DNA from: Minisyncoccia bacterium | GTDB taxonomy: Bacteria > Patescibacteriota > Minisyncoccia > Phycocordibacterales > UBA9973 | Assembly (NCBI GenBank): GCA_049287045.1 | Contig: JBAQFC010000010.1 | Span: forward strand, 78,179-142,178 | Length of the DNA: 64,000 nt | Direction: 5' to 3' | Part shown: positions 1 to 64,000 of the stretch, one piece after another | How the letters are laid out: the number at the start of each line of letters is the position of its first letter | How positions within the stretch are numbered: position 1 is the first letter of the stretch | Notes under the pieces: generated by a model | The model's input: the letters and a program-made list of their open reading frames with translations, nothing else | Told to the model about the DNA's origin: nothing | Database searches by the model: none | Translations under genes and position numbers: made by a program

Positions 1-1079
1 AGGCTGCGATATTGGTAGTAGAACAACATAAAATTATAGATATAAAAGAAAATGGTTTTGGTCCTGATGTATTTAAATCAAATTTAAATCTTCAGGCATT
101 AGAAGACATATTGCATCGCTCAAGTGTAGGTGATGTTTTGCTTTTTGAAGAAATAGAAGATGAAAAATTGAAAGAAATTCTTCGCAGAATTGATATTGAA
201 GTTATTTTACCAATTCGTATTGAAAATAGGGAAGTAGCTCTTATGGTATATGGTCAAAAAAGTGCAGGTGATACATATACTATGGGTGACCTAGATGTAT
301 TTAAAATTATTGCCAAAGAGATAGGAGAAAGTATTGAAAGTACAAGAAAATTTAAGATGCTTAAACTTCTTGATATCATACGAAGTGACTTTGTTGAATC
401 AGTATCACATGAATTTCGCACACCACTTACAGAAAGTCGTTGGAAGCTTGAACGTCTTTTGAAAATTGAATATGGAAAGCCTTTTGATTCAGAAATGAAA
501 GGAAATCTTTCAGATATTTATTTTAGTGTCGGGTGGTTAGTAGAATCACTCAATAAACTTATTGTTGCTTCTGATCTTCAGATATCAGCTCCTATTTTAC
601 ATAAAAAAGAAATAAATATACATAAATTATTCAATGAAGAAATCTTTAGTAAGATAAGAGAAATGGGTATTTGGGAAAGAAATAAACTAACATTAGATGT
701 TCAGGATAATTTACCATTAATAAATATAGATGTAGAAAAAATTAAAGATGCTTTTTCTTTTATTTTAGAAAATGCTATAAAATATTCACCAGAAAATAGT
801 GAAATATTAATACATATAACAATACGTGAAGCACCTGAAGGACTTTCGTTTTTGCAGGTTAAAATAATCGATCAAGGTATCGGTATTGATTCAAAAGATA
901 TTCCACACATGTTTTCTAAATTTTATCGTGGATACGATGCACGTATTACTGTACCAAATGGTTTAGGTTTAGGATTATTTATTTCTAAAGCTATTGTAGA
1001 ACTTCACGGAGGTAAAATATCTGTTAAATCAACGAAGGGCAAAGGTGCTACTTTCTTTGTAGAACTGCCATTCTTATAG
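1..1079 (+). CDS. Sensor histidine kinase, C-terminal HisKA + HATPase_c part. The reading frame is open to the window start, so the gene is 5'-partial.
   Basis: H-box 'HEFRTPLT'. G-boxes 'GLGLGLFISKAIVELHGG' and 'GKGATFFVELP'. No stop upstream of the first Met in frame. Confidence 0.85.
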   Translation, partial: AAILVVEQHKIIDIKENGFGPDVFKSNLNLQALEDILHRSSVGDVLLFEEIEDEKLKEILRRIDIEVILPIRIENREVALMVYGQKSAGDTYTMGDLDVFKIIAKEIGESIESTRKFKMLKLLDIIRSDFVESVSHEFRTPLTESRWKLERLLKIEYGKPFDSEMKGNLSDIYFSVGWLVESLNKLIVASDLQISAPILHKKEINIHKLFNEEIFSKIREMGIWERNKLTLDVQDNLPLINIDVEKIKDAFSFILENAIKYSPENSEILIHITIREAPEGLSFLQVKIIDQGIGIDSKDIPHMFSKFYRGYDARITVPNGLGLGLFISKAIVELHGGKISVKSTKGKGATFFVELPFL

Positions 1080-1204
1080 TATCTAATAGATACTATGTCG
1101 CAAAGAACAGTTGTCCGACATTAAATCCCTTGTGAAATAAGGGTAAAATAGAAAAAAAAGGAAAATACTCTTGACATTTTAGAAATACAATGTTTTTTGT
1201 ATTG

Positions 1205-1400
1205 TGCCTGACTACAGAAACTGCCCGCTAAAGCAGTATAGGTCGGGCACAGCGGCCTGTGGAGAGATGGAAAGGATAACAAGTGATCATGTCTATAGAA
1301 CCTTGCAGTGTAGACACACGAGGATGAAATCTTACTCCCCAGACCGCTGTGAATGCGCATTTGCAGTGGGTCGTAATTATAAGGCAAGGATTGTAATTAT
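1205..1400 (+). ncRNA. Candidate structured non-coding RNA or cis-regulatory leader, identity unknown.
   Basis: Local GC about 50% against about 30% around it. Long-range 8-bp pairing CACAGCGG(1249-1256)/CCGCUGUG(1344-1351) encloses a domain. Nested hairpins GCCCG..CGGGC and UGUCUA..UAGACA, plus palindrome AATGCGCATT. A Bacteroidetes-like promoter 'TTGACA..TAttgTG' lies just upstream. The overlapping ORFs on both strands look spurious. Confidence 0.35.
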
Positions 1401-1423
1401 TAATTTAAAGAACATAAAAACAA

Positions 1424-1633
1424 ATGAGACTATTTGATGTGTGTACAAGAAAGTTTTACGAAAAAGAAGGAGAGAAAAAAGCTAAATGGTACAAAGCCGG
1501 AGTGTTGAAAGAAACCGACAAAGGTTCAAGATACCTGCGTCTTTTTCATCAACCTGAAATTGACTTTTTCATTTTTGAAAAAGAAGAACCTCAGGAAACT
1601 ATAAAGCCTTCGGAAATTAAGGAGAATAACTAA
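1424..1633 (+). CDS. Hypothetical small protein (69 aa).
   Basis: ORF follows the structured segment and is co-directional with the replication/Dam module. No recognisable motif. Confidence 0.4.
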   Translation: MRLFDVCTRKFYEKEGEKKAKWYKAGVLKETDKGSRYLRLFHQPEIDFFIFEKEEPQETIKPSEIKENN

Positions 1634-1661
1634 GCTATTATTACGAGCTAATATTAACAAA

Positions 1662-2126
1662 ATGATGCAACCCAGCACCACGCCTGTTCCTAATGTATTT
1701 TTTGATGTTCATTTAAAAGAATTAAAACAAGCGGAATTAAAAGTTCTGTTGGTGGTGATACGCCAAACACTTGGTTGGGCGGACAGGCGGGGAATGCTTG
1801 GTAGAAAAGAAATTGATTGGATTTCAGGAAGCCAGTTACAGCAAAAAACAGGAAACTCCAAACGTGCCATTACCATTGCAACCGATACATTAATCAGAAA
1901 AAAGTTAATTGAAATATTGGATGTAAATGGAAATATTTTAGATAATCCTGAAAAAAGACAAGGTAAAACAAAACTCTTTTACCGTCTTGCAAATCCTGTG
2001 AATACTCCTGTGGAAAAGCCTGTGAATAGCTATACAACTTACGCAAAATTTGCCGAGGACATAAGCAAAAAAGTAACAGCACTTGCGCAAAAAATGCTGA
2101 TAACAAAAGAAACTCTACAAAACTAA
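1662..2126 (+). CDS. Replication initiator-like HTH protein (phage replisome-organizer N-terminal-like).
   Basis: 'ELKVLLVVIRQTLGW...' resembles the phage replisome organizer / RepA N-terminal winged-HTH. Context is a mobile element. Confidence 0.45.
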   Translation: MMQPSTTPVPNVFFDVHLKELKQAELKVLLVVIRQTLGWADRRGMLGRKEIDWISGSQLQQKTGNSKRAITIATDTLIRKKLIEILDVNGNILDNPEKRQGKTKLFYRLANPVNTPVEKPVNSYTTYAKFAEDISKKVTALAQKMLITKETLQN

Positions 2127-2166
2127 ATCCTACAAAAGAATTTAATAATAAAAAAGAAAATTTTAA

Positions 2167-2547
2167 ATGAAAACAAAAAATAAAGAAAAAGAAAAAACAA
2201 TAACCATTGAAGCAGAACTGGCAATACCACTGGGAGAATTAGCAATTTACCTTTTGGTAAGAGGACAGGATGAAGCGGAAGTAAATACTGTGCTTTATCA
2301 AACAGAAGAAAAAGCAAACAAAGAAATCAGAAAAATTGCAAAAGAAGTTCTCATCAAGAAAAAATCAGAAGTGAAACTAAAATACCTAAAGTTTGACTAC
2401 AATGATTCGGACAAAATCTCTCATGGAGTGGCATATTTTAAAGTAAAAATTGAAGGTACAGAAAAAGCACTTAGAAAGATTGCCGGAGAAGATAGAATTT
2501 TTGAATATGATTGGGAAGAACATAACAAAACCAATATTAACAACTAA
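2167..2547 (+). CDS. Hypothetical protein (Lys/Glu-rich).
   Basis: ORF in operon with neighbours. No motif. Confidence 0.4.
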   Translation: MKTKNKEKEKTITIEAELAIPLGELAIYLLVRGQDEAEVNTVLYQTEEKANKEIRKIAKEVLIKKKSEVKLKYLKFDYNDSDKISHGVAYFKVKIEGTEKALRKIAGEDRIFEYDWEEHNKTNINN

Positions 2548-2562
2548 GAACAAAACCAATTA

Positions 2563-2835
2563 ATGCCAACAGAAAAAACTTACCCCTATACATTCGACCA
2601 GTTAAGACAATTCAAAAAAGAAATACAGGAAGCAGGAGGAGTAGATGAACTGATGTTCAGAAAAAGTGCTTTGAAAAGAAGAAACGGAATGATAAACATT
2701 GTTACCTATCCTGATATTGAACGATACAAAGAAAAATATTTAACAGGAGTATATGAATCACTTCGTCCTATTTATACAACAGAAGTACCTTATGTTTTCT
2801 GGAGTAAATTATACGAATTATTAAACAGAATATGA
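2563..2835 (+). CDS. Hypothetical protein.
   Basis: ORF. Its 4-nt overlap with the downstream methylase gene suggests translational coupling. Confidence 0.4.
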   Translation: MPTEKTYPYTFDQLRQFKKEIQEAGGVDELMFRKSALKRRNGMINIVTYPDIERYKEKYLTGVYESLRPIYTTEVPYVFWSKLYELLNRI

Positions 2836-3623
2836 AACCACCTTTAACATACTACGGAGGAAAACAACAGCTCTCTAAACACATTATTTCCCTTATACCT
2901 AAACACAACCTATATTGTGAACCTTTCTTTGGTGGTGGTGCGGTATTCTTCGCTAAAGAACCATCAGCAGTTGAAATAATCAACGATACCAATGGAGAAC
3001 TCATTAATTTTTATAAGGTTATCAAAACAAAATTCAGCCAGCTTGAAAAAGAAATCAGTTTGACACTACACAGCAGGGAATACCATCAGGCAGCAAAGAT
3101 TGCATTAGGTTACCCCCATTTGTTTGATGAAATAAAACGGGCATGGGCTGTTTGGACATCGGCAAACCAAAGCTTTGGTTCCATTCTCGGCGGTAATACC
3201 TGGAGATGCGATTTTAAACAAAATACTTCTGCCAGGCAGTTAAGAAATAAAAGAGAAAACTTCACTAACGAATATGCAAAACGATTAGAACAAACCCAGA
3301 TTGAATGCAGGGATGCTTTAGATGTTATTCGTTTAACAGACAACAAGGATACTTTCTTTTATATTGATCCGCCTTACTATAACTCTAATATGGGGCATTA
3401 TAAGGGATATACAAAAGAGAATTTTGAAAAATTACTTCAAGTGCTTTCCGGAATTAAAGGAAAATTTTTGTTAAGTTCCTACCCCTCTGAAATCCTTGAT
3501 AAGTACATCAAAAAACACAAATGGCAGACTAAAGAGATTGATAAACAGTTGTGTTTATCTGCTTATAAGATTGTGAAAAAGAAAAGAAAAATTGAGGTGC
3601 TGACGGGGAATTATGAGATATAG
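2832..3623 (+). CDS. dam: DNA adenine methyltransferase, Dam/D12 class (N6-adenine). Orphan, with no adjacent restriction enzyme.
   Basis: 'YYGGKQQL', 'EPFFGGGAVFF' (SAM-binding FxGxG) and catalytic 'DPPYY'. Confidence 0.85.
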   Translation: MKPPLTYYGGKQQLSKHIISLIPKHNLYCEPFFGGGAVFFAKEPSAVEIINDTNGELINFYKVIKTKFSQLEKEISLTLHSREYHQAAKIALGYPHLFDEIKRAWAVWTSANQSFGSILGGNTWRCDFKQNTSARQLRNKRENFTNEYAKRLEQTQIECRDALDVIRLTDNKDTFFYIDPPYYNSNMGHYKGYTKENFEKLLQVLSGIKGKFLLSSYPSEILDKYIKKHKWQTKEIDKQLCLSAYKIVKKKRKIEVLTGNYEI

Positions 3624-3632
3624 GTGAAGGAA

Positions 3633-3674
3633 TAAAAAATACAACCCGATTGCTCAGGTTGCATTGATGATATG
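3633..3674 (-). terminator. Hairpin terminator, copy A of a repeated hairpin family.
   Basis: 9-bp stem AATACAACC/GGTTGCATT with loop CGATTGCTCA. A U-tract follows on the minus strand. Near-identical to the hairpin at 4953-4990. Confidence 0.5.
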
Positions 3675-3684
3675 AAGAGGCTAA

Positions 3685-3975
3685 TTACTTCTTTAGAAGA
3701 AGGGAAATAAATTTTTCTTTCACGTTACTTAAAATATTGTAAAAAGTATTCTCATCTTCAAAATTGTAAGATTGTAATTTGTGAAGATGATCAATATCGT
3801 CTTTCCTGAAAAGGAATAGTTCAACAATAATTTTTTGATTTTCAAATTTCTTCCTCTTCTGTCTAGACAGATGTTGTGCCGGTTTGGAATAAACCTCAAT
3901 ATGATTGTTTTTTCTTTCTATGTTGAAGGGCAATTTATCAATTGCCACTTCTTGGGTTAAAGCTTCTTTTGCCAT
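3685..3975 (-). CDS. Hypothetical protein (96 aa), downstream partner of the membrane protein.
   Basis: ORF starts 6 nt after the upstream gene's stop. Confidence 0.4.
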   Translation of the reverse strand: MAKEALTQEVAIDKLPFNIERKNNHIEVYSKPAQHLSRQKRKKFENQKIIVELFLFRKDDIDHLHKLQSYNFEDENTFYNILSNVKEKFISLLLKK

Positions 3976-3980
3976 CGTTT

Positions 3981-4856
3981 TTATTTATTTTTGGATTTAT
4001 GACTATTTCTGATACAAATTATATCATAGATTCCGTCTGCTACACCCTGCAATATGGCTAAATCATATTTCTCGTCAAACATACTTTTTTCAGAACAATC
4101 GACACACAGGAAACCTAATAAGTTATAAACTTTGTCTTGTTCAATATGTAATGGAATTATAGGCACCACAAGTTCACTTTTATATGGCAATATGCCATCT
4201 ATATAGCATTCTTTGCTTGTGTTTTCATAGTCCTTTGAGGAAGGAATATCATTATTAATATAGTAAAGTTTTGATTTCTTGTTTTTAGTTAGATGGGATA
4301 AGATATTATTGAAACATGTATTTGCAAATATTAAATGTTGAGTGTTTTGATAAGTTTTAGTATCACGGTGTAACGAATTTTTATCTCTGCATAGATTTAC
4401 AACTTCGGTATTTGCTGTAATTACAGTCTCGATGGCGACTTTTATAGAAACTGAACATTTTGAATTCGTTTTTTTATCATAAATCAGTTTTAATTGGTGG
4501 CACATAAAAGCCATAGTTGCAATAAATTTATCATCAGGAATTTCATCAAGTTTACGAAGCCAGTGAACCCATGAAAACGCTTCTTTGAGGAAAATTATAG
4601 CATCACCATAAACACTCTCTTTGTATAGATAATACCAATACTTGTATATATGTTTAAAGAAAAAAAGGACAAATCGGAAAAGGTATATTCCCAAAACGCC
4701 TCCTAGTCCAATAACAATAGAATTTTGAGGTTTTTGATCAAAAAAATTCTTTGCAATAAGAAGAATAGCAATAACTGAACCCGCCCCTCCACCAATAAAA
4801 TTCCAAAATTTTTCAGATATAGTATCCTTAAATGATTTATAAAAAACTTCTCTCAT
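3981..4856 (-). CDS. Membrane protein with two N-terminal TM helices and a cytoplasmic C-terminal domain.
   Basis: Hydrophobic segments 'GGGAGSVIAILLIAKNFF' and 'IVIGLGGVLGIYLFRFVLFFF'. No recognisable catalytic motif. Confidence 0.45.
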   Translation of the reverse strand: MREVFYKSFKDTISEKFWNFIGGGAGSVIAILLIAKNFFDQKPQNSIVIGLGGVLGIYLFRFVLFFFKHIYKYWYYLYKESVYGDAIIFLKEAFSWVHWLRKLDEIPDDKFIATMAFMCHQLKLIYDKKTNSKCSVSIKVAIETVITANTEVVNLCRDKNSLHRDTKTYQNTQHLIFANTCFNNILSHLTKNKKSKLYYINNDIPSSKDYENTSKECYIDGILPYKSELVVPIIPLHIEQDKVYNLLGFLCVDCSEKSMFDEKYDLAILQGVADGIYDIICIRNSHKSKNK

Positions 4857-4952
4857 AATCTTATAATCCGCTTTTTTTGCAAGGTTGTAATTTTTTTTTA
4901 TTGATTGACATATTGTTAATAACTCGGCGGGTTATGTTAACATCATATTTAA

Positions 4953-4990
4953 AAAATGCCTCCCGATTTCTCAGGAGGCATTGATGATGC
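4953..4990 (-). terminator. Hairpin terminator, copy B of the repeated hairpin family.
   Basis: Perfect 9-bp stem AATGCCTCC/GGAGGCATT with loop CGATTTCTCA, followed by T6 on the minus strand. Confidence 0.55.
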
Positions 4991-5019
4991 AAACCGCTCA
5001 ACCATGGCAACATTCACTC

Positions 5020-6243
5020 TTACGATTTTGCAATCAACTTTTTAAGCAGATTGATTACTTCATTCAACTTCTCGGCATTATCTATAATAATGGTGCAACT
5101 TGGGCCATTCCAGAATTTCTGAACTTTCTCCGTGAGTGTTTTAATCTCATGGTGCTTAATGTTCTTTCTTGTTTCTGCTTCCGGATTTACAACAACCAGG
5201 GAGATTCTTTTTCTACCGATGCTCATAAACGCAAGATTTTTGTTCTTCCGGATAGAGATATAATACTGCTTTGGGTTAAACTGAACCAATTCATCAGCTT
5301 TCATCAATTCAGTTTTAATCTGGCTATAAATATCAAGGATTACATCGGAAACATCTTTTAAATGGTCTTCCTCTGTGGATTTAAGAACTTTTTCTTTCAC
5401 TTTATCCGTTCCTTTATCAATATCTGCGAAATCAGGGTATATAGTACATAAGGTTTGCCGATTGATTGAGAATTTTCTCAATACTATCGGTTTTATTAGT
5501 CTCCCCCAGGTATCAATATAAACCTGCATAATTTCCGGCAGTTCCTGAATAGTATCATCTGTGATTAATAAAACAGGCGGTTTACCTGTAAGAACACGAT
5601 TGATAAATTCTGGAACCTCTTCTTCTCCAATAAAGGATTTTAACTTCTTTTTGAAATGGTAATTCTTGTTAACTATTTTACAAATAGGTTCAATAAAGGA
5701 AGTCTGTAAGTCTTTGTTACTAATCTGTTTGAAAAATTCAGTCATTCGTGTGAAAAGATGCCCATAGAAATCTTGTTTTGAAAGCATTGTTTCAATTAGG
5801 TAACATTTGGGTTTTCCCATGTCTTTAAAGTCAAACAGGATAGCATCAGGGATATATGTACCTGAAAACTCAATGCCTGTTTTAACTCTTGTTTCAATTA
5901 GAAGGGTAGTATCACCGAAAAGCACTTTTCCATTTTGTAAAATAATTTCTTCAAATTCCTTTTTTGATTTGAATTTCTTCGCAACAGGTGAAGTTTGATT
6001 TTCATCAGCATCAAAAGGTGGTTCAGTTGTTTGTAATTCCAGTGTATCTCCATTAAGGATATACACTTTGCTTAAATCAATTACCGTATCCGGCAATTGA
6101 TTTTTAATCTGTGTTTCTGTTTTTTTCATGGTTAAGGGTTTGGTTATTATTTTTTCAAAGAGCGAACTAGTGGACATCATAGCTCTGAAAAAATAATTGG
6201 CAAGAAGGAAATCAGTAGAATACAGAATGGCGAAAATGTCCAA
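5020..6243 (-). CDS. Hypothetical protein. True start may lie downstream of the annotated Met.
   Basis: Long ORF with its own terminator. Weak PD-(D/E)xK-like pattern '...IPDAILFDFKD...CYLIETMLSK', not secure. Confidence 0.45.
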   Translation of the reverse strand: MDIFAILYSTDFLLANYFFRAMMSTSSLFEKIITKPLTMKKTETQIKNQLPDTVIDLSKVYILNGDTLELQTTEPPFDADENQTSPVAKKFKSKKEFEEIILQNGKVLFGDTTLLIETRVKTGIEFSGTYIPDAILFDFKDMGKPKCYLIETMLSKQDFYGHLFTRMTEFFKQISNKDLQTSFIEPICKIVNKNYHFKKKLKSFIGEEEVPEFINRVLTGKPPVLLITDDTIQELPEIMQVYIDTWGRLIKPIVLRKFSINRQTLCTIYPDFADIDKGTDKVKEKVLKSTEEDHLKDVSDVILDIYSQIKTELMKADELVQFNPKQYYISIRKNKNLAFMSIGRKRISLVVVNPEAETRKNIKHHEIKTLTEKVQKFWNGPSCTIIIDNAEKLNEVINLLKKLIAKS

Positions 6244-6666
6244 TTATAAGGAGGCAAATTAAAGTAGGAACTATACTCTCAAAAATGAAGTTTTAATTTT
6301 TTTAAATCCATGAGGAGCCAATATTAATTATAAAGATTTTTGTTATTTTTAATAAAAAATATTTTAAATTGCATTGGATTAAACTTATTGGCAACTTGTT
6401 GCACAAATTGTTCATTTAATGGTTGCCTACAAAATGAAAATAGAAAAGAAAGAATGATACTTTTCTTTTGGCAATAATAATCTTTTGTAAATCTAATTTG
6501 AGTTTATTTAGCTTTAACTTTCGACTCTTGTTTCTTTGGAACTGAATGGAATTCATGTTTTTTATTCATTCTAAGTACAATAAACATATCTTGAGACTGA
6601 TAATATGACTACCAAATGCTTACACACTAATTTTATTAAATATTATTAAAATAAAAATTCAAAATT

Positions 6667-6939
6667 ATGAAACTTACCAAAATTTACTTTGATGCATTCA
6701 AAAGCCTATTGAACAAAGAACTTGAAATTAAATATGATTGTGTCGGATTTGTTGGAACAAATGAATCAGGAAAATCAAATGTATTATCTGCAATTAATGT
6801 ATTGAGCAGTAATAGAAAATTGACTTCTTTAGACACGCCTAAGATGTCTAAAAGCAGTAATCCATCCTTAAGATTTCAATTTAAACTTGATGAGAATGAA
6901 AATAAAGAAATAACAACACTAGCGTTGCGTTGTTTCTAA
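6667..6939 (+). pseudogene. N-terminal Walker-A fragment of an OLD-family/AAA15-type ABC ATPase. Likely the disrupted 5' part of the downstream nuclease gene.
   Basis: 'VGFVGTNESGKSNVLSAI' is a P-loop. The ORF stops after 90 aa, too short to be an ATPase alone. Downstream 6940-7289 is AT-rich with stops in all frames. Confidence 0.45.
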
Positions 6940-7289
6940 ATTCTTAAAAACCATCAAATTTTTGAAAAATTAATTCTTAAGAATCAAGTACTTGTGAAAT
7001 AATAAAATTAATTATTAAAAATAAAATTTCAAATCGTTGCTGTTAGTAAAACCTGTAAATCTAAGTCATATCAAGCTTTCTAAAGAGTTTGTTATTATAA
7101 CATCGCAATGCTAGTGAAATAACAACATTAATTTCCGAATGGAAAAAAACACACTCACTCCATCCGAAAGCAATATTTTCGACTTTAACAATTATTTACC
7201 ATGTAACATTTGACAAGGAAAAAAAACAAGAGGAACGTTTCTTTTCAATAAATGATTTAAAACTTGAAAGTGATAGTTTAATTTTATTA

Positions 7290-9425
7290 ATGCCAAAAGT
7301 AAATGATTCATATAAAATCAATGTTGGAGCCTCTTTTTTGCCACTTGAGAAAGCAATTATAATTAAAGACTCCAATGTTTTCATTGATAATAAACACCAC
7401 GAAACTTATATTGAAATAGAAAATATTTCTGAACTAATTACAGAAGAAGAAACTGCAATAAAAAGTTTTCAAGAAAAACTATTTAATTTGCCAATTGACT
7501 CTGATACGAATCCTGTTGAAAATAGCTTGACTCCAATTCAAGAAATCAGCCCTGAAACAATTAAATTAGTTGCTCCAAATGATATTCAACCAGGTTTACT
7601 GAAAGAAGAACGAGAATTAATTGCCGCTGAAATTATCAAGAGAAGAGCAAAAATTGAATTATTATTACGAAGTAAAAACAATTTATTTTTAAAAATTAAA
7701 GATTTTGATTCTGCCACCATTATTGATTCTGCCTCTACCACAATTTCAAAGGCAGATTCGGAAATATTAAGACTTGGAACAGAGCTCAAAACGACCGAAG
7801 TAAAACATAATGAATTGAAGGCTTTACCAACTCCCGATGAACTTCAGAAAGTTGAGTTAACGAATTCCACACAAACCATTAATGATATTAAATTAAAAAT
7901 AAAGGATTTTGAGAACAAGAAAGTTGAATCTCAAAAACTTGTTGATGATCTAAAACAGCCTTTAATCGAAAAATATACAAAAGACATTTCTGAACTTCAC
8001 AAACATATATATGGCTTAATTCAAATTCCATTAATGAATTTTTTACCAAAAATTGTTTATTGGGAACATGGTGCAAAATATATATTGCAATCTGAGACAT
8101 TGTTTACGGAACTCCTTAATAAAACAAGCTTAGAAGATATTTCCAGACCACTTGTAAATGTTTTTAGAATCGGGTTGTATATTCATACAATCGAGGAACT
8201 AAAAGAAAAAATCATTGAAATCCAAATCGACCCTGGTGAGCGAAGCAGATATGAAGCTACTTTAAATGAAAAAATTAACAAGTATATTAAAAAAGTCTGG
8301 TGTGATTATGACCAAGATTTAAAAATTTCATTGGAAAAAGACCAAATTCGAATTCAAATTTTTGACCCAAGTAAAAATGGTGCAAGTTTCTATAATATGG
8401 AAGATAGAAGCCAAGGATGTAAAACATTTTTGTCTTTTTTATTAACTATTGGTGTAGAAGCGGAACATGGTGTAATTAAAAACACGATTCTTTTGTTAGA
8501 TGAACCAGAAACACACTTGCATCCTTCGGGAGTGAGATTTATGCTTCAAGAACTAATTAAAATATCAGAAAAGGGTAATTTAGTCATCTACGCAACCCAC
8601 TCGATATTTTTAATTGATAGAAATAAATTTGATAGACATGTTATTCTTAAAAAAGAAAAAGAGAATACTACTATTAAACCATCAAATGTTGGAAGAATTG
8701 GTTATTTCATGCAAGAGGAGGTATTGTATGGCACATTGGATTTCAATTTAAAAAATGATTTTTCATCTACAAATGAATATAATTTTGTATTCGAAGGCGA
8801 TGGGGATGTTATTCTCTTTGAACATTTTTATGACAAAATTCTTTCAAAAGATGCAAATAGACCTTATCAATTAAAATCAACTTCTTTCCATCAAGGAGGC
8901 AAATGTTCTGACATCCAAAAATATTTAACCAATAGACCAATTCAACTCGGAACAAAGTGGGTTTTTATCTTAGATAAAGACAATGCTGGAGATGGTCTTA
9001 AAAAATTCATAGAAGGAAAATATAAAAATTATTTAAATAGTGACATTTTTGTATTTCAATATGACAATAAGGGGAAGAAATCAAAAGAAATAGAGTTAGA
9101 GGATCTTTTTGCCCCACAATTTATAATAGAAACATATTTAGAGACTGCAAAACAGCTTACTTGTTCAATTGATGAAATCGCTTTAAAAAAACTTGTAACT
9201 GAAGATGACAATTATATTACTTACAATGATTCTATCATTTCAGATCATATTATTGGAGAAAGGAAGTCTGAATTTAAAGGAAAATTTAAAGAAATATTTA
9301 ATACAAAAATTAAATTAAGTTGTGAAGGGAATAAAAATGAGGTGAGTTTTAAAAAAATATTTCCGGAATATTACAAATGGGTAACAGAAGTTACTGCGAA
9401 ATTAAATTCCTGCAACAAAGCATGA
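7290..9425 (+). CDS. OLD-family ATP-dependent endonuclease: ABC-ATPase signature, Walker B and H-loop plus C-terminal TOPRIM. No Walker A in this ORF.
   Basis: Signature-like 'RSQGCKTFLSFLL'. Walker B 'LLLDEPETHLHP'. H-loop 'YATHS'. TOPRIM-like 'VFEGDGDV' and 'ILDKDNAGD'. Confidence 0.65.
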   Translation: MPKVNDSYKINVGASFLPLEKAIIIKDSNVFIDNKHHETYIEIENISELITEEETAIKSFQEKLFNLPIDSDTNPVENSLTPIQEISPETIKLVAPNDIQPGLLKEERELIAAEIIKRRAKIELLLRSKNNLFLKIKDFDSATIIDSASTTISKADSEILRLGTELKTTEVKHNELKALPTPDELQKVELTNSTQTINDIKLKIKDFENKKVESQKLVDDLKQPLIEKYTKDISELHKHIYGLIQIPLMNFLPKIVYWEHGAKYILQSETLFTELLNKTSLEDISRPLVNVFRIGLYIHTIEELKEKIIEIQIDPGERSRYEATLNEKINKYIKKVWCDYDQDLKISLEKDQIRIQIFDPSKNGASFYNMEDRSQGCKTFLSFLLTIGVEAEHGVIKNTILLLDEPETHLHPSGVRFMLQELIKISEKGNLVIYATHSIFLIDRNKFDRHVILKKEKENTTIKPSNVGRIGYFMQEEVLYGTLDFNLKNDFSSTNEYNFVFEGDGDVILFEHFYDKILSKDANRPYQLKSTSFHQGGKCSDIQKYLTNRPIQLGTKWVFILDKDNAGDGLKKFIEGKYKNYLNSDIFVFQYDNKGKKSKEIELEDLFAPQFIIETYLETAKQLTCSIDEIALKKLVTEDDNYITYNDSIISDHIIGERKSEFKGKFKEIFNTKIKLSCEGNKNEVSFKKIFPEYYKWVTEVTAKLNSCNKA

Positions 9426-9569
9426 GTCCAAAATTGTATTTCAGAACTATTCGGTGAACCCCAATAAAATGTTCATGATTAAGCAAAATTCAGAAGAGAT
9501 ATTGCAGAAGAGCAAGGATTAATTTTCAAATAGGGTTAGCAAATAGTTTCCAAAAAGAGGTTCCACATT

Positions 9570-11264
9570 TCATTGTAATAAAGATCGCCAATAATAAGGG
9601 AAAACCATTGTCCTATAATGTCGAGATGCAAGGAGCCCCATAAAAGGGAGTCCGTTTTTAAAAATTTCCAGTTCTAATTCAGGGCTTAAATTCTTCATAG
9701 AAATTTCTTGAACCATCTCGTCCTTATAGTCTTCTATGTTGTCATATAGTTCAATACTGTGTTTCGTTTTTCCGTGATTTTGATCTGAATTTTTAATGAA
9801 AAGTGATTTTTCAATTTCAATATCAGGATACCAGAGCTGGAGATTGATTTCAGGAAAATGTAATTTTACCATTCTCCGAATATCACTATATAAATCGGAT
9901 GAATTTAAAATTATACACCATTCAGCTAATACGGTCAATAAAATTGATGATTGAGGTTTTTCGGTTTCACCATAAACCTTTGCTTCAATTAATTTATCAT
10001 GGTTTTCATAAAATAATGGAAAAAAACTTGTTCTTGAATAAGTTATTTCCATTGTAATTATTATTCGCTTAAGCCATATCCTTATTGTATCTAAGCGATC
10101 TGTTTTATATAAAAATAAAAATCCTAAATTGATTTCTATGGAATGTGAATCATAAACTGGATAATTGCAACCAGCGTTGTTATTAATAAATTCGTCGATA
10201 GAATTTGAAAAAACTGAAATCATTGAATTAATACTATCCACATGAAATTTAATTACATCATTATTATCTTGAACTTTTAGGGTTTCCCCCAGGTAATAAT
10301 AATTTAATCCAATCGTTGACATAATACCAATATATTCGTAGCAAACTAAACTATACTCAGTCTGGTTTGCCCTAGACACGCTTGCAAACGAATCTTTAAC
10401 AGCGCAATATTTTATTGTTTTCTCGGCATACGAATGTTGGATATTTATGAGAGTTTCAGTTATCCCAATAAATTGTCGAATAAGTTTATTGTCATTCATA
10501 CCATGTTCCTCTAAAATAAATCTCCAGGCGAGCAAAGTCGCTTTTTCAGCAGTGAGCAAGGCATTCCTAATATTATTTTGTTCTTGCGCCCATACGAAAA
10601 TTATATTTGTACAAACATTGAGCAAACTTAATCTTTTATATTTTTCAGAAGTCTTAGCTTGAACAGATTTGTATTTAAATAAAATGTTATTAAAAAGTTC
10701 AACCACATGAGATAAATCATAATCACTAATGTCAATGAAAGCAAGGGACTTTCTTAGCAAAAGCAAAGAACTATCGGGGAGTAAGGATTCATTAAAAAGA
10801 TATTGTTCGGATAATAATGTTATTTTGTCTACATCCCAATCTACTAAATGGATTTTTTTCGTCGAATTTTTATTTTTATATCCATTCCATGCCGGAATTG
10901 CAGTCTGCTCAATAATTCCATTAAGAGCGAAAATAATTTTGATTGGTAGCTTTTTATATTCTTTTGCAATATTCGAGGGGATATATACATCAAATATATC
11001 ATCTAAGCTTGCTTTAATATCATTTTTACCTGAGTTCCAATTATTCCGGTCTAGATTACCTCTTTTCACTGAAAGTAAAAATATTTTTTTTATACCATCT
11101 TCTGGATCAATTCCAACGGCCATAATATCTACGCCATGTTGGCGGCCCTTTTGAGGGCGTGATTTGGGCTCCATATTCATATGAAACAATAGATTTACTA
11201 GTAGGGTATCTAGCTCACCATCTTCTTTCAAAATTGTTATATAGTCCTTAATAATTGCTTTCAT
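9570..11264 (-). CDS. Hypothetical 564-aa protein, second gene of a two-gene operon. N-terminus has a possible Mrr/PD-(D/E)xK-like fold.
   Basis: 'GRQHGVDIMAVG...KKIFLLSVKRG' resembles the D...(E/Q/S)xK nuclease core. ATGA start/stop overlap with the upstream gene at 11264. Confidence 0.45.
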   Translation of the reverse strand: MKAIIKDYITILKEDGELDTLLVNLLFHMNMEPKSRPQKGRQHGVDIMAVGIDPEDGIKKIFLLSVKRGNLDRNNWNSGKNDIKASLDDIFDVYIPSNIAKEYKKLPIKIIFALNGIIEQTAIPAWNGYKNKNSTKKIHLVDWDVDKITLLSEQYLFNESLLPDSSLLLLRKSLAFIDISDYDLSHVVELFNNILFKYKSVQAKTSEKYKRLSLLNVCTNIIFVWAQEQNNIRNALLTAEKATLLAWRFILEEHGMNDNKLIRQFIGITETLINIQHSYAEKTIKYCAVKDSFASVSRANQTEYSLVCYEYIGIMSTIGLNYYYLGETLKVQDNNDVIKFHVDSINSMISVFSNSIDEFINNNAGCNYPVYDSHSIEINLGFLFLYKTDRLDTIRIWLKRIIITMEITYSRTSFFPLFYENHDKLIEAKVYGETEKPQSSILLTVLAEWCIILNSSDLYSDIRRMVKLHFPEINLQLWYPDIEIEKSLFIKNSDQNHGKTKHSIELYDNIEDYKDEMVQEISMKNLSPELELEIFKNGLPFMGLLASRHYRTMVFPYYWRSLLQ

Positions 11265-13189
11265 TAGTTCAATGATTCGTATCTCATTCTAGAACGGAAT
11301 ATTTCAAAGCCTGCTGGATCAATATATTCAGCCCTTGGCATTTCAAAACTGAAGTTTACCGACCGCATACGGCCTTCATCTGTATAACCTTTGCTATTTT
11401 TTGAAAACCAAATTGGCCCTGATCTCAAAACTATATTTTTTGCTAACTGCTCAAATATATTTTCCTTACGTGCTGTATTCATCCTTTTTGATTGCTGGTT
11501 ATCAAAAGCATTATTAAAACTACGTTTTCTTGTTTCAGAACCATTTAATTCTTTTAAGATTGGTAAATCTTTTAGATCATCATAATACTTATCTACTCTA
11601 TTAACAATTCTTTGTAATAATTTCTTTTTAGTTCCCTTACTAATACTAATTTCTGGTTTGATGAAAACAGTTAATGTAGAAGGATATGTATAGCATATAT
11701 AATCTACGAATAAAGTTTCTAAATTATTTGCTTGCTGTTTTAAATGTTTAGAATCTAATATTGATAGCGTTAAAGATGCTAATGGCTCCTTTGCATATAT
11801 AAATCCCATTATGCTTCCAATAGTCTTTCCAATTTCTAAATCAGAATAGGAGTTAAGAATCACACAATCTAGTTTAAAAATATTCTTACCTTTTCTAGAC
11901 GTAATACTCATTAATGCATTCATTAAGTTTTTATCAGAACGGTTAAACCATGGTGTAATAATTGAGCAGAACCAGGGAAAATAACTCCCTATAAATTTAG
12001 ATATTATAGGTTCCAAGCTATTGATTTCTTGTCCATTTACTAGCCATGATTCTAAAAGTTTTACGACATATTCCTTTTCACCCATTTTAAGGGCATCTGT
12101 CATGTGCCAATTTACAAAATTCATAAGCTTTATATTGTCACATTTATAAGAAGATAAATTAAATGCAAGCTGTTTAATATTTTCAGTGGAGTTTTTATTT
12201 GAAGCTGAACGCCAAACAAATTCTGAGATTGGATACCTATAAGAAATTTCTTCTTTTTTTGAAAGTTCTATCAATTTCCTTTGTGAATCAAGACAAAATT
12301 TTGAAAGTGTTATAAGGCTGTATGTTACCATATATCTAATACTCTCTCTCTCATCATTAATAAAGACAATTATGTTATCGTATAAAGTTTGAGCAGTTTT
12401 AGTATTGTCTTTATAATCTAAACTACTAATCATTTGCAGCCCTGCGATTATATTCTCAATTTTATTGGTCTGTAAAAGATCTAATATTTTATCCTGAAAA
12501 ATTTTTATGTTTTTATATTTATAAAGTCCCTCAACTAAAGCACCTAGATATTTAAGGATAACTTCGTTTTTAGGTAAGAATAAATTTTCATAAAGTGTTT
12601 CAGCAAAACTAAGATTCAAATTAGGTATGTCTTTTAACAAGGTGAAAATCTCGTTTTCGGCTCCATCACCTGTAGTTTTTAAGCTAATAAACTTTAGAAT
12701 TTCACAAAACTCCTCGATTGAAAGATTAAGATAAGGGTAAACATTAATAAAACTATGGTAATTTGCCCAAAAATCATTTTTAGGATCGGTTAGAATATCG
12801 ATTATTTTTTTCTTTTTGACTTTGTTTAAAAGAAAAGTAAAATATTCAACTACATATTCTGGTTTCATTTTAAACCTATTATCGAACTTTAGCTTATTAA
12901 GTTGATTGAAGATTTCGAGATGATTACTTGTTTCAACTTTGGACAAATAATATGCAGCAACGAAAAAATTAATAACAGCTGTATTGCAAAAAATTAATTT
13001 TGAATCTTGTTTTGTGACAAATGGAGGGAAATCCTGAAAGTCTTTACTGTTTTTTTTGATTGAAATAAAAGAATCTCCCTTTTCAAAACATTGCATAGCA
13101 TATTGCCCCAATAATTTTGAATTGTCGGAACATTTTCCAACATAAGAAACTAGAACTTCAAGTTCTGATTTGGTAAAAATTAAAATCAT
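11264..13189 (-). CDS. Hypothetical 641-aa protein, first gene of the two-gene operon. Alpha-helical repeat-like, no P-loop.
   Basis: Long ORF. No Walker A/B, nuclease or other motifs recognised. Confidence 0.45.
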   Translation of the reverse strand: MILIFTKSELEVLVSYVGKCSDNSKLLGQYAMQCFEKGDSFISIKKNSKDFQDFPPFVTKQDSKLIFCNTAVINFFVAAYYLSKVETSNHLEIFNQLNKLKFDNRFKMKPEYVVEYFTFLLNKVKKKKIIDILTDPKNDFWANYHSFINVYPYLNLSIEEFCEILKFISLKTTGDGAENEIFTLLKDIPNLNLSFAETLYENLFLPKNEVILKYLGALVEGLYKYKNIKIFQDKILDLLQTNKIENIIAGLQMISSLDYKDNTKTAQTLYDNIIVFINDERESIRYMVTYSLITLSKFCLDSQRKLIELSKKEEISYRYPISEFVWRSASNKNSTENIKQLAFNLSSYKCDNIKLMNFVNWHMTDALKMGEKEYVVKLLESWLVNGQEINSLEPIISKFIGSYFPWFCSIITPWFNRSDKNLMNALMSITSRKGKNIFKLDCVILNSYSDLEIGKTIGSIMGFIYAKEPLASLTLSILDSKHLKQQANNLETLFVDYICYTYPSTLTVFIKPEISISKGTKKKLLQRIVNRVDKYYDDLKDLPILKELNGSETRKRSFNNAFDNQQSKRMNTARKENIFEQLAKNIVLRSGPIWFSKNSKGYTDEGRMRSVNFSFEMPRAEYIDPAGFEIFRSRMRYESLN

Positions 13190-13220
13190 TCCAATTATAA
13201 TTGAATTACTACAAAACTAA

Positions 13221-13248
13221 TAAAAAACCCCCACATTTTGTGTGGGGG
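13221..13248 (-). terminator. Intrinsic-terminator-like hairpin in the 5' leader of the minus-strand operon (possible attenuator).
   Basis: 8-bp GC stem CCCCCACA/TGTGGGGG with TTTTTTA on the minus strand. It lies 32-60 nt upstream of the 13189 start codon. Confidence 0.35.
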
Positions 13249-13505
13249 CGGTCTTTCAGAGAATTATCCCTGCCCTGATACGATTTCAAATAAATCATAC
13301 CCGGTAAAAGCTATTATAACTCTGGTTTTTAAATTTGCAAGTGAGGAGAAATAACTTTCAAAAAACATTTCTCTAATCTTCCTAAAAGTCATTTAAAATG
13401 ATCTGAATATGTGAAAATAAAAGGTAATTTTGAAGAAGATATTGAAAAATCGATGAGTTCGTTAATCTTTTATAAATAAAATTATTGCAAAAATTACAGC
13501 ATCAA

Positions 13506-13612
13506 AAAAAACCGCACCAAAACCGTCTACGCCAAAACCTATTCCTAATTGGCCTAGCAAAAACCTTGGCAAACCTTCGGGTCAAAGACGAGGCAAGGTA
13601 AATAGAATTTAC
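13506..13612. repeat. Cluster of imperfect direct repeats 'GC(C)AAAACC(T)', iteron- or operator-like.
   Basis: 'accaaaaccg', 'gccaaaacct', 'gcaaaaacct' and 'ggcaaacctt' sit within a locally GC-richer stretch of the divergent intergenic region. Confidence 0.3.
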
Positions 13613-13688
13613 TAATCTTTAAAAGGTCTGATTATTCTGATCTTTTTTATGAATCGGCTATTTTTATCCACAATTAAATTAATCAGTT

Positions 13689-16600
13689 ATGGGAATTATG
13701 ACTACAGATAAATGCTTTATTACTTCTTTGCCTGTTAAAAATATTCCATCCAATATTGATGCTTATGAGTATTTACTAAATTTTAATGACAGAGAATTTA
13801 CTCTTCGATATGATGGGAGAGCAGACTGGAATACAATAATAAAGGGAGATGCAAAGATTGTTCTCCAATCAATGTTATTTAATAACCGATGGCCTATTGA
13901 TACTGATTCTGTTATTACTCCGGAATTGGTTGAAAGAACCCTTCGTATTGTAAAACACCCAAAAGAATTTGAAGATAAAGTATCTTACTATTTAGAATAT
14001 GCATATGAAGCGGGTGGAAAAGAATATAATGCTGTTATTTATAAACTTTCTGATTATGAGATCGCCTACTCAAAAGATGAGAACGAATTTACTAGAATAA
14101 TTCAGGCACTCATCTCAAAACAATTTATTTCTCTTCTTCCTGCACACTCAAGTTCAGTTAAGGCAGAGGGTTCATTTGAATTGTTGGAGCCGGGGAGAGA
14201 TATGGTTAAAAATATTCAATCAAAAAGGCAACCAAAGATTATTACTATAACCCCTACGGGGAAAAAAATCATAAAAAAAATACACCTACCTCTTAACGAA
14301 CGTCCATCTATTCATATATGTTTTGTAGAATCGGATAAACCCATTGCCGAAAAACTCAGAGATCTTTTTTTAGAAAATAGCTTTACTACTTCATTAACAG
14401 AAATAAAAGAGGAAACATTGGCCTACTCAAGTGTATTTAATCTTAGAGATAGTATTGAACAACGAAAATCAAATTATTTTGTTTTTGTTAAAAGTCACTC
14501 GTCTGATATTAATAATGGTATAGGAAGTGCTATTGATATTGCTATTGCAACACATAGAAATTCCCCCGACAAAGCTAGATTTATATACATTGCGAGTGCA
14601 GATGATAGCAAATACAGCACAAGACCGTTATTAGAGGATTATTTAAAACAATTTTTTGATATCAGAATATTGGATGAGAGGGAAAGAATGCTTCTTGACA
14701 TATTCTCTGATTGGAAGACCAGACAGAACAAGATATTACCAGCAGAAAAACTAACTTCAACAGTCTTGCTGCTCAAATGGTTATGGAAAATATTTACTGT
14801 TTCGCAGAAAAATCCAATAACTATTACTTATTCTCAAATAAAAGAATTTATTAGTTCGGAAGAACAATTAAAATCATTCTTATCGGAACTTGAAAATCAA
14901 CAGCTCATCACAATGCAATTGTATGATGGGCTTGACGTTGATCAATATCGGTATGAGATCACACTAATGAATAATATACCTGATTGGCTGAGTAGGGAAA
15001 TTTCAAATATAGAGCAGTCTAATGCTGGGAAACTGAAAAGTATCAACGAAAGCAATAAAGTCTATAACTTTCCGAAAGTTTCACTTACAGACAATGAATT
15101 ATTTTGGTTGAAAATTTCGTATGAGAAATTTCTTAAGAATGAAACATTTAATTTGCATGAAGAACTTGCAAAACACTGGGATAAACTCCCAAAAGATTTT
15201 GACCCATCTCAGATTGACCAACGTCTTTTGATAGGTGGTTATACAATAACATTGCTTGGTATCTGGCACGTAAATCCTTCCTCTGAAATTTTTGGAAATA
15301 CTGACAAAACAATATTTATTATTCGTGAATTGCTTATAGAAAAAAGTAATCGGAATGTTATTACATCTAAAGATATTCAAGCTAAAAATTCTGCCTTAAC
15401 CAATGATGACATATTAAAAAGCATAACAATCCTTTCACAGTTCAGGGGTTTCATGCATCAACATGGACACAATCCAGAAACGTTTGAGTCTAATATATCA
15501 ATACGTGATGGTTCAAGTTATGATAAGTTCAGGCAGTACAATGGAATTGAAGAATTAGTGAATGAATTTTTTAAAAAGAATAAATCACAGTATTCTGATT
15601 CAAATGAAACAAACCAAAGCACAAAAGAATTTAAATTGAAAAATATAGTGGATTCTTTGAATTTAAATGATAGAGCATTTCAAAAAAAATCTCAAGTCAG
15701 TTTACGAGACAAAACACAAATCGATACTATATTAGGAGTCAAAGAAATTGCTAAAGAAATAGCTGAGATAATTGACATAATGCCAAATGAAAAAGGAATG
15801 ATGATGGGTATCTTTGGCAAATGGGGACGTGGTAAAACAGTTTTTATGTCTCAAATATGGGAAAACTTAAAGGAAATAAAGTTAAAAAACGAGGTACAAT
15901 ATGAAAGAGTGGATTTTCATGCATGGCAATATCAAGAAACCCCCGCTTCTTGGGCTTATTTGTATGAGCGTCTGGCAGAAAAATATTATAAAAAACCTGA
16001 AAAAATATTCACAAAAGATTGGTGGGAATATTGGAATAGGATTATAAAGCTAAATATTAAAAGGCAAGGATACACTCCCATTATTAAATCGATTTCTGTC
16101 ATTTTATTTGCTCTCTCTATTACAATTGGAGGAATAGCGCAATGGGAATGGGTATTTGCATTAATTGGTATTCCGATGGTTGGGTCAGCACTGATTGTAA
16201 TACTTTCAAAATTTAAAAAAGAGTATAGCACTAAGGCGTTTGATTTAATTAAAAAATATGGATTAAAGCATAGTTATAAGGATACTATGGGCATCCAAGC
16301 TGAAATTCAGAAAGAGGTTGTTCATTTAGTTAAAACATGGATTCCTGTGGTGAAGGTTGAAAAAGGCAGCTCGGATGAAAAGTATAAAAAAATAATTTTA
16401 TTTGTGGAAGATGTTGATCGTTGTGCTGAGGAAAAAATAATTCAAAACATAGATGCCCTGAGAATAATGTTGGAAGATGAAGAAGTAGCAAAGAGAGTTA
16501 TTGTAATTGCTGCTATTGATGAGCAAGTATTAAAAAGGGCGATCAAGGCAAAATATTTTAAACTTTTGGATTGCGAAAATTATTCTAACGGAGCGGGAAC

Positions 16601-17318
16601 AAATAAATTTGATGAACTTGCCAAGTTAACAAATGAATACTTAGACAAACTTTTTATAACAGGAATAAAACTTGGCACCCTGTCTGCGGAGCAACGGGAC
16701 GAATTTGTTGTTGAATTGACAAAACATGATAGACAAAATCTTTCAGTAAAAAAACTTTATGAAGATGAATTCCCTTCAGCGAGGTCAGAAAATAATGATC
16801 AGTTGGATTTTGCCACCATTGATGGAGATTTGGTATTTAAAGACGGGGATATTGCTCTCGAAAACCAAAAAGGGGAGATTAAAATAATTGAGCAGATACA
16901 AAAAAATAAAACCGTTACGCTTGAAAATTCAACTGAAACTGTAGCTTTTGAGAAACTGACAGATGGAGAAATAAGTATACTTAGAGGTTGTGTTAATGAT
17001 TGGGACGAAGCAACTCCAAGAAAAATTAGAATATTCTATTATCGGTATCTGATAGCAAAAAATTTATTACTAAATCGATACCAAAAACTAAGTTGGAAAA
17101 ATATATGGCTTCATCCGAAATACAGTAGCGTATTTGCCCAGCTTATTATTAAGTATGGTGAGTTATATAACCCTTCTCTAATCACGGAGCATAGATTGAG
17201 GACAAACACTTTGCCACTTAATGAAGTTGTAAAAATTGATATGTTTGGTGACTTTACCGTGAAAAACCAAGATTATATTGAAATGTTGAAAATTTTAGAA
17301 ATGGTAATTGCCTATTGA
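13689..17318 (+). CDS. KAP-family P-loop NTPase (1209 aa) with intra-domain TM helices and a long N-terminal extension containing a possible TIR-like segment.
   Basis: Walker A 'GKWGRGKT'. KAP-type Walker B 'ILFVEDVDRC'. TM insert 'ISVILFALSITIGGIAQWEWVFALIGIPMVGSALIVIL'. N-terminal 'SIHICFVESDKPIAEKL...NYFVFVKS' is flavodoxin/TIR-like (weak). Confidence 0.75.
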   Translation: MGIMTTDKCFITSLPVKNIPSNIDAYEYLLNFNDREFTLRYDGRADWNTIIKGDAKIVLQSMLFNNRWPIDTDSVITPELVERTLRIVKHPKEFEDKVSYYLEYAYEAGGKEYNAVIYKLSDYEIAYSKDENEFTRIIQALISKQFISLLPAHSSSVKAEGSFELLEPGRDMVKNIQSKRQPKIITITPTGKKIIKKIHLPLNERPSIHICFVESDKPIAEKLRDLFLENSFTTSLTEIKEETLAYSSVFNLRDSIEQRKSNYFVFVKSHSSDINNGIGSAIDIAIATHRNSPDKARFIYIASADDSKYSTRPLLEDYLKQFFDIRILDERERMLLDIFSDWKTRQNKILPAEKLTSTVLLLKWLWKIFTVSQKNPITITYSQIKEFISSEEQLKSFLSELENQQLITMQLYDGLDVDQYRYEITLMNNIPDWLSREISNIEQSNAGKLKSINESNKVYNFPKVSLTDNELFWLKISYEKFLKNETFNLHEELAKHWDKLPKDFDPSQIDQRLLIGGYTITLLGIWHVNPSSEIFGNTDKTIFIIRELLIEKSNRNVITSKDIQAKNSALTNDDILKSITILSQFRGFMHQHGHNPETFESNISIRDGSSYDKFRQYNGIEELVNEFFKKNKSQYSDSNETNQSTKEFKLKNIVDSLNLNDRAFQKKSQVSLRDKTQIDTILGVKEIAKEIAEIIDIMPNEKGMMMGIFGKWGRGKTVFMSQIWENLKEIKLKNEVQYERVDFHAWQYQETPASWAYLYERLAEKYYKKPEKIFTKDWWEYWNRIIKLNIKRQGYTPIIKSISVILFALSITIGGIAQWEWVFALIGIPMVGSALIVILSKFKKEYSTKAFDLIKKYGLKHSYKDTMGIQAEIQKEVVHLVKTWIPVVKVEKGSSDEKYKKIILFVEDVDRCAEEKIIQNIDALRIMLEDEEVAKRVIVIAAIDEQVLKRAIKAKYFKLLDCENYSNGAGTNKFDELAKLTNEYLDKLFITGIKLGTLSAEQRDEFVVELTKHDRQNLSVKKLYEDEFPSARSENNDQLDFATIDGDLVFKDGDIALENQKGEIKIIEQIQKNKTVTLENSTETVAFEKLTDGEISILRGCVNDWDEATPRKIRIFYYRYLIAKNLLLNRYQKLSWKNIWLHPKYSSVFAQLIIKYGELYNPSLITEHRLRTNTLPLNEVVKIDMFGDFTVKNQDYIEMLKILEMVIAY

Positions 17319-17988
17319 TTTAAACAAAAAAGTTTTGAATTCTATCTTAAAATTTAAACAAATGAAAGTTTTATTATCCTCATATTATCCATTACGTCAT
17401 ACCGCTGAAGGCAAAAAGGCAGTGCAATTGCATGAGCTAAAACCTTATATTGATGGATCATGTAGAAGAGAACCGGATTTTGAAAGTAAATTGCCAAGTA
17501 TTACTTCTTTATGTAGAAAAGAAAAACTTATTGGAAGATTAGATGAGGGTGATATTGTCATTTATATTACTAATGGTGGAAAGGGTAGGCGAAAATTAGT
17601 TGCTATTCTTGAAGTGTTTAAAATCTTTGATTCTCATATTCAAGCTGCGACATACTTTAATAGCGTTGGTATAGTACTACCAAATAACTGTATTGTTGAC
17701 GGGAATTTATGCAAGCCATATAACCAAACTCATGGTATGGTTAGTTGTTACAATGAATGGGGTAATATGGATATAAACTTGTGGGATGCAGAATATAAAA
17801 AAAGAGCAAGAGACTTAGGAAAATTTGCTATTTGCAAAGTATGGAAAAACGAACTTGAGTTAAATAAGCCGAGAAATATATCAAACAAAGAGTTAACAAA
17901 AATATTTGGAAGAATACCAGGAACCATGAACCCACCTAAACTAACAGATGAAGAATGGGGGAAATTTAAAACGTGGTTAGGTAAATAA
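17308..17988 (+). CDS. PUA-like (EVE/ASCH-like) domain protein, overlapping the KAP NTPase gene by 11 nt.
   Basis: 'GDIVIYITNGGKGRRKLVAILEV' resembles the EVE/PUA beta-core. Overlap suggests translational coupling. Confidence 0.35.
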   Translation: MPIDLNKKVLNSILKFKQMKVLLSSYYPLRHTAEGKKAVQLHELKPYIDGSCRREPDFESKLPSITSLCRKEKLIGRLDEGDIVIYITNGGKGRRKLVAILEVFKIFDSHIQAATYFNSVGIVLPNNCIVDGNLCKPYNQTHGMVSCYNEWGNMDINLWDAEYKKRARDLGKFAICKVWKNELELNKPRNISNKELTKIFGRIPGTMNPPKLTDEEWGKFKTWLGK

Positions 17989-17989
17989 A

Positions 17990-18025
17990 AAAAATCACAC
18001 TCAAAATCACACTCAGGATCACACT
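17990..18025. repeat. Three tandem 12-nt repeats 'AAAATCACACTC' (third copy AGGATCACACTT).
   Basis: Direct reading of the sequence. Related copies lie at 18195-18219 on the other side of the tRNA-like fragment. Confidence 0.7.
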
Positions 18026-18053
18026 TGGAAAATAGAGGTCGGCTAAAAAAATT

Positions 18054-18080
18054 AAAACCCCTTGAAAATCAAGGGGTTTT
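18054..18080. terminator. Bidirectional rho-independent terminator.
   Basis: Stem CCCCTTGA/TCAAGGGG with loop AAA, flanked by AAAA/TTTT. T-runs follow on both strands (stronger on minus). Confidence 0.6.
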
Positions 18081-18082
18081 GT

Positions 18083-18122
18083 GTAGCGAAAAGGGGAGTT
18101 GAACCCCTGACCTCAGGGTTAT
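18083..18122 (-). other. tRNA-like 3' fragment (T-arm plus acceptor 3' half). Candidate attachment-site remnant of the adjacent integrative element.
   Basis: Minus strand reads ...CAGGGGTTCAACTCCCCTTTTCGCTACAC. T-stem GGGG/CCCC with T-loop TTCAACT, then a 7-nt acceptor strand, then the terminator. No complete cloverleaf could be folded upstream. Confidence 0.4.
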
Positions 18123-18194
18123 GAAACGAGCAAGAACCCCTGTATTTGCTGTAAACAGGGATACAAAAGTTGACAAATAGCGACAAAAACGAAC

Positions 18195-18219
18195 AAAATC
18201 ACACTTAAAAATCACACTT
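18195..18219. repeat. Two further copies of the 'AAAATCACACTT' repeat.
   Basis: Direct reading. Same motif and orientation as 17990-18025. Confidence 0.65.
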
Positions 18220-18351
18220 TGTCTTATACTGAAATAACTATATAGGTTTGGGTTAATTACTAAAATAGTGATACACTGTTTTTTATTTTACTGAAATAGC
18301 TATACAGTGTAAAAAAACTTCGCTAAAACTACTATATCTTCTCTCTCTTTG

Positions 18352-19656
18352 CTATTTATAAGGTTCATGAAAATTATTCCATTTAAAATTAGAAGTGTTG
18401 AGTAATGGTTCATTAACTATATCCCATAAGCATTTTACTTGATATAACATACATTCCTTGTTAAAAATTCTCTTCACATCTTTGGAAACCTTATCCATTT
18501 CTAACCAATCTTTTATCTCTGTGAAATCAGGAGGAAGGTGATGGTCTTGCGATACACCAAAAGAATCATTAAAATCAGCTTTTGCGATCTCAGCTTCTTT
18601 AATTAAATTCATTTCTAAACAAAAGTGATACTTAGCTTTATATAATGCTAAAATAGCAGTATTGAACGGTTTATCCTTGAAGCTCCTAAATTCATTAGAG
18701 AGTTCTAATAAATGACTATCCGCAGTATCAGGTCTAGAAAGTAATAGTGTAATTAGGTCATCTAATATACTTTTGGCTTTAGCTGTATCATCGAAATAGT
18801 AATGAATTGCGGCAATAAATCGTTGCGCCGCAATATTGAGTTCAGGAGACATTTTCAGAGATTTATTTATACAAGCTAATGCATCATCTTTTCTTCCTAA
18901 TTTAACGCAAAAAAAAGCTTTCCGAAAACATGTATACTCAAAAATACCATTACCTTTTAATTCATTATCTATAATAATATCTGCATATTTAATGCCCTGT
19001 TCAAAATTTTCTTCCCATTCCTGAATTCTAACAAAATATAAAGCGCTATTTATAATACTTTGTTTTGCTTTATTAAACTCATTAAGAGTTTTTTTTAATT
19101 TTTTATCAAGTAACGAACCGAATGCCTTAAAATTTTGTTTTTTTAGAGCACTTCGTAACTTTTTATCTATTTCATCATTTCCAAGGTTACCCTTTTTTTG
19201 AAAATAAATAGAATTGATTTTTCTGAATTCATCTTGTGATTCTTGAAGTTTTGAAATCATTTCTTTCACTTCTCTCATTTCTTGAGATATGCCTTCTGTT
19301 TGAGGACTTACATCAATCATACCGTATTCAACTTTTTCATCAGTTTGTAAATACTTTAAGTATTCCGGATTCTTTTTTTCCAATTCAAACTCAAATTTTA
19401 AAAAGGATAACGGAATCTTAAAAGACTTTTGTATTTCATCTAAAGTGGAAATTTCCGGAGCTGTCTGAAATTTAAATGCTGTATGAAATGATTTTTCTGA
19501 ATTGTCTGTAAAATGTCTAAAATAAACAGGTCTTTCCTTTAAAGAATCCAATGAAGGGAATCCTTTTTCTTCAAGAATTTGCATATTGTCTTGTAAATAC
19601 GCCAAAACATATTTCATGTAAGCTTTACTCTTTTTTTTAAACTTTTCTCTACTCAT
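18352..19656 (-). CDS. Hypothetical protein with TPR-like C-terminal half.
   Basis: 434-aa ORF. Helical-repeat character (e.g. 'AAIHYYFDDTAKAKSILDDL'). Confidence 0.45.
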   Translation of the reverse strand: MSREKFKKKSKAYMKYVLAYLQDNMQILEEKGFPSLDSLKERPVYFRHFTDNSEKSFHTAFKFQTAPEISTLDEIQKSFKIPLSFLKFEFELEKKNPEYLKYLQTDEKVEYGMIDVSPQTEGISQEMREVKEMISKLQESQDEFRKINSIYFQKKGNLGNDEIDKKLRSALKKQNFKAFGSLLDKKLKKTLNEFNKAKQSIINSALYFVRIQEWEENFEQGIKYADIIIDNELKGNGIFEYTCFRKAFFCVKLGRKDDALACINKSLKMSPELNIAAQRFIAAIHYYFDDTAKAKSILDDLITLLLSRPDTADSHLLELSNEFRSFKDKPFNTAILALYKAKYHFCLEMNLIKEAEIAKADFNDSFGVSQDHHLPPDFTEIKDWLEMDKVSKDVKRIFNKECMLYQVKCLWDIVNEPLLNTSNFKWNNFHEPYK

Positions 19657-19671
19657 AGCCTCTTTTCGGAA

Positions 19672-19692
19672 TGGAATTCGTGGAATTCCATG
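19672..19692. promoter_or_regulatory. Operator-like palindrome ATGGAATTC-gtg-GAATTCCAT just upstream of the minus-strand start codon at 19656.
   Basis: Perfect 9-bp inverted repeat with 3-nt spacer, read directly. Confidence 0.3.
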
Positions 19693-19780
19693 TATTCCTT
19701 GTCTAAGTAAATTGTTGTCTTTATTCTCCCACTATCATTGCATTGTGAAATGTGAATATTAAAATAAAGATACAAAAAAA

Positions 19781-19806
19781 CCTCTTATGTGATCAGACAT
19801 AAGAGG
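19781..19806 (-). terminator. Terminator-like hairpin with GATC in the loop, lying in the leader upstream of the 18352-19656 gene.
   Basis: 10-bp stem CCTCTTATGT/ACATAAGAGG with loop GATCAG. T7 follows on the minus strand. Confidence 0.35.
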
Positions 19807-19966
19807 TTGTCACAATAGATAATATATCCATTGCCGCTTAAAGAATACTTCGGAGGTATTCGATAAACTATTTAATTATGCACGAACTAGGTTATTTTGC
19901 AAGTAAATGAAATAGTTCAACCATTTCCTCCCTATGTTCTTTGGGCGCTAAATAAAACAGCGTCAC

Positions 19967-20533
19967 ATGGAAAATTCACTATTACAACAGCTAGAATTGA
20001 TAATCCGCCAAATGGCGCGTGAAGAATCTATGCTTGTAAATAAGGAGCAATCTGATTTGTCAAATAATAAATTATCCTCTATCAACACTTTATTTGAAAC
20101 ACCACCTACCATTAGCAAAAAGATCATATGCCCTTTAGAATGGAATTTACTACCGGAAGGAGTTGATACTTTTTATAAAGGGTTAATGAATATGGAACAA
20201 GAAACACTTGGCTGTACTTTGGAAAGTTTCAGAGCTGTTTTTTTAACTCCCGAAACTGCTCGCCCTGTGAAATGGTTGGGTAAGCCTGGTGAACTGGCAT
20301 GCCTATTAGGAACACTAAATGCAAAAAATGTTATTTCAACACTTGGAAAATATTGGCCAACAATAACTGAATTTTTTTATTACTCCCAAGGAGCAAAATT
20401 TAGTCACAGCTCTTTAAGTGTTCAATATTCCAGAAACCAAAGCTGTAGAGAGTTTGATGATTCAGTTCAAAAACTCATCAATCAATTAAAAGATGACTGG
20501 AAGCAAAAGTTAACTGGAGTTAATCAAGGTTAA
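19967..20533 (+). CDS. Hypothetical protein.
   Basis: 188-aa ORF. No motif. Confidence 0.4.
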   Translation: MENSLLQQLELIIRQMAREESMLVNKEQSDLSNNKLSSINTLFETPPTISKKIICPLEWNLLPEGVDTFYKGLMNMEQETLGCTLESFRAVFLTPETARPVKWLGKPGELACLLGTLNAKNVISTLGKYWPTITEFFYYSQGAKFSHSSLSVQYSRNQSCREFDDSVQKLINQLKDDWKQKLTGVNQG

Positions 20534-20548
20534 TTCAAAATCCTAACA

Positions 20549-20875
20549 ATGCTCTTAACTGGGATTGTCTGTAACGCAAAGGCATCTTCCGAAATTTGTT
20601 TCATAATTAAAACAATAGAAATGGAAACAACAAACAAAGCATTCTTCGATAAACTTAAAAAAGAACTCGAATATTTAGAGCAAACAGTATCAATTCAATC
20701 TGAGCCATATAGATACAATTGGCAGAGTATACCTATCGAAAATAACATTAATAATATTCTGAAATGGATTAAGAAAAATGCAGAAAATTCAAATCCAGAA
20801 CACCTAAGCATGGCTTTTGAACTTGGTTGTAAACATTTATTGCTATTGGAAAAATATTATAAGAATCATCCGTAA
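20549..20875 (+). CDS. Hypothetical protein.
   Basis: 108-aa ORF. Confidence 0.35.
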   Translation: MLLTGIVCNAKASSEICFIIKTIEMETTNKAFFDKLKKELEYLEQTVSIQSEPYRYNWQSIPIENNINNILKWIKKNAENSNPEHLSMAFELGCKHLLLLEKYYKNHP

Positions 20876-20904
20876 TACAAAGGCAACAAGAAAAAACAAT
20901 AACA

Positions 20905-21183
20905 ATGACAGTCGAACTTATTTCATTAGACCACATCAATGAACAATACTTCCAATATGTTGACAAAAGGAGTTGTAAGAATTGGCTCTTAGCAAAAGGC
21001 TTATCAATAATAAAATTGGGAAAGAAATATTTTGTTAAGGAAGAGCAATTTAATGCAGTTCTAAATAGGATAAGCAACAGTGGTAAAACAATTTCAGCAG
21101 TAAAGTCTAAATCAGTAAAAAATCGATTAACACCATACAATGAAATCTATAATGACTTGCTGAGGAATCTAAACGATGTATAA
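20905..21183 (+). CDS. Excisionase-like HTH DNA-binding protein (Bacteroidetes mobile-element type).
   Basis: Small HTH protein ('NWLLAKGLSIIKLGKKYFV') directly upstream of, and overlapping, the integrase gene. Confidence 0.5.
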   Translation: MTVELISLDHINEQYFQYVDKRSCKNWLLAKGLSIIKLGKKYFVKEEQFNAVLNRISNSGKTISAVKSKSVKNRLTPYNEIYNDLLRNLNDV

Positions 21184-22603
21184 TGCCACACACCAAATGA
21201 GTAAACCGATTAAAATACCACAAAACATAAAAGGATTGAAATTATGGTGTCCGGCATGCAGTGAAGAAATCGGAACGACAAACAGGTGCAAGCAGACGGG
21301 TGGATTAGCGACAAAATGTCCAAATGCGGAACGCCATGTATACAGGGTAGTTGTATATGAACCGGGGAGTGGAAAGCGGAGGGTAAAAATAATTAAGGAA
21401 AAGAAAATGGATTTAGTGATAAAGGCAGCCGTTTTATTCAGGGATGAAATTAAAAACGGGAAATATATAGAGCAAGCTGAAATACCACATAATTATGAAG
21501 AAGAAAAAGGAAGTTTAAAATTAATAGAAGCGATGACTTTGTATAGCGCATTTTTAGATTGTAAGCATGGAGCAGCCCACACATTAAGGTCGAGAACGAT
21601 GGGTCACAAAAAAGAATTAATGCGAAGCATTATACTGTTTGCCAAGGCAATTAAAAAACAGGGAATCGATCCTGAACGGTTAAGAATTGAAAAAATAACA
21701 CAAGAGCATATAGGCTTTTACCACACATATTTATTGAGTGATAAAAAGTATTCCAACTGCACATATAACAATCGTATGAATAATTTGCGAGGATTCATTA
21801 ACTACCTGAACAAGCATGAAGGACTGGATATTAATAATCCCTTTAATACGGTTCAAAAAAAGCCAACCAGTACGATTATTAAAACAATTGAACCGGAAGA
21901 GTTTAATGCCTTACTAAACATCATTACACCTGGACGGGGCATACAAACATTATCAACAGGAGAGAAGAAAAATCATTGGCACCCCTTTCTAAAGGAATCT
22001 TACATATTAGGATTATTAACGGGTTTAAGAAGAGAACAGCTCGTTACCATGCGGTTCAAGGACATTCAGGAAGATGCCCAGGGAGTACCCCTGATTATCG
22101 CATCTAATAACCTAAAGGTAAATAGAATAATGAACGCGGAGGAAACAGGTGATATAAGAATTACCCCAACACCGGTAACGCCACAACTTCGCCAATTTTT
22201 AGAAGATGAATTAAATTATGCGGCGAATCGTGACAGTGATAATTTTCTGATAGCGCCCAATAGTGAACTTAAAAGAAAGACGATAATGGATATTATCAGT
22301 AAAAGTTTTACCCACTACTGGAAACAGCTTGATATGGATGTTTCAAAAGACATCAGTTTTGCAAACTTAAGAAAAACGTATATCACAAAAATGACATTGG
22401 CAGTAGGTGATAACGCTAGGCATCTGACAGGACATGCTAATCAGGAAGTATTAAACAAGCATTATATAAATAAAGAATTAATCGCACGTGTAGCAAGCAA
22501 TCATAACATTTTCCCTGAACTTGATATGGAAGCAATAAAAAGAAAAAACGAAATCGAAAAACTCAGATTACAACAACAACAAAATATTTCAAAAGACAGA
22601 TAA
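21176..22603 (+). CDS. Tyrosine site-specific integrase/recombinase.
   Basis: Box I 'TGLRREQL'. Box II 'LRKTYITKM...LTGHANQEVLNKHYI' supplies the R, H-x-x-R, H and Y catalytic residues. Confidence 0.85.
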   Translation: MYNATHQMSKPIKIPQNIKGLKLWCPACSEEIGTTNRCKQTGGLATKCPNAERHVYRVVVYEPGSGKRRVKIIKEKKMDLVIKAAVLFRDEIKNGKYIEQAEIPHNYEEEKGSLKLIEAMTLYSAFLDCKHGAAHTLRSRTMGHKKELMRSIILFAKAIKKQGIDPERLRIEKITQEHIGFYHTYLLSDKKYSNCTYNNRMNNLRGFINYLNKHEGLDINNPFNTVQKKPTSTIIKTIEPEEFNALLNIITPGRGIQTLSTGEKKNHWHPFLKESYILGLLTGLRREQLVTMRFKDIQEDAQGVPLIIASNNLKVNRIMNAEETGDIRITPTPVTPQLRQFLEDELNYAANRDSDNFLIAPNSELKRKTIMDIISKSFTHYWKQLDMDVSKDISFANLRKTYITKMTLAVGDNARHLTGHANQEVLNKHYINKELIARVASNHNIFPELDMEAIKRKNEIEKLRLQQQQNISKDR

Positions 22604-22638
22604 AATCATTACTAACCCTAAAACAAAAACAAAACAAA

Positions 22639-23028
22639 ATGAAAAAAGACAAAACAGTTTTCATAGAATACAGCAGTACCGCCAAAGGACAGCATTTTAT
22701 GACCGTGATGCAAAATGGTAACGGACAAAGAAAAATCATTGCCCGAGTTTTCCGCGAGTATGATCAGGAAAACAAAAAAACGAAGTATGTAGCAAAAGAC
22801 CATCAGGATAATCAAATATTCGCAGATGTACCTGACCTGATGAGTTTAAAGAAAAAGTTTGTGGAAAATGGGAAACAGATGGCATATGCGATTCCCGATA
22901 ATCCTAACCATCAACACTTAAAAGATATGGATCAGCCCGATACCGAATATCCGGAAAGAGAAGAAGAGCTAAAACAAGTCAGAGCAAAAGATTCAGATAA
23001 GGATAAAGAGAAGGAAATCAACAGATAG
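22639..23028 (+). CDS. Hypothetical protein.
   Basis: 129-aa ORF, charged. Confidence 0.4.
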   Translation: MKKDKTVFIEYSSTAKGQHFMTVMQNGNGQRKIIARVFREYDQENKKTKYVAKDHQDNQIFADVPDLMSLKKKFVENGKQMAYAIPDNPNHQHLKDMDQPDTEYPEREEELKQVRAKDSDKDKEKEINR

Positions 23029-23052
23029 TAATTAATTAGAAATACAAAAAGC

Positions 23053-23376
23053 GTGAAAACAGAAATAGAAGATGAACTGTTTGCAGATTTTAGTAATCCT
23101 GAGAATCTTTTCGACCCTATTACTGTGAGTTGTTGCCAAATGGATGGCAGCACAATGCAAATTGGGCGCATATATCAAGACTTTGGCAATGAGGAAGGGG
23201 AAATAACCTATATCTCCACAAACAATGAAGGAGAAGAGCTGTTTCCCCCAGCAGAAGATTGGGCAACCGTTGAAAACAAGTTTGAAAAATTTGCCAAAAT
23301 GATTTCTGAAAGACAACAAGAAATAAACATGCTACGAGGAATTAAAAATAACCAACAACAAACTATTAATAGATAA
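23053..23376 (+). CDS. Hypothetical protein.
   Basis: 107-aa ORF. Confidence 0.4.
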   Translation: MKTEIEDELFADFSNPENLFDPITVSCCQMDGSTMQIGRIYQDFGNEEGEITYISTNNEGEELFPPAEDWATVENKFEKFAKMISERQQEINMLRGIKNNQQQTINR

Positions 23377-23393
23377 CCTTAAAACCATCAGAA

Positions 23394-24482
23394 ATGAAAA
23401 CACAAGCCCTTACAATTATCTCTGGCAATATCTACGATTCTGCCTTGGAAGAAATGATTCAAAAAAAAGATTCAGAGCTAAAAGAAACCGCACGAAAAGA
23501 TGCCAGGCATCTTGCAAAACAAAATCTTCCTGCAAAGGAAGATGAATCTCTTGTGCCATACATCGATGGTATCAAAGCAGGGTATGAACAGCTTTCCTCA
23601 CAGGTCTTCCAATTCCTACAACCCTCTGCACATTTCCCTGAGGCAAAAATGGATGCTGATTACTTCAAAGAAGCAGACAGTGAATTAAATTTGAAAATAA
23701 AAGGTTTGGAAGATGACAATCGCCACGCAGAATATGAATTAGGTAATTATAGTCCGGGGACTATATATCTACGGATATGGATTACGGCAATTGCCACAGG
23801 TATCATTAGTATAGGAGAGGTGTTTTTCAATACAAAATCCTTTCAGGTCACAGGTGAGAACATGCTGTTTGCGCTAATCCTTTCCATCTCAGTTTCCTTT
23901 GCTGTATTCGCCTTTTCGCATGTTGCCACTTTTCTATACAAAAGCAGGAAAACCGCTTTCCAAAGAAGAGCAGTTGCTTTCACAACATTATTCCTCGTAA
24001 CTGGATTGTTCATTGCATTGGCAATATTCCGTTCCAGCTATTTAGCTAACCATGATGTATTCATTAATCCGTTTTATTTTGTCATCATCAATTTGTTTTT
24101 CTTCATTGTTTCTGTTCTGCTCTCATTCTTTGTTCTTCCATCATGGCAAGAGATTAAAGAAAACGCTTCGAGAATGAAACATGCATATGGAATTGCTAAA
24201 CGCAAGAAGGAAATTGAAAAACTCAAAAAAGAAAAAGATGAAATTCGGAAAGTTATTTTAGAGAGAACTAAAAATCGTATCCGTATCGCACATTATGCAA
24301 ACTATGCAGCAGAGAGAATCAGAAAGCTCTACCTTGAAACGGTGGGAATATTTAAAAGCACTAATCTCACTTTTCGTACCGATAAACAAATGCCTGATTG
24401 TTTTTCTGATAGGGTTCCTGAACCGGATATAAATGATTTTGAAATAGTTTTCAGTACTCCTGCTAATCCTAAAACCAAATGA
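23394..24482 (+). CDS. Integral membrane protein with coiled-coil C-terminus.
   Basis: Four or more hydrophobic helices in the central region. Confidence 0.5.
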   Translation: MKTQALTIISGNIYDSALEEMIQKKDSELKETARKDARHLAKQNLPAKEDESLVPYIDGIKAGYEQLSSQVFQFLQPSAHFPEAKMDADYFKEADSELNLKIKGLEDDNRHAEYELGNYSPGTIYLRIWITAIATGIISIGEVFFNTKSFQVTGENMLFALILSISVSFAVFAFSHVATFLYKSRKTAFQRRAVAFTTLFLVTGLFIALAIFRSSYLANHDVFINPFYFVIINLFFFIVSVLLSFFVLPSWQEIKENASRMKHAYGIAKRKKEIEKLKKEKDEIRKVILERTKNRIRIAHYANYAAERIRKLYLETVGIFKSTNLTFRTDKQMPDCFSDRVPEPDINDFEIVFSTPANPKTK

Positions 24483-25198
24483 AAACGCTCCTCTACATTC
24501 TTGTAACAGTTTCTGTCCTGGTAACTATAGTGGCCTGTACAAGGGCCCCTGAGCCTATTATCACTGAGGTTGTAGTACTTAAAGATATTACGGAGGCCCA
24601 ATCAACAAATTCTGATGCACAAGGTATCTTTTCTCTGTTTGATTTTTCAGGTGATAATAAATGGAATGGAGGGGTATTCCATTATTCTGATTTGAGTGAT
24701 GTCAGCTATAACCGTTTTTCAGAAGTAAAGATAAATCCGGCAGGAATGTGGCTTTCAAACGAATTTGAAAGGGAAAAGGAAATAAAGAATTTCAGGACTG
24801 AAGTTTCAAAGATACTGGAAGAAGGAGGAAAGAGTTCTAAGGGGAAAAGCAATTCCTCGGTTTATCTTCCTATCACGCATGAGCTAAACGAAGTAGGAAA
24901 AAGCAAAGCAAATAGGCGAGTTGTATTGATATACAGCGACCTGATGGAAAATACGGCAGATATTTCTTTCTACAGTAAAAAACAGTTTTTACTGCTAACG
25001 AAAAATCCTGATTCAATACAGAAAAAATTTGAACAAATGCAGGTTTTACAAAACCTGAATGGTGTTGAAGTGAATTTCATTTACCAACCAATTGATTCGA
25101 AAAGTGACAAAGTATTTACGATTGTTTCAACATTCTTTAAGCAATTATTAGAAGCTAAAGGAGCAAAAGTGAACATCTCAGCAAACATCAATCTTTAA
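24479..25198 (+). CDS. Lipoprotein (signal peptide plus lipobox).
   Basis: 'MKTLLYILVTVSVLVTIVAC'. Overlaps upstream gene by 4 nt. Confidence 0.5.
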   Translation: MKTLLYILVTVSVLVTIVACTRAPEPIITEVVVLKDITEAQSTNSDAQGIFSLFDFSGDNKWNGGVFHYSDLSDVSYNRFSEVKINPAGMWLSNEFEREKEIKNFRTEVSKILEEGGKSSKGKSNSSVYLPITHELNEVGKSKANRRVVLIYSDLMENTADISFYSKKQFLLLTKNPDSIQKKFEQMQVLQNLNGVEVNFIYQPIDSKSDKVFTIVSTFFKQLLEAKGAKVNISANINL

Positions 25199-25378
25199 AA
25201 ATTAAAATAAATGAGGGAGGTATTAGAAGTAATCGTTAAAGGAATCGCCAAAGTGATTTGGAAAACTTTTTTAATAATAATCTGGGGTTCCTGTAAATTA
25301 TTAGAAACCATCTTTCATGCAATAAATGAACTGCTGAAAGGTGCCGTTAATAAATAACAACAATAAAAAAACAATAAA

Positions 25379-26833
25379 ATGATAACAAAAATCTTTGATA
25401 TGATTATATCTGTAATCGAAGGCACACTCAAAACTATCTTTGAAGTATTGGAATCAATGGTGAGCAGTCTGTCTTCAAAGCAAAACGAATACAAAGCGGA
25501 TTTTGCATCCCAAGGGACTTTACTTTCAAGCTGGAATAATGGTTTTTGTTTAACTGGAAATAAAAACCTTTCTTTAAAGCATTCTTTCCAAAATGCCCTG
25601 ATTATAGGAGGTACAGGAGCCGGTAAATCCAGTGTTGTATTAATACCTTGTCTTTTCTCAATGAAAGGATCTTTTATCGTCCATGATCCATCCGGTGAGT
25701 TATATACCAAAAGTGCGGGCTACCTAGAACAAAAAGGATACGAAATTAAAATATTGAATTTCGCACATCCTGAAATTTCTTCCAACTATAACCCATTATC
25801 AAGAGCAAAAAACTCTACCGATATACAAAAAGTTGCTTCCATGTTGGTCGAAAATTCATTAGGTGGGGGCAAGAAAGATCCTTTTTGGAATAATCTTGCC
25901 ATTTCATTAATAACCGTGCTGATTCAAATATTAAAGACTCAGCCTGAAGAATATCAGAATCTGTATAACGTGCGAAACCTTTTAAATTCCATGGGAGGCA
26001 ATCCCGAAGCAGTGGATGCGCTCTTTAGTAAGAATGCAAGTGAGAAATTATTTTATGAATATAAATCATTCCTGGCTTATGATGAAAAGGTTACCAGTGG
26101 AGTAATAGCCACATGCAAAGCTTCACTACAAATTTTCAATGATGAAAATATCGGTAAAGTAACATCAGGTGACAACATTCCATTTGAGGAGTTCAGAAAT
26201 AAACCGACTGTACTGTATATTCAAAACAGTGTAGCAGATCAGCGCTATTATAGTACCTTAACCAGTATCTTCTTTGAGCAACTATTTTCTTACACACTTT
26301 CCCGTTTTCCAAAACAAGATGAACAAAATATTTTCTTTCTGATTGATGAATGCAGTTCACTGCATTTACCAACGCTCGCGCTTGCTACGGCAAATGTGAG
26401 AAAACATAGTGCAGGAATAATGCTGATTATACAAGATTTTAATCAGATAGTTCATCATTATGGAAAATATGAAAGTGATGCAATCCGAGCAAATTGTTTC
26501 GCCAAATTATATTTTACCGGACAAAGTTTAGAAACAGCCAAAGAATTAGAACAAATATTAGGCAAATATGAATTCAAGGACAAAGATGAAAGAAAAGTTG
26601 TCCGACCATTGATGACCAATGATGAAATAAGAACAATGAAAGAAACTCGGGCAATTCTTGTCTGCGGACATTATCCACCAATTCTTGCAAAGCTTCATCC
26701 ATATTATAAAAGCATACGATACAGAAAGTACAGTTTAATTCCGCCCCCAACCAGTAAATCAGCAAATGACATTGATATTGTTCCAGTATTGCCATTACCC
26801 ATAACAGCAAAAATCAATGAGCAAAAAAAGTAA
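25379..26833 (+). CDS. Type IV coupling protein, TraG/TraD/VirD4 family (Bacteroides MobC-like).
   Basis: Walker A 'GGTGAGKSS'. Size and family-typical context upstream of the relaxase. Confidence 0.75.
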   Translation: MITKIFDMIISVIEGTLKTIFEVLESMVSSLSSKQNEYKADFASQGTLLSSWNNGFCLTGNKNLSLKHSFQNALIIGGTGAGKSSVVLIPCLFSMKGSFIVHDPSGELYTKSAGYLEQKGYEIKILNFAHPEISSNYNPLSRAKNSTDIQKVASMLVENSLGGGKKDPFWNNLAISLITVLIQILKTQPEEYQNLYNVRNLLNSMGGNPEAVDALFSKNASEKLFYEYKSFLAYDEKVTSGVIATCKASLQIFNDENIGKVTSGDNIPFEEFRNKPTVLYIQNSVADQRYYSTLTSIFFEQLFSYTLSRFPKQDEQNIFFLIDECSSLHLPTLALATANVRKHSAGIMLIIQDFNQIVHHYGKYESDAIRANCFAKLYFTGQSLETAKELEQILGKYEFKDKDERKVVRPLMTNDEIRTMKETRAILVCGHYPPILAKLHPYYKSIRYRKYSLIPPPTSKSANDIDIVPVLPLPITAKINEQKK

Positions 26834-27329
26834 CAGCGGGATGTGGGAGTATTTAGAGTCCTTGGGTATCCTAGAAAAAGGAACTGAAGAGGAAATCAAT
26901 ATTGCTAAAAAAACATATCGTAAAAAATACTTATTGGAGTTCAAACAAAAGCAAAGAATTAAAAAGCCGGAATTCAATATCAACTTTTCAAAAGAAAATG
27001 GAGAGTTCGGCAAAGTTTCAAAAGAAGCAGAAAAACACCATTGTACCATTACAGCCTTTATTCATGATGCGACGCTTGCATATATCAACCAAAGTTATGT
27101 TGTTCCGAATACATTACAAATAGCTCAATTGGAACAAATTCTTTCCGATTGTTTAAATGAAATACAAACAATAGTTCGTTTCAAAGAAAAATACCATTGG
27201 GAGCGCGATCGAAAACTGGAAACCATTGAAAAAAGAATTGAGAAGTTAGAACAACAAATAAACGAGGTATTCCGGCATCCGACTTTGCTTTCAAGCACAT
27301 CGCATGATCATCAAAATCAAGTCACATAA
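26817..27329 (+). CDS. MobA-like mobilization accessory protein.
   Basis: Small charged protein between coupling protein and relaxase, overlapping both. Bacteroides mobA-like position. Confidence 0.45.
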   Translation: MSKKSNSGMWEYLESLGILEKGTEEEINIAKKTYRKKYLLEFKQKQRIKKPEFNINFSKENGEFGKVSKEAEKHHCTITAFIHDATLAYINQSYVVPNTLQIAQLEQILSDCLNEIQTIVRFKEKYHWERDRKLETIEKRIEKLEQQINEVFRHPTLLSSTSHDHQNQVT

Positions 27330-28161
27330 ACGACCATCATTTCAAACCCTTCTGAAATACATGATAAACGATAAAGATCGTTTATATGATAAAGAAGGAA
27401 GAAGTTTTGCCATTACATATAATTTAAAAGGAGACAGTATCACCGCATGGGTAAAGCAATTTCAAGCCAATGAACAAAAACGTCAGCGTAAACGAAGCGA
27501 TAGCGTACATCTCACTCATGAAATTATTTCTTTCCATAATGAAGATGCTAAAAATATTACTCTTGCAAAGATGGAAGCAATGGCAAGGGAATACATCAAA
27601 CTACGCAACCCCAAAGGTTTGTATGTTGCAGTGCCACATTTTGATAAAGAACATTACCATATTCATATTTGCGCATCAGGTGTGGATAAAACGGGAATGT
27701 CATTACGTCTTCCAAAGGTTAACCTTCTCAAATTAAAAAAAGATATTCAGCAATACCAAATTGAGAAATTTCCAGAACTCTCTAAATCTATTGTTAATCA
27801 TGGAAAGGTAAGAGATAAGAACCCAGAACCAAAAGAAGTTACAAGCGACAAAGAATTTCAATTCAAATTAAGAACCGGACGAGATTCAGAAAAAGAATTA
27901 CTTATTGGGATGCTTAAAACCTGCTACAAAATGGCTATTTCAAAAGAAGATTTTTTTCTAAAGTTGAAAGAGTCAGGATTGGAAACTTATGAAAGAAGCG
28001 AAAAAATAACAGGAATTAAAAAAGGGAATTTGAAATTTCGCTTCAATCGTTTGGGCTTTACAGAACAAAGAATAGAGGACTTAAACAAATTCAATGAAAG
28101 GGAAAAAGAATTAAACGAAAGAAGGGCAAGCAAGCAAAAAACAATTAATCATAATAGATAA
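27304..28161 (+). CDS. Relaxase/mobilization nuclease (MobB/BmgA-like).
   Basis: Histidine-triad motif 'HFDKEHYHIHI'. Operon context. Confidence 0.7.
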   Translation: MIIKIKSHKRPSFQTLLKYMINDKDRLYDKEGRSFAITYNLKGDSITAWVKQFQANEQKRQRKRSDSVHLTHEIISFHNEDAKNITLAKMEAMAREYIKLRNPKGLYVAVPHFDKEHYHIHICASGVDKTGMSLRLPKVNLLKLKKDIQQYQIEKFPELSKSIVNHGKVRDKNPEPKEVTSDKEFQFKLRTGRDSEKELLIGMLKTCYKMAISKEDFFLKLKESGLETYERSEKITGIKKGNLKFRFNRLGFTEQRIEDLNKFNEREKELNERRASKQKTINHNR

Positions 28162-28193
28162 AATTTAAAAGAAATTAAAATCAAAAAAACACA

Positions 28194-29165
28194 ATGAAAA
28201 ACACAAATCCCTCAAATAACAAAACCAACAATGTTTATGAAATAGTAAACAATCGTATTATCGAATATCTTGAAAAAGGCGTTGTGCCTTGGCAGCAGCC
28301 CTGGGCGAAAGCCGGACATCCAAAGAATCTGATTTCCGGTAGAAACTATCGCGGAATCAATGTTTGGCTTTTAAATTCATTGGGATATTCCCAAAATAAT
28401 TTTCTCAGCTTTAAACAGGTTAAGGAACTTGGAGGCTCGGTAAAAAAAGATGAACATGGGAACATTATTGTTTTCTGGAAATGGATAGAAAAAGAAAATA
28501 AAGAAACAAAGGAAAAAGAAAAAACTCCTCTGCTCAGGTATTACAGAGTTTTTAACGTTGAACAATGTATAGATATACCCAAAGAGAAACTTCCTCCTGT
28601 TGTAGAACTAAAAAATAACCCAATACAAACCTGTGAAGAGATTATTCATCAGATGCCTAAACATCCTGATATCAGGCATAACGAGAATAGAGCCTATTAT
28701 CACAAAGTGGATGATTATATTAATGTGCCCAAAATTGAAAGTTTTAAAGACAGTCAAAGTTATTACGGTACGCTCTTTCATGAAGTGGTACACAGCACAG
28801 GGCATAAAGAACGATTAGACAGAAGAGAAGTCACACAAAGTAATGCATTTGGCTCAAAAGATTATTCTGTTGAAGAGCTGACTGCTGAAATGGGTGCGTC
28901 CTATCTTAAATCCTATGCAGGTATTCCAATAGAGAAATTGGAGAACAATGCAGCCTATATTCAGCATTGGTTGGAGAAGCTTAAAAAAGACCAAAAATGT
29001 ATTGTCTATGCCAGCGCTCAGGCACAAAAAGCTACTGATTTTATTCTTAATATCAAAAATGAAGAAAAGGAAATTGAAGTGAAAGAGCCAGTTAAATCAA
29101 CTGAAAGAGAAAAAGAATTACAGGAAATGAGAGCAAAAGAAACAGGAATTAGTATTGAGCGTTAA
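28194..29165 (+). CDS. ArdC-like antirestriction protein: N-terminal ssDNA-binding domain plus C-terminal zincin-like metalloprotease.
   Basis: N-terminal 'VPWQQPW'. 'HEVVHSTGH' HExxH motif. Confidence 0.75.
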   Translation: MKNTNPSNNKTNNVYEIVNNRIIEYLEKGVVPWQQPWAKAGHPKNLISGRNYRGINVWLLNSLGYSQNNFLSFKQVKELGGSVKKDEHGNIIVFWKWIEKENKETKEKEKTPLLRYYRVFNVEQCIDIPKEKLPPVVELKNNPIQTCEEIIHQMPKHPDIRHNENRAYYHKVDDYINVPKIESFKDSQSYYGTLFHEVVHSTGHKERLDRREVTQSNAFGSKDYSVEELTAEMGASYLKSYAGIPIEKLENNAAYIQHWLEKLKKDQKCIVYASAQAQKATDFILNIKNEEKEIEVKEPVKSTEREKELQEMRAKETGISIER

Positions 29166-29176
29166 TGAAAAACAAA

Positions 29177-29521
29177 TCAGGCAACATTGGCAATACCAAA
29201 CCCTCGGGTCAACTTTTCATTATTAAGTCCGTACTTCATATTTAAGAAAATAAAAAAATCTTTAAGGATTTCTTTTAATGTTTCCTTTGTAATACTTTCT
29301 TTATTTTTTCGTGTATAAAAAGCATAAAATTTTGAATTTGCCATACTCACCGTAATTTGCTCAATTCCGGCGACAAGGTGATAATTATAAATATAGTTAA
29401 TGAATTCGTGAATTATAGAGCAATGTGATACTAAATTTTCATTGGATTTTACCAATAGGAGATACATTTGGTATTCATCCAAGTATTCGACCATTTTATT
29501 ATGAAATGCTCTATCGGTCAT
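29177..29521 (-). CDS. Hypothetical protein, downstream partner of the XRE regulator.
   Basis: ORF overlapping the HTH gene by 4 nt. Confidence 0.4.
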   Translation of the reverse strand: MTDRAFHNKMVEYLDEYQMYLLLVKSNENLVSHCSIIHEFINYIYNYHLVAGIEQITVSMANSKFYAFYTRKNKESITKETLKEILKDFFIFLNMKYGLNNEKLTRGFGIANVA

Positions 29522-29883
29522 TTTATTTTTTTCTTTTTCTTCTTTTCTTCTACAATATCAAATCCCTCTGAAAAGAATTCTTCAATGGTCAAATTAAAAC
29601 CAAATTTAATAATTCGAACCAAATTTGCAAAGGAAATGTTTCGTTCCTTTCGTTCGTAACCACGCATTAAGGAACGGGCAATTTCACTTTCAATTGCTAA
29701 TTTTTCCTGACTAATACCTCGCTCTTTCCGTAAACTAACAATTCTATCTGTAAGTTTCCCGAGGTATTTCTTTTCAATTTCTTTTAGCTCAGATTTCATG
29801 TAACAAATCTCCCAAAATTGACTATTTTTAATAACTCTATTAATAGACCCTCTATTAATAGAATTATTTTTGTATATTAGCAC
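29518..29883 (-). CDS. XRE-family HTH transcriptional regulator.
   Basis: 'LRKERGISQEKLAIESEIARSLMRGYERKERNISFANLVRI' is a typical Cro/C1-type HTH. Confidence 0.7.
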   Translation of the reverse strand: MLIYKNNSINRGSINRVIKNSQFWEICYMKSELKEIEKKYLGKLTDRIVSLRKERGISQEKLAIESEIARSLMRGYERKERNISFANLVRIIKFGFNLTIEEFFSEGFDIVEEKKKKKKIK

Positions 29884-29939
29884 CCTATTTTATAACAAAG
29901 CGACACTGAAAATTCATACAACTAAAAAAAATAAACAAA

Positions 29940-32768
29940 ATGAAAAAATCAATTCTTCGTCTAGCTACGATCCTTTTACTAACTGTAAACTGTTTGTTGC
30001 CCAACTTTTCTTTCGGACAATACACCAAGTTACACGATTTTAACGGTACAACTGGAAACCAACCTTTTGGCTCTCTTATCTCTGACGGAACATTTCTCTA
30101 TGGAATGACAGAATACGGCGGAACAAATAGTGCGGGAGCCATCTTTAAAATAAAGCCAAATGGAACAGGGTATTCAAAACTGCTCAATTTTTATAGCACA
30201 AATGGAAGTTATCCTTCGGGAGATCTTATTTCTGACGGAACATTTCTATTTGGAATGACGGAGTACGGTGGAGCGAATAATTTTGGAACCATTTTTAAAA
30301 TAATGCCTGATGGAAGTGGATATACTAATCTACTTGATTTTGATGGCACCACAAACGGGAAATATCCGACCAGTTCTCTTATTTCTGATGGAACCTTTCT
30401 ATATGGAATGACAGGAAAAGGCGGAATAAATGGCAAGGGAGTGGTATTTAAAATAAAACCTGACGGAACTGGGTATTCAAAACTGCTCGATTTTTCTGGT
30501 ACAGCGAATGGAAGTTCTCCTCTTGGCTCTCTAATTTCAGATGGAGTCTTTCTCTATGGAATGACACATGATGGCGGCTCTAGTGATTATGGAGTACTTT
30601 TTAAAATTGATTCCAATGGAACAGGATTTACTAAACTACTTGATTTCACAAACACAAATGGAATGTATCCATATGGTTCGCTTATCTCGGACGGTGTCTT
30701 TCTCTATGGAATGACTTCTGTTGGAGGTGCAAACAGCATGGGCGTGATATTTAAAATAAAGCTTGATGGAACAGGATATTCAAAACTATTTGATTTCTCC
30801 GGTGGTGCAAGTGGAAAAGTTCCAAATAGTTCCCTAATTTCTGATGGCACCTTTTTGTATGGAATGACACAATACGGTGGTACATCTGACAATGGTGTAA
30901 TTTTTAAAATAAAACAGGATGGAACCGGATTCTCAAAGCTACTTAATTTTGCAGGTGCTACAAACGGGCAGTATCCCACTGGCTCATTTGTTAAGAATGG
31001 AACCTTTCTATATGGAATGACAGGCCAGGGCGGTACAAACAATAAAGGAATAATATTTAAGTATAATCCATATTGTACAGCTATTATATTCAATCAAACA
31101 AATGTAATCGCAGGGGATAGCAGTTTAACCGTTGGCACACATACTTATACCACGAGTGGAACATATACCGATGTATTTAGAGCAGTCAGCACATGCGATA
31201 GCATAGTAACAACTATATTAAACGTATTAGCAACCACTCAATCAACTACTATCTGTTCTGGACAAAGCTTAACCATTGGAACTCACACTTACACAACAAG
31301 TGGAACGTATCACGATACTCTAACTTCTTTTGTATATGGTCTAGATAGCACAGTAACAACTCATTTAAGTGTACTGGCAATTACTCAATCGCGCACTATC
31401 TGCCCGGGACTTAACATAACTGTTGGAAACCATATTTACAACACAACTGGCACTTATCAAGATACTCTAACTTCTATAGTCTATGGCTGCGATAGCACAG
31501 TTACAACTCATTTAACTGTTTTATCTGATTCCGTTTCGTCTTCTTCACAAACAGTCACAATCTGTTCAGGTCAATCGCTAACTATAGGAACAGCAACTTA
31601 TACAACAACTGGCACTTATACTTACCATTTCACGGGCGGTGCTTGCGATAGTGCGGTAATAACTAATTTAACGGTATTGCCAGCCAATAACTCAATTCAA
31701 TGGCCTTCTATCTGCTATGGGCAAAGTGTGGCCGTAGGAAGCCATATATACGTCACGACCGGAACTTATTACGATACCTTAACATCCTTTTATGGCTGTG
31801 ATAGTTTAGTTACCACACATCTAACTGTATTATCCGGCTCAGTTGCATCTACCACACAAACCTTTGCCTTATGTGCAGGTGAATCTGTAACCGTTGGTAC
31901 AGCTACCTATTCAACAAGTGGTACTTTTACTTATCATTTTATTGGCGGTGGTTGTGACAGTGCGGTTATAACTCAATTAACGATATTTCCTGCGTCTAGT
32001 TCATTAACCCAAAATCCAACTGTTTGCTTCGGGCAAAGCTTAATTGTAGGAAATCATACTTACACCACAACTGGAACTTATCTGGATACTTTAACTTCCT
32101 TTCATGGTTGCGATAGTATCGTAGCCACTCATTTAACTGTTTTATCAGATTCCGTTTCTTCATCCTCTCAAACACTCACAATATGTTCGGGTCAATCAGT
32201 AAGCGTTGGAACAGCTACATACACAACAAGCGGAACATATACTTACCATTTTATAGGTGGAGGATGTGACAGTGTGGTTACTACATATTTAACGGTAAAT
32301 AATATATCTGTTTCAGTTTCAGGAGGAATATTCACTGCCAGTGCTTCACCTGCAACTTATCAATGGATAAGTTGTAGCAATGGAAATACACCACTTGAGC
32401 AACAATCCGGGCAAAGTTTTACAGCCAATACCAATGGTAACTATGCTGTTATTATAATTCAAAATGGTTTAGCTTGTACTTCAACCTGTCATAATATAAC
32501 TAATGTAGGTATTGCTGAAAATAGTTTAACAGCTGATGTAAATATTTATCCTAACCCCTTTACCTCTCAAACTACTATTGCATTTGCACAAGAGCAAAAA
32601 AACACATTTATAAAAATAATGGATGTGTTGGGTAAAGAAGTGAAAACGATAAACTTCTCCGGAAAGGAATTAATAATCGAAAAAGAGGGGATGCAGGAAG
32701 GAATTTATTTTCTGCAAATAATTGATGTAAATAAAAAAGTGCTGAATAAAAAAGTCATCATACAATAA
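29940..32768 (+). CDS. T9SS-secreted repeat protein: signal peptide, about 8 beta-propeller-like repeats of 47 aa, about 10 Cys-containing repeats of 45 aa, and a T9SS C-terminal sorting domain.
   Basis: Repeats 'GTGYSKLLDF..LISDGTFLYGMT..GG..G.IFKI.PDG'. Repeats 'C.GQS..VG..TYT.SGTY.DTLTS..GCDS.VTTHLTVL'. CTD 'NIYPNPFTSQTTIAF...GIYFLQI'. Confidence 0.8.
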   Translation: MKKSILRLATILLLTVNCLLPNFSFGQYTKLHDFNGTTGNQPFGSLISDGTFLYGMTEYGGTNSAGAIFKIKPNGTGYSKLLNFYSTNGSYPSGDLISDGTFLFGMTEYGGANNFGTIFKIMPDGSGYTNLLDFDGTTNGKYPTSSLISDGTFLYGMTGKGGINGKGVVFKIKPDGTGYSKLLDFSGTANGSSPLGSLISDGVFLYGMTHDGGSSDYGVLFKIDSNGTGFTKLLDFTNTNGMYPYGSLISDGVFLYGMTSVGGANSMGVIFKIKLDGTGYSKLFDFSGGASGKVPNSSLISDGTFLYGMTQYGGTSDNGVIFKIKQDGTGFSKLLNFAGATNGQYPTGSFVKNGTFLYGMTGQGGTNNKGIIFKYNPYCTAIIFNQTNVIAGDSSLTVGTHTYTTSGTYTDVFRAVSTCDSIVTTILNVLATTQSTTICSGQSLTIGTHTYTTSGTYHDTLTSFVYGLDSTVTTHLSVLAITQSRTICPGLNITVGNHIYNTTGTYQDTLTSIVYGCDSTVTTHLTVLSDSVSSSSQTVTICSGQSLTIGTATYTTTGTYTYHFTGGACDSAVITNLTVLPANNSIQWPSICYGQSVAVGSHIYVTTGTYYDTLTSFYGCDSLVTTHLTVLSGSVASTTQTFALCAGESVTVGTATYSTSGTFTYHFIGGGCDSAVITQLTIFPASSSLTQNPTVCFGQSLIVGNHTYTTTGTYLDTLTSFHGCDSIVATHLTVLSDSVSSSSQTLTICSGQSVSVGTATYTTSGTYTYHFIGGGCDSVVTTYLTVNNISVSVSGGIFTASASPATYQWISCSNGNTPLEQQSGQSFTANTNGNYAVIIIQNGLACTSTCHNITNVGIAENSLTADVNIYPNPFTSQTTIAFAQEQKNTFIKIMDVLGKEVKTINFSGKELIIEKEGMQEGIYFLQIIDVNKKVLNKKVIIQ

Positions 32769-32849
32769 CAGAAAATTTAAGTGGAGCCCAGATCCCACTT
32801 TAATAAACGGATTATAAACAAACAAATGTGGCATTTAAGCAAAAACAAA

Positions 32850-33590
32850 ATGAAAAAACAATTACTATTTTATGCAATTATTTTAATCACAATTATTAGT
32901 TCTTGTGGAATTAAAAGAGGCTATTTACAATTTAAATCAAAGAATGATGAATTAATAGCGACAGACAAGATTAAAGTTTTTATGAAAAAAAACCCCAACC
33001 CTTCCATTGTATTGCGTGTTCCGCAAGCTTCAAATGGAGCTACGCAGTCAGACCAAAACAGCTATGTGTATAGTGCAATAGAAAAAGAATTAGTTATTGC
33101 AGGATTCAAATTAAAAGATAGAGGGCTACTCAACCAAGTAGTAAATAGCCAAAGTGTTCTAGATTATCAAAAACTGAGTGAGTATACTGATTTAATTTTA
33201 GAATTAGTAAAAGTAGATACCAAAGTTCCTTTTAACACAAACGTAGCTTACACAAGAGATGGTACGGAAAGAGTATTGAAAAATATTAATTACACAAGAT
33301 CAGGTGCTTCAATAGAATTCAAAATAATTTTAGTAAAAAACAATGAATACGGTGGAAGTTATTCTTTTTTTTATGCACCGTGCCCTACATTAAACGACAA
33401 TTGCTATTGTAAAGTACCTTATAAATACGTTAAAAAGTTTTACCCTGATCGTGTTGTAAATTTTTGCGGAATTGATAAAAGAAAGGCAGCCAGAGATGAA
33501 CCAAGTGCTTATGAAACCGTGCCACAAGATGAATTTGAAATATTTGTAAGAAAAGGAGTTAAGAAAGTAATTGACTTAATAAAACAATAG
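32850..33590 (+). CDS. Lipoprotein. Start taken at the internal Met that yields a signal peptide.
   Basis: 'MKKQLLFYAIILITIISSCG' has a lipobox. The track ORF begins earlier at 32781. Confidence 0.5.
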   Translation: MKKQLLFYAIILITIISSCGIKRGYLQFKSKNDELIATDKIKVFMKKNPNPSIVLRVPQASNGATQSDQNSYVYSAIEKELVIAGFKLKDRGLLNQVVNSQSVLDYQKLSEYTDLILELVKVDTKVPFNTNVAYTRDGTERVLKNINYTRSGASIEFKIILVKNNEYGGSYSFFYAPCPTLNDNCYCKVPYKYVKKFYPDRVVNFCGIDKRKAARDEPSAYETVPQDEFEIFVRKGVKKVIDLIKQ

Positions 33591-33786
33591 ATAGTAGAAG
33601 AAAAAATATATCAATCTGAAATCAGTAGTTCACAAATAGAAATAGATTTATCGGCACAACCCAAAGGAGTTTATTTTATGGAAGTAACGACAAGTTAAAA
33701 GAATTATAACAAAGAATTTCTTACTGAATAAGCTCACGCACACTTTCTGGCACATTTGAAATTGGAAAGCAATAATAATAACGGAA

Positions 33787-34890
33787 ATGAAAAAAATAAA
33801 TAGAATTCTGAAAATAACTGCCTTTATACTTACAGTTAGTATATTCTCAAATTGCAATCAAATTACTATGACTAATCAAGAAGCGCAAGCTCTTATTGTA
33901 AACACCTTAAGTCTTCCACAAGGGTATAGAGAAGATATCGAAGGAAATAGTGGTGACCCTTTATTTAAAGGAGCAAGATGCGAAAAACTGCGTGCAGAAG
34001 GTTTTATTGTAATGCATGGGAGCTATATAGGCGGGTACAAGATAAATATAACAGATAAAGGCAAACCCTTTTTTTTAGGTAAAGGTGGGAAAGATATGTA
34101 TAGTGAGGATATACTTAAGTTTAAAACATATGATATTGATTTTGATAAAATCACAGGAATTTCAATTAATAAAGAACAACAAACGGCAACTATAAGGTTT
34201 TCTTTAAAAGCGATTCATATTACTCCTATAGGAAGGGCTATGCGCAATGATTTAGATAATCTTTTTAACGGGGAGTTAAATTTCAAAAAATTTGATAATG
34301 GTTGGCAATTAGAGTATGACCAAAATAAGTCAGCTACAGAATTAGTTAGTCAAATTACAAAGGAGGGACAAGGTGTGACTAATCAAAACGTGCCAGAGGA
34401 AAGAGAAAAATTAGCAAATGGAATTGAGAAACAAGTAAATGATCAATCCTTAGCCAAAAGGCACAAAATGGCAGAAGATGAAGCAAAAAGAAAAATGGAT
34501 TCTTTATTTTATGTAGCAAGTCAAAGTATGACCACTGTTGTCGATCAAGTTGATAATGCACATGCCTCAAACGAAACAAATTTCAATAACATTCAATCTT
34601 TCTTTAGTTTTTTTAAACAAGCGGTAGCGGATAATGATAAAGAAAAATTATATAAATATTTAGACCATTCTTCATCTTGGACTAAAAGTAAATTTATAAA
34701 AGAATACCAATTTTCGAGTTTTGTAAGAAAATTAATAATAGGGACTTCATTACCGGTATACTCTAATGAAAATCAATCTTATTCGATTCAAGGTAATGAC
34801 AACGAAACAGGTGAAGCGATGCTTTTTTCAATTGTTTTCAAGAAAGGAGAAAAGGTTGATTGGACTTGGGATATGATTTATTTCGACTAA
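33787..34890 (+). CDS. Lipoprotein, function unknown.
   Basis: 'MKKINRILKITAFILTVSIFSNC' has a lipobox. Confidence 0.5.
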   Translation: MKKINRILKITAFILTVSIFSNCNQITMTNQEAQALIVNTLSLPQGYREDIEGNSGDPLFKGARCEKLRAEGFIVMHGSYIGGYKINITDKGKPFFLGKGGKDMYSEDILKFKTYDIDFDKITGISINKEQQTATIRFSLKAIHITPIGRAMRNDLDNLFNGELNFKKFDNGWQLEYDQNKSATELVSQITKEGQGVTNQNVPEEREKLANGIEKQVNDQSLAKRHKMAEDEAKRKMDSLFYVASQSMTTVVDQVDNAHASNETNFNNIQSFFSFFKQAVADNDKEKLYKYLDHSSSWTKSKFIKEYQFSSFVRKLIIGTSLPVYSNENQSYSIQGNDNETGEAMLFSIVFKKGEKVDWTWDMIYFD

Positions 34891-34987
34891 GAATAATAAA
34901 TAATTATTTTAAGAATAAAGCAAAACAAAACTTTAGAATAGTCTTTTTTACACACCAGAAAAAAATAATTAAATAAACAAAAACAAC

Positions 34988-37546
34988 ATGAAAAAACTTT
35001 ACACATTATTATCGCTCTCCTTTATTATTATCGGATTAGGATTAAATGCCCAAAACTCTTGGTCCCCAAAAGCCCAATTCGGCGGCACAGGAAGAAGTGG
35101 TGCTGTGGCATTTTCCATTGGCGAAAAAGGCTATATTGGAACAGGAACTGATGGTTCTGCTAAACAGGATTTCTGGGAATGGGATGCAAATACAAATGTT
35201 TGGACTCAGAAAGCAAACTTTGGTGGAACTGCAAGATTTGGTGCGGTTGGCTTTTCAATTAATTCAAAAGGATATATAGGTACGGGCACAGATGGTGGAT
35301 ATTTTTACCAAGATTTTTGGGAATGGGATCAAAGCACAAACATATGGACACAGAAAGCAAACTTTTCCGGAGGCATCAGGAAAGAAGCGGTTGGGTTTTC
35401 CATTGGTGATAAAGGTTATATTGGTACAGGGAAAAAAAGTAGTATGACTTACGGAAAGGACTTTTATGAATATGATCCCTCCACAGATTCATGGACACAA
35501 AAAGCCGATTTTGGCGGAACTGCTAGAAATGGGGCAGTAGGATTTTTTATTAAAAATAAAGGCTATATTGGAACTGGTCATGATGTAAGTGGCCTTTTTC
35601 AAAAAGATTTTTGGGAATATGATCCCACAACAGATTCATGGACTCAAAAAACAAACTTTGGAGGAACTGAAAGGTATTTAGCGGTTGGGTTTTCCATTGG
35701 TAATAAAGGATATATCGGAACAGGATGGAGTTTTAATGCTTACAAACAGGATTTTTGGGAATATAATTCAAGTTCAGATGTTTGGATACAAAAAACAAAT
35801 TATTTATCAAATGTCCAAAGCCCTGTTGGCTTTGCTACGTGTACAAAAGGATATATCGGAACAGGAAGCGATAATTCTAATTCGTATAAAAGTTTTGCAG
35901 AATATACTCCAAGTATTCCAATAGCAGCGGCATTTACTCCAAGTCAAACAAGTTTCTGTGAAGCTGGTTGTATAAATTTTACTGATAACAGTACATGCGC
36001 CCCAACAAGCTGGAACTGGACATTTCCAGGAGGTACACCTAGCTCTTCATCAGTTCAAAATCCAAATAATGTTTGTTTTAATAATGCAGGAACCTATACT
36101 GTAACTTTGATAGCATCCACAGGAAACTGCTCATTTACAGCAACACAAGTAATAACAGTTAATTCATTGCCAATAATAACAGTTACTGGAATTGACACAA
36201 TTTGTATTGGTAATAATACTGCTCTCACCGCGTCAGGCGCAACAAATTATAGTTGGTCTCCTACTACTGGTTTAAGTAATGCAAATATTTCAAATCCTGT
36301 AGCTTCGCCAATAATAAATACTACATATACAGTTTCCGGAACAAATTCCAATGGATGTATTAATACAACCACAGAAAGCATTACAGTAAATGCATTGCCC
36401 ATAATTATTGCAAGCGGAACGAACACGATTTGTTTTGGAGACAGTGCAACGATCTCCGCATCAGCAGCCATAACATATAGTTGGGCACCTGGGGGGCAAA
36501 CTGACTCAAATAATTCGGTAAGCCCAATAACAACAACAACCTACACAGTTACGGGGACAGATGCTAATAGCTGTGCAAATACAGCGACGGTTGCAATCAC
36601 TGTAAACCAGCCTCCTAACCTTTCCCTTTCATCCAACAGCCCGCAATGCCCCGGTTCAAATTTGAATCTTTCTTCAAATCTGGTTTCAGGTGCTTCATAC
36701 AGCTGGACTGGTCCAAATAGCTTTTCTTCGGCTTATCAAAATCCTCTTACAATAATAGCCACAGTTGCAGATTCAGGATATTATTATTGCACTATAACAG
36801 GAACCAATGGATGTAGTTGGATGGACTCCCTTCTGGTTATAGTGAGTACAACGCCTCATGCCACTGTTACTGCCAGCGGTTCAACTACATTTTGTCAAGG
36901 AGACAGCGTGATTTTAACGGCAACCGCAGGAAATAGTTATGTATGGAGTACAAGTGATACGATACAAGCAATCACCGTAACTTCTGCCGGAAATTATTCT
37001 TGTACAGTTACTTCGCCAAATGGCTGTATTGGTGATGCCACAACAACTGCGGTTAATGTAGCGATTAATCCATTACCATCGGTACCGGCAATAACACAAA
37101 ATGGTTTTACACTTTCAAGTTCAGTTTCAGGAACAACATATAAATGGTATATGAATGGAATTTTACAAACATCCTACACAACTCAGTTTATAACAATTAC
37201 TTCAGCTGAAAATGGTAGTTGGTGGGTAGTAATAACAAACTCTTTCGGTTGTTCTTCAACTTCTCCATGGTTTAATTCAACTGTTGGAATAAATGAAATG
37301 ATGAATGTTTCGGGAATAACAATTTCACCAAACCCTTTCACTTCTCAAACTATAATTTCATTTAAACAAGAACAAAAAAACACTATTGTAAAAATAGCAG
37401 ATGTATTGGGTAAAGAAATAAAATCAATAATTTTTTCAGGTAAAGAATTGATTATAGAAAAAGGGGAGATGCCGGTAGGAATTTATTTTCTCGAAATAAC
37501 TGATGAAAATAAAAATGTGATTAATAGAAAAATTGTGGTGCAATAA
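34988..37546 (+). CDS. T9SS-secreted protein: signal peptide, about 6 beta-propeller-like repeats, Ig/PKD-like domains and a T9SS CTD. Paralogue of 29940-32768.
   Basis: Repeats 'WTQKA.FGGT.R..AVGFSI..KGYIGTG'. Repeated 'Y.WSP..G...TVN.LP' modules. CTD 'ISPNPFTSQTIISFKQEQKNT...GIYFLEI' nearly identical to the first protein's. Confidence 0.8.
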   Translation: MKKLYTLLSLSFIIIGLGLNAQNSWSPKAQFGGTGRSGAVAFSIGEKGYIGTGTDGSAKQDFWEWDANTNVWTQKANFGGTARFGAVGFSINSKGYIGTGTDGGYFYQDFWEWDQSTNIWTQKANFSGGIRKEAVGFSIGDKGYIGTGKKSSMTYGKDFYEYDPSTDSWTQKADFGGTARNGAVGFFIKNKGYIGTGHDVSGLFQKDFWEYDPTTDSWTQKTNFGGTERYLAVGFSIGNKGYIGTGWSFNAYKQDFWEYNSSSDVWIQKTNYLSNVQSPVGFATCTKGYIGTGSDNSNSYKSFAEYTPSIPIAAAFTPSQTSFCEAGCINFTDNSTCAPTSWNWTFPGGTPSSSSVQNPNNVCFNNAGTYTVTLIASTGNCSFTATQVITVNSLPIITVTGIDTICIGNNTALTASGATNYSWSPTTGLSNANISNPVASPIINTTYTVSGTNSNGCINTTTESITVNALPIIIASGTNTICFGDSATISASAAITYSWAPGGQTDSNNSVSPITTTTYTVTGTDANSCANTATVAITVNQPPNLSLSSNSPQCPGSNLNLSSNLVSGASYSWTGPNSFSSAYQNPLTIIATVADSGYYYCTITGTNGCSWMDSLLVIVSTTPHATVTASGSTTFCQGDSVILTATAGNSYVWSTSDTIQAITVTSAGNYSCTVTSPNGCIGDATTTAVNVAINPLPSVPAITQNGFTLSSSVSGTTYKWYMNGILQTSYTTQFITITSAENGSWWVVITNSFGCSSTSPWFNSTVGINEMMNVSGITISPNPFTSQTIISFKQEQKNTIVKIADVLGKEIKSIIFSGKELIIEKGEMPVGIYFLEITDENKNVINRKIVVQ

Positions 37547-37898
37547 TTTATAACCAAAATTGCTTTTTAAAGAACGAGAAGTAGACTTAAAATTTTTCTC
37601 TTTTTAAAATCTTTAATTTTTTTGTTTTCTTTTTATCCTGTTGTTTATCCTTTTGTTTTATGGCATCAATCCTTAGTTTGATGCCATTTATTGCATCAAT
37701 GAGGTCTATTTGTTTTTTAGAATTCATGTAAATACAGTAATGAAATTTTGTTTGGACAAATATATAAATTTCCCTAATTTTATAAATATTTGTAAAAACC
37801 AAAAGTCTGATTCGTTTCAGTCTTTTCTATTCATGTTTTATGTGGAAAATATTGGTCAATTAAATGGATTTTAGAGTAGTTGAAAGTTGTTATTATAA

Positions 37899-40511
37899 TT
37901 ATTCCACAATTGACTGAATAAATTTTTCAGTTTCCTTAATTTCTCTACGCATACCAAGTCGACGATATAAATCAAGGGACTCTCTAGCATATACGACAGA
38001 TTGTTTTAATCTTTCTGTATGAAGGCAAACAATCGCTATGTTAAATTTATCATTAGCGATATATCTGAGTTCTTTTCTTTCAGTGTCTAGTTCTAATGAT
38101 TTCAAAATATATTGTTCAGCCTCAATAAATTCATTTTGCTCTATTAAGATTGCACTGCGGCGATGTAAGACATGGGCCATCATTCGATTAGATTTTAATT
38201 TCTTCGCCCATTTTTCAGCTAAATCAAGCCATTTCCAAGCTTCATCGAAATTTTGGTTAGCAAATTCGACTTCAGAAAAGCGATATGTCCCCCAAAAATT
38301 TGATAATATATTATTAGAATCTTCACCTTTTTTTATGAGTATTTTTGCTAATTCTTCTGATTCGATTAATTTATCTTGCTTGAAGTAAATATGGGATAAG
38401 GTATACCAAGTTGTTACTAGGTCTTTATCATTATTACAATCAATGAATATTTTCTCTGCCGCTTTTAATCTTTTTATTAGTGATTCTTCATCATGACCAT
38501 GCTGTACTAAATAAAGTCTAGCCAATTGCAAGTGTACTTGACTTTGGCGAACTTCGTCATTAAGAGCGTGTGCCGCGGACATTGCCAAATTCAAAATTTC
38601 TAAAAATTCATGAAAAAGACTTTTCGTATACGCAAAGCTCCAAATTCCCTCTGCAATAAGAAATAAATTTTCCCATTCTTGCTGTCTGTTGCACCACCGG
38701 ATTGCTTCCAATAAGTGCGGATATTCATTTTCAATGTCTTCTTGATTTTTGGAATATAATTCTAAATCTGCACCCTTGTCATATGCAAAACGTACTAGCC
38801 ATTCAAGCCATTTATCAATAATTTGCTTACTATTAGTACCCTCAAATTGAGCACTTGAATATCTTTGCACAATAGGTAACACCCAGAACCGATCATGTTC
38901 ATTACGGTTTACGATGAATAGCCTTTGGAGTTGAGATAAACCTGCATCTCTATCTGCAATTGAAAGATTGGTTATATACCCCAAGGCATCCCTTGATGCA
39001 CCTGCATTTTGTTCAAAAAGGGAGCATCCCAACAACAGTATCAATGAATTTTGATCACGTTCTTGAACTAATTCAATTTGACCTTTAATACAGTATTCAG
39101 GTAAATCACCTATTGAGTTTCCTAACCACCTTTCAACTGAGTCAAAATTCTCTCCACTTGCCATCCGTGCAATACTTAACCTTATTGGTAAAGGTAGGCC
39201 TGCTGTCAATTCAAAAATTCTTTGACGCTGATTTATATCCAAGTTGATGTTTCGCGTATTCATGTCTTCAATAATAAGATTATCCGCTTCTGTTGAAGAA
39301 AGCCCCTTAAGGTTCAAAATATCTGCTACATCAAGCCATTCGCGTGATGTGATTATCGCTTTTGTTGGGGAAGGTAATTTTCTGAGGAAGGGCTTTATTC
39401 GTTTGTCTTTTACACTTTCTAAATTATCCATAACTAATAGTGTTCTTTTTTCTTTGAGTGCTTTTTCTACAAGGTTTTCTTGTTCTTCTGGTATTGCTCT
39501 AGTTATATACTCTTTTTCCATTACCCGCGCAATGACCGTATAGACATCTTCAAGAGTACGTAATATCAACTGAGGTAATGAAGCCATTTCTCTTCCTTGG
39601 GCAGTAAGAACTTCTTCTTTTGCTGAAATCCAAATTATATAATCAAATCTTTCCGATTCTGGCAACTCTTCATATTTTTCAATAAATTCACGTGCTATAG
39701 CCAAGGCTAAAGCACTTTTTCCAATCCCTCCGATTCCAGTTATGGCAATTTGCCATGAACGGTCAAAGGGTAATAAGCGATGTCTAAGCCAACTCAACTC
39801 TCGCTCGCGACCAATAAAATTTGTGTAATCAGGCTGAGGAAGATTGTGATACGGTTTAGGATGAGGAAGAGTCAAGGCTATGGGGGACGCATTTAGAAGG
39901 TTTGTGCCGAGAGTAGTAGTAAGCTGAATTAAAGCCTGCCGTATTTCAAAATTTATTTGTGTCATTGATTCTATGTGAATTTTTGCTAGCTCCACATGCT
40001 CTAATACTGCTTCTGTAGAAATTTTCTGAAATTGCAAAGCATAAATTTCACGAATTTCTTTTGTTCCAGGCAGAGTCCATAATTCTTCAACTATACATCG
40101 AAGTAAAAAGTCAACAGCTTTCTTTACTCTTTCTTTATTTACTCGATGAGGTAAAACATCTTCGAAATAATGATCCAAATTATTGCGTTCTTCAGGTTGC
40201 CATGCTCCAGGTCTCCTAATTAATCGAACCAATTCAATTTGGATACTTTCGGATTTTAAAAATTCTTCATCTTGGATAATGGATTCAACCAAATCTTCAT
40301 CTTGTAATGTATATTGAGAAACGAATCTTTCTAAACCTTTATTTATTGCTTTTTCAACTGAGTTATAAAATTCTCCTTCCGAAGATAGTTTTTTTATTTT
40401 TCCAGCAATTTGTTCATCGGCAAATTTTACTGCAAAATCGGCTAAAAGATTAACCAAAAAATCAGTTACATTTATCTTTAACTGGTCCGGAATAAAAAAT
40501 GATATGCCCAT
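37899..40511 (-). CDS. STAND NTPase (NB-ARC-like) with C-terminal TPR repeats and an uncharacterized helical N-terminal domain of about 200 aa.
   Basis: Walker A 'GIGGIGKSALALAIA'. Walker B 'LLVMDNLES'. TPR-like C-terminal third. Confidence 0.75.
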   Translation of the reverse strand: MGISFFIPDQLKINVTDFLVNLLADFAVKFADEQIAGKIKKLSSEGEFYNSVEKAINKGLERFVSQYTLQDEDLVESIIQDEEFLKSESIQIELVRLIRRPGAWQPEERNNLDHYFEDVLPHRVNKERVKKAVDFLLRCIVEELWTLPGTKEIREIYALQFQKISTEAVLEHVELAKIHIESMTQINFEIRQALIQLTTTLGTNLLNASPIALTLPHPKPYHNLPQPDYTNFIGRERELSWLRHRLLPFDRSWQIAITGIGGIGKSALALAIAREFIEKYEELPESERFDYIIWISAKEEVLTAQGREMASLPQLILRTLEDVYTVIARVMEKEYITRAIPEEQENLVEKALKEKRTLLVMDNLESVKDKRIKPFLRKLPSPTKAIITSREWLDVADILNLKGLSSTEADNLIIEDMNTRNINLDINQRQRIFELTAGLPLPIRLSIARMASGENFDSVERWLGNSIGDLPEYCIKGQIELVQERDQNSLILLLGCSLFEQNAGASRDALGYITNLSIADRDAGLSQLQRLFIVNRNEHDRFWVLPIVQRYSSAQFEGTNSKQIIDKWLEWLVRFAYDKGADLELYSKNQEDIENEYPHLLEAIRWCNRQQEWENLFLIAEGIWSFAYTKSLFHEFLEILNLAMSAAHALNDEVRQSQVHLQLARLYLVQHGHDEESLIKRLKAAEKIFIDCNNDKDLVTTWYTLSHIYFKQDKLIESEELAKILIKKGEDSNNILSNFWGTYRFSEVEFANQNFDEAWKWLDLAEKWAKKLKSNRMMAHVLHRRSAILIEQNEFIEAEQYILKSLELDTERKELRYIANDKFNIAIVCLHTERLKQSVVYARESLDLYRRLGMRREIKETEKFIQSIVE

Positions 40512-40541
40512 TTTTGTATTTTATTTATTTATCATTCATCA

Positions 40542-41450
40542 TTATTCACTTATTAAAGAGGCCACGCCTAAAATTCCCGCTTTGGTACCCAAAAATGATT
40601 TTTTTAAATTGAGTATCTTTGGAAGTTTGGTGGAATAAAATCCAAGGGATTCCAGGGTTTTGGTTTCAATTTGATTTATAATTTTTTCTTGATTGTTTAC
40701 CACCCCACCCCCCAATATTACTATTTCAGGATCAATAATAACTTGAATAAGTGCAATAATGAACCCAATTTGGTTTAACATTTTCTCTTTGATAAAACCT
40801 GCTTTTTCGTCACCACAATCTGCACGTTTTAGAATATCAGCAGTAGTTAGATTAGTACCAAACATATTAGAGGCATTATTGGATACACCACCTCCACTCA
40901 TTGAATCATTTAATGTTTCTGAATCTGCATTATGATTAATAATATGTGCTATTTGACCTGCCAAACCATGACTTCCCCTATAAACTTTATTATTTAGAAT
41001 TAAACCCAAACCTGTGGCTGTGCCAATAGATAAAAAGGCAATTGTTTCTTGTTTCTGATTAAGCCCGAATAAATATTCACCTATAGTTGCAGATACAATA
41101 TCATTTTCAATTTTAACAGGAATATTGTATTTTGCTTGCAAGATTTTTCTGAGTGGAATATTAGCGTAATTCTTCAGGATTCTACTTCCAATTACAATGT
41201 CTTGTTTATAGTCAATAAGACCAAAAGTACCCACCCCAATAGCATATATTGAGTAACCTTTTCCCATCATTTTATCAATGATTGAAATTATTTGGTTAAT
41301 TATTTTTTTTCCAGATTCACTTATATCTGTTGGCTCTTCTGCAAACAAAATAATTTCCCCTTTAGAAGAAATAATTCCCGATGCTATTTTTGTTTTTCCA
41401 ACGTCAATGCCTATAATAAAAGAGCTATCATTTAGGTACATCTCTAACAA
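40542..41450 (-). CDS. ROK-family sugar kinase.
   Basis: N-terminal 'IGIDVGKTKIASGI' (actin-fold ATP site) and ROK-typical glycine-rich segments. Confidence 0.7.
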   Translation of the reverse strand: MLEMYLNDSSFIIGIDVGKTKIASGIISSKGEIILFAEEPTDISESGKKIINQIISIIDKMMGKGYSIYAIGVGTFGLIDYKQDIVIGSRILKNYANIPLRKILQAKYNIPVKIENDIVSATIGEYLFGLNQKQETIAFLSIGTATGLGLILNNKVYRGSHGLAGQIAHIINHNADSETLNDSMSGGGVSNNASNMFGTNLTTADILKRADCGDEKAGFIKEKMLNQIGFIIALIQVIIDPEIVILGGGVVNNQEKIINQIETKTLESLGFYSTKLPKILNLKKSFLGTKAGILGVASLISE

Positions 41451-42249
41451 TGTTCATTATTTTATCGTGTAGTATTCCATTTGAAGCAATAAGGCTTTGT
41501 GCATTATTTCCAAATTCATTTCCGAAAATATCCGTAATGTGACCTCCTGCTTCTCTAAGTAATAAAACACCAGCTGCTGCACTAAATCCTCTAGATTTTA
41601 TACATATGTGTCCATCTAATTTCCCTGTGGCAATATATGCGAGTTCTAACGCCTGGCTTACAAATAGCCGCAGACCTCTGACATGGGGAGATACTTTATC
41701 TATTAATCCGATTATTTTTTTCCTATGTTCATCTGAGTAATGCGAAGTCATCATAAAAGAAAAAACACTATCTTTTAGTTCTGCTCTTGAGGATACGTGC
41801 AAAGGAGTTCCATTTAAAAAAGCGCCTTTATTTTTTACCACTGTATAAAGTTCATTAAATTCATTACTGAAAATTACCCCTAATATTGTTTCTCCATTTT
41901 TTTGCAAGGCCAACGACACTGAATAAAATGGCATTAGAGAAGAATAATTAATTGTACCATCAAGTGGGTCAATTACCCATATATATTCTTTTAAGCTATT
42001 TATTTCCGTTACTGTTTCCTCAGATTTAAATCCATGTCCAGGAAAACGAGAAGTAATTTCCGACATTATAGCTTTTTCACAAAGTAAATCAACTTCTGTA
42101 ACAATATCATTCAGATCCTTTCGCCTGGTTGAATAATCCTCATATTTATATGAATGTTGTATCTTGCCAGCCTTTCTAGCGGCTTGAATTGCAGTTTCCA
42201 AAAACTGATCTGTTTCTTGGTCAAAATTTGAATTTGTTTTTTTATTCAT
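41428..42249 (-). CDS. Inositol monophosphatase family protein.
   Basis: 'WVIDPLDGTINY' IMPase motif and 'GAFLNGTP'. Confidence 0.8.
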   Translation of the reverse strand: MNKKTNSNFDQETDQFLETAIQAARKAGKIQHSYKYEDYSTRRKDLNDIVTEVDLLCEKAIMSEITSRFPGHGFKSEETVTEINSLKEYIWVIDPLDGTINYSSLMPFYSVSLALQKNGETILGVIFSNEFNELYTVVKNKGAFLNGTPLHVSSRAELKDSVFSFMMTSHYSDEHRKKIIGLIDKVSPHVRGLRLFVSQALELAYIATGKLDGHICIKSRGFSAAAGVLLLREAGGHITDIFGNEFGNNAQSLIASNGILHDKIMNIVRDVPK

Positions 42250-42254
42250 AATTT

Positions 42255-42848
42255 TTATCCTTTTGACGAATTATTAAATGGTGTATTTTCATTAAATGCA
42301 TAAAGCTTGAGTCTTGTAAAGGGGGGTAAAGTAATTTGTCCGCTGAAATATAATTCATAGAGTTGAGAAAATGATTTTTCACACAAAACTATTTGTTGTA
42401 CGACTGCTGAAATAGCCTCATGAATTGAAACTCCGTTTGAGTAATTTATAATACCAGATTTTAACATTTTTCGCAAATGAAATTTACGAATATAAAATAC
42501 CGACAAAATATCAATTATTTGTCCAAGTGTTTCGTGATAAACTACTTGAATCCTAGAATTTGAAACTTTTATTATTTCTTTTTTTAAATAATTTTTATCA
42601 ATCATTTCGATTAGCTGATTTCTTTCGGAATTAGATGATTGAATTTTTCTAATTAAAATTAAAGCATCCTCATGAGATATTGACTTATCGCGGATGGCAT
42701 CTTCAAAATTCCACTGACGAAAATTGACGAAACATAACCTATCAATCAATTCAGCAATATTAGAATCAGAGGTAATTATTATTTCATAACCATTTTCACA
42801 GCTCTTGATAACTTGCTCCATTCCTAAACCAGGTAATAATAATTTCAC
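42255..42848 (-). CDS. Hypothetical protein, possibly nucleotidyltransferase-like.
   Basis: N-terminal 'MKLLLPGLGME' weakly recalls sugar-nucleotidyltransferase G-loops. Not secure. Confidence 0.3.
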   Translation of the reverse strand: MKLLLPGLGMEQVIKSCENGYEIIITSDSNIAELIDRLCFVNFRQWNFEDAIRDKSISHEDALILIRKIQSSNSERNQLIEMIDKNYLKKEIIKVSNSRIQVVYHETLGQIIDILSVFYIRKFHLRKMLKSGIINYSNGVSIHEAISAVVQQIVLCEKSFSQLYELYFSGQITLPPFTRLKLYAFNENTPFNNSSKG

Positions 42849-42869
42849 TTCGTTTTCCTCCTTTCCTGT

Positions 42870-43511
42870 TCACGTAAAATGTTTAATAAGATATGGCGAA
42901 TTTATCATTATTCTTTTAACCCCCAAACTTAAAACTCGATTAATTTGCTCACCATGGCTAACATCGCTTATAATTATTTTTTCAGCAGATACATTATAAG
43001 TGTTTTCATACAAATTATATGGAATTACATAAAAATCATTATCAACATTGGGAAAGTTTTTAAAATTCATGTATGCAAAAGATAATCCTACTTTTTGAAT
43101 AATTGGTTTTATTATCTCAATATCGAATGATAAAATAAAAAACTTGTTCTGGTCAAGCTTAGCGAAAGTTTCAAGCCAATATTTAAATGGACGTTTCCAC
43201 ATTAGGGGGTATTTAATATCTAAATATATTCGAACTTCCTTATCAGAAGCCCAATTAACTACATTGCTTAAGGTAGAAAATTCTTTCTTTTTTTCAGAAT
43301 GATTAGGATGCTGAACTTGAATTTCCAAACCATCAGCATCGTATAAGTCTATTTCAAAAGATTTATAACCCATTTCGTATCCTCTGTTAAATGATGAGGA
43401 AAGATTTTGTCTGCTGAAAATGTTTTGTGTTCGATGTAAAATTATTTCTTCAATCATATTTAAAAAGATCGTTTCTATTATTAAAATATAAAGATAATTT
43501 AAAAAGTGCAA
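42870..43511 (-). CDS. Glycerophosphodiester phosphodiesterase (GDPD)-like protein.
   Basis: 'HRTQNIF...GYEMGYKSFEIDLYDADGLEIQVQH' fits the GDPD 'HRG..EN..AF..A...G.D..E.DV..T.DG..VV.HD' pattern loosely. Confidence 0.45.
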   Translation of the reverse strand: MHFLNYLYILIIETIFLNMIEEIILHRTQNIFSRQNLSSSFNRGYEMGYKSFEIDLYDADGLEIQVQHPNHSEKKKEFSTLSNVVNWASDKEVRIYLDIKYPLMWKRPFKYWLETFAKLDQNKFFILSFDIEIIKPIIQKVGLSFAYMNFKNFPNVDNDFYVIPYNLYENTYNVSAEKIIISDVSHGEQINRVLSLGVKRIMINSPYLIKHFT

Positions 43512-43544
43512 ATGATTTCGGTCATATATTTATATTTGCCTTTT

Positions 43545-43740
43545 TTTAGGACTAGTTTGTGTGTAGTCTTTAAGGAAAGGGGTCGGGGAAATTCTTTCCC
43601 CGCAAGATAGCGTGTGGCGGTGTTTACCGTCCACACGCTATCTTGCTATGCAAGCTATGGGGCAAGAATAGGGCAGGGAAGAGCAGTGAAAGGCACTCAT
43701 AAACTATGCTCTTGCGGACACCGCACCTGACCAATTTTCA
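43545..43740 (-). promoter_or_regulatory. GC-rich structured element in the 5' region of the minus-strand operon. Candidate riboswitch/leader, or an intergenic repeat element.
   Basis: Perfect 16-bp hairpin GCAAGATAGCGTGTGG/CCACACGCTATCTTGC (43599-43646). Additional hairpins GGGGAAATTCTTTCCCC and GCGG..CCGC. GC well above the flanks. Confidence 0.3.
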
Positions 43741-43918
43741 TCCTAAAAAAAAGAAAAAAGTTTAAAGGACATGATCCATTTAGGCTATAAAATTGGAAAC
43801 TCCCTCACCCGGAATCTCTCTGTTTTAATATTGTTGACGGTCAACAAATAAAAAAAATTTCTAAAAGAAAAACCGATTTTTCACCTTAACTTGTTTAAAT
43901 TTCACTTTAATTATCTTC

Positions 43919-44803
43919 TTAAAAATATTTATTTAGCCAAGCAGTTATTTTTAAGGCTAATTCTTCTTCTTTAAAATGATAACTATGGTTTGCATCATTA
44001 ATTATTTCAAGACTAAAAAGACTAGAGTCCTTGATAGAATCAATAATCGCATCAGTGCATTTTTCCAAAGAATCAACTACGGCTTCTCCTTTTGTTGCAA
44101 AAGTTACAAGCAAGGGGCAATTAACGAACTCCATCCCTGCATGCTTCATTAACTGTATATCCGAATAAGTAAACATTCCTGTGTCTTTTGGGATGGACAA
44201 TAGGTTCAAAAATGATTTTGCAGTAATTAGATCATAATAGGAACCCTCTGGCATTAAATGGTTCTCATCGGCTGATAATAATTGTTTTGCTATTTCAAGG
44301 TCACTTGCAAAACGATTTCCAAATTCAGCATAATGTAATCCAAAATGGTCAGGTGGAGATATGAGTATTATACCATTAACTGATATTTGACTACGTGAAT
44401 AATAATAGATAACTTTCATCGCTCCTAAACTGTGTCCTTGCAATATAATCTTTGAATATCCCAATGACTTTACGTAGGATACCCAACTTTTTATATCTAT
44501 TTCACATTGTTGAAATATTTCTCTTATTCCTCCTATTCTTACCGATTCATATTTGTTTTCTTTTCTTATTTTAAAATCTGAGTAATAATCGCGTCCTCGT
44601 GTTCCAACAGATAAAAATGAAAACCCGTTTTTTGTAAACTGTTTTGACATTTCTGTCAAAAAGAAATTTTCATAAAAATTTCCATAAGATCCATGAATGT
44701 GTATAATACAAGCCTTTGAAGTAGATTTATCTATGGTGGAGCAATAAAATCCTTGAAGAATTAGTTGATCCTCTGTAGTTATTTGAATTAATTCGCCTTT
44801 CAT
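43919..44803 (-). CDS. Alpha/beta hydrolase (serine esterase/lipase-like).
   Basis: Nucleophile elbow 'GHSLGA'. Size and pattern of the alpha/beta-hydrolase fold. Confidence 0.7.
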   Translation of the reverse strand: MKGELIQITTEDQLILQGFYCSTIDKSTSKACIIHIHGSYGNFYENFFLTEMSKQFTKNGFSFLSVGTRGRDYYSDFKIRKENKYESVRIGGIREIFQQCEIDIKSWVSYVKSLGYSKIILQGHSLGAMKVIYYYSRSQISVNGIILISPPDHFGLHYAEFGNRFASDLEIAKQLLSADENHLMPEGSYYDLITAKSFLNLLSIPKDTGMFTYSDIQLMKHAGMEFVNCPLLVTFATKGEAVVDSLEKCTDAIIDSIKDSSLFSLEIINDANHSYHFKEEELALKITAWLNKYF

Positions 44804-44815
44804 TTTTTAAAATAT

Positions 44816-45919
44816 TTATACTTTGTTTATAAAGGAATATGCTTTTTTAAGAATTGATGAGGAAAACCTTGATCGTGATATTTTTTCTGCTTCTTCCTGA
44901 AGTTCATTAATATTATTGCTGTTTACACCTTCAAATGTTTTTATGTATTTTGCTTCGGCTGCAAGTATATTGGTAAAAATATTCTCAAATTTAATAACAC
45001 CTTGTCCTCCATTAATATAAACGGAAAATACATCCATATTTCTCATTAAATTATTGTCTGAGAAATCAATTATAGCAAATTTACCTTTTACAATCAAGAA
45101 ATCTACAAAAACTGTAAGTGGCGATGCTAATATGTATCCTAAGGAATAGGATTTAATATCTTTTACAATTTGCAATCTTTTTTGAAGATCAGATATATCT
45201 TGATCACTATTAATTAGTACTATGTGATTAATAATTAACTGTTTTTCTTTAACTGTTTCAAACCATTTTTTCATAAAATCAGCTTCATAATAATAGACAT
45301 GGTCTTCTTGTGAGTTCATAGGATTATTTGGCTCTTCAAAAGAAGTAACATAAATAGTACTCTCGGGCTCAATATTATCTAATATTTCAGAAATAAATTT
45401 ATGGTTTTCTGCCCTGTTCTGAATACTAATTAATCCATCGTTATGAATTATTTCTTGAATTATTTTTAAATCATCATTTGTTCGCTCAAGAACACGAGGA
45501 GCGTAATGGCCAGACAAAAGAAACAATGTAATATAGGATGTCATCTCGCCCACATTATCAAAGGAACCATGCATGAAACCTAATAAATGAAGAACAGTAA
45601 CTATTACTAAAGGAAATAATATAAGAACATAAAATATCCACCAAAGAATTTTTAATATCTTGACAGATTTAGATTGTATAAATTTTAAAAAGAGAAAATT
45701 TTGTACTCGATATTTTTTTAACGATGAATCAATAAGTTCAAATATTATTACCACACAAACTGTAAAAAGTGTAATGTATTTTATTTGTTCAGAGGTAATC
45801 TTTAGCCAAGATAAAATAGGGGTATCTAGACTAATTGTATGTAGAATAAAATATATAGAATAGCATCCAAAAAACAGAGCTATTCCAAACATAATATATT
45901 CGTGAATTTTAATTTTCAT
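44816..45919 (-). CDS. Membrane protein with N-terminal TM helices.
   Basis: Hydrophobic N-terminal third ('MFGIALFFGCYSIYFILH', 'IFYVLILFPLVIVTVLHLLGF'). Confidence 0.5.
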   Translation of the reverse strand: MKIKIHEYIMFGIALFFGCYSIYFILHTISLDTPILSWLKITSEQIKYITLFTVCVVIIFELIDSSLKKYRVQNFLFLKFIQSKSVKILKILWWIFYVLILFPLVIVTVLHLLGFMHGSFDNVGEMTSYITLFLLSGHYAPRVLERTNDDLKIIQEIIHNDGLISIQNRAENHKFISEILDNIEPESTIYVTSFEEPNNPMNSQEDHVYYYEADFMKKWFETVKEKQLIINHIVLINSDQDISDLQKRLQIVKDIKSYSLGYILASPLTVFVDFLIVKGKFAIIDFSDNNLMRNMDVFSVYINGGQGVIKFENIFTNILAAEAKYIKTFEGVNSNNINELQEEAEKISRSRFSSSILKKAYSFINKV

Positions 45920-46746
45920 TTAATTGCTCTGTATACATTTATTTTTGTGTGTCCATCAAAAGTATAGAATGGGAAAGGTTCACTCACGACTGAATCAATA
46001 TTGTTGCGGATATAAAATGGAGCGAACCCTGCACCTGTTTGGGCAAATAGAATAATTTTTGTTTTATTTTTTCTCGCCACAGATACTAATTCTGATAATG
46101 TTCCTGTAGAAAGTGCCATTCCCGTAATAATTGCAATATCAGAGTTTGAAATAATGTCTAAAGATTTAGTAGCTGATTCTACTATCACTTTATTAAAAAG
46201 TTTTTTTCCAATTAAATTCTTCTCCCTATCACATGCTGAAACAATAAACCCTGACTGTAATAATTTTTCAACTATTAAGGAAACCACACCTATAATACAT
46301 ACTTTTACTTTTCTATTTTTTTTATTTCGAATGTTGTTTGAAATGCGAAGAGCTTCATCAACAATAATATCTGCTCGCGTTAGTGCTTTATGAGAACGAA
46401 GACCTGGTAATTCAATAGAAAAATCCGGTACAGAATTAAAAGAAATCGCTAAAGAATCTAATAATGCAATATCAATGTTCTCATTGCCAGTTGGATAACC
46501 CTTATATTCTTGACCAATCATTGATTCTAAAATTTTATCTGAAAGTTCAGGCTTTTCATAATAGCATGCACCCTGTCCAAGAGTTTGCGCCACAAGTATG
46601 TGATAGTTAAAAAATCTTTCATGTTTAGTGGGCTGAAATAAACATCTAATACGCCATAACCCATTTATGATAACTACACCATTGCTTTTATTACGAATGG
46701 ATTTATTTATTACCCAATTTCTTATATTTTCAAGTGATATATCCAT
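45916..46746 (-). CDS. Rossmann-like protein (DUF4213/DUF364-like).
   Basis: Glycine-rich 'CIIGVVSLIVEKLLQSGF' and 'IAIITGMALSTGT'. Weak family recall. Confidence 0.35.
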   Translation of the reverse strand: MDISLENIRNWVINKSIRNKSNGVVIINGLWRIRCLFQPTKHERFFNYHILVAQTLGQGACYYEKPELSDKILESMIGQEYKGYPTGNENIDIALLDSLAISFNSVPDFSIELPGLRSHKALTRADIIVDEALRISNNIRNKKNRKVKVCIIGVVSLIVEKLLQSGFIVSACDREKNLIGKKLFNKVIVESATKSLDIISNSDIAIITGMALSTGTLSELVSVARKNKTKIILFAQTGAGFAPFYIRNNIDSVVSEPFPFYTFDGHTKINVYRAIK

Positions 46747-46895
46747 TATTTGGTTTTTTTATCTTTGCTGCCGCAAGTGTTATCCATTTGAGTGCAAAAC
46801 AATTTTAACTTTTGAAGCATTGGGTTTTAAAACTTTAGCTTTGAAAAATATGAGTCAAGCATAACCTGAATCTTTATATCCCAATATATAATTTG

Positions 46896-47294
46896 TTATT
46901 CCCTTTTCGGTTTATCATCACTCTTATCTTCTCCAAACTTTTGAAATGCTTTGCTCCCAAAGGCCAACCCGAGAATGTAAACCCAAGTACGGTCAATTGT
47001 AAACTGTTCAAATGTTCCCGCATTCCATCCAATCTTTACATAGATTGATGCAAAGACTAGCGTAATGATAAAAACCACAATACGCATGGTTGAAAGTTGT
47101 CCTGGACTTTCTTCAAGCAATGAAGGAAACTGAAAAGCAATCCCAATCATACTAATTAAAAAAGAAACCGCGGGAAGCGCACCATGATCGACTCCTGCAT
47201 AAGAAGTGAAACTAATAACTACAGAGGCAAGAAACCCCGCAATACCGATAATAATCATCCATTTTCCAAAATAGTCTGTAATGAAATTTTTCAT
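46896..47294 (-). CDS. Small membrane protein.
   Basis: Three hydrophobic helices. Confidence 0.5.
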   Translation of the reverse strand: MKNFITDYFGKWMIIIGIAGFLASVVISFTSYAGVDHGALPAVSFLISMIGIAFQFPSLLEESPGQLSTMRIVVFIITLVFASIYVKIGWNAGTFEQFTIDRTWVYILGLAFGSKAFQKFGEDKSDDKPKRE

Positions 47295-47305
47295 GTTAAA
47301 TAATT

Positions 47306-47962
47306 TTAATAGTTAAACTTTTTACCAATTTTTTCCAGCCCAATGATTGGATGCAATTCGATATTGTTCTCTGCACTTCCTGTTGGAGGTTTGGTGTGTT
47401 GTTTGTCAATAAAAAGAATCCCTGTGATATTCCACCGATAATTTTGATAATAGTTTTGGCTTTCAAGAAAAACTCTGCGTGCAGTTTGAATATCTTCATA
47501 AAATTCCGACTTTTTCACTTCGGGACAATTTGGATCAGGAATTTCGACGATCATAGTACGTTTGTTACCATCTTCAATGACTAAGTGTAGATCATTGTCA
47601 CTTTCAAGAATTGCTTTTGTGATAAAACAATTTTTAATGGTATATACTTGTTTTTCTATATCTTGCCTTTCCGTTTTTCCTTTGATGTCATAGCCATCGG
47701 TGTTTATCGAATTCATTTCTCCTATTGTAGTGGTTTTGAATTTTGTTTTGATGTCTTTTGTCGCATCATCAGTAACTACTTTTATGTTCCAGCGTTCAAT
47801 ACCCCCGCATTTTGTATCTTGGTCACGGTCAATGATTCCACCACCTGCTTCGGCAAAAAGTAAAGTGTACATCACTGTACCGATTGCAATATGTAAGGGT
47901 TTCGTATTCGCCATTATTTTTAATTTTTTACCTAGTAATTTACATAATGAGTAAACCAACAC
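47306..47962 (-). CDS. Secreted hypothetical protein.
   Basis: Signal-peptide-like 'MANTKPLHIAIGTVMYTLLFAEA'. Confidence 0.45.
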   Translation of the reverse strand: MLVYSLCKLLGKKLKIMANTKPLHIAIGTVMYTLLFAEAGGGIIDRDQDTKCGGIERWNIKVVTDDATKDIKTKFKTTTIGEMNSINTDGYDIKGKTERQDIEKQVYTIKNCFITKAILESDNDLHLVIEDGNKRTMIVEIPDPNCPEVKKSEFYEDIQTARRVFLESQNYYQNYRWNITGILFIDKQHTKPPTGSAENNIELHPIIGLEKIGKKFNY

Positions 47963-47999
47963 ACTATTTAAATATATAGCAGTAACTTTGCATTATTAG

Positions 48000-48233
48000 T
48001 TAAGAATCCACTTTTTTATTTTCTAAAATTGATTTATTAATGCTTGTCAGCATTTTATTAATGCTCTCTTTTTCAAAATCTGTTATACCTTCTTCAAATT
48101 CACATTCTTCAAATTTATTTTTTTTGAGTAAAGATTTAATCATTTCAACATATGAGAATTTATCTTCTGCAACTCCGTTGCGGATTAAAATCTCAATGTT
48201 TTGCTCTTTGTCTTTTCTGAAAATTAATTTCAT
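48000..48233 (-). CDS. Small hypothetical protein, overlapping the PHP-ATPase gene stop (ATGA).
   Basis: 77-aa ORF with overlap suggesting coupling. Confidence 0.4.
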   Translation of the reverse strand: MKLIFRKDKEQNIEILIRNGVAEDKFSYVEMIKSLLKKNKFEECEFEEGITDFEKESINKMLTSINKSILENKKVDS

Positions 48234-50548
48234 TTTGTTTCTTCTTTAAATTTTTTAAGGTTATATTTTTTTACTCTTTTTTTAATTGAACTCTTCCCTC
48301 CATCGGTTATTTCTGCAACAAAATCAACAATACTTTTGTTATCAATTTTCCCTTCTAAACTTGCTGAACGAATTTTTATTTTATTATCTTCATTTCTACA
48401 TAAAATAATATTTTGAGCATCTCCAAGCATTGGTATCGTAGCATTATGAGAAACGATAATTATTTGTTTTTTTATTTTTATTTTTTTGACAGATTTTATT
48501 AATCCCTCGTTGATATATGCGGTTGCCAAGTTATCTTCCGGCTGATCAATAATTAATGGAGCTAAATCATCTTCGTACCCTAAAATTATATCAAGTATTA
48601 TAGATGTTTTCAAACCTGGACTTAAATTTTCAAATTTTCTGCCTTCATTATCAATAATTTTATAGGTTTGTTTGTTTAGCTCTTGAAACTTGACATAAAT
48701 TTTATTTTCAAAATCATCATAATCTCTTACTTTAGGACTTTGCTTATGGTTTGAATCGAATAGATATTCTGGAGTAATTTCATCAAAAGCATCAATTTTA
48801 GTTTTAATGTAATGACAAATTACTTCTTTGAATTTTTCCTTATTTAATGCAAATTCATTTTCGATAAATAATCTATGACCCATAGATTCAACTTCTTCTG
48901 ATCCAACTTTGAAAGCGTAGGATGATATATCTTTTATAGTTTTTTGAAAATCAATAAGTGCAGTTGAATAAGATGTAATTATTTGAAGTAGTTTTTCAAA
49001 ATCCTGACTTTTTGTTTGTTGTTCATTACTCTCTGTTTTTAAATTATTATCAACTTCCTTTTTTTCATTTTTAATAATAGTCCTTATAACTTTTTCAAAC
49101 TCATTTGCCACAAAAGCATTTGTCAATTCTTCTTTTAAATCGACAACTAATTTCGAATTATGATTTTCAACAAAAGGATTTTCGAATAAAAATGTTTCTA
49201 TTTTGTCTAATGCTAGTTTGTCTTCACTGTATGATGTTTCATCATATTCAAATTTATCGACAAGAAGTTTGTGTGGAATAAAACCTTTTAATACATTTCT
49301 TTTAATATCCTCAGAAGTAATTAGCTTTGAGAAAATTGGAATTGTATCCAATCTTTTTTTATCTTCTTGAATTTGTTTGACTGAAATAATTAGTTTCTTT
49401 AAGTCCTCTTTCAATTTCTTTAATTCAGCATCAATCTTGTTTCTAATAGTTGCATCACCAGGAAATACCTTTTTTACTATTTCAATTTGATCAATCCTAT
49501 TTTCTTCACTGTTTGCAAGTATCTTTGTAATGTAATTTTGATAAATGTAATGAGGTTTTTTCCCCGAAGGATTATATACTACAATGTCTTCAACTTTAAA
49601 TTTTGAATATTCAGTAACAGAAAAATCATCATTGGTTTTTTTATACAATGAGTCAACAAACAATGTTTTTCCACTTGAAGAGCCTCCAATAACAACATTT
49701 AATCCAGAGGTTAATTCTACATCAATGTCAATCAGAGAATTATTCAGATTAACTTTCTGAATATGTTCTGACCAACTATCTGGTTTATTGCCATAAACCA
49801 ATCTTGATTTTTCTGATAAGGAAAGACGAAGCCCATCAAATGTTGGCATTGCCAACATCCAAGTAGGTACAAAATCAGCTGCTTCTTTTGCTTTCGGATT
49901 TGGGTAATTTGAAGGGGAATAATTATCCGTACAAGTAATTAAATTAATAAATTCATTAATACCAAGTTTCTTAAAATAGCTTTCCGTTTTCTCTAATCCA
50001 GTATTACTGCGAGCAGTAAAACCATCAAATAAGTTGTAATAAATATTTCTCATTAAAGTATCATCAAAAGTGATGTCTTCTTTTGGAATGGATTTATTAA
50101 AAGTTGAGTGATTTTGGCCTCCATGTGGAAGCAAAATGAAGTCATAGTTATCAAATTGTTTAATAATTGCTTCGAGTTTAGGAATATTGTTATCGGTATT
50201 TTTTACAACCTTATTGGGATATAGTATATTTAATTTTTCGTTAATGTCATCAATAATTGTTTCAGTTATTTCTTCAAGGTTAAAATAGATGTGACAATGA
50301 TAAAATGGAGCAATATCAAAATTTCGTATGTGCAATTCAACCCCCAATAATAAATTTTCAATTTTATTTTTTGCTTCCAAATAAATCTTTTTATTGACTA
50401 CATTATGGTCTGTAATTGAAATTAAGGATTTCGAATCTTTGTTATATTCACCAATCTTTTTAATCAATGTATCCAAATCGTAATTTTCATTAAGACAATT
50501 AGGATCTTCTGAAGTGTGAATGTGGGTATCTAAATATATTGGGTTCAT
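48230..50548 (-). CDS. PHP-domain phosphoesterase fused to an SMC/ABC-like ATPase (Ppl-like single-gene defence architecture).
   Basis: N-terminal 'LDTHIHTSEDP' (PHP His cluster) and 'LPHGGQNHS'. Walker A 'GGSSSGKT'. Signature-like 'LSPGLKTS'. Walker B 'LIIDQPEDNL'. H-loop 'VSHNA'. Coiled-coil insert between the Walker motifs. Confidence 0.7.
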   Translation of the reverse strand: MNPIYLDTHIHTSEDPNCLNENYDLDTLIKKIGEYNKDSKSLISITDHNVVNKKIYLEAKNKIENLLLGVELHIRNFDIAPFYHCHIYFNLEEITETIIDDINEKLNILYPNKVVKNTDNNIPKLEAIIKQFDNYDFILLPHGGQNHSTFNKSIPKEDITFDDTLMRNIYYNLFDGFTARSNTGLEKTESYFKKLGINEFINLITCTDNYSPSNYPNPKAKEAADFVPTWMLAMPTFDGLRLSLSEKSRLVYGNKPDSWSEHIQKVNLNNSLIDIDVELTSGLNVVIGGSSSGKTLFVDSLYKKTNDDFSVTEYSKFKVEDIVVYNPSGKKPHYIYQNYITKILANSEENRIDQIEIVKKVFPGDATIRNKIDAELKKLKEDLKKLIISVKQIQEDKKRLDTIPIFSKLITSEDIKRNVLKGFIPHKLLVDKFEYDETSYSEDKLALDKIETFLFENPFVENHNSKLVVDLKEELTNAFVANEFEKVIRTIIKNEKKEVDNNLKTESNEQQTKSQDFEKLLQIITSYSTALIDFQKTIKDISSYAFKVGSEEVESMGHRLFIENEFALNKEKFKEVICHYIKTKIDAFDEITPEYLFDSNHKQSPKVRDYDDFENKIYVKFQELNKQTYKIIDNEGRKFENLSPGLKTSIILDIILGYEDDLAPLIIDQPEDNLATAYINEGLIKSVKKIKIKKQIIIVSHNATIPMLGDAQNIILCRNEDNKIKIRSASLEGKIDNKSIVDFVAEITDGGKSSIKKRVKKYNLKKFKEETK

Positions 50549-50775
50549 TAGTTATTCTTGTTAGTTATGATTACTGGTGATTTTAAAACTACACAACAAA
50601 ATTTTTCTAATATAAGCAAAGAATTGTTTGCATTTATGACTCATATTGAGAATCATTCTATCATTTTTACTGTTACCTGTCAACAAAGAGTGACAGTTTA
50701 GAATAATTTTCAAAAGAAAGAAAAATGCAAAAGTGTAAAGTTGAAATACTAATCAGACTTTAAAAATTGTTTCAT

Positions 50776-51765
50776 TTAATTATTCTGCTTAATTCTTTTT
50801 TCAATTTTAATTGTATAAAAAACCTTGCGTTTACTTATCGCGATTAAAAGAATAGTTATTTTATAATTATTGTTTAGTACTGTAAATACGCTTTCTTCTC
50901 CGATTTTTTGAATTTTGGTTGATAGAGTTTCTTTATCCCATTTGAGGTCGTATTTAACTTTATTTTCGCTTAGACTAACTTCATTCATATGAATTGAAAA
51001 ATTTTCAATGATTTCACTAAACCAACCGGGGCCTGTATATCTGTTTTCTTCATAAATTACATTATAACTGGAGGGATTCGATGATACAGGAATATCAAGG
51101 TCACTGATATTTTCTAATTTTTCTTTTGCAAATGTTATTGCTTCATTTTTCTTGGCATTATACGCCTCCGCTTGTGTTTGAAGTACTATAATTTGATTTT
51201 TTATTTTAACAGTATCCAGCTTAGATTTGGTTATACCTTGACTATGTATTTCTGATGTCAAAGAATCTATATGATTTACAATACTTTTCAAACTGTCACT
51301 ATTCAAAACAACCCCTTCCTTCGCTTTATCAATTTTATTTTGATACAAGTTGCGCAATGTTGTAAATCCTGTTTTTAAACTATCTTCTATTATTGTATAA
51401 CTTAAAAACTCGCACATTGCATGCACCCTTGTGTACTTATATGAATCTTGTTCCATCAGGTCGATAAATTGCTTTACATAAGGTGCAATTGTTTCAGAGT
51501 CTTGTTTTCTAGTTTGAAGCTTTAATTCGTAATCCTTAAATATAAATGTTGTATAAGCAGTAAACCCCCCAATGATGATAGAACCGAAGAAATACTTCAT
51601 AAACTCAAACCTAAAAGTAGCGCGTTTTTCTTTGTCAGCAAGACCCGTCTCAAGGGTCTTTTGTTCTTCTTGGAACCATTGTTTTCTGTATTCTTCATAT
51701 TGCTTGAATAAGTCAGCATCTTTTGACTCTGTCGCTATTTTTTTATATTCTTCAAAATTCATCAT
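50776..51765 (-). CDS. Hypothetical protein with one TM helix.
   Basis: TM segment 'FFGSIIIGGFTAYTTFIF'. No motif. Confidence 0.45.
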   Translation of the reverse strand: MMNFEEYKKIATESKDADLFKQYEEYRKQWFQEEQKTLETGLADKEKRATFRFEFMKYFFGSIIIGGFTAYTTFIFKDYELKLQTRKQDSETIAPYVKQFIDLMEQDSYKYTRVHAMCEFLSYTIIEDSLKTGFTTLRNLYQNKIDKAKEGVVLNSDSLKSIVNHIDSLTSEIHSQGITKSKLDTVKIKNQIIVLQTQAEAYNAKKNEAITFAKEKLENISDLDIPVSSNPSSYNVIYEENRYTGPGWFSEIIENFSIHMNEVSLSENKVKYDLKWDKETLSTKIQKIGEESVFTVLNNNYKITILLIAISKRKVFYTIKIEKRIKQNN

Positions 51766-51925
51766 ATTAGTTTGATTTTTTAAAAAATTAACTTAAACAT
51801 CTACTAATAGAGGGTTTTAAAAATCTAACAAACCACTGGCAATGAGAAATACTAGTAAAATTGACCCGTTTAATTTTTAAAAACGAGTTTTCCAACGTAC
51901 TCAATGGACATGAACCAACTTACAA

Positions 51926-53047
51926 CTATTTTAGAATATCCTTTGCAAGAGCCCAACTTATTGAAACAGCAGGATAGAAACTCATTAGATTAAAATCTTT
52001 GTCGAGTTTTCTTCGTAATCCAATTTCAATGATTTTTTTATTGTCTATCTTATAATTAGCTCCAAAAGCAAATGTGTTAGAGACTATATTAGAATTGTCT
52101 TCATAAATATATTCTGCAAACGCATTTACTTTTGATGTTCCATATCGCACATTGATTCCACCATACATATCATCTTTTTTATTTATTTGAACCCATTTGA
52201 AAAGTGCAGCAATCTGAATTTTATTAGATTCCCCTTCATCTATATTTGAAAGACTAAAACCCTTTGCTGGATTAATCCAAACTCCAAAACCATTGGTAGA
52301 AAGGTTGATACTGTCAATATTGGGGGAGTTGTAATTGTAAATTTGCCCCACTCCAACGTCCATTACAAAATCCGTCCAATGCTTTTCGATATAATCTGCT
52401 GCCAATTTCTTTTTTACAACAATAACTGTTTCTTCAACTTTTTTGTCAAATTCTGAAAATGCTTTTGTTTTTAGATCCAATAGATTTTTCAATGAATCTT
52501 TTTTTGCTGAATTTTTTTCTGAATTCATTTTATCTTCAATTTTGTTTATTTCCACACCCATTGCAATTTTTGTGTCGTTAAATCCTATAGCATCAGTCAT
52601 TTTCTCAATATCATCAATATATTTCGAATCCATCATTGGATCCTTTTGAAAAGTAAATTTTCCTGAATAAGCAAATTGCCTTATATCGTCTTTCTTTGTA
52701 GTGCCTGATGAAATATTTACTTTGCTCAAAGCGCGCATAAAACAAGTCTGTTTTTTATAGTTTTGATAATTTTTATTTTTAAATAATAAGATCCAAAAGG
52801 GCTGAGCATCTATAGCAATATTATCCAGTAATTTTCCGTCGTTAATAAAATTGCCAAAGCTGAAATCTTTTGTATAACCGGGTCTGCTCACTATAGTGGA
52901 ACTATTACCCATTAAATTAAATGCACCTGAAGACGGAACAGTAAACTCTGTTGCCTTTACAATATCATCATTCGTAGAATTAACTTGTGAATAATTATCT
53001 TGACTCAAAATAATACAAAAACCAATTATAAAAAATTTCTTTTTCAT
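51926..53047 (-). CDS. Secreted / outer-membrane-like protein.
   Basis: Signal peptide 'MKKKFFIIGFCIILSQDNYSQ'. Beta-rich alternating pattern at the C-terminus. Confidence 0.5.
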   Translation of the reverse strand: MKKKFFIIGFCIILSQDNYSQVNSTNDDIVKATEFTVPSSGAFNLMGNSSTIVSRPGYTKDFSFGNFINDGKLLDNIAIDAQPFWILLFKNKNYQNYKKQTCFMRALSKVNISSGTTKKDDIRQFAYSGKFTFQKDPMMDSKYIDDIEKMTDAIGFNDTKIAMGVEINKIEDKMNSEKNSAKKDSLKNLLDLKTKAFSEFDKKVEETVIVVKKKLAADYIEKHWTDFVMDVGVGQIYNYNSPNIDSINLSTNGFGVWINPAKGFSLSNIDEGESNKIQIAALFKWVQINKKDDMYGGINVRYGTSKVNAFAEYIYEDNSNIVSNTFAFGANYKIDNKKIIEIGLRRKLDKDFNLMSFYPAVSISWALAKDILK

Positions 53048-53418
53048 GCTGTTTTAAATTTTATTGAATGAGTTGCGCTTAATGCAGATTGATTTTTTTC
53101 AATAATGATTGGGTTATCGCCTGCAGTTTCGTTCCCATCTTGTGAAAAATGATATTCTACATCTATTTCATTATGACCTGGGGCAGAAACATAAGTACCT
53201 GCAATATAAACCCTGCAATTAGTTAAATCACCAATAGAAACTGGTAAAATGTATATATCGGGAATTGCATCACTCAATTTCCCATCACCCAATTTTGTTG
53301 TTACATCCCCGAGTAAATATGCAATACTATAACTACCTAATGTTGCGTATTTCGCTTTGATCTCAATGGTGATAGGACCTCCATTGTATTTGTAAATAAT
53401 AATTTTATTCTCAAACAT
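53044..53418 (-). CDS. Hypothetical protein, upstream and overlapping partner of the secreted protein.
   Basis: 4-nt overlap. Confidence 0.4.
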   Translation of the reverse strand: MFENKIIIYKYNGGPITIEIKAKYATLGSYSIAYLLGDVTTKLGDGKLSDAIPDIYILPVSIGDLTNCRVYIAGTYVSAPGHNEIDVEYHFSQDGNETAGDNPIIIEKNQSALSATHSIKFKTA

Positions 53419-54298
53419 ATTATTAATTTTTCTGCCTACTCTTTGTTCGGATTTTCGGTTTGCTCCAGTTATTATTTGTTATCCATTAGGTGTCTTTGTT
53501 GCATCTGCAATACTGTTCACCTCGTAAGGAACTATTCCTAATCCCATAATTACTTTAAACAAAAACAATAGTTTTTTAATGCTAAATAAATGGTATTGAA
53601 GATTAGTATTCATTTAGTTCTTTTCTTTATTCTCACCTAATTATTTTCCATTAAAACATCAGTTATTTATTCCAATTAACTTTTTTGTTAAAAATAACAT
53701 CTTTCCCATAAACTATTTAGCAATTTTTGTCAATGGATGGTCTAAATTCAGTTTTCTTTTTTTTATACCTCTACAAATGTATTTTCATTATAAAATAAAA
53801 AAATATAATTGGGAGTTAAGAAATATTTGTAGTTAATATTCTGTGGCTAAGTAACAATTATTTTTTCACTCAGGACAATTAATGTTTTTTATTTTTGTAA
53901 AAATTAAAAACATAATCTTCTGAATCGCTTTAATAGACTGGGTATTACTGTGTCGAAGTTTTTTTAAAATATTTTTATATTTTTTATTTGCTAAAAAAAG
54001 TTATCATGAGCATTCATCTGCAATAAATATTCACTGGTTCATTTTACGGCTACGTTTGATAAAAATATCATGACGTCTGTTCATTTCAGCAATCATATTT
54101 TGAAAAATTACATTAAGTTTATCAAAAAACAGATGTGGGTAATTTTTCATTGAAGATTTATTCTATATGATAAAAAGAAGACGTATTTAAAATGAGATTT
54201 ATTAGAGTTTGTCAAAGAAAATTAATTTGACAAGGATTGCATTATAACCGAGTAGCCGAAAACGGTATCAATAGTAGGCATTAAAATAATTAGTAACT

Positions 54299-54652
54299 AT
54301 GGCCACAAAACAACAATTAGAATTAAGTGCAGACAATATTATTGCCTCAGTCGATTTGGAAAAAGATCCTAAAGAACAATTTAAGATTGTATGGTTAGGA
54401 ACTGTCAAACCCATTTTAGAACTAGTGAAATCATTCACTGGTGCAAAAATTGATGAACAAATTGCGAGACTTGAAATTGCAGCTGATAGAGTGTGTGATG
54501 AAAAAAATGTCGATGTAACTAATTATTGTCAGATTTGGAACTCATTTCATCTTAAAAGTTTATTGAAGTTTGTTCAAACTTTTACTGGTCCAAAAGTAGA
54601 TAAAGCAATCAATAAATTCATTGAGATTTCAGATAGTTTCTGCCTGAATTAG
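54299..54652 (+). CDS. Hypothetical protein with an internal tandem duplication of about 45 aa.
   Basis: 'ILELVKSFTGAKIDEQIARLEIAADRVCDE' and 'LLKFVQTFTGPKVDKAINKFIEISDSFC'. Confidence 0.4.
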   Translation: MATKQQLELSADNIIASVDLEKDPKEQFKIVWLGTVKPILELVKSFTGAKIDEQIARLEIAADRVCDEKNVDVTNYCQIWNSFHLKSLLKFVQTFTGPKVDKAINKFIEISDSFCLN

Positions 54653-54706
54653 AATTTTTAATTTACTAAATATTAAACTTGAGTATTTAATTTTTAAAAC
54701 GATATC

Positions 54707-54985
54707 ATGAGCTATATTATGGTTTCCGGGGATTTCCCTGATATTAATTCAGAACAGAGAAAAAAAATTTACGAATGTTTGAAATTGAAGAATTGGAAGA
54801 AAGTTACCGAGCCAGGGAGAGATATTGATACTGTTTGGTACGGATCTTTTGTTGAAAGTGTTTCTGAGGTCGATGCAAAGAGAATAACAAAATCGGATTT
54901 CGAGACCTGCTCGAGCCCTTATTGCATGCCTAAGCTTGTCGTTCATTGGGGACCAGAGAAACCTTCATTTTATAATTTGGTTTAA
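54707..54985 (+). CDS. Hypothetical protein.
   Basis: 92-aa ORF. Confidence 0.35.
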   Translation: MSYIMVSGDFPDINSEQRKKIYECLKLKNWKKVTEPGRDIDTVWYGSFVESVSEVDAKRITKSDFETCSSPYCMPKLVVHWGPEKPSFYNLV

Positions 54986-55148
54986 TATTTCTGAACCTAG
55001 TTTCTTAATATGATGAAGCTCCCTATACTTGAAATTTTAATAACGACATACAATGTTTTAATATTAGTATACTTAGAAATAGGGTAATAAATTTTCAAAA
55101 TTAAGATTTGGATTTTCTATTAAAATAACAGTATTTATATTCTAGAGG

Positions 55149-55379
55149 ATGAAAAATTCAGAAAGCTATTTATCTGAAATAGCCGAAACAAAAACTGAAA
55201 ATGACTTTGAAATCAAAGGCAATATTAATATTTTAGAAAAGAGAGAATTAAAACGTTGGAGTGAGTTATTATGTTGCAAAGAAGAAGATCTAATACAATC
55301 AGTTTTAGTGATTGGTAATAATGCAAAAATTGTTGACACTTATCTCTACTTGAATCGAAAAAAAGTAATCAAAAACTAA
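55149..55379 (+). CDS. Hypothetical protein.
   Basis: 76-aa ORF. Confidence 0.35.
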   Translation: MKNSESYLSEIAETKTENDFEIKGNINILEKRELKRWSELLCCKEEDLIQSVLVIGNNAKIVDTYLYLNRKKVIKN

Positions 55380-55752
55380 AATGTTATATAGAAAAAATAT
55401 TTCAAAAAATATTTCCTTATAACTTGAACCTAATAGAGGTTGCTCAATTAGATCAGGTTGCGGTCTCAACCACAATAATAAATTCTTAAATCAATAAAAT
55501 AATTTATCTAAAAATTAACAACATACCACCAAATTCATTTTTAAATGAAGACTGGTCAGAATATGACAACAGAAAAATAAGAGACAATCGAGATGGGAAA
55601 TTTTTTGCCTGTACGGAATCTTGGGAAAAAGATTATCTAAAAAGAAAAATTCGAAACAGGTTTCCTTCCTTCTCTGAGATTATCATTAGCAATGCAATTG
55701 AACAATGTTGCAAAACCATTGGGTCTCCTCATCCAAGAAGAGTTTTTGTTGA

Positions 55753-56079
55753 ATGCGTTTTAAAAAGATTAGGAATCATTTAAAAATATATGAGATGGAA
55801 TTATACAATAAATCCAATATGCTTTATAACGATTATAATTGGAAAGCAAAATATGAACATGATGACCCTAAAATCACTGGAGAGCCTGACAGTTCATTGC
55901 TCAGTAGACATGAAGGGTATGAGATGCTATATTTTATAAATAAGTTCGCGGAGATCCATTCGCTAAAACAAGTGAATACCTGCCAGAGAATTGAAGAATT
56001 AATTAGAAAAAAACTCCCATCTGATATCAGAAGCCAAATAAAAGTTAAAGAATGGCTTGAAACAAATTGGGATAAATAA
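55753..56079 (+). CDS. Hypothetical protein overlapping the CD-NTase gene start by 23 nt. Possible accessory.
   Basis: 108-aa ORF. Overlap suggests co-transcription. Confidence 0.4.
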   Translation: MRFKKIRNHLKIYEMELYNKSNMLYNDYNWKAKYEHDDPKITGEPDSSLLSRHEGYEMLYFINKFAEIHSLKQVNTCQRIEELIRKKLPSDIRSQIKVKEWLETNWDK

Positions 56080-57121
56080 ACTGAATATGATAAAAAATTA
56101 TACGCAAAGACTTGATAAACTTAAAAAGAGAAGAACAGATGATATCCTGCAAAAGGCTTACCTTTCTGAATCTTTCGGCAAGTCCGAATTTAAGGAAAGT
56201 GTAAAATATACACTTGAATCAATGAAAGCAATTGAAGCAAGCTATACGAAAAATACATTTTTAGCTTCAGAGAAAGTGCAAACCAATTTGTCCAAAGGGT
56301 TTACTGAAAAAAATATTAAAGTGACATACCGTCATCAAGGATCGGTTGAAACCAATACTAGTATTAAGCTGCATAGCGATATTGATTTATTAGTAATTAC
56401 TGGTAAATACTTTTCATTGGAACCTCCTCAGATTCCAGCAAATCCGTACACAGGTGATCCTTTGGATGACTTAAAAGAATTAAGAACAGTCTCTTTTTCA
56501 CTTTTGACTGGTATTTACAAAAAAGTAAATGATTCAAAGCCCAAAGCAATTCAGGTATTTCCAACAGAACCTGATAGAAAAGTAGATGTTGTTGTTGCTA
56601 ATTGGTATCATTCCCTGGAGTACTACGCTAACGGAAGTACCGACAGATTTATTGGAATTCATATTTATGATAAAAATCAACATTCAAGGAAAGCAGATTT
56701 TCCTTTTTTGCATATTTCAAAACTAAATGAAAAGGATATCCTAGCAAAAGGGGGATTGAAAAAGCTCATACGGTTATTGAAGACTTTAAAAGTGGATGCA
56801 GATTCTGAGATTAATTTATCGAGTTTTGAAATAACGAGCATGATGTTTGAGATGTCATTAGTGTCTCTTATAAAATCTGAATCACAGTCTTTGCTTCTGT
56901 TACCTGAAGCCAGCAAACAATTGGATAAAATTATTACGGATAAGGTTTATAGGGAAAACCTATACTCTCCAAATGGCAAAGAATTAGTTTTCGGAATAAA
57001 CACAGAGAAGATTGTTGAAATAAAAAAATTAAAACTGGAACTGGATGAATTAATCCAGGATATTACCGAAGACTTATCTAAGTCATTCAGAAAAATTGAT
57101 GCCCAATTTATTTATTCTTAA
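56057..57121 (+). CDS. SMODS/CD-NTase-like nucleotidyltransferase (CBASS-like cyclic-oligonucleotide synthase candidate).
   Basis: Pol-beta-type NTase core 'HQGSVETNTSIKLHSDIDLLVI' (GS...DxD) with third acidic residue in 'VDVVVANW'. Adjacent overlapping effector gene. Confidence 0.65.
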   Translation: MKQIGINKLNMIKNYTQRLDKLKKRRTDDILQKAYLSESFGKSEFKESVKYTLESMKAIEASYTKNTFLASEKVQTNLSKGFTEKNIKVTYRHQGSVETNTSIKLHSDIDLLVITGKYFSLEPPQIPANPYTGDPLDDLKELRTVSFSLLTGIYKKVNDSKPKAIQVFPTEPDRKVDVVVANWYHSLEYYANGSTDRFIGIHIYDKNQHSRKADFPFLHISKLNEKDILAKGGLKKLIRLLKTLKVDADSEINLSSFEITSMMFEMSLVSLIKSESQSLLLLPEASKQLDKIITDKVYRENLYSPNGKELVFGINTEKIVEIKKLKLELDELIQDITEDLSKSFRKIDAQFIYS

Positions 57122-58058
57122 TGTTATGAAACCAAGAATTTTTATCGGCTCCTCAGGAGAAGGGATAGATATCGCTAACTATGTAAAATCTTTATTGCAA
57201 ATTGATTTTGAGGTATATTTATGGACGGATGATATTTTTAAAGCTAATAAAAGTTTTTTAGATACCTTATTGAAGGAAGCCGGGTATTTTGATTTTGGAA
57301 TATTAATAGCCACAAAAGATGATTATACTAAATCAAGGGATAAGTCATTTGATGTTCCTCGTGACAATGTAATTTTTGAATTCGGGCTTTTCCTTGGACG
57401 ATTGGGGCCATCAAGAGCTTTTATTATCCAAGAAGAAGATGCAAAGCTTCCTTCTGATTTATTTGGAATTACAATTCCTCGCTTTAAGAAAATGCTTGAT
57501 ATTTCTAATTCAGATAGCTTGAACAAAGAGATTGAAAAAATTAAACAAACAATTCAAGAAAAATTTACATTGGGTGAATTAGGATTACTACCATCTACAG
57601 CGCTTGCAATTGGATATTATTATAATTTTATTTCAACTGTTTGTGAAACACTTCAGGCAAAAAAGGAAATTGAAGTTGGAGGCAAAAGATTCCTGCAATT
57701 TGAAATAAATGTTGTTTTACCTAAAGCACTGGACTCTGATATAAAAAAGAGGGCGACTATTTATTTTAGAAGGAATGAATTAACTCAAATTCAGTTTGAT
57801 TCATCAGGCAGAAGTTTTCCGGTGTTCGTAACATATGATAATGAAGCAAATGGAGTGTTAAAACTATATGATATGCCAACTACTTTGAATGGAATTGACA
57901 AAGCAATTGAAATGTACATGCAAAAAGGACATGTTGGTAAATCATCGCAACAAAAATTACTAGAGGAAAGAGAGTTAAGAAATTTTCAGCAAACATTACA
58001 AAATTTAATCAATAATGACGCTTTTACAAAAGATAATGTTAAAATAATTTTGGAATAA
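57096..58058 (+). CDS. TIR-like (pfam10137-type) N-terminal effector domain plus C-terminal candidate nucleotide-sensor domain (STING-like size).
   Basis: N-terminal 'KPRIFIGSSGEGIDIANYV' resembles the TIR-like 'KVFIVHG' start. 26-nt overlap with the CD-NTase gene. C-terminal domain is about 160 aa. Confidence 0.5.
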   Translation: MMPNLFILNVMKPRIFIGSSGEGIDIANYVKSLLQIDFEVYLWTDDIFKANKSFLDTLLKEAGYFDFGILIATKDDYTKSRDKSFDVPRDNVIFEFGLFLGRLGPSRAFIIQEEDAKLPSDLFGITIPRFKKMLDISNSDSLNKEIEKIKQTIQEKFTLGELGLLPSTALAIGYYYNFISTVCETLQAKKEIEVGGKRFLQFEINVVLPKALDSDIKKRATIYFRRNELTQIQFDSSGRSFPVFVTYDNEANGVLKLYDMPTTLNGIDKAIEMYMQKGHVGKSSQQKLLEERELRNFQQTLQNLINNDAFTKDNVKIILE

Positions 58059-58238
58059 TTTTAATTTTTTGTCGATTCAAACGTGAGTTTCGATCGATAA
58101 AAAAAGTTGTTAACATGACCAGAAAATAAAACAAATTCTATAAAAAATGAGAACGATAGAAAATTGTTTATTAATGTTCATTTTTGTGCAGATATCATAG
58201 ACTCTCATTATCTCGGTTAACTCGGTAAATTAATTCTT

Positions 58239-58439
58239 ATGGAAAAAAAGAAATCTCCTTTTAAAGAAAGCTTTACTCAAGGTATGGGAAGCGAAATTGG
58301 TAAAAGGACAGCAACAATTATTATTAGTATAATACTCGTCCTTATTCTTTCTTTTTGGGGGTTATTTCGAAGCGAAACATCATCTTCAGAAAATCAAGCG
58401 CCAATTAAAGTTGCTGGGAAAAATGGAAATACTGATTAA
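58239..58439 (+). CDS. Small membrane protein.
   Basis: TM 'TATIIISIILVLILSFWGLF'. Confidence 0.35.
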   Translation: MEKKKSPFKESFTQGMGSEIGKRTATIIISIILVLILSFWGLFRSETSSSENQAPIKVAGKNGNTD

Positions 58440-58464
58440 ATCATTGAACAAATAAAAATAAAAG

Positions 58465-58962
58465 ATGAAAGCAAGTCTACATTTAGTAATTATTTTATTC
58501 AGCATGTTAGTATTATTGAATGGGTGTAAAAAAGAAGGTCCGGAGGGGCCTGCTGGAAAAGATGGAAATGCAAATGTTCAATCAAGTACAATTACCTTCT
58601 CAACTTGGCTATGGGACGGAACAAATAATTATGATTATTCTGATTTTACATGGGCTGCAATAACATCATCAATTGTTGATAAAGGTGCAGTCCTTGTTTA
58701 TGTTAATACTCCAGGCGGTTGGGCTCCTCTTCCTCGAACAATTTACCCATCAGCTACATATTCAGAAAGTCAAAGATTTATATATAATGTAGGAACTTTC
58801 AGGATAATTGTTCAAGATTCGGATTTGACCCAACCAAGTCCAGCTCTCGGATCATGGACTATAAAAATATTGACTATTGAAAGTAAAACAATGGTAGCAA
58901 ACTCAAATTTAGATTGGAGTAATTATAATGCTGTAAAAATAAGATTCGAATTAACGGATTAA
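58465..58962 (+). CDS. Lipoprotein with a short collagen-like G-x-x stretch.
   Basis: 'MKASLHLVIILFSMLVLLNGC' lipobox, then 'GPEGPAGKDGNAN'. Confidence 0.5.
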   Translation: MKASLHLVIILFSMLVLLNGCKKEGPEGPAGKDGNANVQSSTITFSTWLWDGTNNYDYSDFTWAAITSSIVDKGAVLVYVNTPGGWAPLPRTIYPSATYSESQRFIYNVGTFRIIVQDSDLTQPSPALGSWTIKILTIESKTMVANSNLDWSNYNAVKIRFELTD

Positions 58963-59098
58963 TTTATAACCACTTTTATTCAAAAAAAATTCCTTCATAG
59001 ATTTAATCACCAATCGAAATAAAAGGAATTATCTGATAATGGCAGAAAATGCTATTAGTTAAACGCAACCAAATTTCCTTTTATGTTGCTAAAATTGA

Positions 59099-60877
59099 TT
59101 GAAAAATTTAAATTTGTTTATGACTTTATACAGAACAATTTTAGTTAAGTTACTTATTATTTCTTTTGTTGTTTTATCAGAAAATCTTTGGTGCCAATCA
59201 AATTCTAAAAAACAACAGCTCCCCGCGGATTCAGATCACGAATTTGACAATGGTTCTCAAATTGTGAATATTCCTCTAACTCCAGAAAAAATTGAAGATT
59301 TAATGTTGCTTGGAAAACTTTGGGGCTTCCTTAAATACTATCACCCGGCAATAGCTGAAGGGAGATATAACTGGGATTATGAACTCTTTCGCATATTACC
59401 CCAAATTATGGATAGTAAAAGCCTCGAAGAAAGAAACCATATTCTCTTAACCTGGGTTGATAAATTAGGTAAAGTTGAAAAAGGACACCAAGAAAAGCTC
59501 GATAGTTCAAGAATTAAACTCTATCCTGATATAGGATGGATAACAGCCGAGAGTTTTTTAGGAAAAGAACTTTCTACTAAATTAGAGAAAATTAATTCTG
59601 CTGAAAGAAAGGAGGAAAATTGCTATGTTTCCCTAATCCCACATGTACAAAATCCAGATTTTTCAAATGAAAAACCATACAGCAAAATATTATTTCCAGA
59701 CTTAGGTTTTCGTTTACTTGCTTTATATAGGTATTGGAATATTATTGAATATTATAATCCCAACAGACATCTTATTGGAAAAAACTGGGATTCTGTTCTT
59801 TACGAATTTATTCCGAAATTTATTAATGTCTCAAACACTCTAGAATATAAGTTATGTGTCTTAAATTTAATATCACGTATTAATGATACTCATGCTGATT
59901 TATATGGCGATCCCGATATAGAAAAGTTCAAAGGATTATATACTGTGCCATATATCGTCTCTTTTATTGAAAATAAGCCTGTAATAATTGATTATGTTCG
60001 TAATAATGGCATTTTAGATTCTACTTTACGAAAAGGGGACGTAATCCTTGATATTAATTCCGTAGACATAGCAACCATTATTAAACAAAGATTATCTTAC
60101 ACTTCGGGTTCAAATTATGCCGTGCAATTGCGTAAAATTTCATCTGATCTTTTAAGAATAAATGATTCTACTCTTAATATAACTTATCAAAGAGATAGTA
60201 TAATAAAGAATGTTACTATCTCAACAATAACAAAAAGAATTGCTAACAACTATCATCAAATTAAACAGAGTGATTCCTGTTACAAAATTATTACTCCTCA
60301 CATTGGTTATATATATCCCGGGAATATAAAAAAAATATATTTCGATTCTATTATGGATAAGTTTGCTAATACAAAAGGGATTATTATTGATTTACGATAC
60401 TATCCACAAGAATCAATTATACATGAATTGGACAAATATTTGTTTCCAAAACCGGTAGCTTTTGAAATATCATCTACAGGAAGTATAAGCACACCAGGCC
60501 TATTTATGTTACGGAAACAACCCAATCTTGTTGGGGGCAACAAGCCAGGAGCCCTGTATAAAGGAAAAATTATTCTGTTAGTAAATGAAAATACCCAGAG
60601 CCATGCCGAGTTTACAGCCATGGCATTTAGTCAATATGACAAAACTATGGTAATTGGCAGCACCACAGCAGGGGCAGACGGAAATATTTCATGGTTTTAT
60701 TTACCTGGTGGAATACGTACACTTATTAGTGGAATTGGTATTTATTATCCGGATGGAAAAGAAACTCAAAGAATTGGTATTCTTGCCAATCTAAATGTTA
60801 AGCCAACAATAAAGGGAATAAAAGAAGGACGCGATGAATTACTAGAAAAAGCTGTGGAGATCCTAAACGCAAAATGA
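59099..60877 (+). CDS. S41-family (C-terminal processing / tail-specific-like) serine peptidase.
   Basis: N-terminal signal/TM. C-terminal 'ILLVNENTQSHAEFTAMAF...GSTTAGADG' fits the S41 Ser/Lys dyad region. Confidence 0.6.
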   Translation: MKNLNLFMTLYRTILVKLLIISFVVLSENLWCQSNSKKQQLPADSDHEFDNGSQIVNIPLTPEKIEDLMLLGKLWGFLKYYHPAIAEGRYNWDYELFRILPQIMDSKSLEERNHILLTWVDKLGKVEKGHQEKLDSSRIKLYPDIGWITAESFLGKELSTKLEKINSAERKEENCYVSLIPHVQNPDFSNEKPYSKILFPDLGFRLLALYRYWNIIEYYNPNRHLIGKNWDSVLYEFIPKFINVSNTLEYKLCVLNLISRINDTHADLYGDPDIEKFKGLYTVPYIVSFIENKPVIIDYVRNNGILDSTLRKGDVILDINSVDIATIIKQRLSYTSGSNYAVQLRKISSDLLRINDSTLNITYQRDSIIKNVTISTITKRIANNYHQIKQSDSCYKIITPHIGYIYPGNIKKIYFDSIMDKFANTKGIIIDLRYYPQESIIHELDKYLFPKPVAFEISSTGSISTPGLFMLRKQPNLVGGNKPGALYKGKIILLVNENTQSHAEFTAMAFSQYDKTMVIGSTTAGADGNISWFYLPGGIRTLISGIGIYYPDGKETQRIGILANLNVKPTIKGIKEGRDELLEKAVEILNAK

Positions 60878-63612
60878 CAATGAAGTTATTTCCTTATCCA
60901 TTAATACGAGTGGCTGGTCTTCCATTTGATTTAATTAATATTAAAAGTGCTACAAGAGTTGAATTAAATAAATTAATAGATGATTATCAAAATAGTAATT
61001 CTGAACAGGAGGAAAAGAAAAAAGAATTAGATAATTCTCTTTACGAATTAATTAATAAGGAAAAAGATGTAAAAATTCGAAAAGAAATTTTGAATATTAA
61101 AAGAGATATATTTAATGATAGATTTATAATAGGGCGACATTCATTGGAAGTTGTAAATGAAGAACTAAATAATTCTCTGTATTTATTTTCCTTTAAACAA
61201 AATAAATATGAAAAAGATATTGAAAAAGGCAAAATTTGTTACAATAGAATTCTTGATGAAGAAAGATTAAACCTTAAATATATATTTGAGCAATTTGAGT
61301 TAAAAAATGCATTATTGCTCTCAAGTAGTGATTTGTTGAATAATATTAATAAATACGATCCTTATATCAAAATAAAAAATAAAAAATTTCATCAACTTGA
61401 AGCAAGTATGTATAAATATGCTACAAGAATTTGTTCCAAGACTTCTCCGTTCAGTACATTTACATCCGTTGGATTAGCAAACTTTTCAGATGTGCCAAAC
61501 CATAATCTTATTGTTGCAGGCACCTCACAACGATCAATTTCGCTTATTAGATTTAATTCATTAATATTCAGACAAATTATCATTTGTCTTAAAGCAAATA
61601 AATTTTACAGACAATTTTTTTTTATTACGTTAAATTCTTCAATAACTTTAAAAGGCGATCATTATTTATTCCTTATAAACCGGTATAATAAGGAAACTTT
61701 TCAAAGATTAAGTTATAATAGGATTCTTAAAGTCATACACAAAAAATTATCAATTAAAAAAAAACTCACATTTAATGATATTAAAAAATATATCAAAAAC
61801 AAAGTAGAGGAGGACGAAGGGGAGATAGAGAATTATTTGTTAGAATTAATTAATTATGGTTTTTTGGAAATACAAATTGGAATTTCAGAAATAGATTCTT
61901 CTTGGGATACAAAATTAATGGACTTTCTGAAAAAGTGTGATATTAAAGACAATTTGCTCGGATCCAAATTATTATCATTAATTAAATGGAAGGAGAAATA
62001 TATTAATACTGAAAATTATACGGAGAGGAGAAGTATATTACTGGATCTTCATAAATCATACAAAGAAATATTATATATAACCCTTATTGATAGTGATTAT
62101 TTTATTAAGAGTAATAATAATATTTATTATTTTTATAGACGCCCACTTGATCAAAACAATATTCTAGATTTTACATTCAAAGAAATTGCGCTTGAAAATA
62201 TAATATTTGAAGATGTAAGAAAGGACATTGGTCTTGATATTTCTTTTAAAAAAGTTGAAGAAATTGCCCAAAAATTTAATCGACTTACGAATGAAACAAA
62301 ACTATTCAAAATTTATAATTTAGAATCTTTTAATGCATTTAATTATTATAAAACCACCTATAAGGAAACAAATATTGATTTACTTACATTTTACGAAGAT
62401 TACTTTAGAAATAAATACGAAAAACAATTTATTATTAATTCGGATCTTGGTAATAATATTCCAAACAAAAAGAATGTTGAAATTCCTCAACAGATTAAAG
62501 TTATAAATAATAATAAAATAAAATGGAAAAAGAGTTTTGAAAGTGGTGCAAAACAAATTGATAATAATTTTCAGTTTCATTTCAATGAAATATATTTAAA
62601 TGAGATTAATAAAAAAAGTGACACTCTATGTTTTAATAGTAAGTCAAAAAACTCATTCAGTTCTTTTGTTCAGTTTTATTATTCTGGCGATCATAAAAAT
62701 GGAAAACAATTAATGGCTGTATTTAGTCCTGCAACATACGGCTATGGTAAATTATATAGCCGATTTTTAAATTTATTTCCAAAAGAAGTATTACAAGAAA
62801 TGAAAAATTGGAATAATAAATTACTCAGTGAAACTGAAATATTTGTTGAGAACTCTGATTCAACTGTTTTTAACGCCAACCTTCACCCTCCAATTATGGA
62901 TTATGAAATAAATATTCCAGGTGGAAATAATTTATTTATGAAAAATCATCAAATCCGAGTGTCAGATATAACTATAAAAATTAATGATAAAACGCAAAAA
63001 TTAGAACTTTCTCATAAATTATCCGGTAAATCTATAACAATTTTTGATTTATGTCTACAAGGAAATAAAGGGCGTTCCAATTTATTTCAGTTATTAGAAA
63101 TATTTTCCAGAGCTGAACACTTAGGTAATTTTTATTTAGCAATTTTCAATGAAACTTTTGGAGTTGATTTAGAGGTGAAGAATTATTTTGGAAAAAAAAT
63201 TAAACATTATCCTAGGATAATATTCGATGAGTGTATTGTTGTTCAAAGGAAATATTGGATCATTCCGAGGGAATGTATACCAAGCGTTCAAAAAGATTCC
63301 AATTTTAATTCCTTTTTTGTATTTAATGGTTGGAGAAAAGAGTTAGGATTGCCTAATGAAGTCTTTGTTCGTATAAATAGAAGACCTGACTATTCAAAAA
63401 TCCCTGCTGAAAAAAAACGCAAACAAGATGATTATAAACCACAATACATTAATTTTATGAGTCCACTGTCTGTTATTTATTTTGAAAAACTTATTCGTAA
63501 GGTTAACAATGAATTTACGATAGAAGAAATGCTACCTAACTCCGAACAGTTGTTTACTATTAATAATAGGAAAACAGTTACAGAATTTCTAATTCAATGG
63601 AATAACCAATGA
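60874..63612 (+). CDS. Lanthipeptide/thiopeptide-type dehydratase, LanB N-terminal (glutamylation) domain. Split-LanB large subunit.
   Basis: N-terminal 'LFPYPLIRVAGLPFDL' and 'YKYATRICSKTSPFSTFTSVGLANF', comparable to NisB 'FLVRNTIL' and 'RSTPFGLF'. 912 aa. ATGA overlap with the next gene. Confidence 0.7.
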   Translation: MTMKLFPYPLIRVAGLPFDLINIKSATRVELNKLIDDYQNSNSEQEEKKKELDNSLYELINKEKDVKIRKEILNIKRDIFNDRFIIGRHSLEVVNEELNNSLYLFSFKQNKYEKDIEKGKICYNRILDEERLNLKYIFEQFELKNALLLSSSDLLNNINKYDPYIKIKNKKFHQLEASMYKYATRICSKTSPFSTFTSVGLANFSDVPNHNLIVAGTSQRSISLIRFNSLIFRQIIICLKANKFYRQFFFITLNSSITLKGDHYLFLINRYNKETFQRLSYNRILKVIHKKLSIKKKLTFNDIKKYIKNKVEEDEGEIENYLLELINYGFLEIQIGISEIDSSWDTKLMDFLKKCDIKDNLLGSKLLSLIKWKEKYINTENYTERRSILLDLHKSYKEILYITLIDSDYFIKSNNNIYYFYRRPLDQNNILDFTFKEIALENIIFEDVRKDIGLDISFKKVEEIAQKFNRLTNETKLFKIYNLESFNAFNYYKTTYKETNIDLLTFYEDYFRNKYEKQFIINSDLGNNIPNKKNVEIPQQIKVINNNKIKWKKSFESGAKQIDNNFQFHFNEIYLNEINKKSDTLCFNSKSKNSFSSFVQFYYSGDHKNGKQLMAVFSPATYGYGKLYSRFLNLFPKEVLQEMKNWNNKLLSETEIFVENSDSTVFNANLHPPIMDYEINIPGGNNLFMKNHQIRVSDITIKINDKTQKLELSHKLSGKSITIFDLCLQGNKGRSNLFQLLEIFSRAEHLGNFYLAIFNETFGVDLEVKNYFGKKIKHYPRIIFDECIVVQRKYWIIPRECIPSVQKDSNFNSFFVFNGWRKELGLPNEVFVRINRRPDYSKIPAEKKRKQDDYKPQYINFMSPLSVIYFEKLIRKVNNEFTIEEMLPNSEQLFTINNRKTVTEFLIQWNNQ

Positions 63613-64000
63613 ACTCAGATTATAAGGATAATTGGCTATGTTTATTTATTTTCGTAAAGCCTCCTTTTGAGAAGATCCTTACAGAGTGTCTGTACCCAAT
63701 TATTTGGAATCTTTCAAGTAAACATTTTATTGATAAGTTTTTTTTTATCCGATATGGCGAAGGAGGGGCTCATATAAGGTTTAGAATTTTGTTTAAAAAT
63801 TTCAAATATTTATCTCTATCAAATGCACGAATCACGGATAACATTCTTAGATATATTACTTTGAATAATTTGGAATGCAGTTCTGCAAGTAGTAAATATA
63901 TTACCGTTAATATTTATGAGCCAGAATTCGATAGATATGGCGGAAGAGATGGTATTGAGATTGCTGAAAAAATATTCAATAAATCTTCAGACACAGTTCT
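63609..64000 (+). CDS. LanB C-terminal (SpaB_C / thiopeptide-type elimination) domain protein. 3'-partial at window end and absent from the ORF track.
   Basis: Translation from ATG 63609 gives 'MNSDYKDNWLCLFIFVKPPFEK...FFFIRYGEGGAHIRFRILFKN', matching the 'FF.RY....HIRLR' motif of LanB elimination domains. No stop before the window end. Confidence 0.65.
   Translation, partial: MNSDYKDNWLCLFIFVKPPFEKILTECLYPIIWNLSSKHFIDKFFFIRYGEGGAHIRFRILFKNFKYLSLSNARITDNILRYITLNNLECSSASSKYITVNIYEPEFDRYGGRDGIEIAEKIFNKSSDTV

Follow-up and report, generated by a model that had tools for sequence, protein, structure and literature searches.

Positions 1204-1383 of the stretch of Minisyncoccia DNA analysed here (64 kb, referred to throughout as the window) hold, on the + strand, a conserved element that is neither a chance feature of the composition nor a coding sequence and that sequence comparison predicts to be a structured RNA. 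We read it as an RNA of a mobile element, most likely the 5′ leader of the operon encoding the small protein orf69, a RepO-like protein and a Dam methyltransferase, and as a component of an RNA-RNA pairing circuit that would link the control of an integrase with that of this replication operon. We place the probability of this reading at a little under 60%. The window copy is a short variant of a larger family, most members of which carry a three-way junction inside the long closing stem P1.

A conserved, structured element

The initial annotation had described a GC-rich stretch of roughly 200 nt in a genome of about 30% GC, and this is borne out by 100-nt windows, in which the GC fraction is 0.45-0.48 over positions 1201-1400 and 0.20-0.37 in the flanks. 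The element itself, at 1204-1383, is ~48% GC compared with ~30% for its surroundings. Folding of the lone window sequence gave z-scores relative to shuffled sequences of -2.5 on the + strand and -2.2 on the - strand, which on their own are mild support for structure. As the single-sequence fold barely beats the shuffles, the case for a structured RNA rests on comparative data.

No catalogued RNA family recognizes the segment. At the gathering threshold, a search of the whole window with Rfam 15, whose families include tmRNA, RNase P, SRP, 6S, riboswitches, C4/IsrK, STAXI, HEARO and others, matched no family to the segment; at E<=10 over positions 1050-1500 the best matches were at chance level, and Rfam searches of 12 related loci with the long form of the element returned nothing on it. 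ARAGORN identified neither a tRNA nor a tmRNA in the segment or in the window. These results agree with the earlier failure to match tmRNA, RNase P, SRP RNA or a common riboswitch by eye, and the unclassified status of the segment stands. Comparison of the segment by blastn with phage and plasmid collections gave zero matches, and an exact 24-mer taken from it was absent from viral contigs. An identical copy of the element is present in an independent sample (L001), and exact-protein look-ups gave only the same locus from another sample.

Two open reading frames overlap the element, one at 1204-1437 on the + strand and the other at 1121-1387 on the - strand. Neither has a Pfam match, the substitutions that separate the window from seven close relatives are distributed 78:87:81 over the codon positions, and indels of 1 and 2 nt separate close relatives across the segment. 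Both reading frames are therefore artefacts, as had been suspected from the composition: the 3-nt periodicity that marks coding-type conservation is not seen in the 1204-1437 frame, and the indels break the frames.

To collect homologues, the RepO-like protein encoded downstream, which itself has hundreds of homologues, was aligned and used to assemble 80 metagenomic loci, and iterated nhmmer searches detected the GC-rich segment upstream of the RepO-like gene in ~35 of these. Additional contigs raised the number of loci with an element homologue to more than 40. With a covariance model, copies on the + strand scored 60-210 bits and the reverse strand 13-51 bits; the window copy scored 59.6 bits (E = 3e-13). 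Most copies are of a long form, 190-245 nt in length, in which the P1 arms are near-invariant (AGCGGYCUGUGGAR and YUCCAYAGACCGCU) and are extended by covarying pairs. Inside P1 the long form has a variable hairpin, a three-way junction and another variable hairpin. The junction is built from a GCAUUG/CAAUGC stem, a small hairpin (P3a) that is often capped by a GNRA-type loop such as GAAA or GUAA, a second hairpin, and a purine-rich joining strand, for example GGAACGAAC. On the 3′ side of P1 follow a 3′ hairpin and then a GGUCG...AUUAU tail.

These helices are supported by covariation. RNAalifold recovered P1, P3, P3a and P3b with 18 of 32 pairs compensated. In a model-guided alignment of 31 copies, 93.9% of the cells pair compared with 86.0% in column shuffles, and none of 500 shuffles reached the observed value; 20 pairs are changed on both sides, and sliding the 3′ partners by 1-3 columns reduced pairing to 33-40%. 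In the short form 97.1% of the cells pair, with compensatory changes in the 5′ hairpin H0, in P1 and in the interior hairpin H1. The helices proposed at the outset thus have the covariation that they had lacked as a single-sequence prediction. The alignment also distinguishes the strands. G·U cells number 83 versus nine A·C cells, and 93.9% of cells pair if the + strand is read, compared with 85.3% for the - strand; the sense strand is therefore the folding strand. This pattern points to a sense strand that folds as a single strand, most simply as RNA. The near-invariance of the P1 arms exceeds what simple helix formation explains.

The window belongs to the nine sequences of the short form (the window, L017, L097, L100, L105, L107, L018, L041 and L058), in which H0 is followed by P1 enclosing the single hairpin H1 instead of the junction, and then by the 3′ hairpin and the tail. 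All features of the window copy are on the + strand. H0 (1204-1250) forms through pairing of GUGCCUGAC with GUCGGGCAC and has an apical CUGC/GCAG stem with the conserved loop CCGCUAAA. It is restricted to the short-form lineage and L023. In nine sequences pairing is complete (100%); L100 shows one compensatory pair, C-G to A-U, and there are also changes from G-C to G·U. The P1 5′ arm AGCGGCCUGUGGAG at 1251-1264 is near-invariant across the family and has as its partner the 3′ arm CUCCCCAGACCGCU at 1335-1348; the stem so formed, AGCGGCCTGTGGAG with CTCCCCAGACCGCT, covaries at several positions. The 8-bp helix CACAGCGG/CCGCUGUG of the initial annotation is real. It is present in the sequence as CACAGCGG at 1248-1255, overlapping the P1 5′ arm, and CCGCTGTG at 1344-1351, and it constitutes the base of P1, a stem of 14-22 bp.

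The interior hairpin H1 (1283-1319) consists of a GUCUAUA/UGUAGAC stem (1291-1315) closed by GUG/CAC. Its loop holds a short motif, CUUGCAG (1302-1308), that we call the seed; CCUUGCAG spans 1301-1308. The H1 stem is compensated in L107, L018 and L041, where it reads GCCUAU/GUAGGC, and L058 has an unrelated hairpin at this position. In the 3′ hairpin (1346-1367), GCUGUGAAU pairs with AUUUGCAGU around a GCGC loop. The first three bases of this hairpin, GCU, belong to the P1 3′ arm, so that the hairpin competes with the base of P1, including the 8-bp helix. Its stem is contiguous over at least 4 bp in 27 of 31 members and over at least 5 bp in 25; stem positions 4-7 covary. The conserved tail GGGUCGUAAUUAUAAG (GGUCG...AUUAU) occupies 1368-1383 and is missing where the element is missing (L051, L053). 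In most lineages the GGUCG tail could plausibly pair with GACC in the P1 3′ arm; L035, where the tail does not co-vary with P1, contradicts this.

Position in the mobile module

The segment had been placed exactly at the start of the accessory region, after a histidine-kinase gene, and the homology to related loci puts it there as well. The histidine-kinase ORF upstream of the element ends with a stop codon at 1077-1079. Directly after it, a small hairpin can be read from the sequence (AGTATCT-AAT-AGATACT, 1078-1094, + strand). The part homologous to the mobile module begins at 1095, 16 nt past the stop codon, with the conserved motif ATGTCG-N15-CGACAT (1095-1121, + strand), which occurs once in the window, and from this point on the window is colinear with the integrase-carrying relatives L018 and L107. 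The motif is found 100-130 nt upstream of the element in most loci, by eye with a comparable hairpin just upstream of it in related loci; in L051 it takes the compensatory version ACGTCG/CGACGT, and in L055 it also abuts chromosomal genes. From its sequence and position, it may be an att site or an operator. A tRNA or tmRNA that could serve as integration target was found neither in the window nor in 23 loci, and searches of the 64 kb for the far end of the island and for an integrase found neither. The histidine kinase has only ~30%-identical relatives in reference genomes, in Elusimicrobiota and others, and no similar RNA follows these genes, which argues that the RNA belongs to the island and not to the core genome.

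On its other side the element is followed by the operon. Its first gene, orf69 (69 aa, 1424-1633, + strand), encodes a small all-beta protein that is conserved at 47-87% identity and is located downstream of the element in every locus covering that region. A RepO-like HTH protein (1662-2126, + strand) and a D12-class Dam methyltransferase (2832-3623, + strand) were assigned with Pfam and PHROGs, and between them, within 1662-3623 on the same strand, are ORFs of 126 and 90 aa. The order of element, orf69, RepO-like gene, orf126 (in some cases), orf90 and Dam is conserved, the element is on the operon strand in all loci, and it ends 20-55 nt before the orf69 start codon. This conserved order, strand and proximity make the element part of the mobile module rather than of the chromosome. 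Two of the options raised in the initial annotation, an element-associated RNA and a cis-regulatory leader, both gain from this synteny, the first through membership in a mobile element and the second because in every locus the RNA immediately precedes this operon and has its orientation. Farther downstream come anti-phage-type cargo and genes for conjugation, and the window includes a T4SS coupling protein. No close relatives of orf69 or of the RepO-like protein were found in viral contigs. The element is dispensable, as L051 and L053 lack it and yet retain the operon and the integrase leader.

The orf69 protein was also examined in its own right. An AF2 model (pLDDT 85) has four strands; compared with the PDB it gave no fold match at E<1, and the protein has no match in Pfam, PHROGs or NCBIfam. 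A role for orf69 as an RNA- or ssDNA-binding protein was considered and gains nothing from the confident model, for which there is neither a PDB fold nor a family match.

The same loci bear on whether the element is a leader or a gene of its own. In 29 of 31 copies no hairpin is inserted between the element and orf69, with a terminator-like one in L047 only, and the distance from the GGUCG tail to the orf69 AUG is roughly constant, even where hairpins are inserted. For these two reasons we favour a leader over a separate gene. The alternative is an independent trans-acting small RNA gene, the seed of which would act on the hairpin in the integrase leader, for example to block or permit integrase expression, with the orf69 promoter in or after the tail. 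Of the rival explanations it survives best, and we consider it unlikely. The seed complementarity described below applies to it equally; the terminator-like hairpin of L047, which has a U-run, separates P1 from the tail; an additional hairpin stands at this point in L089; and the tail travels with orf69 where hairpins are inserted. Arguing in the other direction are the 29 copies in which nothing separates element and gene, the loss of the tail wherever the element is lost, and a scan of the + strand that found no promoter-like site in the GGUCG...AUUAU tail.

The promoter that would serve the leader was sought upstream. The initial annotation had proposed a Bacteroidetes-like promoter, and the TTGACA hexamer can be read from the sequence at 1171-1176 (+ strand) as a candidate, as can a small hairpin, ATACAA/TTGTAT, with a T-run at 1185-1202 (+ strand). 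This proposal did not hold. In a promoter scan of the window + strand around the element none passed, the hexamer is not kept in relatives, which have TTCAAA, TTCAAT or nothing there instead, and no promoter for the element fitting either the sigma-70 or the Bacteroidota -33/-7 pattern was found. At the place matching window 1171-1202, shortly before the element begins, relatives have a hairpin that looks like a terminator, and in many loci such a hairpin stands immediately upstream of P1. Farther upstream, by eye, sigma-70-like promoters precede a stand-alone three-way junction and lie between this junction and the integrase-leader hairpin; promoter scans recovered these in part and were not enriched over chance. 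The comparisons thus show the conservation of the element, its structure and folding strand, its synteny and the covarying complementarity described below, whereas its transcription, the direction of regulation and a switch between P1 and the 3′ hairpin are inferred.

Complementarity between integrase leader and element

In nearly all related loci a tyrosine integrase gene of ~292 aa lies upstream of the element on the same strand. In 23 of 24 loci a GC-rich, terminator-like hairpin with a U-rich run precedes this gene, its end lying 5-12 nt from the start codon; the exception is L046, where the start codon is apparently misassigned. In related loci the loop of this hairpin is complementary to the exposed seed motif of the element. 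In long-form copies the seed position is the joining strand of the three-way junction, and in short-form copies it is the loop of H1. The seed is found once more in the stand-alone three-way junction, 125-190 nt upstream of the integrase start codon. RNAduplex energies were too noisy for this comparison, as GC-rich stems pair widely, and were replaced by an analysis of exact complements and their positions. In 19 of 21 loci with both leader and element, the longest Watson-Crick complement between hairpin and element joins the hairpin loop to the homologous seed position. For L018 and L100 a different 7-mer is tied for the top match, and the seed complement is there as well.

The seed changes between lineages, and its partner changes with it: eight lineage-specific variants co-vary in two or three places. 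Many loci have the seed GGAACGAAC with the loop complement GUUCGUUCC. In L029 the pair is GGAAACGAAC and GUUCGUUUCC, in L047 GAAACAA(A) and (U)UUGUUUC, in L050 AGACUAA and UUAGUCU, and in L101 AGGAGACAAAC and GUUUGUCUCCU. L106, which has a different integrase of 355 aa, has AUGCGAG with CUCGCAU. The loci without the element, L051 and L053, have ACACGAA in the upstream junction and UUCGUGU in the loop. Among short-form sequences, L097 and L100 pair the seed CUUGCAG with the loop CUGCAAG, and L107, L018 and L041 pair CUUACAG with CUGUAAG. Natural seed variants include GGAACGAAC, GGAGACAAAC and CUUGCAG. In a matrix of loops against element interiors, the lineage's own pair was the row maximum in 8/8 lineages. 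The window element has the CUUGCAG type of seed and matches the L097-type loop; an integrase-leader hairpin that fits this type would contain GGUCUGCAAGCC.

Register shifts in L044 and L056 and a G·U replacement in L040 preserve a pairing of ~10 bp, so that what is conserved is how long the pairing is and not the sequence itself. The hairpin arms that flank the partner motif are between 6 and 16 nt apart. Such shifts and variable spacing favour RNA-RNA pairing over the core site of a recombinase. For the short form the match is only 7 nt, a length that 2-8% of shuffles reach, and the proposed pairing there draws its support from the position of the match and from one compensatory variant.

An explanation at the level of DNA would have the P1 arms and the repeated motifs of 7-11 bp serve as protein-binding or recombination sites, such as operators, the inverted repeats of an integrase cassette that can be inverted or excised, an origin or an att region, or would have the stem form a structure in ssDNA after transfer, as a single-strand origin or a promoter of the Frpo/ssi type. 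Frpo/ssi promoters, which belong to conjugative leading regions, are long imperfect hairpins of ~200 nt located upstream of anti-restriction genes (PMC11541004), and the element resembles them as an imperfect hairpin of ~200 nt ahead of an orphan methylase in a mobile element. The orphan Dam methylase downstream would occupy the place of the anti-defence genes that Frpo promoters precede (PMC11541004), and the window also has a T4SS coupling protein. In addition, the P1 arms vary hardly at all, more constancy than a helix with a purely structural role usually shows; the seed in its three copies forms short inverted repeats in the DNA as well; the upstream copy is separated from the hairpin of the integrase leader by a sigma-70-like promoter; and the chromosome junction is marked by the nearby motif at 1095-1121. 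Other properties fit DNA poorly. The stem AGCGGCCTGTGGAG/CTCCCCAGACCGCT, unlike Frpo/ssi, has no promoter hexamers at -35 or -10, and the wobble asymmetry of 83 G·U to nine A·C favours the sense strand, whereas the template strand used by Frpo would bear the mismatches. The interior helices covary and carry GNRA loops, arm spacers of 6-16 nt are unsuited to a recombinase core site, and the register shifts conserve pairing length, not identity. We regard a DNA-level function as improbable, somewhat more so than a small RNA gene.

Slightly less probable again is a riboswitch-like or protein-binding leader, in which the junction would bind, as an aptamer, a metabolite or a protein of the element such as orf69, P1 versus the 3′ hairpin would be the expression platform, and the complementarity to the integrase leader would be secondary. 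The architecture is suggestive, with a multi-helix core closed by P1, conserved purines in the junction, an alternative 3′ hairpin that shares P1 bases and covaries, and the same junction motif upstream of a second transcription unit, that of the integrase. However, the supposedly conserved junction strand differs by lineage and co-varies with the integrase-leader loop, the window-type variant has no junction and yet retains P1, the 3′ hairpin and the seed, and no Rfam riboswitch matches. Least probable of all, by a small step, is a decaying remnant without present function in this genome, whose GC-rich hairpins are kept by descent only: the partner hairpin and the integrase are missing from the 64-kb window and the element is dispensable in L051 and L053, but an identical copy persists in the independent sample L001, all short-form helices are intact and so is the downstream operon.

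The leader reading itself has to accommodate the window. No site complementary to the window seed is present in the 64 kb, and no integrase homologue was found there, so the P4-like arrangement of three sites seen in related loci, which is discussed below, is incomplete here with its central partner absent. With a seed and neither integrase nor partner hairpin, the window element is an orphan, and would be either unregulated or vestigial as regards the circuit.

Proposed circuit and known RNA control systems

Under the preferred reading, in which the element is the leader of the orf69 operon, the long closing stem P1 holds out a short single-stranded seed, and pairing between the integrase-leader loop and this seed would couple expression of the integrase with that of the operon for replication and anti-restriction. 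The operon leader would be bound by the hairpin of the integrase leader, either in cis within a long transcript or in trans by a short terminated RNA; this contact would alter which of P1 and the overlapping 3′ hairpin prevails, and with it read-through or the translation of orf69. The lineage-specific seeds could then be determinants of specificity or immunity. A broader proposal, which we offer tentatively and hold to be on balance doubtful, is that a widespread family of defence-carrying integrating elements uses a three-site, same-strand RNA pairing code without a protein repressor to couple excision and integration with replication, that the seeds of 7-11 nt are freely evolving immunity or incompatibility addresses, and that the stand-alone junction is a new RNA motif, a seed holder. 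The three sites of such a code are the seed upstream of the integrase, the loop of the attenuator hairpin at the integrase start and the seed in the operon leader.

No described family fits the element. By function it is closest to the P4 CI RNA and to plasmid kissing-loop attenuation, and by position to lambda sib. In P4 immunity the seqB of the CI RNA pairs with both seqA and seqC, and transcription consequently terminates early, ahead of the replication genes (PMC4825925). Similar to P4, the present loci are elements that integrate and that encode an integrase as well as replication functions, and the replication operon would be the unit under control; one central sequence is complementary to two sites on the same strand, one upstream and one downstream, and an untranslated leader RNA, which is the regulator in P4, is proposed as the regulator here too. 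The differences from P4 are considerable. There is no similarity in sequence or structure and no Rfam match of the C4 or IsrK type, the central sequence here occupies the loop of a terminator-like hairpin immediately ahead of the integrase start codon and is separated from the downstream site by the entire integrase gene, and the flanking sites are displayed on three-way junctions or in a hairpin loop inside a long closing stem.

Replication leaders of plasmids are controlled by kissing loops in R1 (CopA/CopT), in ColE1 (RNA I/II) and in the attenuation systems of pT181 and pIP501, and the antisense RNAs of these plasmids are transcripts of the opposite strand that are fully complementary to their targets. 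The proposed circuit shares with them short, loop-exposed sequences that would start pairing with the structured leader of a replication gene, alternative folds that would decide read-through, and seeds that would define specificity groups. In contrast to the plasmid systems, both partners here come from one strand, lie kilobases from each other and have no more than 7-11 nt in common. In lambda, sib consists of one hairpin cut by RNase III and works in cis on the 3′ end of the int message. The element resembles it as a long-stem RNA downstream of an integrase gene and beyond a conserved site that is a possible attachment site. Unlike sib, it stands ahead of a different operon, and its match is to the integrase leader at the 5′ side. 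Retron msr/msd regions likewise have inverted repeats around nested hairpins beside defence-type cargo, and a retron-like RNA had been among the options first listed for the segment. This option is not sustained, as no locus has a reverse transcriptase in the conserved module; no RT domain occurs among the window ORFs scanned, and Rfam gave no retron-type match on the segment.

Judged by homology, the element does not qualify as a member of the P4 CI RNA, kissing-loop or lambda sib families. Literature on an integrase-leader or antisense system of comparable kind was sought, and nothing relevant was found. RNA-RNA control in mobile elements is thus known, and the RNA motifs that carry it here are uncatalogued.

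If the circuit is real, it would be a second RNA-only control of immunity or induction in integrating elements besides P4 and unrelated to it, found in uncultured environmental bacteria and tied to islands with anti-phage cargo. It would define at least two RNA motifs that are not yet catalogued, namely the leader enclosed by P1 and the three-way-junction seed holder of ~50 nt, and would come with a built-in, testable specificity code in the form of eight natural seed/loop variants. The orphan short form in the window limits what this single locus can teach. For annotation, the element accounts for a recurrent GC-rich 'intergenic' block at the start of these islands, at which the two spurious reading frames need no longer be called.

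Junctions and hairpins upstream of the integrase

Almost all of the related metagenomic loci have a gene for a ~292-aa integrase 5' of the structured element. A stand-alone three-way junction, ~50 nt long (for example, CCGUUGCCCUUAAAUGGGACUCUCCUUAACCGGAGCGGAACGAACAACGG), occurs between 125 and 190 nt 5' of the integrase start codon. We located this motif at L033:1195-1242, L056:1147-1194, L040:1151-1201, L046:1008-1059, L036:1157-1208, L025:164-215, L029:372-423, L019:1073-1120, and L101:3781-3831. Its design is that of the junction within the long form of the element, and the two have in common the lineage-specific seed. Lineages with the short form, in which a single hairpin takes the place of the junction, have a different junction 5' of the integrase, CCAUUUAU...GUCUUGCAGAUAAAUGG. 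The stand-alone junction is absent from the window and had no Rfam match.

The complement of the seed sits in the loop of a second structure, a GC-rich hairpin followed by a U-run in the integrase leader that ends 5-12 nt before the start codon. This hairpin is found at L097:4300-4366, at L033:1365-1405, and at the corresponding position of 20 further loci, and is absent from the window. It looks like an attenuator, or like the terminator of a ~110-nt leader RNA transcribed from a TTGACA...TATAAT-like promoter.

The borders of the element and loci that lack it

An ATGTCG-N15-CGACAT motif (window 1095-1121) comes in two sequence types and is conserved 5' of the element; homology to the integrase-carrying relatives starts exactly at this motif. 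In L055 it also occurs directly 3' of chromosomal genes (ribosomal protein L27 and a CAP-like ORF). Seven loci carry an inverted copy, TTGTGCGACAC, ~285 nt 5' of the integrase start. Either an att site or an operator could account for the motif.

On its other side the element always directly precedes orf69 (window 1424-1633), which encodes a conserved protein of 62-70 aa with invariant residues D5, C7, T8, W22, G26, R39, F41, and P44. The AF2 model is confident and all-beta with four strands; no fold match was found in the PDB and no match in any of the family libraries. Two loci are a natural 'deletion' control for the element: at L051:2480-2760 and L053:2100-2380 it is missing and a plain terminator-like hairpin occupies the same place, with the integrase, stand-alone junction, ATGTCG-N15-CGACAT motif, and orf69 operon all retained.

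Cargo, repeats, and taxonomic labels

Just past the Dam gene, copies of a 39-nt direct repeat with 85% identity (window 3633-3671 and 4950-4988) flank two minus-strand ORFs (3685-3975 and 3981-4856). Compensatory changes (CAACC/GGTTG versus CCTCC/GGAGG) keep its internal hairpin pairing, and L097 has the repeat as well, near 9946-9999. Its candidate roles are a cargo-cassette boundary and a bidirectional terminator.

The 'island' is probably a composite of a defence island and a conjugative element, because the cargo behind the operon includes an AAA_21 ATPase (window 7290-9425), a 1209-aa KAP-family NTPase (13689-17318), a second tyrosine recombinase of 475 aa (21176-22603), and a T4SS coupling protein (25379-26833). 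Elsewhere in the window, Rfam DUF805b RNA matches 53433-53468 (minus strand) at 35.7 bits, exactly at threshold (gathering score 35.6); a DUF805 match at L056:102-169 falls below threshold.

NCBI labels the identical RepO-like protein (P0001) as from a 'Minisyncoccia bacterium' MAG, whereas more distant homologues carry Bacteroidia or Lentimicrobiaceae labels. Two proteins encoded in the window (29940-32768 and 34988-37546) have C-terminal sorting domains of the T9SS, a typical feature of Bacteroidota. The Minisyncoccia label, set against these Bacteroidota-type proteins and homologue labels, may reflect a binning or taxonomy conflict.

What the first reader, a model, noticed from the sequence alone, without database searches (positions are those of the whole stretch)
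6667..9425. OLD-family ATPase-TOPRIM nuclease gene apparently split by a 350-nt AT-rich insertion
The Walker A P-loop is encoded by a 90-aa ORF (6667-6939) that ends in a stop. After about 350 nt of AT-rich sequence with stops in all frames, a 711-aa ORF in a different frame supplies the ABC signature, Walker B (LLLDEPETHLHP), H-loop and a C-terminal TOPRIM (EGDGD, DKDNAGD). This is the single-polypeptide OLD/Gabija-GajA/PARIS-like ATPase-TOPRIM architecture. The insertion starts with an inverted repeat (ATTCTTAA...TTAAGAAT). The gene is therefore either a fresh pseudogene, a gene interrupted by a small insertion element, or an assembly/frameshift artefact. Inactivated toxic defence nucleases are themselves informative about island turnover.
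Basis: partly seen in the sequence, partly recalled or inferred. Interest (0 to 1): 0.55.

Follow-up and report, generated by a model that had tools for sequence, protein, structure and literature searches.

The report
Defence nuclease gene broken by MITE
A single-gene OLD-family (ATPase plus TOPRIM nuclease) anti-phage defence gene has been cut in two by a 200-bp miniature transposon derived from an IS4-family insertion sequence, which is an ordinary way for a defence gene to be switched off.

Summary
ORF1 (6667-6939) and ORF2 (7290-9425) are two pieces of one 849-codon gene. The interruption is not about 350 nt. It is a 200-bp element (6917-7116) with 18-nt terminal inverted repeats (CACTAGCGTTGCGTTGTT / AACATCGCAATGCTAGTG), flanked by a perfect 9-bp target-site duplication (AAATAACAA, 6908-6916 and 7117-7125). 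The ORF2 frame is open from about 7101. Removing the element and one duplication copy restores a protein that aligns gap-free across the junction with about 38 intact homologues of 805-849 aa.

The same termini occur in at least 120 genome loci, almost all Bacteroidota. There they bound roughly 1.31-kb IS4-family insertion sequences (397-aa DDE transposase) and 172-202-bp derivatives, and most complete copies have 9-bp duplications. An independent assembly (Logan, SRR28062869) reproduces the insertion exactly.

The verdict is a recently inactivated, class-1-like OLD nuclease gene in a defence island next to Olokun. It was hit by a non-autonomous IS4 element (a MITE). This is ordinary biology and of low interest.

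Side note: the contig is labelled Minisyncoccia but looks Bacteroidota.

The parts
6667..6916 (+). 5' piece of the OLD-family gene (codons 1-83 plus the first base of codon 84). Walker A GTNESGKS is at residues 30-37 (about 6754-6777). The called ORF1 runs on to 6939 by reading 6 foreign codons (LALRCF*) from the MITE.
   Evidence: the N-terminus aligns with intact homologues from M1 (21/21 identical to P0002)
6908..6916 (.). Left copy of the 9-bp target-site duplication, AAATAACAA
6917..7116 (-). 200-bp non-autonomous IS4-family element (MITE), 25% GC, with no ORF. The end homologous to the transposase-upstream (left) end of the parent IS lies at the right, so the element is on the minus strand relative to the IS.
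6917..6934 (+). Terminal inverted repeat, CACTAGCGTTGCGTTGTT
   Evidence: (I1)
7099..7116 (-). Terminal inverted repeat, CACTAGCATTGCGATGTT on the minus strand (16/18 identical to the other arm)
7117..7125 (.). Right copy of the 9-bp target-site duplication, AAATAACAA
7126..9425 (+). 3' piece of the OLD-family gene (last two bases of codon 84, codons 85-849, and the stop). The only in-frame start after the break is ATG 7290 (residue 139), which gives the called 711-aa ORF2. Walker B LLLDEPE is at about 8490-8510 and the H-loop at ATHS. TOPRIM covers about 8772-9065 (E640 at 8793; D700-x-D702 at 8973-8981).
9570..13189 (-). Neighbouring Olokun defence system (OloB 9570-11264, OloA 11264-13189). 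This is context showing the OLD gene sits in a defence island; it is not part of the broken gene.
   Evidence: OloB E=1.3e-139; OloA E=3.2e-54

Best explanation
One 849-codon gene for a single-polypeptide OLD-family protein was hit by a 200-bp non-autonomous derivative (MITE) of an IS4-family insertion sequence. The protein has an N-terminal ABC-type ATPase with a long inserted coiled coil and a C-terminal TOPRIM nuclease.

The parent IS is about 1.31 kb and fits the IS4Sa subgroup by size, CA...T ends and 9-bp duplication. A transposase supplied in trans from a full-length copy elsewhere in the genome cut and pasted the element into codon 84, duplicating 9 bp of target (inferred from the footprint).

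The insertion shifts the frame (209 nt) and brings a stop six codons in. The cell can therefore make only two products:
- an 84+6-aa Walker A stub;
- at best, a 711-aa product from Met139 that lacks the first beta-strand and the P-loop of the ATPase.

Both ATPase and TOPRIM activities are needed for OLD function in vivo in studied members, so the defence gene is most likely off (inferred). Everything else in the gene is intact, so the event is recent.
For: - Restoration: deleting the element plus one duplication copy gives an 849-aa protein. It covers 99-100% of intact homologues of 805-849 aa at 42-60% identity and shows no gap at the junction.
- Conserved residues: the window protein retains every invariant residue of the 41-sequence alignment, including G30/K36/S37, D542, H575, E640, G641, D644 and D700.
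- Termini: the shared pattern CACTAGCRTTGCGWTGTT occurs twice in the window, in inverted orientation 200 bp apart, against 0.00 expected.
Of the 80 listed, about 75 are Bacteroidota, and many hits lie 40-140 nt from contig ends.
- Size classes: 20 loci hold complete elements of 1309-1330 bp (and one of 1116 bp), and 6 hold complete 172-202-bp elements, one of them counted on both strands.
- Transposase: the long elements encode a 397-aa protein. It scores 241.9 bits against NCBIfam transpos_IS4_1 (cut-off 115) and matches Pfam DUF4372 and DDE_Tnp_1. Relatives on plasmids are annotated as IS4 family transposase.
- Duplications: 14 complete elements in other loci, long and short, have a perfect 9-bp duplication, as does the window copy.
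- Homology beyond the fished termini: the element's right-hand 90-125 nt are 68-76% identical to the transposase-upstream ends of the IS copies, with conserved blocks.
- Subgroup: IS4Sa features are 1150-1750 bp, CA------T ends and direct repeats of 8-10 bp (PMC2266710, Table 1).
- Independent assembly: Logan contig L123 (SRR28062869) equals window 4620-7299 at 100% identity with no gaps.
- OLD identity: PADLOC Old E=2.2e-25; Pfam AAA_15 and AAA_21 above cut-off. The AF2 model has pLDDT 85.5 and gives full-length Foldseek alignments to TsOLD 6p74 and to GajA 8u7i, 8x5i and 8sm3.
Against: - No second copy of the element and no IS4 transposase lies in the 64-kb window. The autonomous partner in this genome is therefore unseen.
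- The nearest relatives of the element are only 62-76% identical, so this exact subfamily has one known copy.
- No empty-site allele was found (the nearest intact homologue is 60% identical). The pre-insertion sequence is therefore inferred, not observed.
- Loss of function is inferred from sequence only.
- The Pfam OLD-like_TOPRIM match is below its cut-off (15.8 against 23.2 bits).
Confidence: 0.92

Rival explanations
1. Reversible off-switch. The MITE is a tolerated, revertible interruption. Rare precise excision by replication slippage between the 9-bp direct repeats, helped by the hairpin the inverted repeats can form, would restore the intact nuclease gene. Part of the population could then re-arm a toxic defence gene.
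For: - A perfect 9/9 duplication and 16/18 pairing termini are present.
- The element folds as a long terminal stem, z = -3.6.
- The rest of the gene shows no decay.
- Precise excision of Tn10 and Tn5 by this route is established knowledge (my own recall, not checked here).
Against: - Precise excision is normally very rare, and nothing here shows it happens.
- The Logan contig runs through both junctions without a break. This argues against an abundant empty-site subpopulation in that sample.
- An intact remainder is equally expected from a merely recent insertion.
Confidence: 0.04
2. Assembly, chimera or frameshift artefact. The gene is intact in the organism, and the extra 209 nt were introduced by the assembler or by a mis-join.
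For: The window comes from a metagenome-assembled genome, and read-level data could not be inspected.
Against: - An artefact would not create 18-nt inverted termini shared with an IS4 family in at least 120 other genomes, nor a perfect 9-bp target duplication of the length typical for that family.
- An independent assembly is identical across the region.
Confidence: 0.01
3. Two natural genes. 6667-6939 would be an unrelated small P-loop gene, and the 711-aa ORF a complete protein with its own start.
For: Gene callers and NCBI annotate the 711-aa ORF as 'AAA family ATPase'.
Against: - All of the roughly 38 full-length homologues begin with the ORF1 sequence (MKLTKIYFDAFKSLLNKELEI...) and carry the only Walker A there. 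None starts at the position of Met139.
- The 711-aa ORF has no Walker A.
Confidence: 0.01
4. The interruption is removed at the RNA or translation level (a small self-splicing intron, or ribosome bypassing between the matching AAATAACAA repeats), so a full-length protein is still made.
For: The matched 9-nt sequences at both edges resemble take-off and landing sites. The 200-nt size is near that of the smallest group I introns.
Against: - No Rfam family matches the region, even at E up to 10.
- All features are those of a DDE transposon footprint, and the same element family sits in intergenic DNA elsewhere.
- 25% GC with a simple terminal stem is not an intron-like fold.
- No bypass of about 200 nt is known (my own knowledge).
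Confidence: 0.02

Closest known systems
MITEs derived from IS4-family insertion sequences (IS4Sa-type subgroup; De Palmenaer et al. 2008, PMC2266710)
   Same: It has 18-nt terminal inverted repeats starting CA with T at position 9, and a 9-bp target duplication. It has no ORF. Its ends, plus about 95 nt of sub-terminal sequence, are shared with 1.31-kb elements that encode a DDE (DDE_Tnp_1) transposase scoring above the NCBIfam transpos_IS4_1 cut-off.
   Different: This 200-bp version is only 62-76% identical to the other short and long copies recovered. It carries about 70 nt of extra AT-rich internal sequence. Its autonomous partner in the same genome was not seen. I could not check ISfinder for a name.
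Class 1 OLD family nucleases (P2 Old; Thermus scotoductus OLD, PDB 6P74; Vibrio cholerae class 1 OLD, PMC12392090)
   Same: [quoted passage not shown] Neither this copy nor the two homologues examined has an adjacent helicase, retron or AriB-type partner. PADLOC 'Old' is the best-scoring model.
   Different: It is about 850 aa against about 520-590 aa. In place of the compact dimerisation domain there is a four-helix coiled-coil insert of roughly 200 residues (165-360), so SMC and Rad50 heads are the top Foldseek hits. Sequence similarity to 6P74 is marginal (E=8e-5). It sits in a defence island, unlike the description of class 1 in PMC10568477. Here it is a pseudogene.
Gabija GajA (class 2 OLD) and PARIS AriA
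   Same: The ATPase core is the same, and for GajA the ATPase-TOPRIM order as well. There are PADLOC hits to the GajA, AriA and AriAB models and Foldseek hits to 8SM3, 8U7I and 8X5I.
   Different: There is no GajB-like UvrD helicase and no AriB gene next to it. The downstream genes are on the other strand and are Olokun OloB and OloA. Scores are lower than for the Old model.

Membership tests
IS4-family non-autonomous element (MITE) | Terminal inverted repeats matching those of an autonomous IS | tested here: met
   The pattern common to both window termini bounds 21 complete long elements (1116-1330 bp); the two inspected (L001, L019) each carry a transposase ORF. Homology extends about 95 nt into the IS left end.
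IS4-family non-autonomous element (MITE) | Target-site duplication of the family's characteristic length | tested here: met
   A perfect 9-bp AAATAACAA flanks the window copy. Fourteen other complete long and short copies also have perfect 9-bp duplications. IS4 subgroups give 8-13 bp (PMC2266710).
IS4-family non-autonomous element (MITE) | Small size and no transposase ORF | tested here: met
   The element is 200 bp with stops in all frames.
IS4-family non-autonomous element (MITE) | The parent element encodes an IS4-family DDE transposase | tested here: met
   L001:1596-2789 scores 241.9 bits against NCBIfam transpos_IS4_1 (cut-off 115) and matches Pfam DDE_Tnp_1 at E=3.4e-25. PGAP annotates plasmid relatives as IS4 family.
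IS4-family non-autonomous element (MITE) | Multiple copies and an autonomous partner in the same genome | not testable with these tools
   Only 64 kb of the genome is available. It holds no second copy and no transposase. JGI metagenome scans found no sibling.
OLD family nuclease | N-terminal ABC-type ATPase with Walker A, signature/Q region, Walker B and H-loop | tested here: met
   Pfam AAA_15 (35.1 against 32.1 bits) and AAA_21 (54.1 against 27 bits) pass their cut-offs. G30, K36, S37, D542 and H575 are invariant and E543 is nearly invariant. This holds only after the two pieces are rejoined.
OLD family nuclease | C-terminal TOPRIM domain with a conserved Glu and DxD | tested here: met
   E640, G641, D644 and D700 are invariant and D702 is nearly so. 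The model shows a beta-alpha-beta-alpha pattern over residues 635-728. The PADLOC Old alignment spans 529-705, and Foldseek gives full-length alignments to 6P74 and GajA. Caveat: Pfam OLD-like_TOPRIM is below its cut-off (15.8 against 23.2 bits).
OLD family nuclease | Nuclease and ATPase activity; phage defence | not testable with these tools
   This needs biochemistry or genetics. Here the gene is disrupted.
Class 1 OLD (single gene) | No adjacent UvrD-like helicase (class 2), retron RT and ncRNA (class 3), or AriB (class 4) | tested here: met
   The neighbours are a DUF5655 protein upstream and Olokun OloB/OloA on the opposite strand. Homologues P0008 and P0033 have unrelated neighbours. Class definitions come from PMC10568477.
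Class 1 OLD (single gene) | Size and compact dimerisation domain as in TsOLD and P2 Old | tested here: not met
   The protein is 849 aa with a coiled-coil insert of about 200 residues. SMC and Rad50 heads are the top Foldseek hits.
Gabija (GajA/GajB) | A GajB helicase gene adjacent | tested here: not met
   No helicase gene flanks the locus.

The most novel reading that the evidence does not exclude
The contig may truly belong to a Minisyncoccia (CPR) bacterium, as NCBI labels it. In that case a Bacteroidota-type mobile defence island would have crossed into a CPR genome, complete with type IX secretion (T9SS)-tagged proteins, Olokun, this coiled-coil OLD nuclease and a Bacteroidota IS4-derived MITE. 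That would point to Bacteroidota as the physical partner or host of that lineage. Separately, the 849-aa coiled-coil OLD clade could be an undescribed OLD class.
Probability: 0.07. Interest if true: 0.6.

Novelty: new member of a known kind. Interest (0 to 1): 0.2.

Why it matters
In itself it matters little. Insertion sequences and MITEs knocking out costly or toxic defence genes is a familiar route of defence-island turnover.

It is useful in three practical ways:
- It corrects the annotation. The deposited 711-aa 'AAA family ATPase' is the tail of a pseudogene, and the true protein is 849 aa.
- It defines a widespread Bacteroidota IS4/MITE family by its termini, which also explains many contig breaks in Bacteroidota MAGs.
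- The element, together with T9SS sorting domains and Shine-Dalgarno-poor leaders, flags a 165-kb contig as probably mis-binned into a Minisyncoccia MAG.

Tried and rejected
- Other copies of the element in the window: blastn found none.
- Rfam over 6300-7600 at E up to 10 gave only noise, with no intron or riboswitch.
- The similarity between the gene's own upstream region (6642-6665) and the interior of the element (7011-7034, 83% over 24 nt) looked at first like a duplicated promoter. I rejected it as AT-rich low-complexity resemblance.
- An empty-site or near-identical allele in JGI metagenome contigs, using a 28-nt exact probe just left of the insertion: 0 hits.
- Sibling MITE copies, using a 24-nt exact probe across the left terminus: 0 hits.
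- Look-up of the 711-aa product in the contig index: not on record.
- The ROK kinase homologue search meant to settle taxonomy was uninformative; the best non-self hit is 41% identical.
- An outward promoter from the MITE driving ORF2: the IS-left (transposase-upstream) end points away from ORF2, and I saw no convincing Bacteroidota -7 motif. I did not pursue it.
Full report
**Observation**

The ORF list confirms a 90-aa ORF at 6667-6939 that carries the P-loop (GTNESGKS). It also confirms a 711-aa ORF at 7290-9425, in a different frame, with LLLDEPETHLHP, ATHS, FEGDGD and LDKDNAGD.

Translating the three forward frames across 6940-7300 shows stops in every frame up to about 7100. The ORF2 frame, however, is open from about 7101, well upstream of its first ATG at 7290. 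It reads ...EITTLISEWKKTHSLHPKAIFSTLTIIYHVTFDKEKKQEERFFSINDLKLESDSLILLM. There is no ATG, GTG or TTG in that frame before 7290.

**Anatomy of the interruption**

The repeat search found a direct repeat with a start-to-start spacing of 209 nt (GAAATAACAACA, 6907 and 7116). It also found a long inverted pair, 6898-6934 with 7099-7135 (D7 and I1).

Read in detail, the element runs from 6917 (CACTAGCGTTGCGTTGTT...) to 7116 (...AACATCGCAATGCTAGTG) and is 200 bp long.
- Its 18-nt termini are 16/18 identical.
- It is flanked by a perfect 9-bp direct repeat, AAATAACAA, at 6908-6916 and 7117-7125.
- The degenerate pattern common to both termini occurs exactly twice in the 64-kb window, against 0.00 expected from shuffles.
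- The element is 25% GC, against 29% for the gene.
- As a single strand it folds into a terminal stem formed by the inverted repeats (z = -3.6).
- No Rfam family matches it.

It is one of many weak AT-rich pairs.

**It is one gene**

Removing the element and one copy of the 9-bp repeat yields an 849-codon ORF.

A search of 5.8 billion proteins returned the 711-aa ORF itself, labelled by NCBI 'MAG: AAA family ATPase [Minisyncoccia bacterium]' on a 165,015-bp contig. It also returned about 38 full-length homologues of 805-849 aa, which cover 99-100% of the restored protein at 42-60% identity.

In the alignment the homologues start at the ORF1 methionine; the first 21 residues are identical in P0002. 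There is no gap at the junction (KEITT|LISEWKK), and W89, just after the junction, is nearly invariant.

In a 41-sequence alignment the window protein keeps every invariant position, including G30, K36, S37, D542, H575, E640, G641, D644 and D700. The gene shows no other damage.

**What the element is**

Of the 80 listed, about 75 are Bacteroidota MAGs (Chitinophagaceae, Bacteroidales, Prolixibacteraceae, Flavobacteriales and others). Many hits lie 40-140 nt from a contig end, which is typical of a multi-copy element that breaks assemblies.

Looking for the second terminus downstream gave two size classes:
- complete elements of 1309-1330 bp in 20 loci, plus one of 1116 bp;
- complete elements of 172-202 bp in 6 loci.

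The long elements carry one ORF of about 397 aa. It scores 241.9 bits against NCBIfam transpos_IS4_1 (cut-off 115) and contains Pfam DUF4372 plus DDE_Tnp_1. Its plasmid-borne relatives (46-52% identity) are annotated as IS4 family transposases such as ISGme2-like and ISPosp4-like.

Fourteen complete long and short elements in other loci have perfect 9-bp flanking duplications, the same length as in the window.

Similarity is not confined to the 18 nt used as bait. The right-hand 90-125 nt of the window element are 68-76% identical to the transposase-upstream ends of the IS copies. A multiple alignment shows conserved sub-terminal blocks (TTCTTTGAAA..CTTGATA and CGATTTGAA) shared by the short elements and the IS left ends.

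Size (about 1.3 kb), CA......T ends and a 9-bp duplication fit the IS4Sa subgroup in the published IS4 classification (PMC2266710, Table 1).

The element is therefore a MITE: the two ends of an IS4-family IS without the transposase. The window holds no transposase and no second copy, so mobilisation must have come in trans from elsewhere in the genome. That step is inferred.

**It is not an artefact**

The index of independent Logan assemblies holds a 2,680-nt contig from run SRR28062869 that encodes exactly the 90-aa ORF1 product. It equals window 4620-7299 at 100% identity without gaps. It therefore runs through the left flank, the whole element, both duplications and 174 nt of downstream coding sequence.

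A second Logan contig equals window 7843-20733.

That the first contig does not break at either junction also argues, weakly, against an abundant empty-site variant in that sample.

**What the gene is**

The restored protein passes Pfam AAA_15 and AAA_21. Its match to OLD-like_TOPRIM is sub-threshold (15.8 against 23.2 bits). Its best PADLOC model is Old (E=2.2e-25, alignment through residue 705), ahead of AriA, GajA and others.

An AlphaFold2 model built on the 41-sequence alignment has a mean pLDDT of 85.5. It shows an ABC head, a roughly 200-residue four-helix coiled-coil insert (165-360), and a C-terminal beta-alpha-beta-alpha domain at 635-728.

Foldseek against the PDB ranks SMC, cohesin and Rad50 heads first because of the coiled coil. 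The longest alignments (776-913 columns) are to T. scotoductus OLD (6P74) and to Gabija GajA (8U7I, 8X5I, 8SM3). By sequence alone, 6P74 is only a marginal hit.

There is no helicase, retron or AriB gene beside the locus. Two intact homologues on long contigs are also solitary, with unrelated neighbours. Under the published context-based scheme (PMC10568477) this is class-1-like. It is unusually long, and it sits in a defence island rather than standing alone.

**Consequence (inferred)**

The 209-nt insertion shifts the frame and truncates the N-terminal product at 84 native plus 6 foreign residues. The only downstream start gives a 711-aa protein without the first strand and the P-loop of the ATPase.

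In studied OLD proteins both ATPase and TOPRIM residues are needed in vivo (PMC10568477). The gene is therefore most likely inactive. The intact remainder and the perfect duplication indicate a recent event.

Precise excision between the 9-bp repeats could in principle restore the gene. Nothing here shows that it does.

**Context**

Immediately downstream on the opposite strand lies a complete Olokun system (OloB E=1.3e-139, OloA E=3.2e-54).

The wider window carries:
- a KAP/QatA-like NTPase, a tyrosine recombinase, a VirD4-like coupling protein and a TrlF/Ppl-like ATPase;
- ArdC and a Dam-type methyltransferase.

This is a mobile defence island.

**Taxonomy caveat**

NCBI labels the contig Minisyncoccia. 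Four observations point instead to Bacteroidota, and so to mis-binning rather than a CPR origin:
- Two window proteins carry T9SS type A sorting domains above cut-off.
- Neighbours of the OLD homologues do too.
- The MITE family is overwhelmingly Bacteroidota.
- Only 4 of 40 ORFs have even a 4-mer Shine-Dalgarno-like motif upstream.

The ROK-kinase search did not settle the question.

**Verdict**

The finding is an ordinary MITE knock-out of a defence gene. The element family and the long coiled-coil OLD clade are new members of known kinds. Interest is low.

Noticed in passing
window 9570-13189 (- strand): A complete Olokun anti-phage system sits next to the broken OLD gene: OloB (564 aa, E=1.3e-139) and OloA (641 aa, E=3.2e-54), with overlapping start and stop. 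Neither protein has any Pfam domain.
   Followed up: partly
whole window; 29940-32768 and 34988-37546: NCBI labels the contig Minisyncoccia (CPR). Yet two proteins have T9SS Por_Secre_tail sorting domains above cut-off, leaders are Shine-Dalgarno-poor (4 of 40 ORFs), and the MITE family is Bacteroidota. This suggests a mis-binned Bacteroidota contig or, less likely, cross-phylum transfer.
   Followed up: partly
restored protein residues 165-360 (window about 7368-7955): This OLD clade has a four-helix coiled-coil insert of about 200 residues where TsOLD and GajA have a compact dimerisation domain. SMC and Rad50 heads are therefore the top structural hits. The loop at 208-240 is disordered. It may be an undescribed OLD subclass.
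   Followed up: partly
window 13689-17318 (+): A 1209-aa protein carries a KAP-family NTPase domain (Pfam, from the Logan record). It also has a weak QatA-like match, far below cut-off. It is probably another defence ATPase.
   Followed up: no
window 21176-29165: There is an integrative/conjugative element-like gene set: a tyrosine recombinase (21176-22603), a VirD4-like coupling protein of the CD1115 family (25379-26833, 228 bits against a cut-off of 250), and ArdC with a zincin peptidase (28194-29165). A Dam-type D12 methyltransferase lies at 2832-3623.
   Followed up: no
window 48230-50548 (-): A 772-aa AAA-like ATPase resembles TrlF, Spaf_1101 and the anti-phage protein Ppl. All matches are below cut-off.
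   Followed up: no
window 5020-6243 (-): A 407-aa protein upstream of the OLD gene has a C-terminal DUF5655 domain and matches the PADLOC candidate PDC-S18 at E=4e-12.
   Followed up: no
window 53433-53468 (-): A DUF805b RNA motif (RF02914) sits just at the gathering score (35.7 against 35.6 bits). It lies in a 3-kb stretch (53047-56057) with no ORF of 150 aa or more.
   Followed up: no
window 7300-7842: The two Logan contigs from SRR28062869 end at window 7299 and 7843. The 543 nt between them, inside the OLD coding sequence, are in neither contig. The reason is unknown and could be strain variation or low coverage.
   Followed up: no
loci L005, L059, L060 (genome-contig hits): A few hits to the IS4 terminus lie in MAGs labelled Micrarchaeia, Chania and Burkholderiales. 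These may also be mis-binned Bacteroidota contigs, in which case the terminus could serve as a contamination marker.
   Followed up: no

Follow-up and report, generated by a model that had tools for sequence, protein, structure and literature searches.

A probable copy of the two-gene Olokun system among defence and mobile-element genes

The oloAB locus and its neighbourhood

The stretch of DNA analysed here, a window of 64,000 nucleotides, carries a two-gene operon on the minus strand at 9570–13189, with the following genes at and beside it.

6667–6939: OLD-like gene, AAA_15 N-terminal fragment (profile match)
7290–9425: OLD-like gene, AAA_21/Toprim part (profile match)
9570–11264, minus strand: oloB, open reading frame of 564 aa, matched end to end by the PADLOC OloB model; predicted nuclease effector of Olokun
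11264–13189, minus strand: oloA, open reading frame of 641 aa, matched by the PADLOC OloA model; the non-enzymatic helical-repeat partner in Olokun
13689–17318: KAP NTPase gene

The two open reading frames have exactly the coordinates and lengths that the initial annotation gave them, and in random DNA of the same composition frames this long would stay open with a probability of ~1e-25 for the 641-aa frame and ~1e-22 for the 564-aa frame. The local DNA is 30% GC. The genes are adjacent and co-directional, oloA upstream and oloB downstream. Their junction had been described as an ATGA start/stop overlap, but it reads TAATGA, so that the TAA stop of oloA has a single base (11264) in common with the ATG of oloB; a 4-base ATGA overlap is the commonest form in related loci (27 of 65). 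Translational coupling of oloA and oloB via the TAATG junction is supported.

The initial annotation proposed a previously undescribed system, a view it would have given up if both proteins could be placed in a characterised one by profile searches; PADLOC profiles do place both in the published Olokun system. PDLC03925 (OloA) matches the 641-aa protein with E=3.2e-54 and 183 bits, residues 125–639 aligning to positions 56–593 of a 596-position profile, and is the sole PADLOC family match for that protein. PDLC03926 (OloB) matches residues 1–563 of the 564-aa protein over positions 1–554 of 556 (E=1.3e-139, 465 bits). These matches are strong for both proteins; we therefore read the locus as Olokun, and on sequence grounds the operon is almost certainly an intact copy of that system. 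Olokun is credited to Millman et al. 2022 in the literature, and is already named by standard defence-system databases: PADLOC and, probably, DefenseFinder.

Co-conservation of the pair had been suggested as a check, and it extends to every locus examined. Among related loci found with an alignment of 12 closer OloB sequences, an OloA-family gene lies directly upstream of oloB in 65/65 of those with enough upstream DNA, all 65 of these genes having been recovered by iterative profile searching, and in Bacteroidota Olokun is shown to be widespread, with its gene pair strictly conserved. Both PADLOC models also match five further pairs taken from related loci, distant ones included.

The description of a two-gene defence operon in a region rich in defence and mobile-element genes is borne out by the Olokun matches and by the surrounding genes, which include OLD-like, KAP NTPase, PDC-S18-like, type II methyltransferase and TraG genes. 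The KAP NTPase neighbour is present as annotated, and the OLD nuclease called disrupted is indeed a split gene, its two parts being separated by stop codons in each of the three frames. The label 'EVE' for 17308–17988 found no support in Pfam, NCBIfam or PADLOC. The oloA/oloB pair is very probably an anti-phage system.

OloA and OloB

The present analysis itself shows to which families the two proteins belong, that their genes pair, how their domains are predicted to fold and which residues are conserved; the regions of the proteins are as follows.

12770–13189, minus strand: OloA N-terminal region (residues ~1–140), present in long OloA forms only and outside the PADLOC match
12200–12742, minus strand: OloA HEAT/ARM/adaptin-like alpha-solenoid repeats (residues ~150–330), from predicted structure
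11270–11572, minus strand: OloA C-terminal region (residues ~540–640), the best-conserved part of the family
10797–11264, minus strand: OloB FokI-like PD-(D/E)xK nuclease domain (residues 1–156), a predicted fold
9573–10775, minus strand: OloB all-alpha domain (residues 164–564), from an AlphaFold2 model, with no family assigned

OloA homologues were drawn from open reading frames upstream of oloB in genome loci and from an exhaustive HMMER search, which gave a family of 498 representative proteins at E<=1e-3; a word-indexed protein search recovered little for OloA, whether as a single sequence or as a profile. The gene upstream of oloB in one relative (locus L072) is 47% identical to OloA over its full length. 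The OloA model, built from three sequences, has a mean pLDDT of 55.5, falls below 50 across residues 400–641 and is poor outside residues 150–330. Its confident part matches HEAT, importin and adaptin solenoids, which supports a HEAT/adaptin-like alpha-solenoid where the model is confident and agrees with the alpha-helical-repeat character that had been ascribed to this protein. The absence of a P-loop was also correctly noted: a search for Walker A motifs was empty for OloA, as it was for OloB.

The N-terminal region of OloA is modelled with low confidence, and its residues are present in only ~2–13 of 26 aligned OloA sequences. It is nevertheless conserved at the protein level with L072, and OloA representatives of 637–638 aa align from residues 5–13 onward; this region is therefore coding. 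An alternative start at the internal Met108, giving a short form of ~530 aa, was rejected on the conservation of residues 1–110 with L072 and other long forms. In the C-terminal region E547 is invariant and E616 nearly so, and P/S550-551, R554, F579, G591, K597, S614, P618, R619, D624 and R632 are conserved. Pfam, scanned with 26 OloA homologues, yielded scattered matches that were all below threshold. For OloA itself, ABC-3C CTD11 (PF20277) was considered and set aside: at E=0.041 its 14.9 bits fall short of the 27.7-bit cut-off, the weak match appears in only 2 of the 26 homologues, and the operon is without an ABC ATPase. An OloA profile searched against PDB sequences returned designed helical bundles only, which we took as compositional matches.

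For OloB, a word-indexed protein search recovered 74 homologues, and the AlphaFold2 model is confident (mean pLDDT 89, pTM 0.85), with a PD-(D/E)xK nuclease fold placed at the N-terminus in a FokI-like arrangement. The initial annotation had likened the segment GRQHGVDIMAVG...IFLLSVKRG to a PD-(D/E)xK core, and this segment does lie within the nuclease core, where it carries the invariant D46 and K67. Across 36 diverse OloB sequences D46, K67, E14 and E17 are invariant, and D19 too is invariant in the family. Two positions before K67, at residue 65, family members have S, T, V, A, P or L, and the acidic residue usual there in (D/E)xK motifs is missing. PD-(D/E)xK enzymes with relocated acidic residues are well known, as in the SxK sites of the Cfr10I/NgoMIV type, and E14, E17 and D19 may supply the absent carboxylate in an active site whose geometry we infer from sequence. 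Together, the missing middle acidic residue and the invariant E14, E17 and D19 offer a concrete guide for mutagenesis of Olokun.

The region upstream of oloA

Two elements lie between oloA and the sequence upstream of it.

13221–13249, minus strand: intrinsic-terminator-like hairpin with T-run, its end 37 nt short of the oloA ATG
13212–13219, minus strand: TAGTTTTG, a putative promoter element between hairpin and ATG, matching the Bacteroidetes -7 motif TAnnTTTG

The terminator-like hairpin of the initial annotation is real, but the attenuation-type control proposed for it is not borne out, as neither its position nor its sequence is conserved in relatives. It reads 13249–13227 on the minus strand, with a 9-bp stem (6 G-C pairs) and a 5-nt loop followed by a T6 run, and folds at -19 kcal/mol with a z-score of -3.2. 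One terminator-like site was found in the 4.5-kb stretch, against 1.6 +/- 1.1 expected from shuffled sequence, and upstream of the hairpin there is no minus-strand gene of notable size. A same-strand terminator-like hairpin occurs within 250 nt upstream in only 21 of 62 related loci, at widely varying distances. Aligned with the corresponding region of L072, the fully intact relative with 47% OloA identity, the sequence upstream of oloA gave no convincing similarity and no conserved leader.

The leader may not include the hairpin, which could sit on the upstream side of the promoter. We take TAGTTTTG to be a putative -7 promoter motif on the strength of the consensus TAnnTTTG from Bacteroides promoters. 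An Rfam scan of the upstream region returned NsiR1 (E=0.065), whose 21.9 bits lie below the gathering score of 39; this was rejected as a hairpin-driven match. The hairpin is preceded by a promoter-like site (13340–13313) and a 42-codon open reading frame, and these two elements and the orphan hairpin could form a regulatory leader or a small RNA that gates oloAB. We consider it quite unlikely that such a leader or small RNA operates from the hairpin region, or that the C-terminal domain of OloB is a LanC-like alpha/alpha-barrel whose conserved polar pocket (E240, D372, R548, H549) senses a phage-derived ligand or protein. Either, if true, would add an extra layer of control or sensing to Olokun.

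A proposed mechanism and its alternatives

The locus shares with Olokun its gene order (oloA first, then an overlapping oloB), an OloB that aligns with the family profile over its whole length, the pairing of a PD-(D/E)xK nuclease with a partner predicted to be of helical-repeat, 'adaptin-like' type, the absence of an NTPase, and a setting in a defence island or mobile element. It differs in that OloB here is ~22–32% identical to proteobacterial and cyanobacterial plasmid copies, the host being treated as Bacteroidota, and in that OloA is a long form, extended at its N-terminus by ~110–140 residues that the profile does not match; such forms are common in the family. As a 2025 preprint describes it, Olokun is a 2:2 complex of the adaptin-like OloA and the PD-(D/E)xK nuclease OloB, which cuts phage DNA (bioRxiv 10.1101/2025.07.10.664194). 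The Pseudomonas complex, PfOlokun, measured ~278 kDa by mass photometry, degraded the DNA of T7, SEC phi17 and SPO1 and nicked plasmid, and left E. coli genomic DNA uncut when purified (bioRxiv 10.1101/2025.07.10.664194). Every Olokun operon tested is reported to have defended against at least one phage. The same preprint reports that PfOlokun activity needed 1 uM protein, that cleavage in vitro matched defence in vivo only partly, and that an OloB active-site mutant lost complex formation, so that the need for the nuclease is not cleanly separated from assembly (bioRxiv 10.1101/2025.07.10.664194).

We propose that oloA and oloB would be transcribed together, with their translation coupled at the TAATG junction. 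OloB would be the effector, with an N-terminal FokI-cleavage-domain-like nuclease followed by a helical domain of ~400 residues, while OloA would be an alpha-solenoid of HEAT/adaptin-like type with no enzymatic role. As in the homologous Pseudomonas system, the two would form a 2:2 complex, in which a pair of OloB nuclease domains, side by side as in the FokI dimer, would cut invading phage DNA, and OloA would act as scaffold plus regulator or sensor, the sensing role being speculative. Complex stoichiometry, DNA cleavage and phage defence for this copy are thus presumed from the literature. Mechanistic details carried over by homology from the characterised Olokun are somewhat more probable than an even chance, and for the Olokun identity and the transferred mechanism taken jointly our confidence is high.

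With the FokI and BspD6I type IIS cleavage domains and the type IV enzymes MspJI and AspBHI, OloB has only the nuclease fold in common, and neither the Pfam scan nor the PDB profile search gave sequence-level homology to these enzymes. Unlike FokI and MspJI, OloB has no attached DNA-recognition or SRA-like domain, the rest of the protein being all-alpha; its motif is without the middle acidic residue, and the operon is without a cognate methyltransferase. Hachiman, which pairs the DUF1837 nuclease HamA with the helicase HamB, is likewise a two-gene system in which a PD-(D/E)xK nuclease is complexed with a larger partner, and the preprint groups Olokun with nuclease-NTPase pairs such as Hachiman (bioRxiv 10.1101/2025.07.10.664194). 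In contrast to the Hachiman partner, OloA has no Walker A or helicase motifs, and therefore regulation by ATP hydrolysis or DNA unwinding cannot apply; neither protein matches HamA or HamB in PADLOC or a helicase in Pfam.

That the partner gene comes first and is tightly coupled to oloB in translation would also suit an abortive-infection or toxin-antitoxin-like arrangement, in which OloA restrains a promiscuous, toxic OloB until infection frees it and both host and phage DNA are destroyed. The resemblance of the OloB nuclease domain to the non-specific cleavage modules of FokI and BspD6I fits such a toxin, as does the reported nicking of plasmid DNA by the Olokun complex in vitro (bioRxiv 10.1101/2025.07.10.664194). 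However, the reported sparing of E. coli genomic DNA by PfOlokun, which degraded several phage DNAs, suggests discrimination between phage and host DNA, and we consider this arrangement unlikely.

That the pair instead serves a mobile element, acting perhaps in addiction or exclusion for the conjugative element of the window, is very improbable. The window does hold an integrase-like gene and a TraG-like gene for a coupling protein, and of the 35 plasmids found to carry OloB homologues 18 are predicted to be conjugative; a megablast of the locus against plasmids gave no match. Defence systems often ride mobile elements, however, so these associations are compatible with a defence role; genes for defence lie next to the pair, and Olokun operons are reported to have protected against phage in tests.

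Just as improbable is an OloB nuclease fold that is dead or binds DNA only, with defence falling to the C-terminal helical domain or to OloA: the four residues invariant across 36 diverse sequences and the familiarity of relocated acidic residues in this enzyme class speak against it. So does the reported DNA cleavage by the PfOlokun complex (bioRxiv 10.1101/2025.07.10.664194). A previously undescribed two-gene defence system is extremely improbable, for although Pfam and NCBIfam scans gave no significant family for either protein and a profile search of PDB sequences gave no match for OloB, Olokun is a named, published system to which PADLOC assigns OloA (3e-54) and a full-length OloB (1e-139) in the right gene order. 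Public records label the proteins 'hypothetical'. The main value of the analysis is a correction, in that what looked like the window's best candidate for a new system is one that standard tools already name.

Two genes of the Olokun system

The pair occupies the minus strand of the window as follows:

9570-11264 (-), oloB, ORF of 564 aa
11264-13189 (-), oloA, ORF of 641 aa

Both ORFs were found at the coordinates and lengths proposed in the initial annotation. Local G+C is ~30% and the stop probability per random minus-strand codon is ~0.085, which at local composition puts the chance of an open frame at ~1e-22 for 564 codons and ~1e-25 for 641 codons; both are therefore genes. The reported start/stop overlap is real, though it takes the form of a one-base TAATG rather than ATGA: the junction reads ...AAC TAA TGA AAG..., and the last A of the oloA stop TAA (base 11264) is the first base of the oloB ATG. 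The implication of translational coupling stands.

Scans of the two proteins against Pfam and NCBIfam returned nothing significant, which explains why the initial annotation could place neither and put the pair forward as a previously undescribed system. PADLOC profiles overturn that reading by assigning both to a characterised one, Olokun, the outcome that the initial annotation itself named as refuting it. In PADLOC-DB, OloA (PDLC03925) matches residues 125-639 of the 641-aa protein at E=3.2e-54, and OloB (PDLC03926) matches residues 1-563 of the 564-aa protein at E=1.3e-139, over positions 1-554 of its 556-position profile; beyond these, neither matched a second PADLOC-DB family. Olokun, comprised of OloA and OloB, is credited in the literature to the discovery screen of Millman et al. 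2022, and is routinely reported by PADLOC, Flavobacterium genomes included. Judged by its sequence, the pair is a new Bacteroidota member of this known system. The observation itself holds with minor corrections and the earlier structural guesses on both proteins were good; the remaining value of the locus lies in the family-wide active-site peculiarity of OloB and in the OloB C-terminal domain.

A locus scan of one genome per species recovered 68 loci with OloB relatives, all 68 in Bacteroidota, an outcome that partly reflects search patterns taken from close relatives. Searching with the window's OloA as a single sequence detected the ORF directly upstream of oloB in 49 loci, and with an iterated profile an OloA-family ORF abuts or overlaps oloB in 65/65 loci having upstream DNA (the other three are cut by contig ends and were left out of the count). 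Within Bacteroidota, where the initial annotation asked for a test of co-conservation, the gene pairing is strict. PADLOC confirmed both genes in five more OloA/OloB pairs, distant ones among them. Outside Bacteroidota, OloB homologues at 22-32% identity occur on 35 plasmids from Klebsiella, Rhizobium, Agrobacterium, one cyanobacterium and others, 18 of which are predicted to be conjugative, and an exhaustive HMMER search with OloA gave 498 cluster representatives at E<=1e-3.

Protein architecture and likely mechanism

The AlphaFold2 model of OloB, built from a 36-sequence alignment, is confident (mean pLDDT 89, pTM 0.85), and its top Foldseek matches are MspJI, FokI and the SPARDA nuclease, with probabilities of 0.77-0.99 across chains and E-values of only 0.03-0.4. 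Residues E14, E17, D19, G40, G44, V45, D46, G51, K67, R73 and W76 of the nuclease domain are invariant among the 36 sequences, whose identity goes as low as 24%. The Mrr/PD-(D/E)xK-like core suspected in this protein was correct in substance, with GVD46 preceding strand 2 and VK67 ending strand 3. The position two before K67 is S, T, V, A, P or L across these 36 sequences, so the family as a whole lacks the canonical (D/E) of (D/E)xK. Other PD-(D/E)xK enzymes have moved this carboxylate to a helix, as in Cfr10I/NgoMIV-type SxK sites. The obvious candidates for a relocated carboxylate in OloB would be E14, E17 and D19, near the N-terminus.

OloA falls into length classes of ~530 aa and ~630-690 aa, and the window's copy is long. 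Residues 1 to ~110 show protein-level conservation with other long forms and with the homologue (47% identity over the full length) at L072, a fully intact related locus; this favours the start at 13189 over internal Met108. The OloA model, predicted from three sequences, is poor overall (mean pLDDT 55.5), but residues ~150-330 are mostly confident (pLDDT 80-91) and form regular helical hairpins, in keeping with the alpha-helical-repeat character first ascribed to the protein. As also described, it has no P-loop; a Walker A motif was found in neither OloA nor OloB. Conservation of OloA peaks in the C-terminal ~100 residues, where E547 is invariant, E616 near-invariant and an EMPR..IDP motif conserved. 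In the relative whose OloB is closest to the window's (68% identity), oloA is called as two ORFs of 82 aa and 467 aa (related locus L069, 6300-8004, and L070), with stops in the translated frame of the N-terminal region, which suggests an oloA that is N-terminally truncated or decaying next to an intact oloB.

The only biochemical Olokun study we found in the literature concerns a Pseudomonas system, PfOlokun (bioRxiv 10.1101/2025.07.10.664194). In that preprint, the ~278 kDa complex is modelled as 2:2 OloA-OloB with adjacent OloB nuclease domains. It degraded genomic DNA of T7, SEC phi17 and SPO1, nicked plasmid DNA, left E. coli genomic DNA uncut and was active only at 1 uM protein; mutation of the OloB active site abolished complex formation, and each operon tested defended against at least one phage (same source). 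Together with the FokI-like fold of OloB, this biochemistry makes a heterotetrameric nuclease the most likely mechanism. Coupled synthesis of OloA and OloB would yield the heterotetramer, paired OloB nuclease domains would introduce double-strand breaks in phage DNA, and OloA and/or the OloB helical domain would confine cleavage to infection or foreign DNA. Family membership, gene pairing, folds and conserved residues were observed here; stoichiometry, substrate and defence would carry over to the window's Olokun by homology, and the sensing step is speculative. Less probably, the system may act by abortive infection, with a toxic OloB held back by OloA.

The region upstream of oloA

The divergent intergenic region between oloA (-) and a KAP NTPase gene (+) contains:

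13212-13219 (-), TAGTTTTG, between hairpin and oloA ATG
13249-13227 (-), hairpin: 9-bp stem with six G-C pairs, 5-nt loop, then TTTTTT
13264-13392 (-), 42-codon ORF ending 15 nt before the hairpin stem
13313-13340 (-), sigma-70-like site TTGCAA-16-TATAAT, upstream of the hairpin

The terminator-like hairpin described earlier is present with its T-run (predicted energy -19 kcal/mol; z = -3.2 against shuffles). Upstream of it the minus strand carries no sizeable gene, only the 42-codon ORF. We take TAGTTTTG to fit the Bacteroidetes -7 promoter motif TAnnTTTG, as a candidate promoter element of oloAB; if this box is used, the hairpin lies upstream of the promoter and outside the leader. The sigma-70-like site at 13340-13313 would allow the opposite reading, with the hairpin within the leader. 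The attenuation-type control first proposed draws no support from conservation: the upstream region does not convincingly resemble its counterpart at L072, where the same criteria found no hairpin, and a same-strand terminator-like hairpin lies within 250 nt upstream in only 21/62 related loci, at distances ranging between 22 and 223 nt. In many of these 21 the hairpin resembles an ordinary terminator belonging to the gene before it, and one terminator-like site in the oloAB stretch is no more than chance would give. Attenuation thus stays unproven, and it is not a feature of the family.

Neighbourhood and source of the contig

The Olokun pair sits among many defence and mobile-element genes:

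2832-3623 (+) and 3981-4856 (-), adjoining D12-class type II DNA adenine methyltransferase and 291-aa ORF
5020-6243 (-), DUF5655 protein, 407 aa; PADLOC candidate system PDC-S18, E=4e-12
6667-6939 and 7290-9425, split OLD-family ATPase-Toprim gene; 90-aa Walker-A fragment and 711-aa remainder
13689-17318 (+), KAP-family NTPase, 1209 aa; weak QatA and PifA similarity
17308-17988, 226-aa ORF overlapping the KAP NTPase gene 3' end
21176-22603 and 25379-26833, integrase-SAM-like protein and TraG/VirD4-type coupling protein (E=2e-59)
37899-40511 (-), STAND NTPase, NB-ARC and TPR, 870 aa
48230-50548 (-), 772-aa protein; C-terminus matches PADLOC Ppl model, E=2e-17

The defence-island setting was well recognised at the outset, with OLD-family, KAP NTPase, PDC-S18-like, methyltransferase and TraG-type genes nearby. 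The OLD nuclease is indeed disrupted, its 90-aa and 711-aa parts being separated by ~350 nt of DNA that has stops in each of the three frames, and is probably a pseudogene. The KAP NTPase was correctly named; the EVE label for its neighbour finds no support in the profiles, the 226-aa ORF matching nothing in Pfam, NCBIfam or PADLOC, and these two genes are explained less well than the Olokun pair. The 291-aa ORF had no match in Pfam or PADLOC; with the D12 methyltransferase it could be a restriction-modification pair, or the latter an orphan methylase. The STAND NTPase had no PADLOC match. The defence genes probably lie on an integrative conjugative element or next to one.

Two window proteins (29940-32768 and 34988-37546) carry a T9SS Por_Secre_tail sorting domain, and given these and the 68/68 OloB loci in Bacteroidota, the contig is probably mis-binned Bacteroidota sequence. 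NCBI has the exact OloB sequence in a MAG labelled 'Minisyncoccia bacterium' and, under 'Candidatus Magasanikiibacteriota', a fragment identical to the window's OloA.

What the first reader, a model, noticed from the sequence alone, without database searches (positions are those of the whole stretch)
13689..17988. Giant KAP-family NTPase with N-terminal TIR-like segment, coupled to a PUA/EVE-like protein
The 1209-aa protein has the KAP P-loop NTPase hallmarks (GKWGRGKT, FVEDVDRC) and TM helices inserted in the NTPase domain. Its roughly 700-aa N-terminal extension includes a flavodoxin/TIR-like beta-alpha segment (SIHICFVESD...NYFVFVKS). The next gene overlaps by 11 nt and resembles a PUA-like EVE/ASCH fold, a modified-base reader. 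KAP NTPases and EVE domains each occur in defence contexts, but this fused TIR-like-KAP plus EVE pair in a defence island is not a named system to my knowledge. A plausible model is an EVE module sensing modified phage DNA and a KAP/TIR effector.
Basis: partly seen in the sequence, partly recalled or inferred. Interest (0 to 1): 0.68.

Follow-up and report, generated by a model that had tools for sequence, protein, structure and literature searches.

The report
KAP defence NTPase beside unrelated PUA-like gene
A large membrane-anchored KAP NTPase with a TIR-like sensor module and a small PUA-like (ASCH/EVE-type) protein are both really there and both look like anti-phage genes, but they are neighbours by chance in a defence island, not a conserved two-gene system.

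Summary
The 1209-aa protein is a KAP P-loop NTPase with two TM helices between Walker A and Walker B. Its N-terminus contains a TIR-like flavodoxin fold. The next gene encodes a PUA-like (ASCH/EVE-like) protein.

The proposed two-gene system does not hold. The 11-nt overlap comes from an upstream TTG; the real start is ATG 17362, 43 nt after the KAP stop. In 67 non-redundant loci carrying the small gene, only this window has a KAP gene. In 39 loci carrying KAP relatives, none has the small gene.

The small family's recurrent context is type I restriction-modification. RM genes lie nearby in 20 of 67 loci, and in 11 the gene sits tightly beside them, usually between hsdS and hsdM.

The KAP gene is normally stand-alone and modular. 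Its wHTH + TIR-like N-module is replaced by an EVE domain in one relative, and is fused elsewhere to a DpnII/MboI nuclease or ABC ATPases. A second unannotated domain (aa 457-632) recurs with TIR, deoxyribosyltransferase-like and cyclase domains.

Best reading: two independent defence genes in the cargo of a conjugative element, next to Olokun and an OLD-family gene. This is a new variant of known kinds, of moderate interest.

The parts
13689..17318 (+). Gene for a 1209-aa multidomain KAP-family NTPase. NCBI starts it at Met4, nt 13698.
   Evidence: ORF list and translation. Pfam KAP_NTPase at E=1e-14. The full-length family is aligned in A4 and A9.
13707..14228 (+). N-terminal domain, aa 7-180: a beta/helical part followed by a winged-helix-like part. 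It carries the family-invariant residues C9, Y28, W68, P91 and E133. No known family matches it.
   Evidence: AF2 model with pLDDT mostly above 90. Invariant columns in A5. No Pfam hit at E<=1. MarR-type wHTH (BpsR) appears among the Foldseek hits. Assigning that hit to this segment is my inference from the order of secondary-structure elements.
14301..14738 (+). TIR-like flavodoxin-fold domain, aa 205-350. It has five beta-alpha units. S269 and R326 are invariant; D216 and D324 are nearly invariant.
   Evidence: Secondary structure of the AF2 model. Foldseek matches TIR-APAZ (8oz6, 8i87, 8qlp) and TIR-STING (9lmq) with probability 1.0, about 145 columns, rmsd 3.7-4.5 A. Homologue P0158 hits Pfam TIR_2 at aa 194-303 with 28.8 bits against a cut-off of 28. 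Aligned block.
14742..15023 (+). Second winged-helix-like segment, aa 352-445. It is present only in the closest relatives (P0115-P0117, P0122).
   Evidence: AF2 secondary structure: H352-372, E377-380, H391-403, E407-413, E420-426. Lengths of the cut segments in the homologues.
15057..15584 (+). Unannotated mobile 'middle' domain, aa 457-632, with motifs YxFPxIxL...WL and ITLLGIWHxDP.
   Evidence: The exhaustive search gave 405 hits, most of them to this stretch. Alignment A8. Among 81 proteins carrying it: KAP 22, Nuc_deoxyrib_tr 20, TIR_2 8, CAP12/Pycsar TIR 5, cyclases, SieB, Abi_C. No Pfam or PHROG hit.
15741..16718 (+). KAP P-loop NTPase domain, aa 685 to about 1010.
   Evidence: Pfam PF07693 at aa 685-959. 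NCBIfam QatA partial match at aa 675-1010.
15816..15839 (+). Walker A motif GKWGRGKT, aa 710-717.
   Evidence: G710, R714, G715 and K716 are invariant in A9.
16077..16214 (+). Two transmembrane helices inserted in the NTPase domain, aa about 797-842.
   Evidence: Kyte-Doolittle peaks above 1.6 at windows starting 795-801 and 819-825. The sequence is IIKSISVILFALSITIGGIAQWEWVFALIGIPMVGSALIVILSKF.
16401..16424 (+). Walker B motif FVEDVDRC, aa 905-912.
   Evidence: V906, E907, D908, D910, R911 and C912 are invariant in A9.
16719..17315 (+). C-terminal region, aa 1011-1209. It is conserved across the subfamily (motif ATPRKIRIFYYRYL, ending VIAY).
   Evidence: BLASTP against P0114 covers aa 451-1209 at 38% identity. 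A9 consensus.
17362..17988 (+). Gene for a 208-aa stand-alone PUA-like (ASCH/EVE-like) protein. It carries the invariant loop D31-G-S-C-R-R-E-P-D39 and the invariant residues C51, N109, W141 and Y145.
   Evidence: Start site. 112 homologous clusters. AF2 pLDDT 94. Foldseek ASCH and EVE hits. Invariant columns in A1, whose numbering is one lower because its first sequence starts at residue 2.
18054..18080 (.). Terminator-like GC hairpin with T and A runs. It is the first such site after the small gene; none lies between the KAP gene and the small gene.

Best explanation
The region holds two separate defence-island genes that happen to lie next to each other, and are probably co-transcribed, in the cargo of a conjugative or integrative element.

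Gene 1 is a single-polypeptide KAP NTPase defence protein.
- The membrane-anchored KAP P-loop domain, with two TM helices between Walker A and Walker B, is the NTP-driven switch.
- The exchangeable N-terminal region is the input side. It comprises winged-helix segments, a TIR-like domain and the mobile 'middle' domain, and it probably binds invader nucleic acid or a nucleotide-derived ligand.
- The TIR-like domain more likely serves ligand binding or assembly than canonical NAD+ cleavage.
- Activation would act through the KAP and C-terminal part at the membrane.

Gene 2 is a stand-alone PUA-like (ASCH/EVE-type) protein.
- Its invariant acidic, basic and aromatic pocket probably binds or processes a modified base or nucleotide.
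- Its family normally works with type I R-M systems or on its own, not with KAP.

Shown: domain identities, folds, modular architecture and gene contexts.
Inferred: anti-phage function, the sensor versus effector roles, the ligand, and co-transcription.
For: KAP hallmarks:
- Pfam match, Walker motifs and the TM insertion.

The N-module is exchangeable:
- aa 7-348 recur in about 35 clusters.
- They are fused to KAP in 26 of 34 proteins, to the DpnII/MboI REase in P0140 and P0141, to Hypoth_Ymh in P0143, and to ABC ATPases in P0158 and P0185.
- The closest word-index relative, P0114, keeps aa 451-1209 at 38% identity but carries an EVE reader domain in place of the N-module. This argues that the N-terminus is the sensing end.

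The middle domain keeps defence company:
- It is fused to TIR, CAP12/Pycsar TIR, deoxyribosyltransferase-like, cyclase, SieB and Abi_C domains.

The KAP gene is stand-alone:
- In 39 related loci no small-family homologue is found.
- The next gene is usually on the opposite strand.

The small protein is PUA-like:
-.

The small family's context:
- 20 of 67 non-redundant loci have type I or IIG R-M genes within 8 kb. KAP appears only in the window.
- In 11 loci the gene is tightly embedded, with gaps of -65 to +32 nt, mostly between hsdS and hsdM.

Defence-island and mobile setting:
- OLD-family gene and Olokun OloA/OloB lie immediately upstream.
- A tyrosine recombinase, a TraG coupling protein and a D12 methyltransferase are in the window.

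Published precedents:
- KAP NTPases with fused regions give Walker-dependent phage defence: EF_KAP and three metagenomic KAPs (PMC13552941), and Tmn (10.1101/2022.08.21.504612).
- Stand-alone EVE and ASCH genes associated with type I R-M have been described (PMC7641849).
Against: - No experiment bears on either gene.
- In this genome the two genes are only 43 nt apart, on the same strand, with no terminator-like site between them. A lineage-specific functional link therefore cannot be excluded.
- The sensor role of the TIR-like domain is inferred only from domain swaps. The absence of an obvious catalytic Glu rests on a by-eye alignment to a remembered TIR consensus, so NADase activity is not excluded.
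- Forty-seven of 67 small-gene loci have no recognisable R-M genes, so R-M association is not obligatory.
- The Foldseek TM-scores for both fold calls are modest (0.4-0.56 for the small protein). The N-terminal model also matches other flavodoxin or Rossmann-like folds.
Confidence: 0.6

Rival explanations
1. One reading: a dedicated two-gene system in which the PUA/EVE-like protein senses modified phage DNA and hands the signal to the KAP/TIR effector.
For: - The genes are on the same strand with a 43-nt spacer and no terminator-like site between them. A hairpin follows the second gene.
- Both products are defence-type domains.
- An EVE domain is fused to a KAP relative (P0114), so a PUA-like reader working with this KAP chassis has a precedent.
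Against: - The pairing is unique to this window: 0 of 66 other small-gene loci have a KAP gene.
- 0 of 39 KAP-relative loci have the small gene at E<=10.
- The closest KAP relatives, P0114 to P0117, have unrelated downstream genes.
- The claimed overlap is a start-codon artefact.
Confidence: 0.1
2. The KAP protein is an abortive-infection NADase. The TIR-like domain is the catalytic effector that degrades NAD+ or makes a signal nucleotide, and it is switched on by the KAP NTPase.
For: - The fold matches NADase TIRs of SPARTA and TIR-STING.
- A homologue passes Pfam TIR_2.
- The adjacent middle domain is elsewhere fused to bona fide TIR and CAP12/Pycsar TIR effectors.
Against: - The window protein itself gives no Pfam TIR hit at E<=1.
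- The residues invariant in the family are S269, R326, D216 and D324, not a glutamate. The consensus Glu in AxExH is Ala287 here.
- The same N-module is fused to a restriction nuclease (P0140, P0141). There the nuclease is the obvious effector and the module would be the input.
Confidence: 0.2
3. The small protein is an accessory subunit or enzyme of restriction-modification, here an orphan copy without its R-M partner. It might read or edit m6A-type marks, or guard the R-M system in the way PrrC does.
For: - The nearest homologues (47-48% identity) sit between hsdS and hsdM with overlapping or 1-nt-spaced stop and start codons.
- 20 of 67 loci have R-M genes.
- Precedents exist: stand-alone EVE and ASCH with type I R-M (PMC7641849) and PrrC embedded in a type I locus (PMC12707154).
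- No hsd genes were detected in the 64-kb window.
Against: - Most loci (47 of 67) show no R-M genes within 8 kb, so the protein can evidently function alone.
- No biochemical data exist.
- This rival is compatible with the best explanation for gene 2. It differs only on whether the window copy is functional without R-M.
Confidence: 0.3

Closest known systems
KAP P-loop NTPase anti-phage proteins: EF_KAP and metagenomic KAP fusions (PMC13552941), Tmn (10.1101/2022.08.21.504612), PifA, QatA
   Same: - Single large proteins with a KAP P-loop domain and TM helices inserted after Walker A.
- Fused to uncharacterised regions.
- Located in defence islands or on mobile elements.
- Pfam KAP_NTPase match here, with weak PADLOC PifA and QatA matches.
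   Different: - The fused modules here are N-terminal: wHTH, TIR-like and a mobile domain. EF_KAP carries a C-terminal unknown region.
- The NCBIfam QatA score is 46.6 against a cut-off of 600, and no QatBCD genes are present.
- The PifA match covers only about 95 of 720 profile positions.
TIR-domain defence effectors (SPARTA TIR-APAZ, TIR-STING, Thoeris ThsB-type TIRs)
   Same: A flavodoxin-like five-unit beta-alpha fold that gives the best structural matches. One family member passes Pfam TIR_2.
   Different: - No Pfam TIR hit for this protein.
- No conserved catalytic glutamate is evident.
- It is coupled to a KAP NTPase rather than to Argonaute, STING or SIR2-type partners.
Stand-alone EVE and ASCH (PUA-like) proteins associated with type I R-M systems (Bell et al. 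2020, PMC7641849); ZmASCH; the BapA ASCH-like deglucosylase (PMC13160076)
   Same: - A small PUA-like protein whose best fold match is ZmASCH.
- A recurrent position inside type I R-M operons.
   Different: - About 60 residues larger than ASCH or EVE domains.
- Not recognised by the Pfam ASCH or EVE models.
- It has its own invariant DGSCRREPD loop.
- It is found mainly in Bacteroidota, Acidobacteriota and other bacteria, whereas the described cases are mostly archaeal.
- BapA has two barrels and more than 252 residues.
EVE-KAP fusion P0114 (closest relative found by the word-index search)
   Same: It shares the middle domain, KAP domain, TM hairpin and C-terminal region: aa 451-1209 at 38% identity.
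   Different: Its N-terminus carries an EVE domain (Pfam E=4e-8) instead of the wHTH + TIR-like module. It is also stand-alone; the next gene is an unrelated 360-aa ORF 441 nt downstream.

Membership tests
KAP family P-loop NTPase (PF07693) | Profile match above the curated cut-off | tested here: met
   55 bits against a cut-off of 20, aa 685-959.
KAP family P-loop NTPase (PF07693) | Walker A and Walker B motifs with transmembrane helices inserted between them | tested here: met
   GKWGRGKT at 710-717 and FVEDVDRC at 905-912. Two hydrophobic segments at about 795-843.
QatABCD system (QatA) | QatA equivalog score, and qatB, qatC and qatD genes alongside | tested here: not met
   NCBIfam QatA scores 46.6 bits against a cut-off of 600. 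The neighbours are Olokun, an OLD-family gene, the PUA-like gene and a TPR-like protein.
PifA / Tmn single-gene KAP defences | Full-length similarity to the named protein | tested here: not met
   The PADLOC PifA match covers only profile positions 19-113 of 720, which is the P-loop region. No Tmn model hit was reported by PADLOC.
TIR domain | Sequence-profile match (Pfam TIR or TIR_2) | tested here: inconclusive
   The window protein has no hit at E<=1. One of 34 N-module homologues, P0158, matches TIR_2 positions 1-113 of 122 at 28.8 bits against a cut-off of 28, over the aligned region. A profile of the segment finds only designed Rossmann 2x3 proteins in the PDB.
TIR domain | TIR three-dimensional fold | tested here: met
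   AF2 pLDDT 87.5. Foldseek matches TIR-APAZ and TIR-STING at probability 0.99-1.0, 142-149 columns, rmsd 3.7-4.5 A. Other flavodoxin-like folds also match.
TIR domain | Catalytic glutamate and NAD+ hydrolase activity | not testable with these tools
   No structural superposition was available. By eye, no invariant Glu is present. The consensus Glu of AxExH is Ala287 in this protein. Activity needs an assay.
PUA-like superfamily (ASCH/EVE) | Sequence-profile match to ASCH or EVE | tested here: not met
   No Pfam hit for the window protein even at E<=10. Three of 46 family members give sub-threshold EVE hits, the best at E=0.012. The profile finds nothing in PDB sequences.
PUA-like superfamily (ASCH/EVE) | PUA-like beta-barrel fold | tested here: met
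   Model pLDDT 94. ZmASCH matches at E=1e-4, probability 1.0, TM 0.39-0.56. Then MJECL36, PH0355, PF0455, PD-T4-3, and the EVE structures 2gbs and 1zce. ASCH- and EVE-annotated viral proteins appear among the weak BFVD hits.
PUA-like superfamily (ASCH/EVE) | Binding of a modified base or nucleic acid | not testable with these tools
   Needs binding or activity assays.
Proposed 'TIR-KAP + EVE' two-gene system | Conserved co-occurrence of the two genes | tested here: not met
   KAP is present in 1 of 67 small-gene loci, the window itself. The small gene is present in 0 of 39 KAP-relative loci.
Type I R-M embedded accessory gene (PrrC-like arrangement) | Location inside an hsd operon | tested here: not met
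   This is true of 11 homologous loci but not of the window copy. No hsdR, hsdM or hsdS homologue was found among the window ORFs at E<1e-3.

The most novel reading that the evidence does not exclude
The 208-aa DGSCRREPD protein may found a previously unnamed PUA-like family. It would read or process a methylome-derived base or nucleotide for type I R-M systems. In this lineage it would have been captured as a trans-acting sensor for a KAP NTPase whose relatives carry the equivalent reader (EVE) as a fused domain. That would make this locus a split version of an EVE-KAP defence protein.
Probability: 0.1. Interest if true: 0.7.

Novelty: new variant of a known kind. Interest (0 to 1): 0.4.

Why it matters
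KAP NTPases have only recently been shown to be anti-phage proteins, and their inputs and outputs are unknown.

- **KAP subfamily.** The same KAP chassis carries either a wHTH + TIR-like module or an EVE reader. The TIR-like module is also found on a restriction nuclease and on ABC ATPases. This gives a concrete handle on which end senses.
- **Middle domain.** The unannotated domain at aa 457-632, with several hundred relatives, is a candidate new conflict-system domain. Its fusion partners are TIR, Pycsar-type TIR, deoxyribosyltransferase-like and cyclase domains.
- **Small protein.** It defines an uncharacterised PUA-like family of more than 110 clusters, repeatedly embedded between hsdS and hsdM. 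That is a testable lead on how type I R-M systems use modified-base readers.

None of this is categorically new. The appealing 'new two-gene system' reading is not supported.

Tried and rejected
- **Word-index homology searches.** The search with the whole KAP protein found only itself and P0114. The search with aa 1-460 found nothing. The exhaustive search was needed.
- **Profile searches against PDB sequences.**
  - Small family: no match.
  - TIR-like segment: only designed Rossmann proteins.
  - P0158 TIR region alone: nothing useful.
- **A second conserved partner for the small gene.** Clustering of neighbours and a jackhmmer search with the 167-aa neighbour found it in only three distinct loci, so it was rejected.
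- **Other named families.** QatA, PifA and Tmn membership were considered and rejected on scores and partners. PHROGs, PADLOC and NCBIfam give nothing for the small protein.
- **tRNA-like sequence.** It lies downstream of the small gene. ARAGORN finds no tRNA, and the sequence is a tmRNA 3'-end-like fragment.
- **Metagenome scan.** It failed with the 34-sequence alignment because no stretch was conserved enough. It worked with 16 closer sequences.

Full report
**1. What is in the sequence**

The region holds two same-strand ORFs.
- The first, 13689..17318, encodes 1209 aa. NCBI annotates the identical protein from Met4 (P0113, 'P-loop NTPase fold protein').
- Two strongly hydrophobic segments at about aa 795-817 and 819-843 lie between the Walker motifs.
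- Pfam KAP_NTPase matches aa 685-959 at E=1e-14, 55 bits against a cut-off of 20.

- All 46 aligned homologues start at the position of the Met encoded at 17362.
- NCBI annotates 208 aa from that Met (P0001).
- The gene is therefore 17362..17988, with a 43-nt spacer after the KAP stop at 17318.
- No terminator-like site lies between the two genes. A GC hairpin with T runs follows at 18054-18080. Co-transcription is plausible but inferred.

**2. The small protein is PUA-like**

- No Pfam, NCBIfam, PADLOC or PHROG model matches it.
- It has 112 homologous clusters of about 205-240 aa, all unannotated.
- The family has an invariant loop, D-G-S-C-R-R-E-P-D (residues 31-39 of the 208-aa protein), plus the invariant residues C51, N109, W141 and Y145 (that alignment numbers one lower).
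- AlphaFold2 with this alignment gives pLDDT 94.1 and pTM 0.90.
- In Foldseek against the PDB, the eight best hits are the ASCH domain protein of Zymomonas mobilis: E from 1e-4, probability 1.0, TM 0.39-0.42 on the query and 0.51-0.56 on the target.
- The next hits are MJECL36, PH0355 and PF0455, the 5hmC-specific endonuclease PD-T4-3, the EVE proteins 2gbs and 1zce, and VcaM4I.
- Against BFVD the weak hits include ASCH- and EVE-annotated viral proteins.
- At a permissive threshold, 3 of 46 family members give sub-threshold Pfam EVE hits, the best at E=0.012.
- A PUA-like (ASCH/EVE-type) fold with about 60 extra residues is therefore supported. Membership in the Pfam ASCH or EVE families is not.

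**3. The small gene is not a KAP partner**

A scan of one genome per species gave 74 loci. I called ORFs, clustered the neighbours and searched with seeds.
- Among 67 non-redundant loci, a KAP homologue occurs only in the window itself.
- Twenty loci carry type I (HsdR, HsdM, HsdS) or MmeI-type IIG genes within 8 kb.
- In 11 loci the gene is tightly embedded, with gaps of -65 to +32 nt to an hsd gene, typically hsdS-X-hsdM.
- Pfam scans of the immediate same-strand neighbours confirm this. Methylase_S is the commonest upstream family, and N6_Mtase with HsdM_N the commonest downstream.
- The remainder are single occurrences of defence-type domains such as GmrSD_N, SLFN_AlbA_2, caspase, Fic, HNH and RadC, together with unrelated genes.
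- No second conserved small partner exists.
- The window has no hsd genes.
- Stand-alone EVE and ASCH proteins associated with type I R-M have been described, mostly in archaea (PMC7641849). PrrC is the classical accessory gene embedded in a type I locus (PMC12707154).

**4. Anatomy of the KAP protein**

The word-index search found only one relative, P0114 (1069 aa).
- It aligns over aa 451-1209 at 38% identity.
- Its N-terminus is different and contains a Pfam EVE domain at E=4e-8.

An exhaustive HMMER search with aa 1-680 found 405 proteins. They separate the region into two mobile units.

(a) aa about 7-348, the 'N-module'.
- It occurs in about 35 clusters.
- 26 of 34 are KAP fusions of 990-1470 aa.
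- P0140 and P0141 fuse it to a DpnII/MboI restriction-endonuclease domain, P0143 to Hypoth_Ymh, and P0158 and P0185 to ABC-type ATPases (AAA_15, AAA_21).

(b) aa about 457-632, the 'middle domain', with motifs YxFPxIxL..WL and ITLLGIWHxDP.
- It is not in Pfam or PHROGs.
- Among 81 carriers it is combined with KAP (22), nucleoside 2-deoxyribosyltransferase-like domains (20), TIR_2 (8), CAP12/Pycsar TIR (5), nucleotide cyclases, GGDEF, SieB and Abi_C.

AlphaFold2 of aa 1-455 with 33 sequences gives pLDDT 87.5. The model shows:
- an N-terminal beta/helical part plus a winged-helix-like part (aa 7-180);
- a five-unit beta-alpha domain (aa 205-350);
- a second winged-helix-like segment (aa 352-445).

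**5. Is the beta-alpha domain a TIR?**

- In Foldseek against the PDB, the recurring high-probability local matches are the TIR domains of SPARTA TIR-APAZ (8oz6, 8i87, 8qlp, 8u7b; probability 1.0, 142-149 columns, rmsd 3.7-4.5 A, about 15% identity) and TIR-STING (9lmq).
- Other flavodoxin or Rossmann-type folds and a MarR-type wHTH (BpsR) also match.
- The homologue P0158 matches Pfam TIR_2 over nearly the whole profile (positions 1-113 of 122) at 28.8 bits, just above the cut-off of 28. The match falls exactly in the region aligned to aa 200-320 of the window protein.
- The window protein itself has no TIR hit at E<=1. Sequence-profile searches of the PDB give nothing specific.
- The 'TIR-like fold' call is supported.
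- The family-invariant residues are S269 and R326, with D216 and D324 nearly invariant. The only frequent Glu (AxExH) is Ala287 in this protein.
- I could not superpose structures, so whether a catalytic acid exists remains open.

**6. The KAP gene stands alone**

- The genes after P0114, P0115, P0116 and P0117 are unrelated to each other and to the small protein.
- A metagenome scan gave 35 further loci of this KAP subfamily.
- A six-frame search of all 39 loci with the small-family HMM found nothing, even at E<=10.
- About 24 of these loci have at least 700 nt downstream of the KAP gene. The next ORF there is mostly on the opposite strand.

**7. Setting**

- Upstream lie an OLD-family ATPase gene (7290-9425; PADLOC Old at E=1e-16) and Olokun (OloB at 1e-139, OloA at 3e-54).
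- Elsewhere in the window are a tyrosine recombinase (21176-22603), a TraG-type coupling protein (25379-26833), a D12 adenine methyltransferase (2832-3623) and a phage Rep-O-like gene.
- A tmRNA 3'-end-like fragment lies at 18086-18109 on the minus strand.
- This is the defence cargo of an integrative or conjugative element, where unrelated defence genes are routinely adjacent.

**8. How it most likely works (inference)**

Published work shows that KAP NTPases fused to unknown regions protect against phage and need their Walker motifs (PMC13552941). Tmn is a further KAP-type defence (10.1101/2022.08.21.504612).

In this subfamily the KAP chassis, the middle domain and the C-terminal region are constant. 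The extreme N-terminus is swapped between an EVE reader and the wHTH + TIR-like module, and that module also serves a restriction nuclease and ABC ATPases.
- The simplest reading is that the N-terminus is the input: it recognises nucleic acid or a ligand.
- The membrane-anchored KAP NTPase is the switch.
- The output lies in the KAP, TM and C-terminal part.
- A catalytic NADase role for the TIR-like domain is the main alternative.

The small protein is most simply an independent PUA-like reader or enzyme for a modified base or nucleotide.
- Its invariant pocket has acidic, basic and aromatic residues.
- The family usually cooperates with type I R-M.
- Recent examples of PUA or ASCH modules in defence are the m6-dAMP-sensing PUA-Cal-HAD system (10.64898/2026.01.15.699771) and the ASCH-like deglucosylase BapA (PMC13160076).

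**9. Verdict**

- All three domain assignments are supported at the fold level.
- The interpretation as a coupled, conserved two-gene system is not supported.
- Novelty: a new variant of known kinds. The KAP fusion defence protein has an undescribed wHTH + TIR-like N-module, and the PUA-like family associated with type I R-M is unnamed.
- Interest is about 0.4. It rests mainly on the modular KAP subfamily, the unannotated middle domain, and the R-M-embedded PUA-like family.

Noticed in passing
window 9570-13189 (-) and 7290-9425 (+): A complete Olokun pair (OloB 564 aa at E=1e-139, OloA 641 aa at E=3e-54) and an OLD-family ATPase/nuclease gene lie directly upstream. They confirm a defence island.
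   Followed up: partly
window 18086-18109 (-), within 18085-18145: A 22-nt T-arm and acceptor-like sequence, GGGGTTCAACTCCCCTTTTCGC, matches the 3' end of the Rfam tmRNA model (positions 346-363, E=0.004). No tRNA or tmRNA gene is found in the window. It is probably an attachment-site remnant marking an island boundary just after the small gene.
   Followed up: partly
window 15057-15584 (aa 457-632 of the KAP protein); P0145-P0262: A widespread domain of about 175 aa with no Pfam or PHROG model. It is fused in other proteins to TIR_2, CAP12/Pycsar TIR, nucleoside 2-deoxyribosyltransferase-like, cyclase, GGDEF, SieB and Abi_C domains. It is a candidate new conflict-system domain.
   Followed up: partly
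L006 10001-13210 (P0114): An EVE-KAP fusion protein shares aa 451-1209 with the window protein. It shows that a PUA-like reader can occupy the N-terminal slot of this KAP subfamily.
   Followed up: yes
P0140, P0141, P0143, P0158, P0185: The wHTH + TIR-like N-module also occurs on a DpnII/MboI-type restriction endonuclease domain, on a Hypoth_Ymh domain and on ABC-type ATPases.
   Followed up: partly
L001 7496-7999; L028 8626-9132; L050 8603-9298: An unannotated protein of 167-231 aa lies directly beside the PUA-like gene in three distinct loci, once inside a type I R-M operon. It is not found elsewhere.
   Followed up: yes
window 21176-22603, 25379-26833, 2832-3623, 1662-2126: A tyrosine recombinase, a TraG/T4SS coupling protein, a D12-class adenine methyltransferase and a Rep-O-like protein. 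The window looks like an integrative conjugative element carrying the defence genes.
   Followed up: no
whole window; P0001, P0113: NCBI assigns the identical proteins to a 'Minisyncoccia bacterium' MAG. The nearest homologues of the small gene and many KAP-relative contexts are Bacteroidota, for example Flavobacteriaceae. The bin assignment may be wrong, or the element may have been transferred horizontally.
   Followed up: no
window 13689-15068 as query: The word-index protein search returned no hit at all for aa 1-460, not even the identical NCBI protein. The exhaustive search found about 35 related clusters. This is a tool-sensitivity caveat for AT-rich, low-complexity queries.
   Followed up: no
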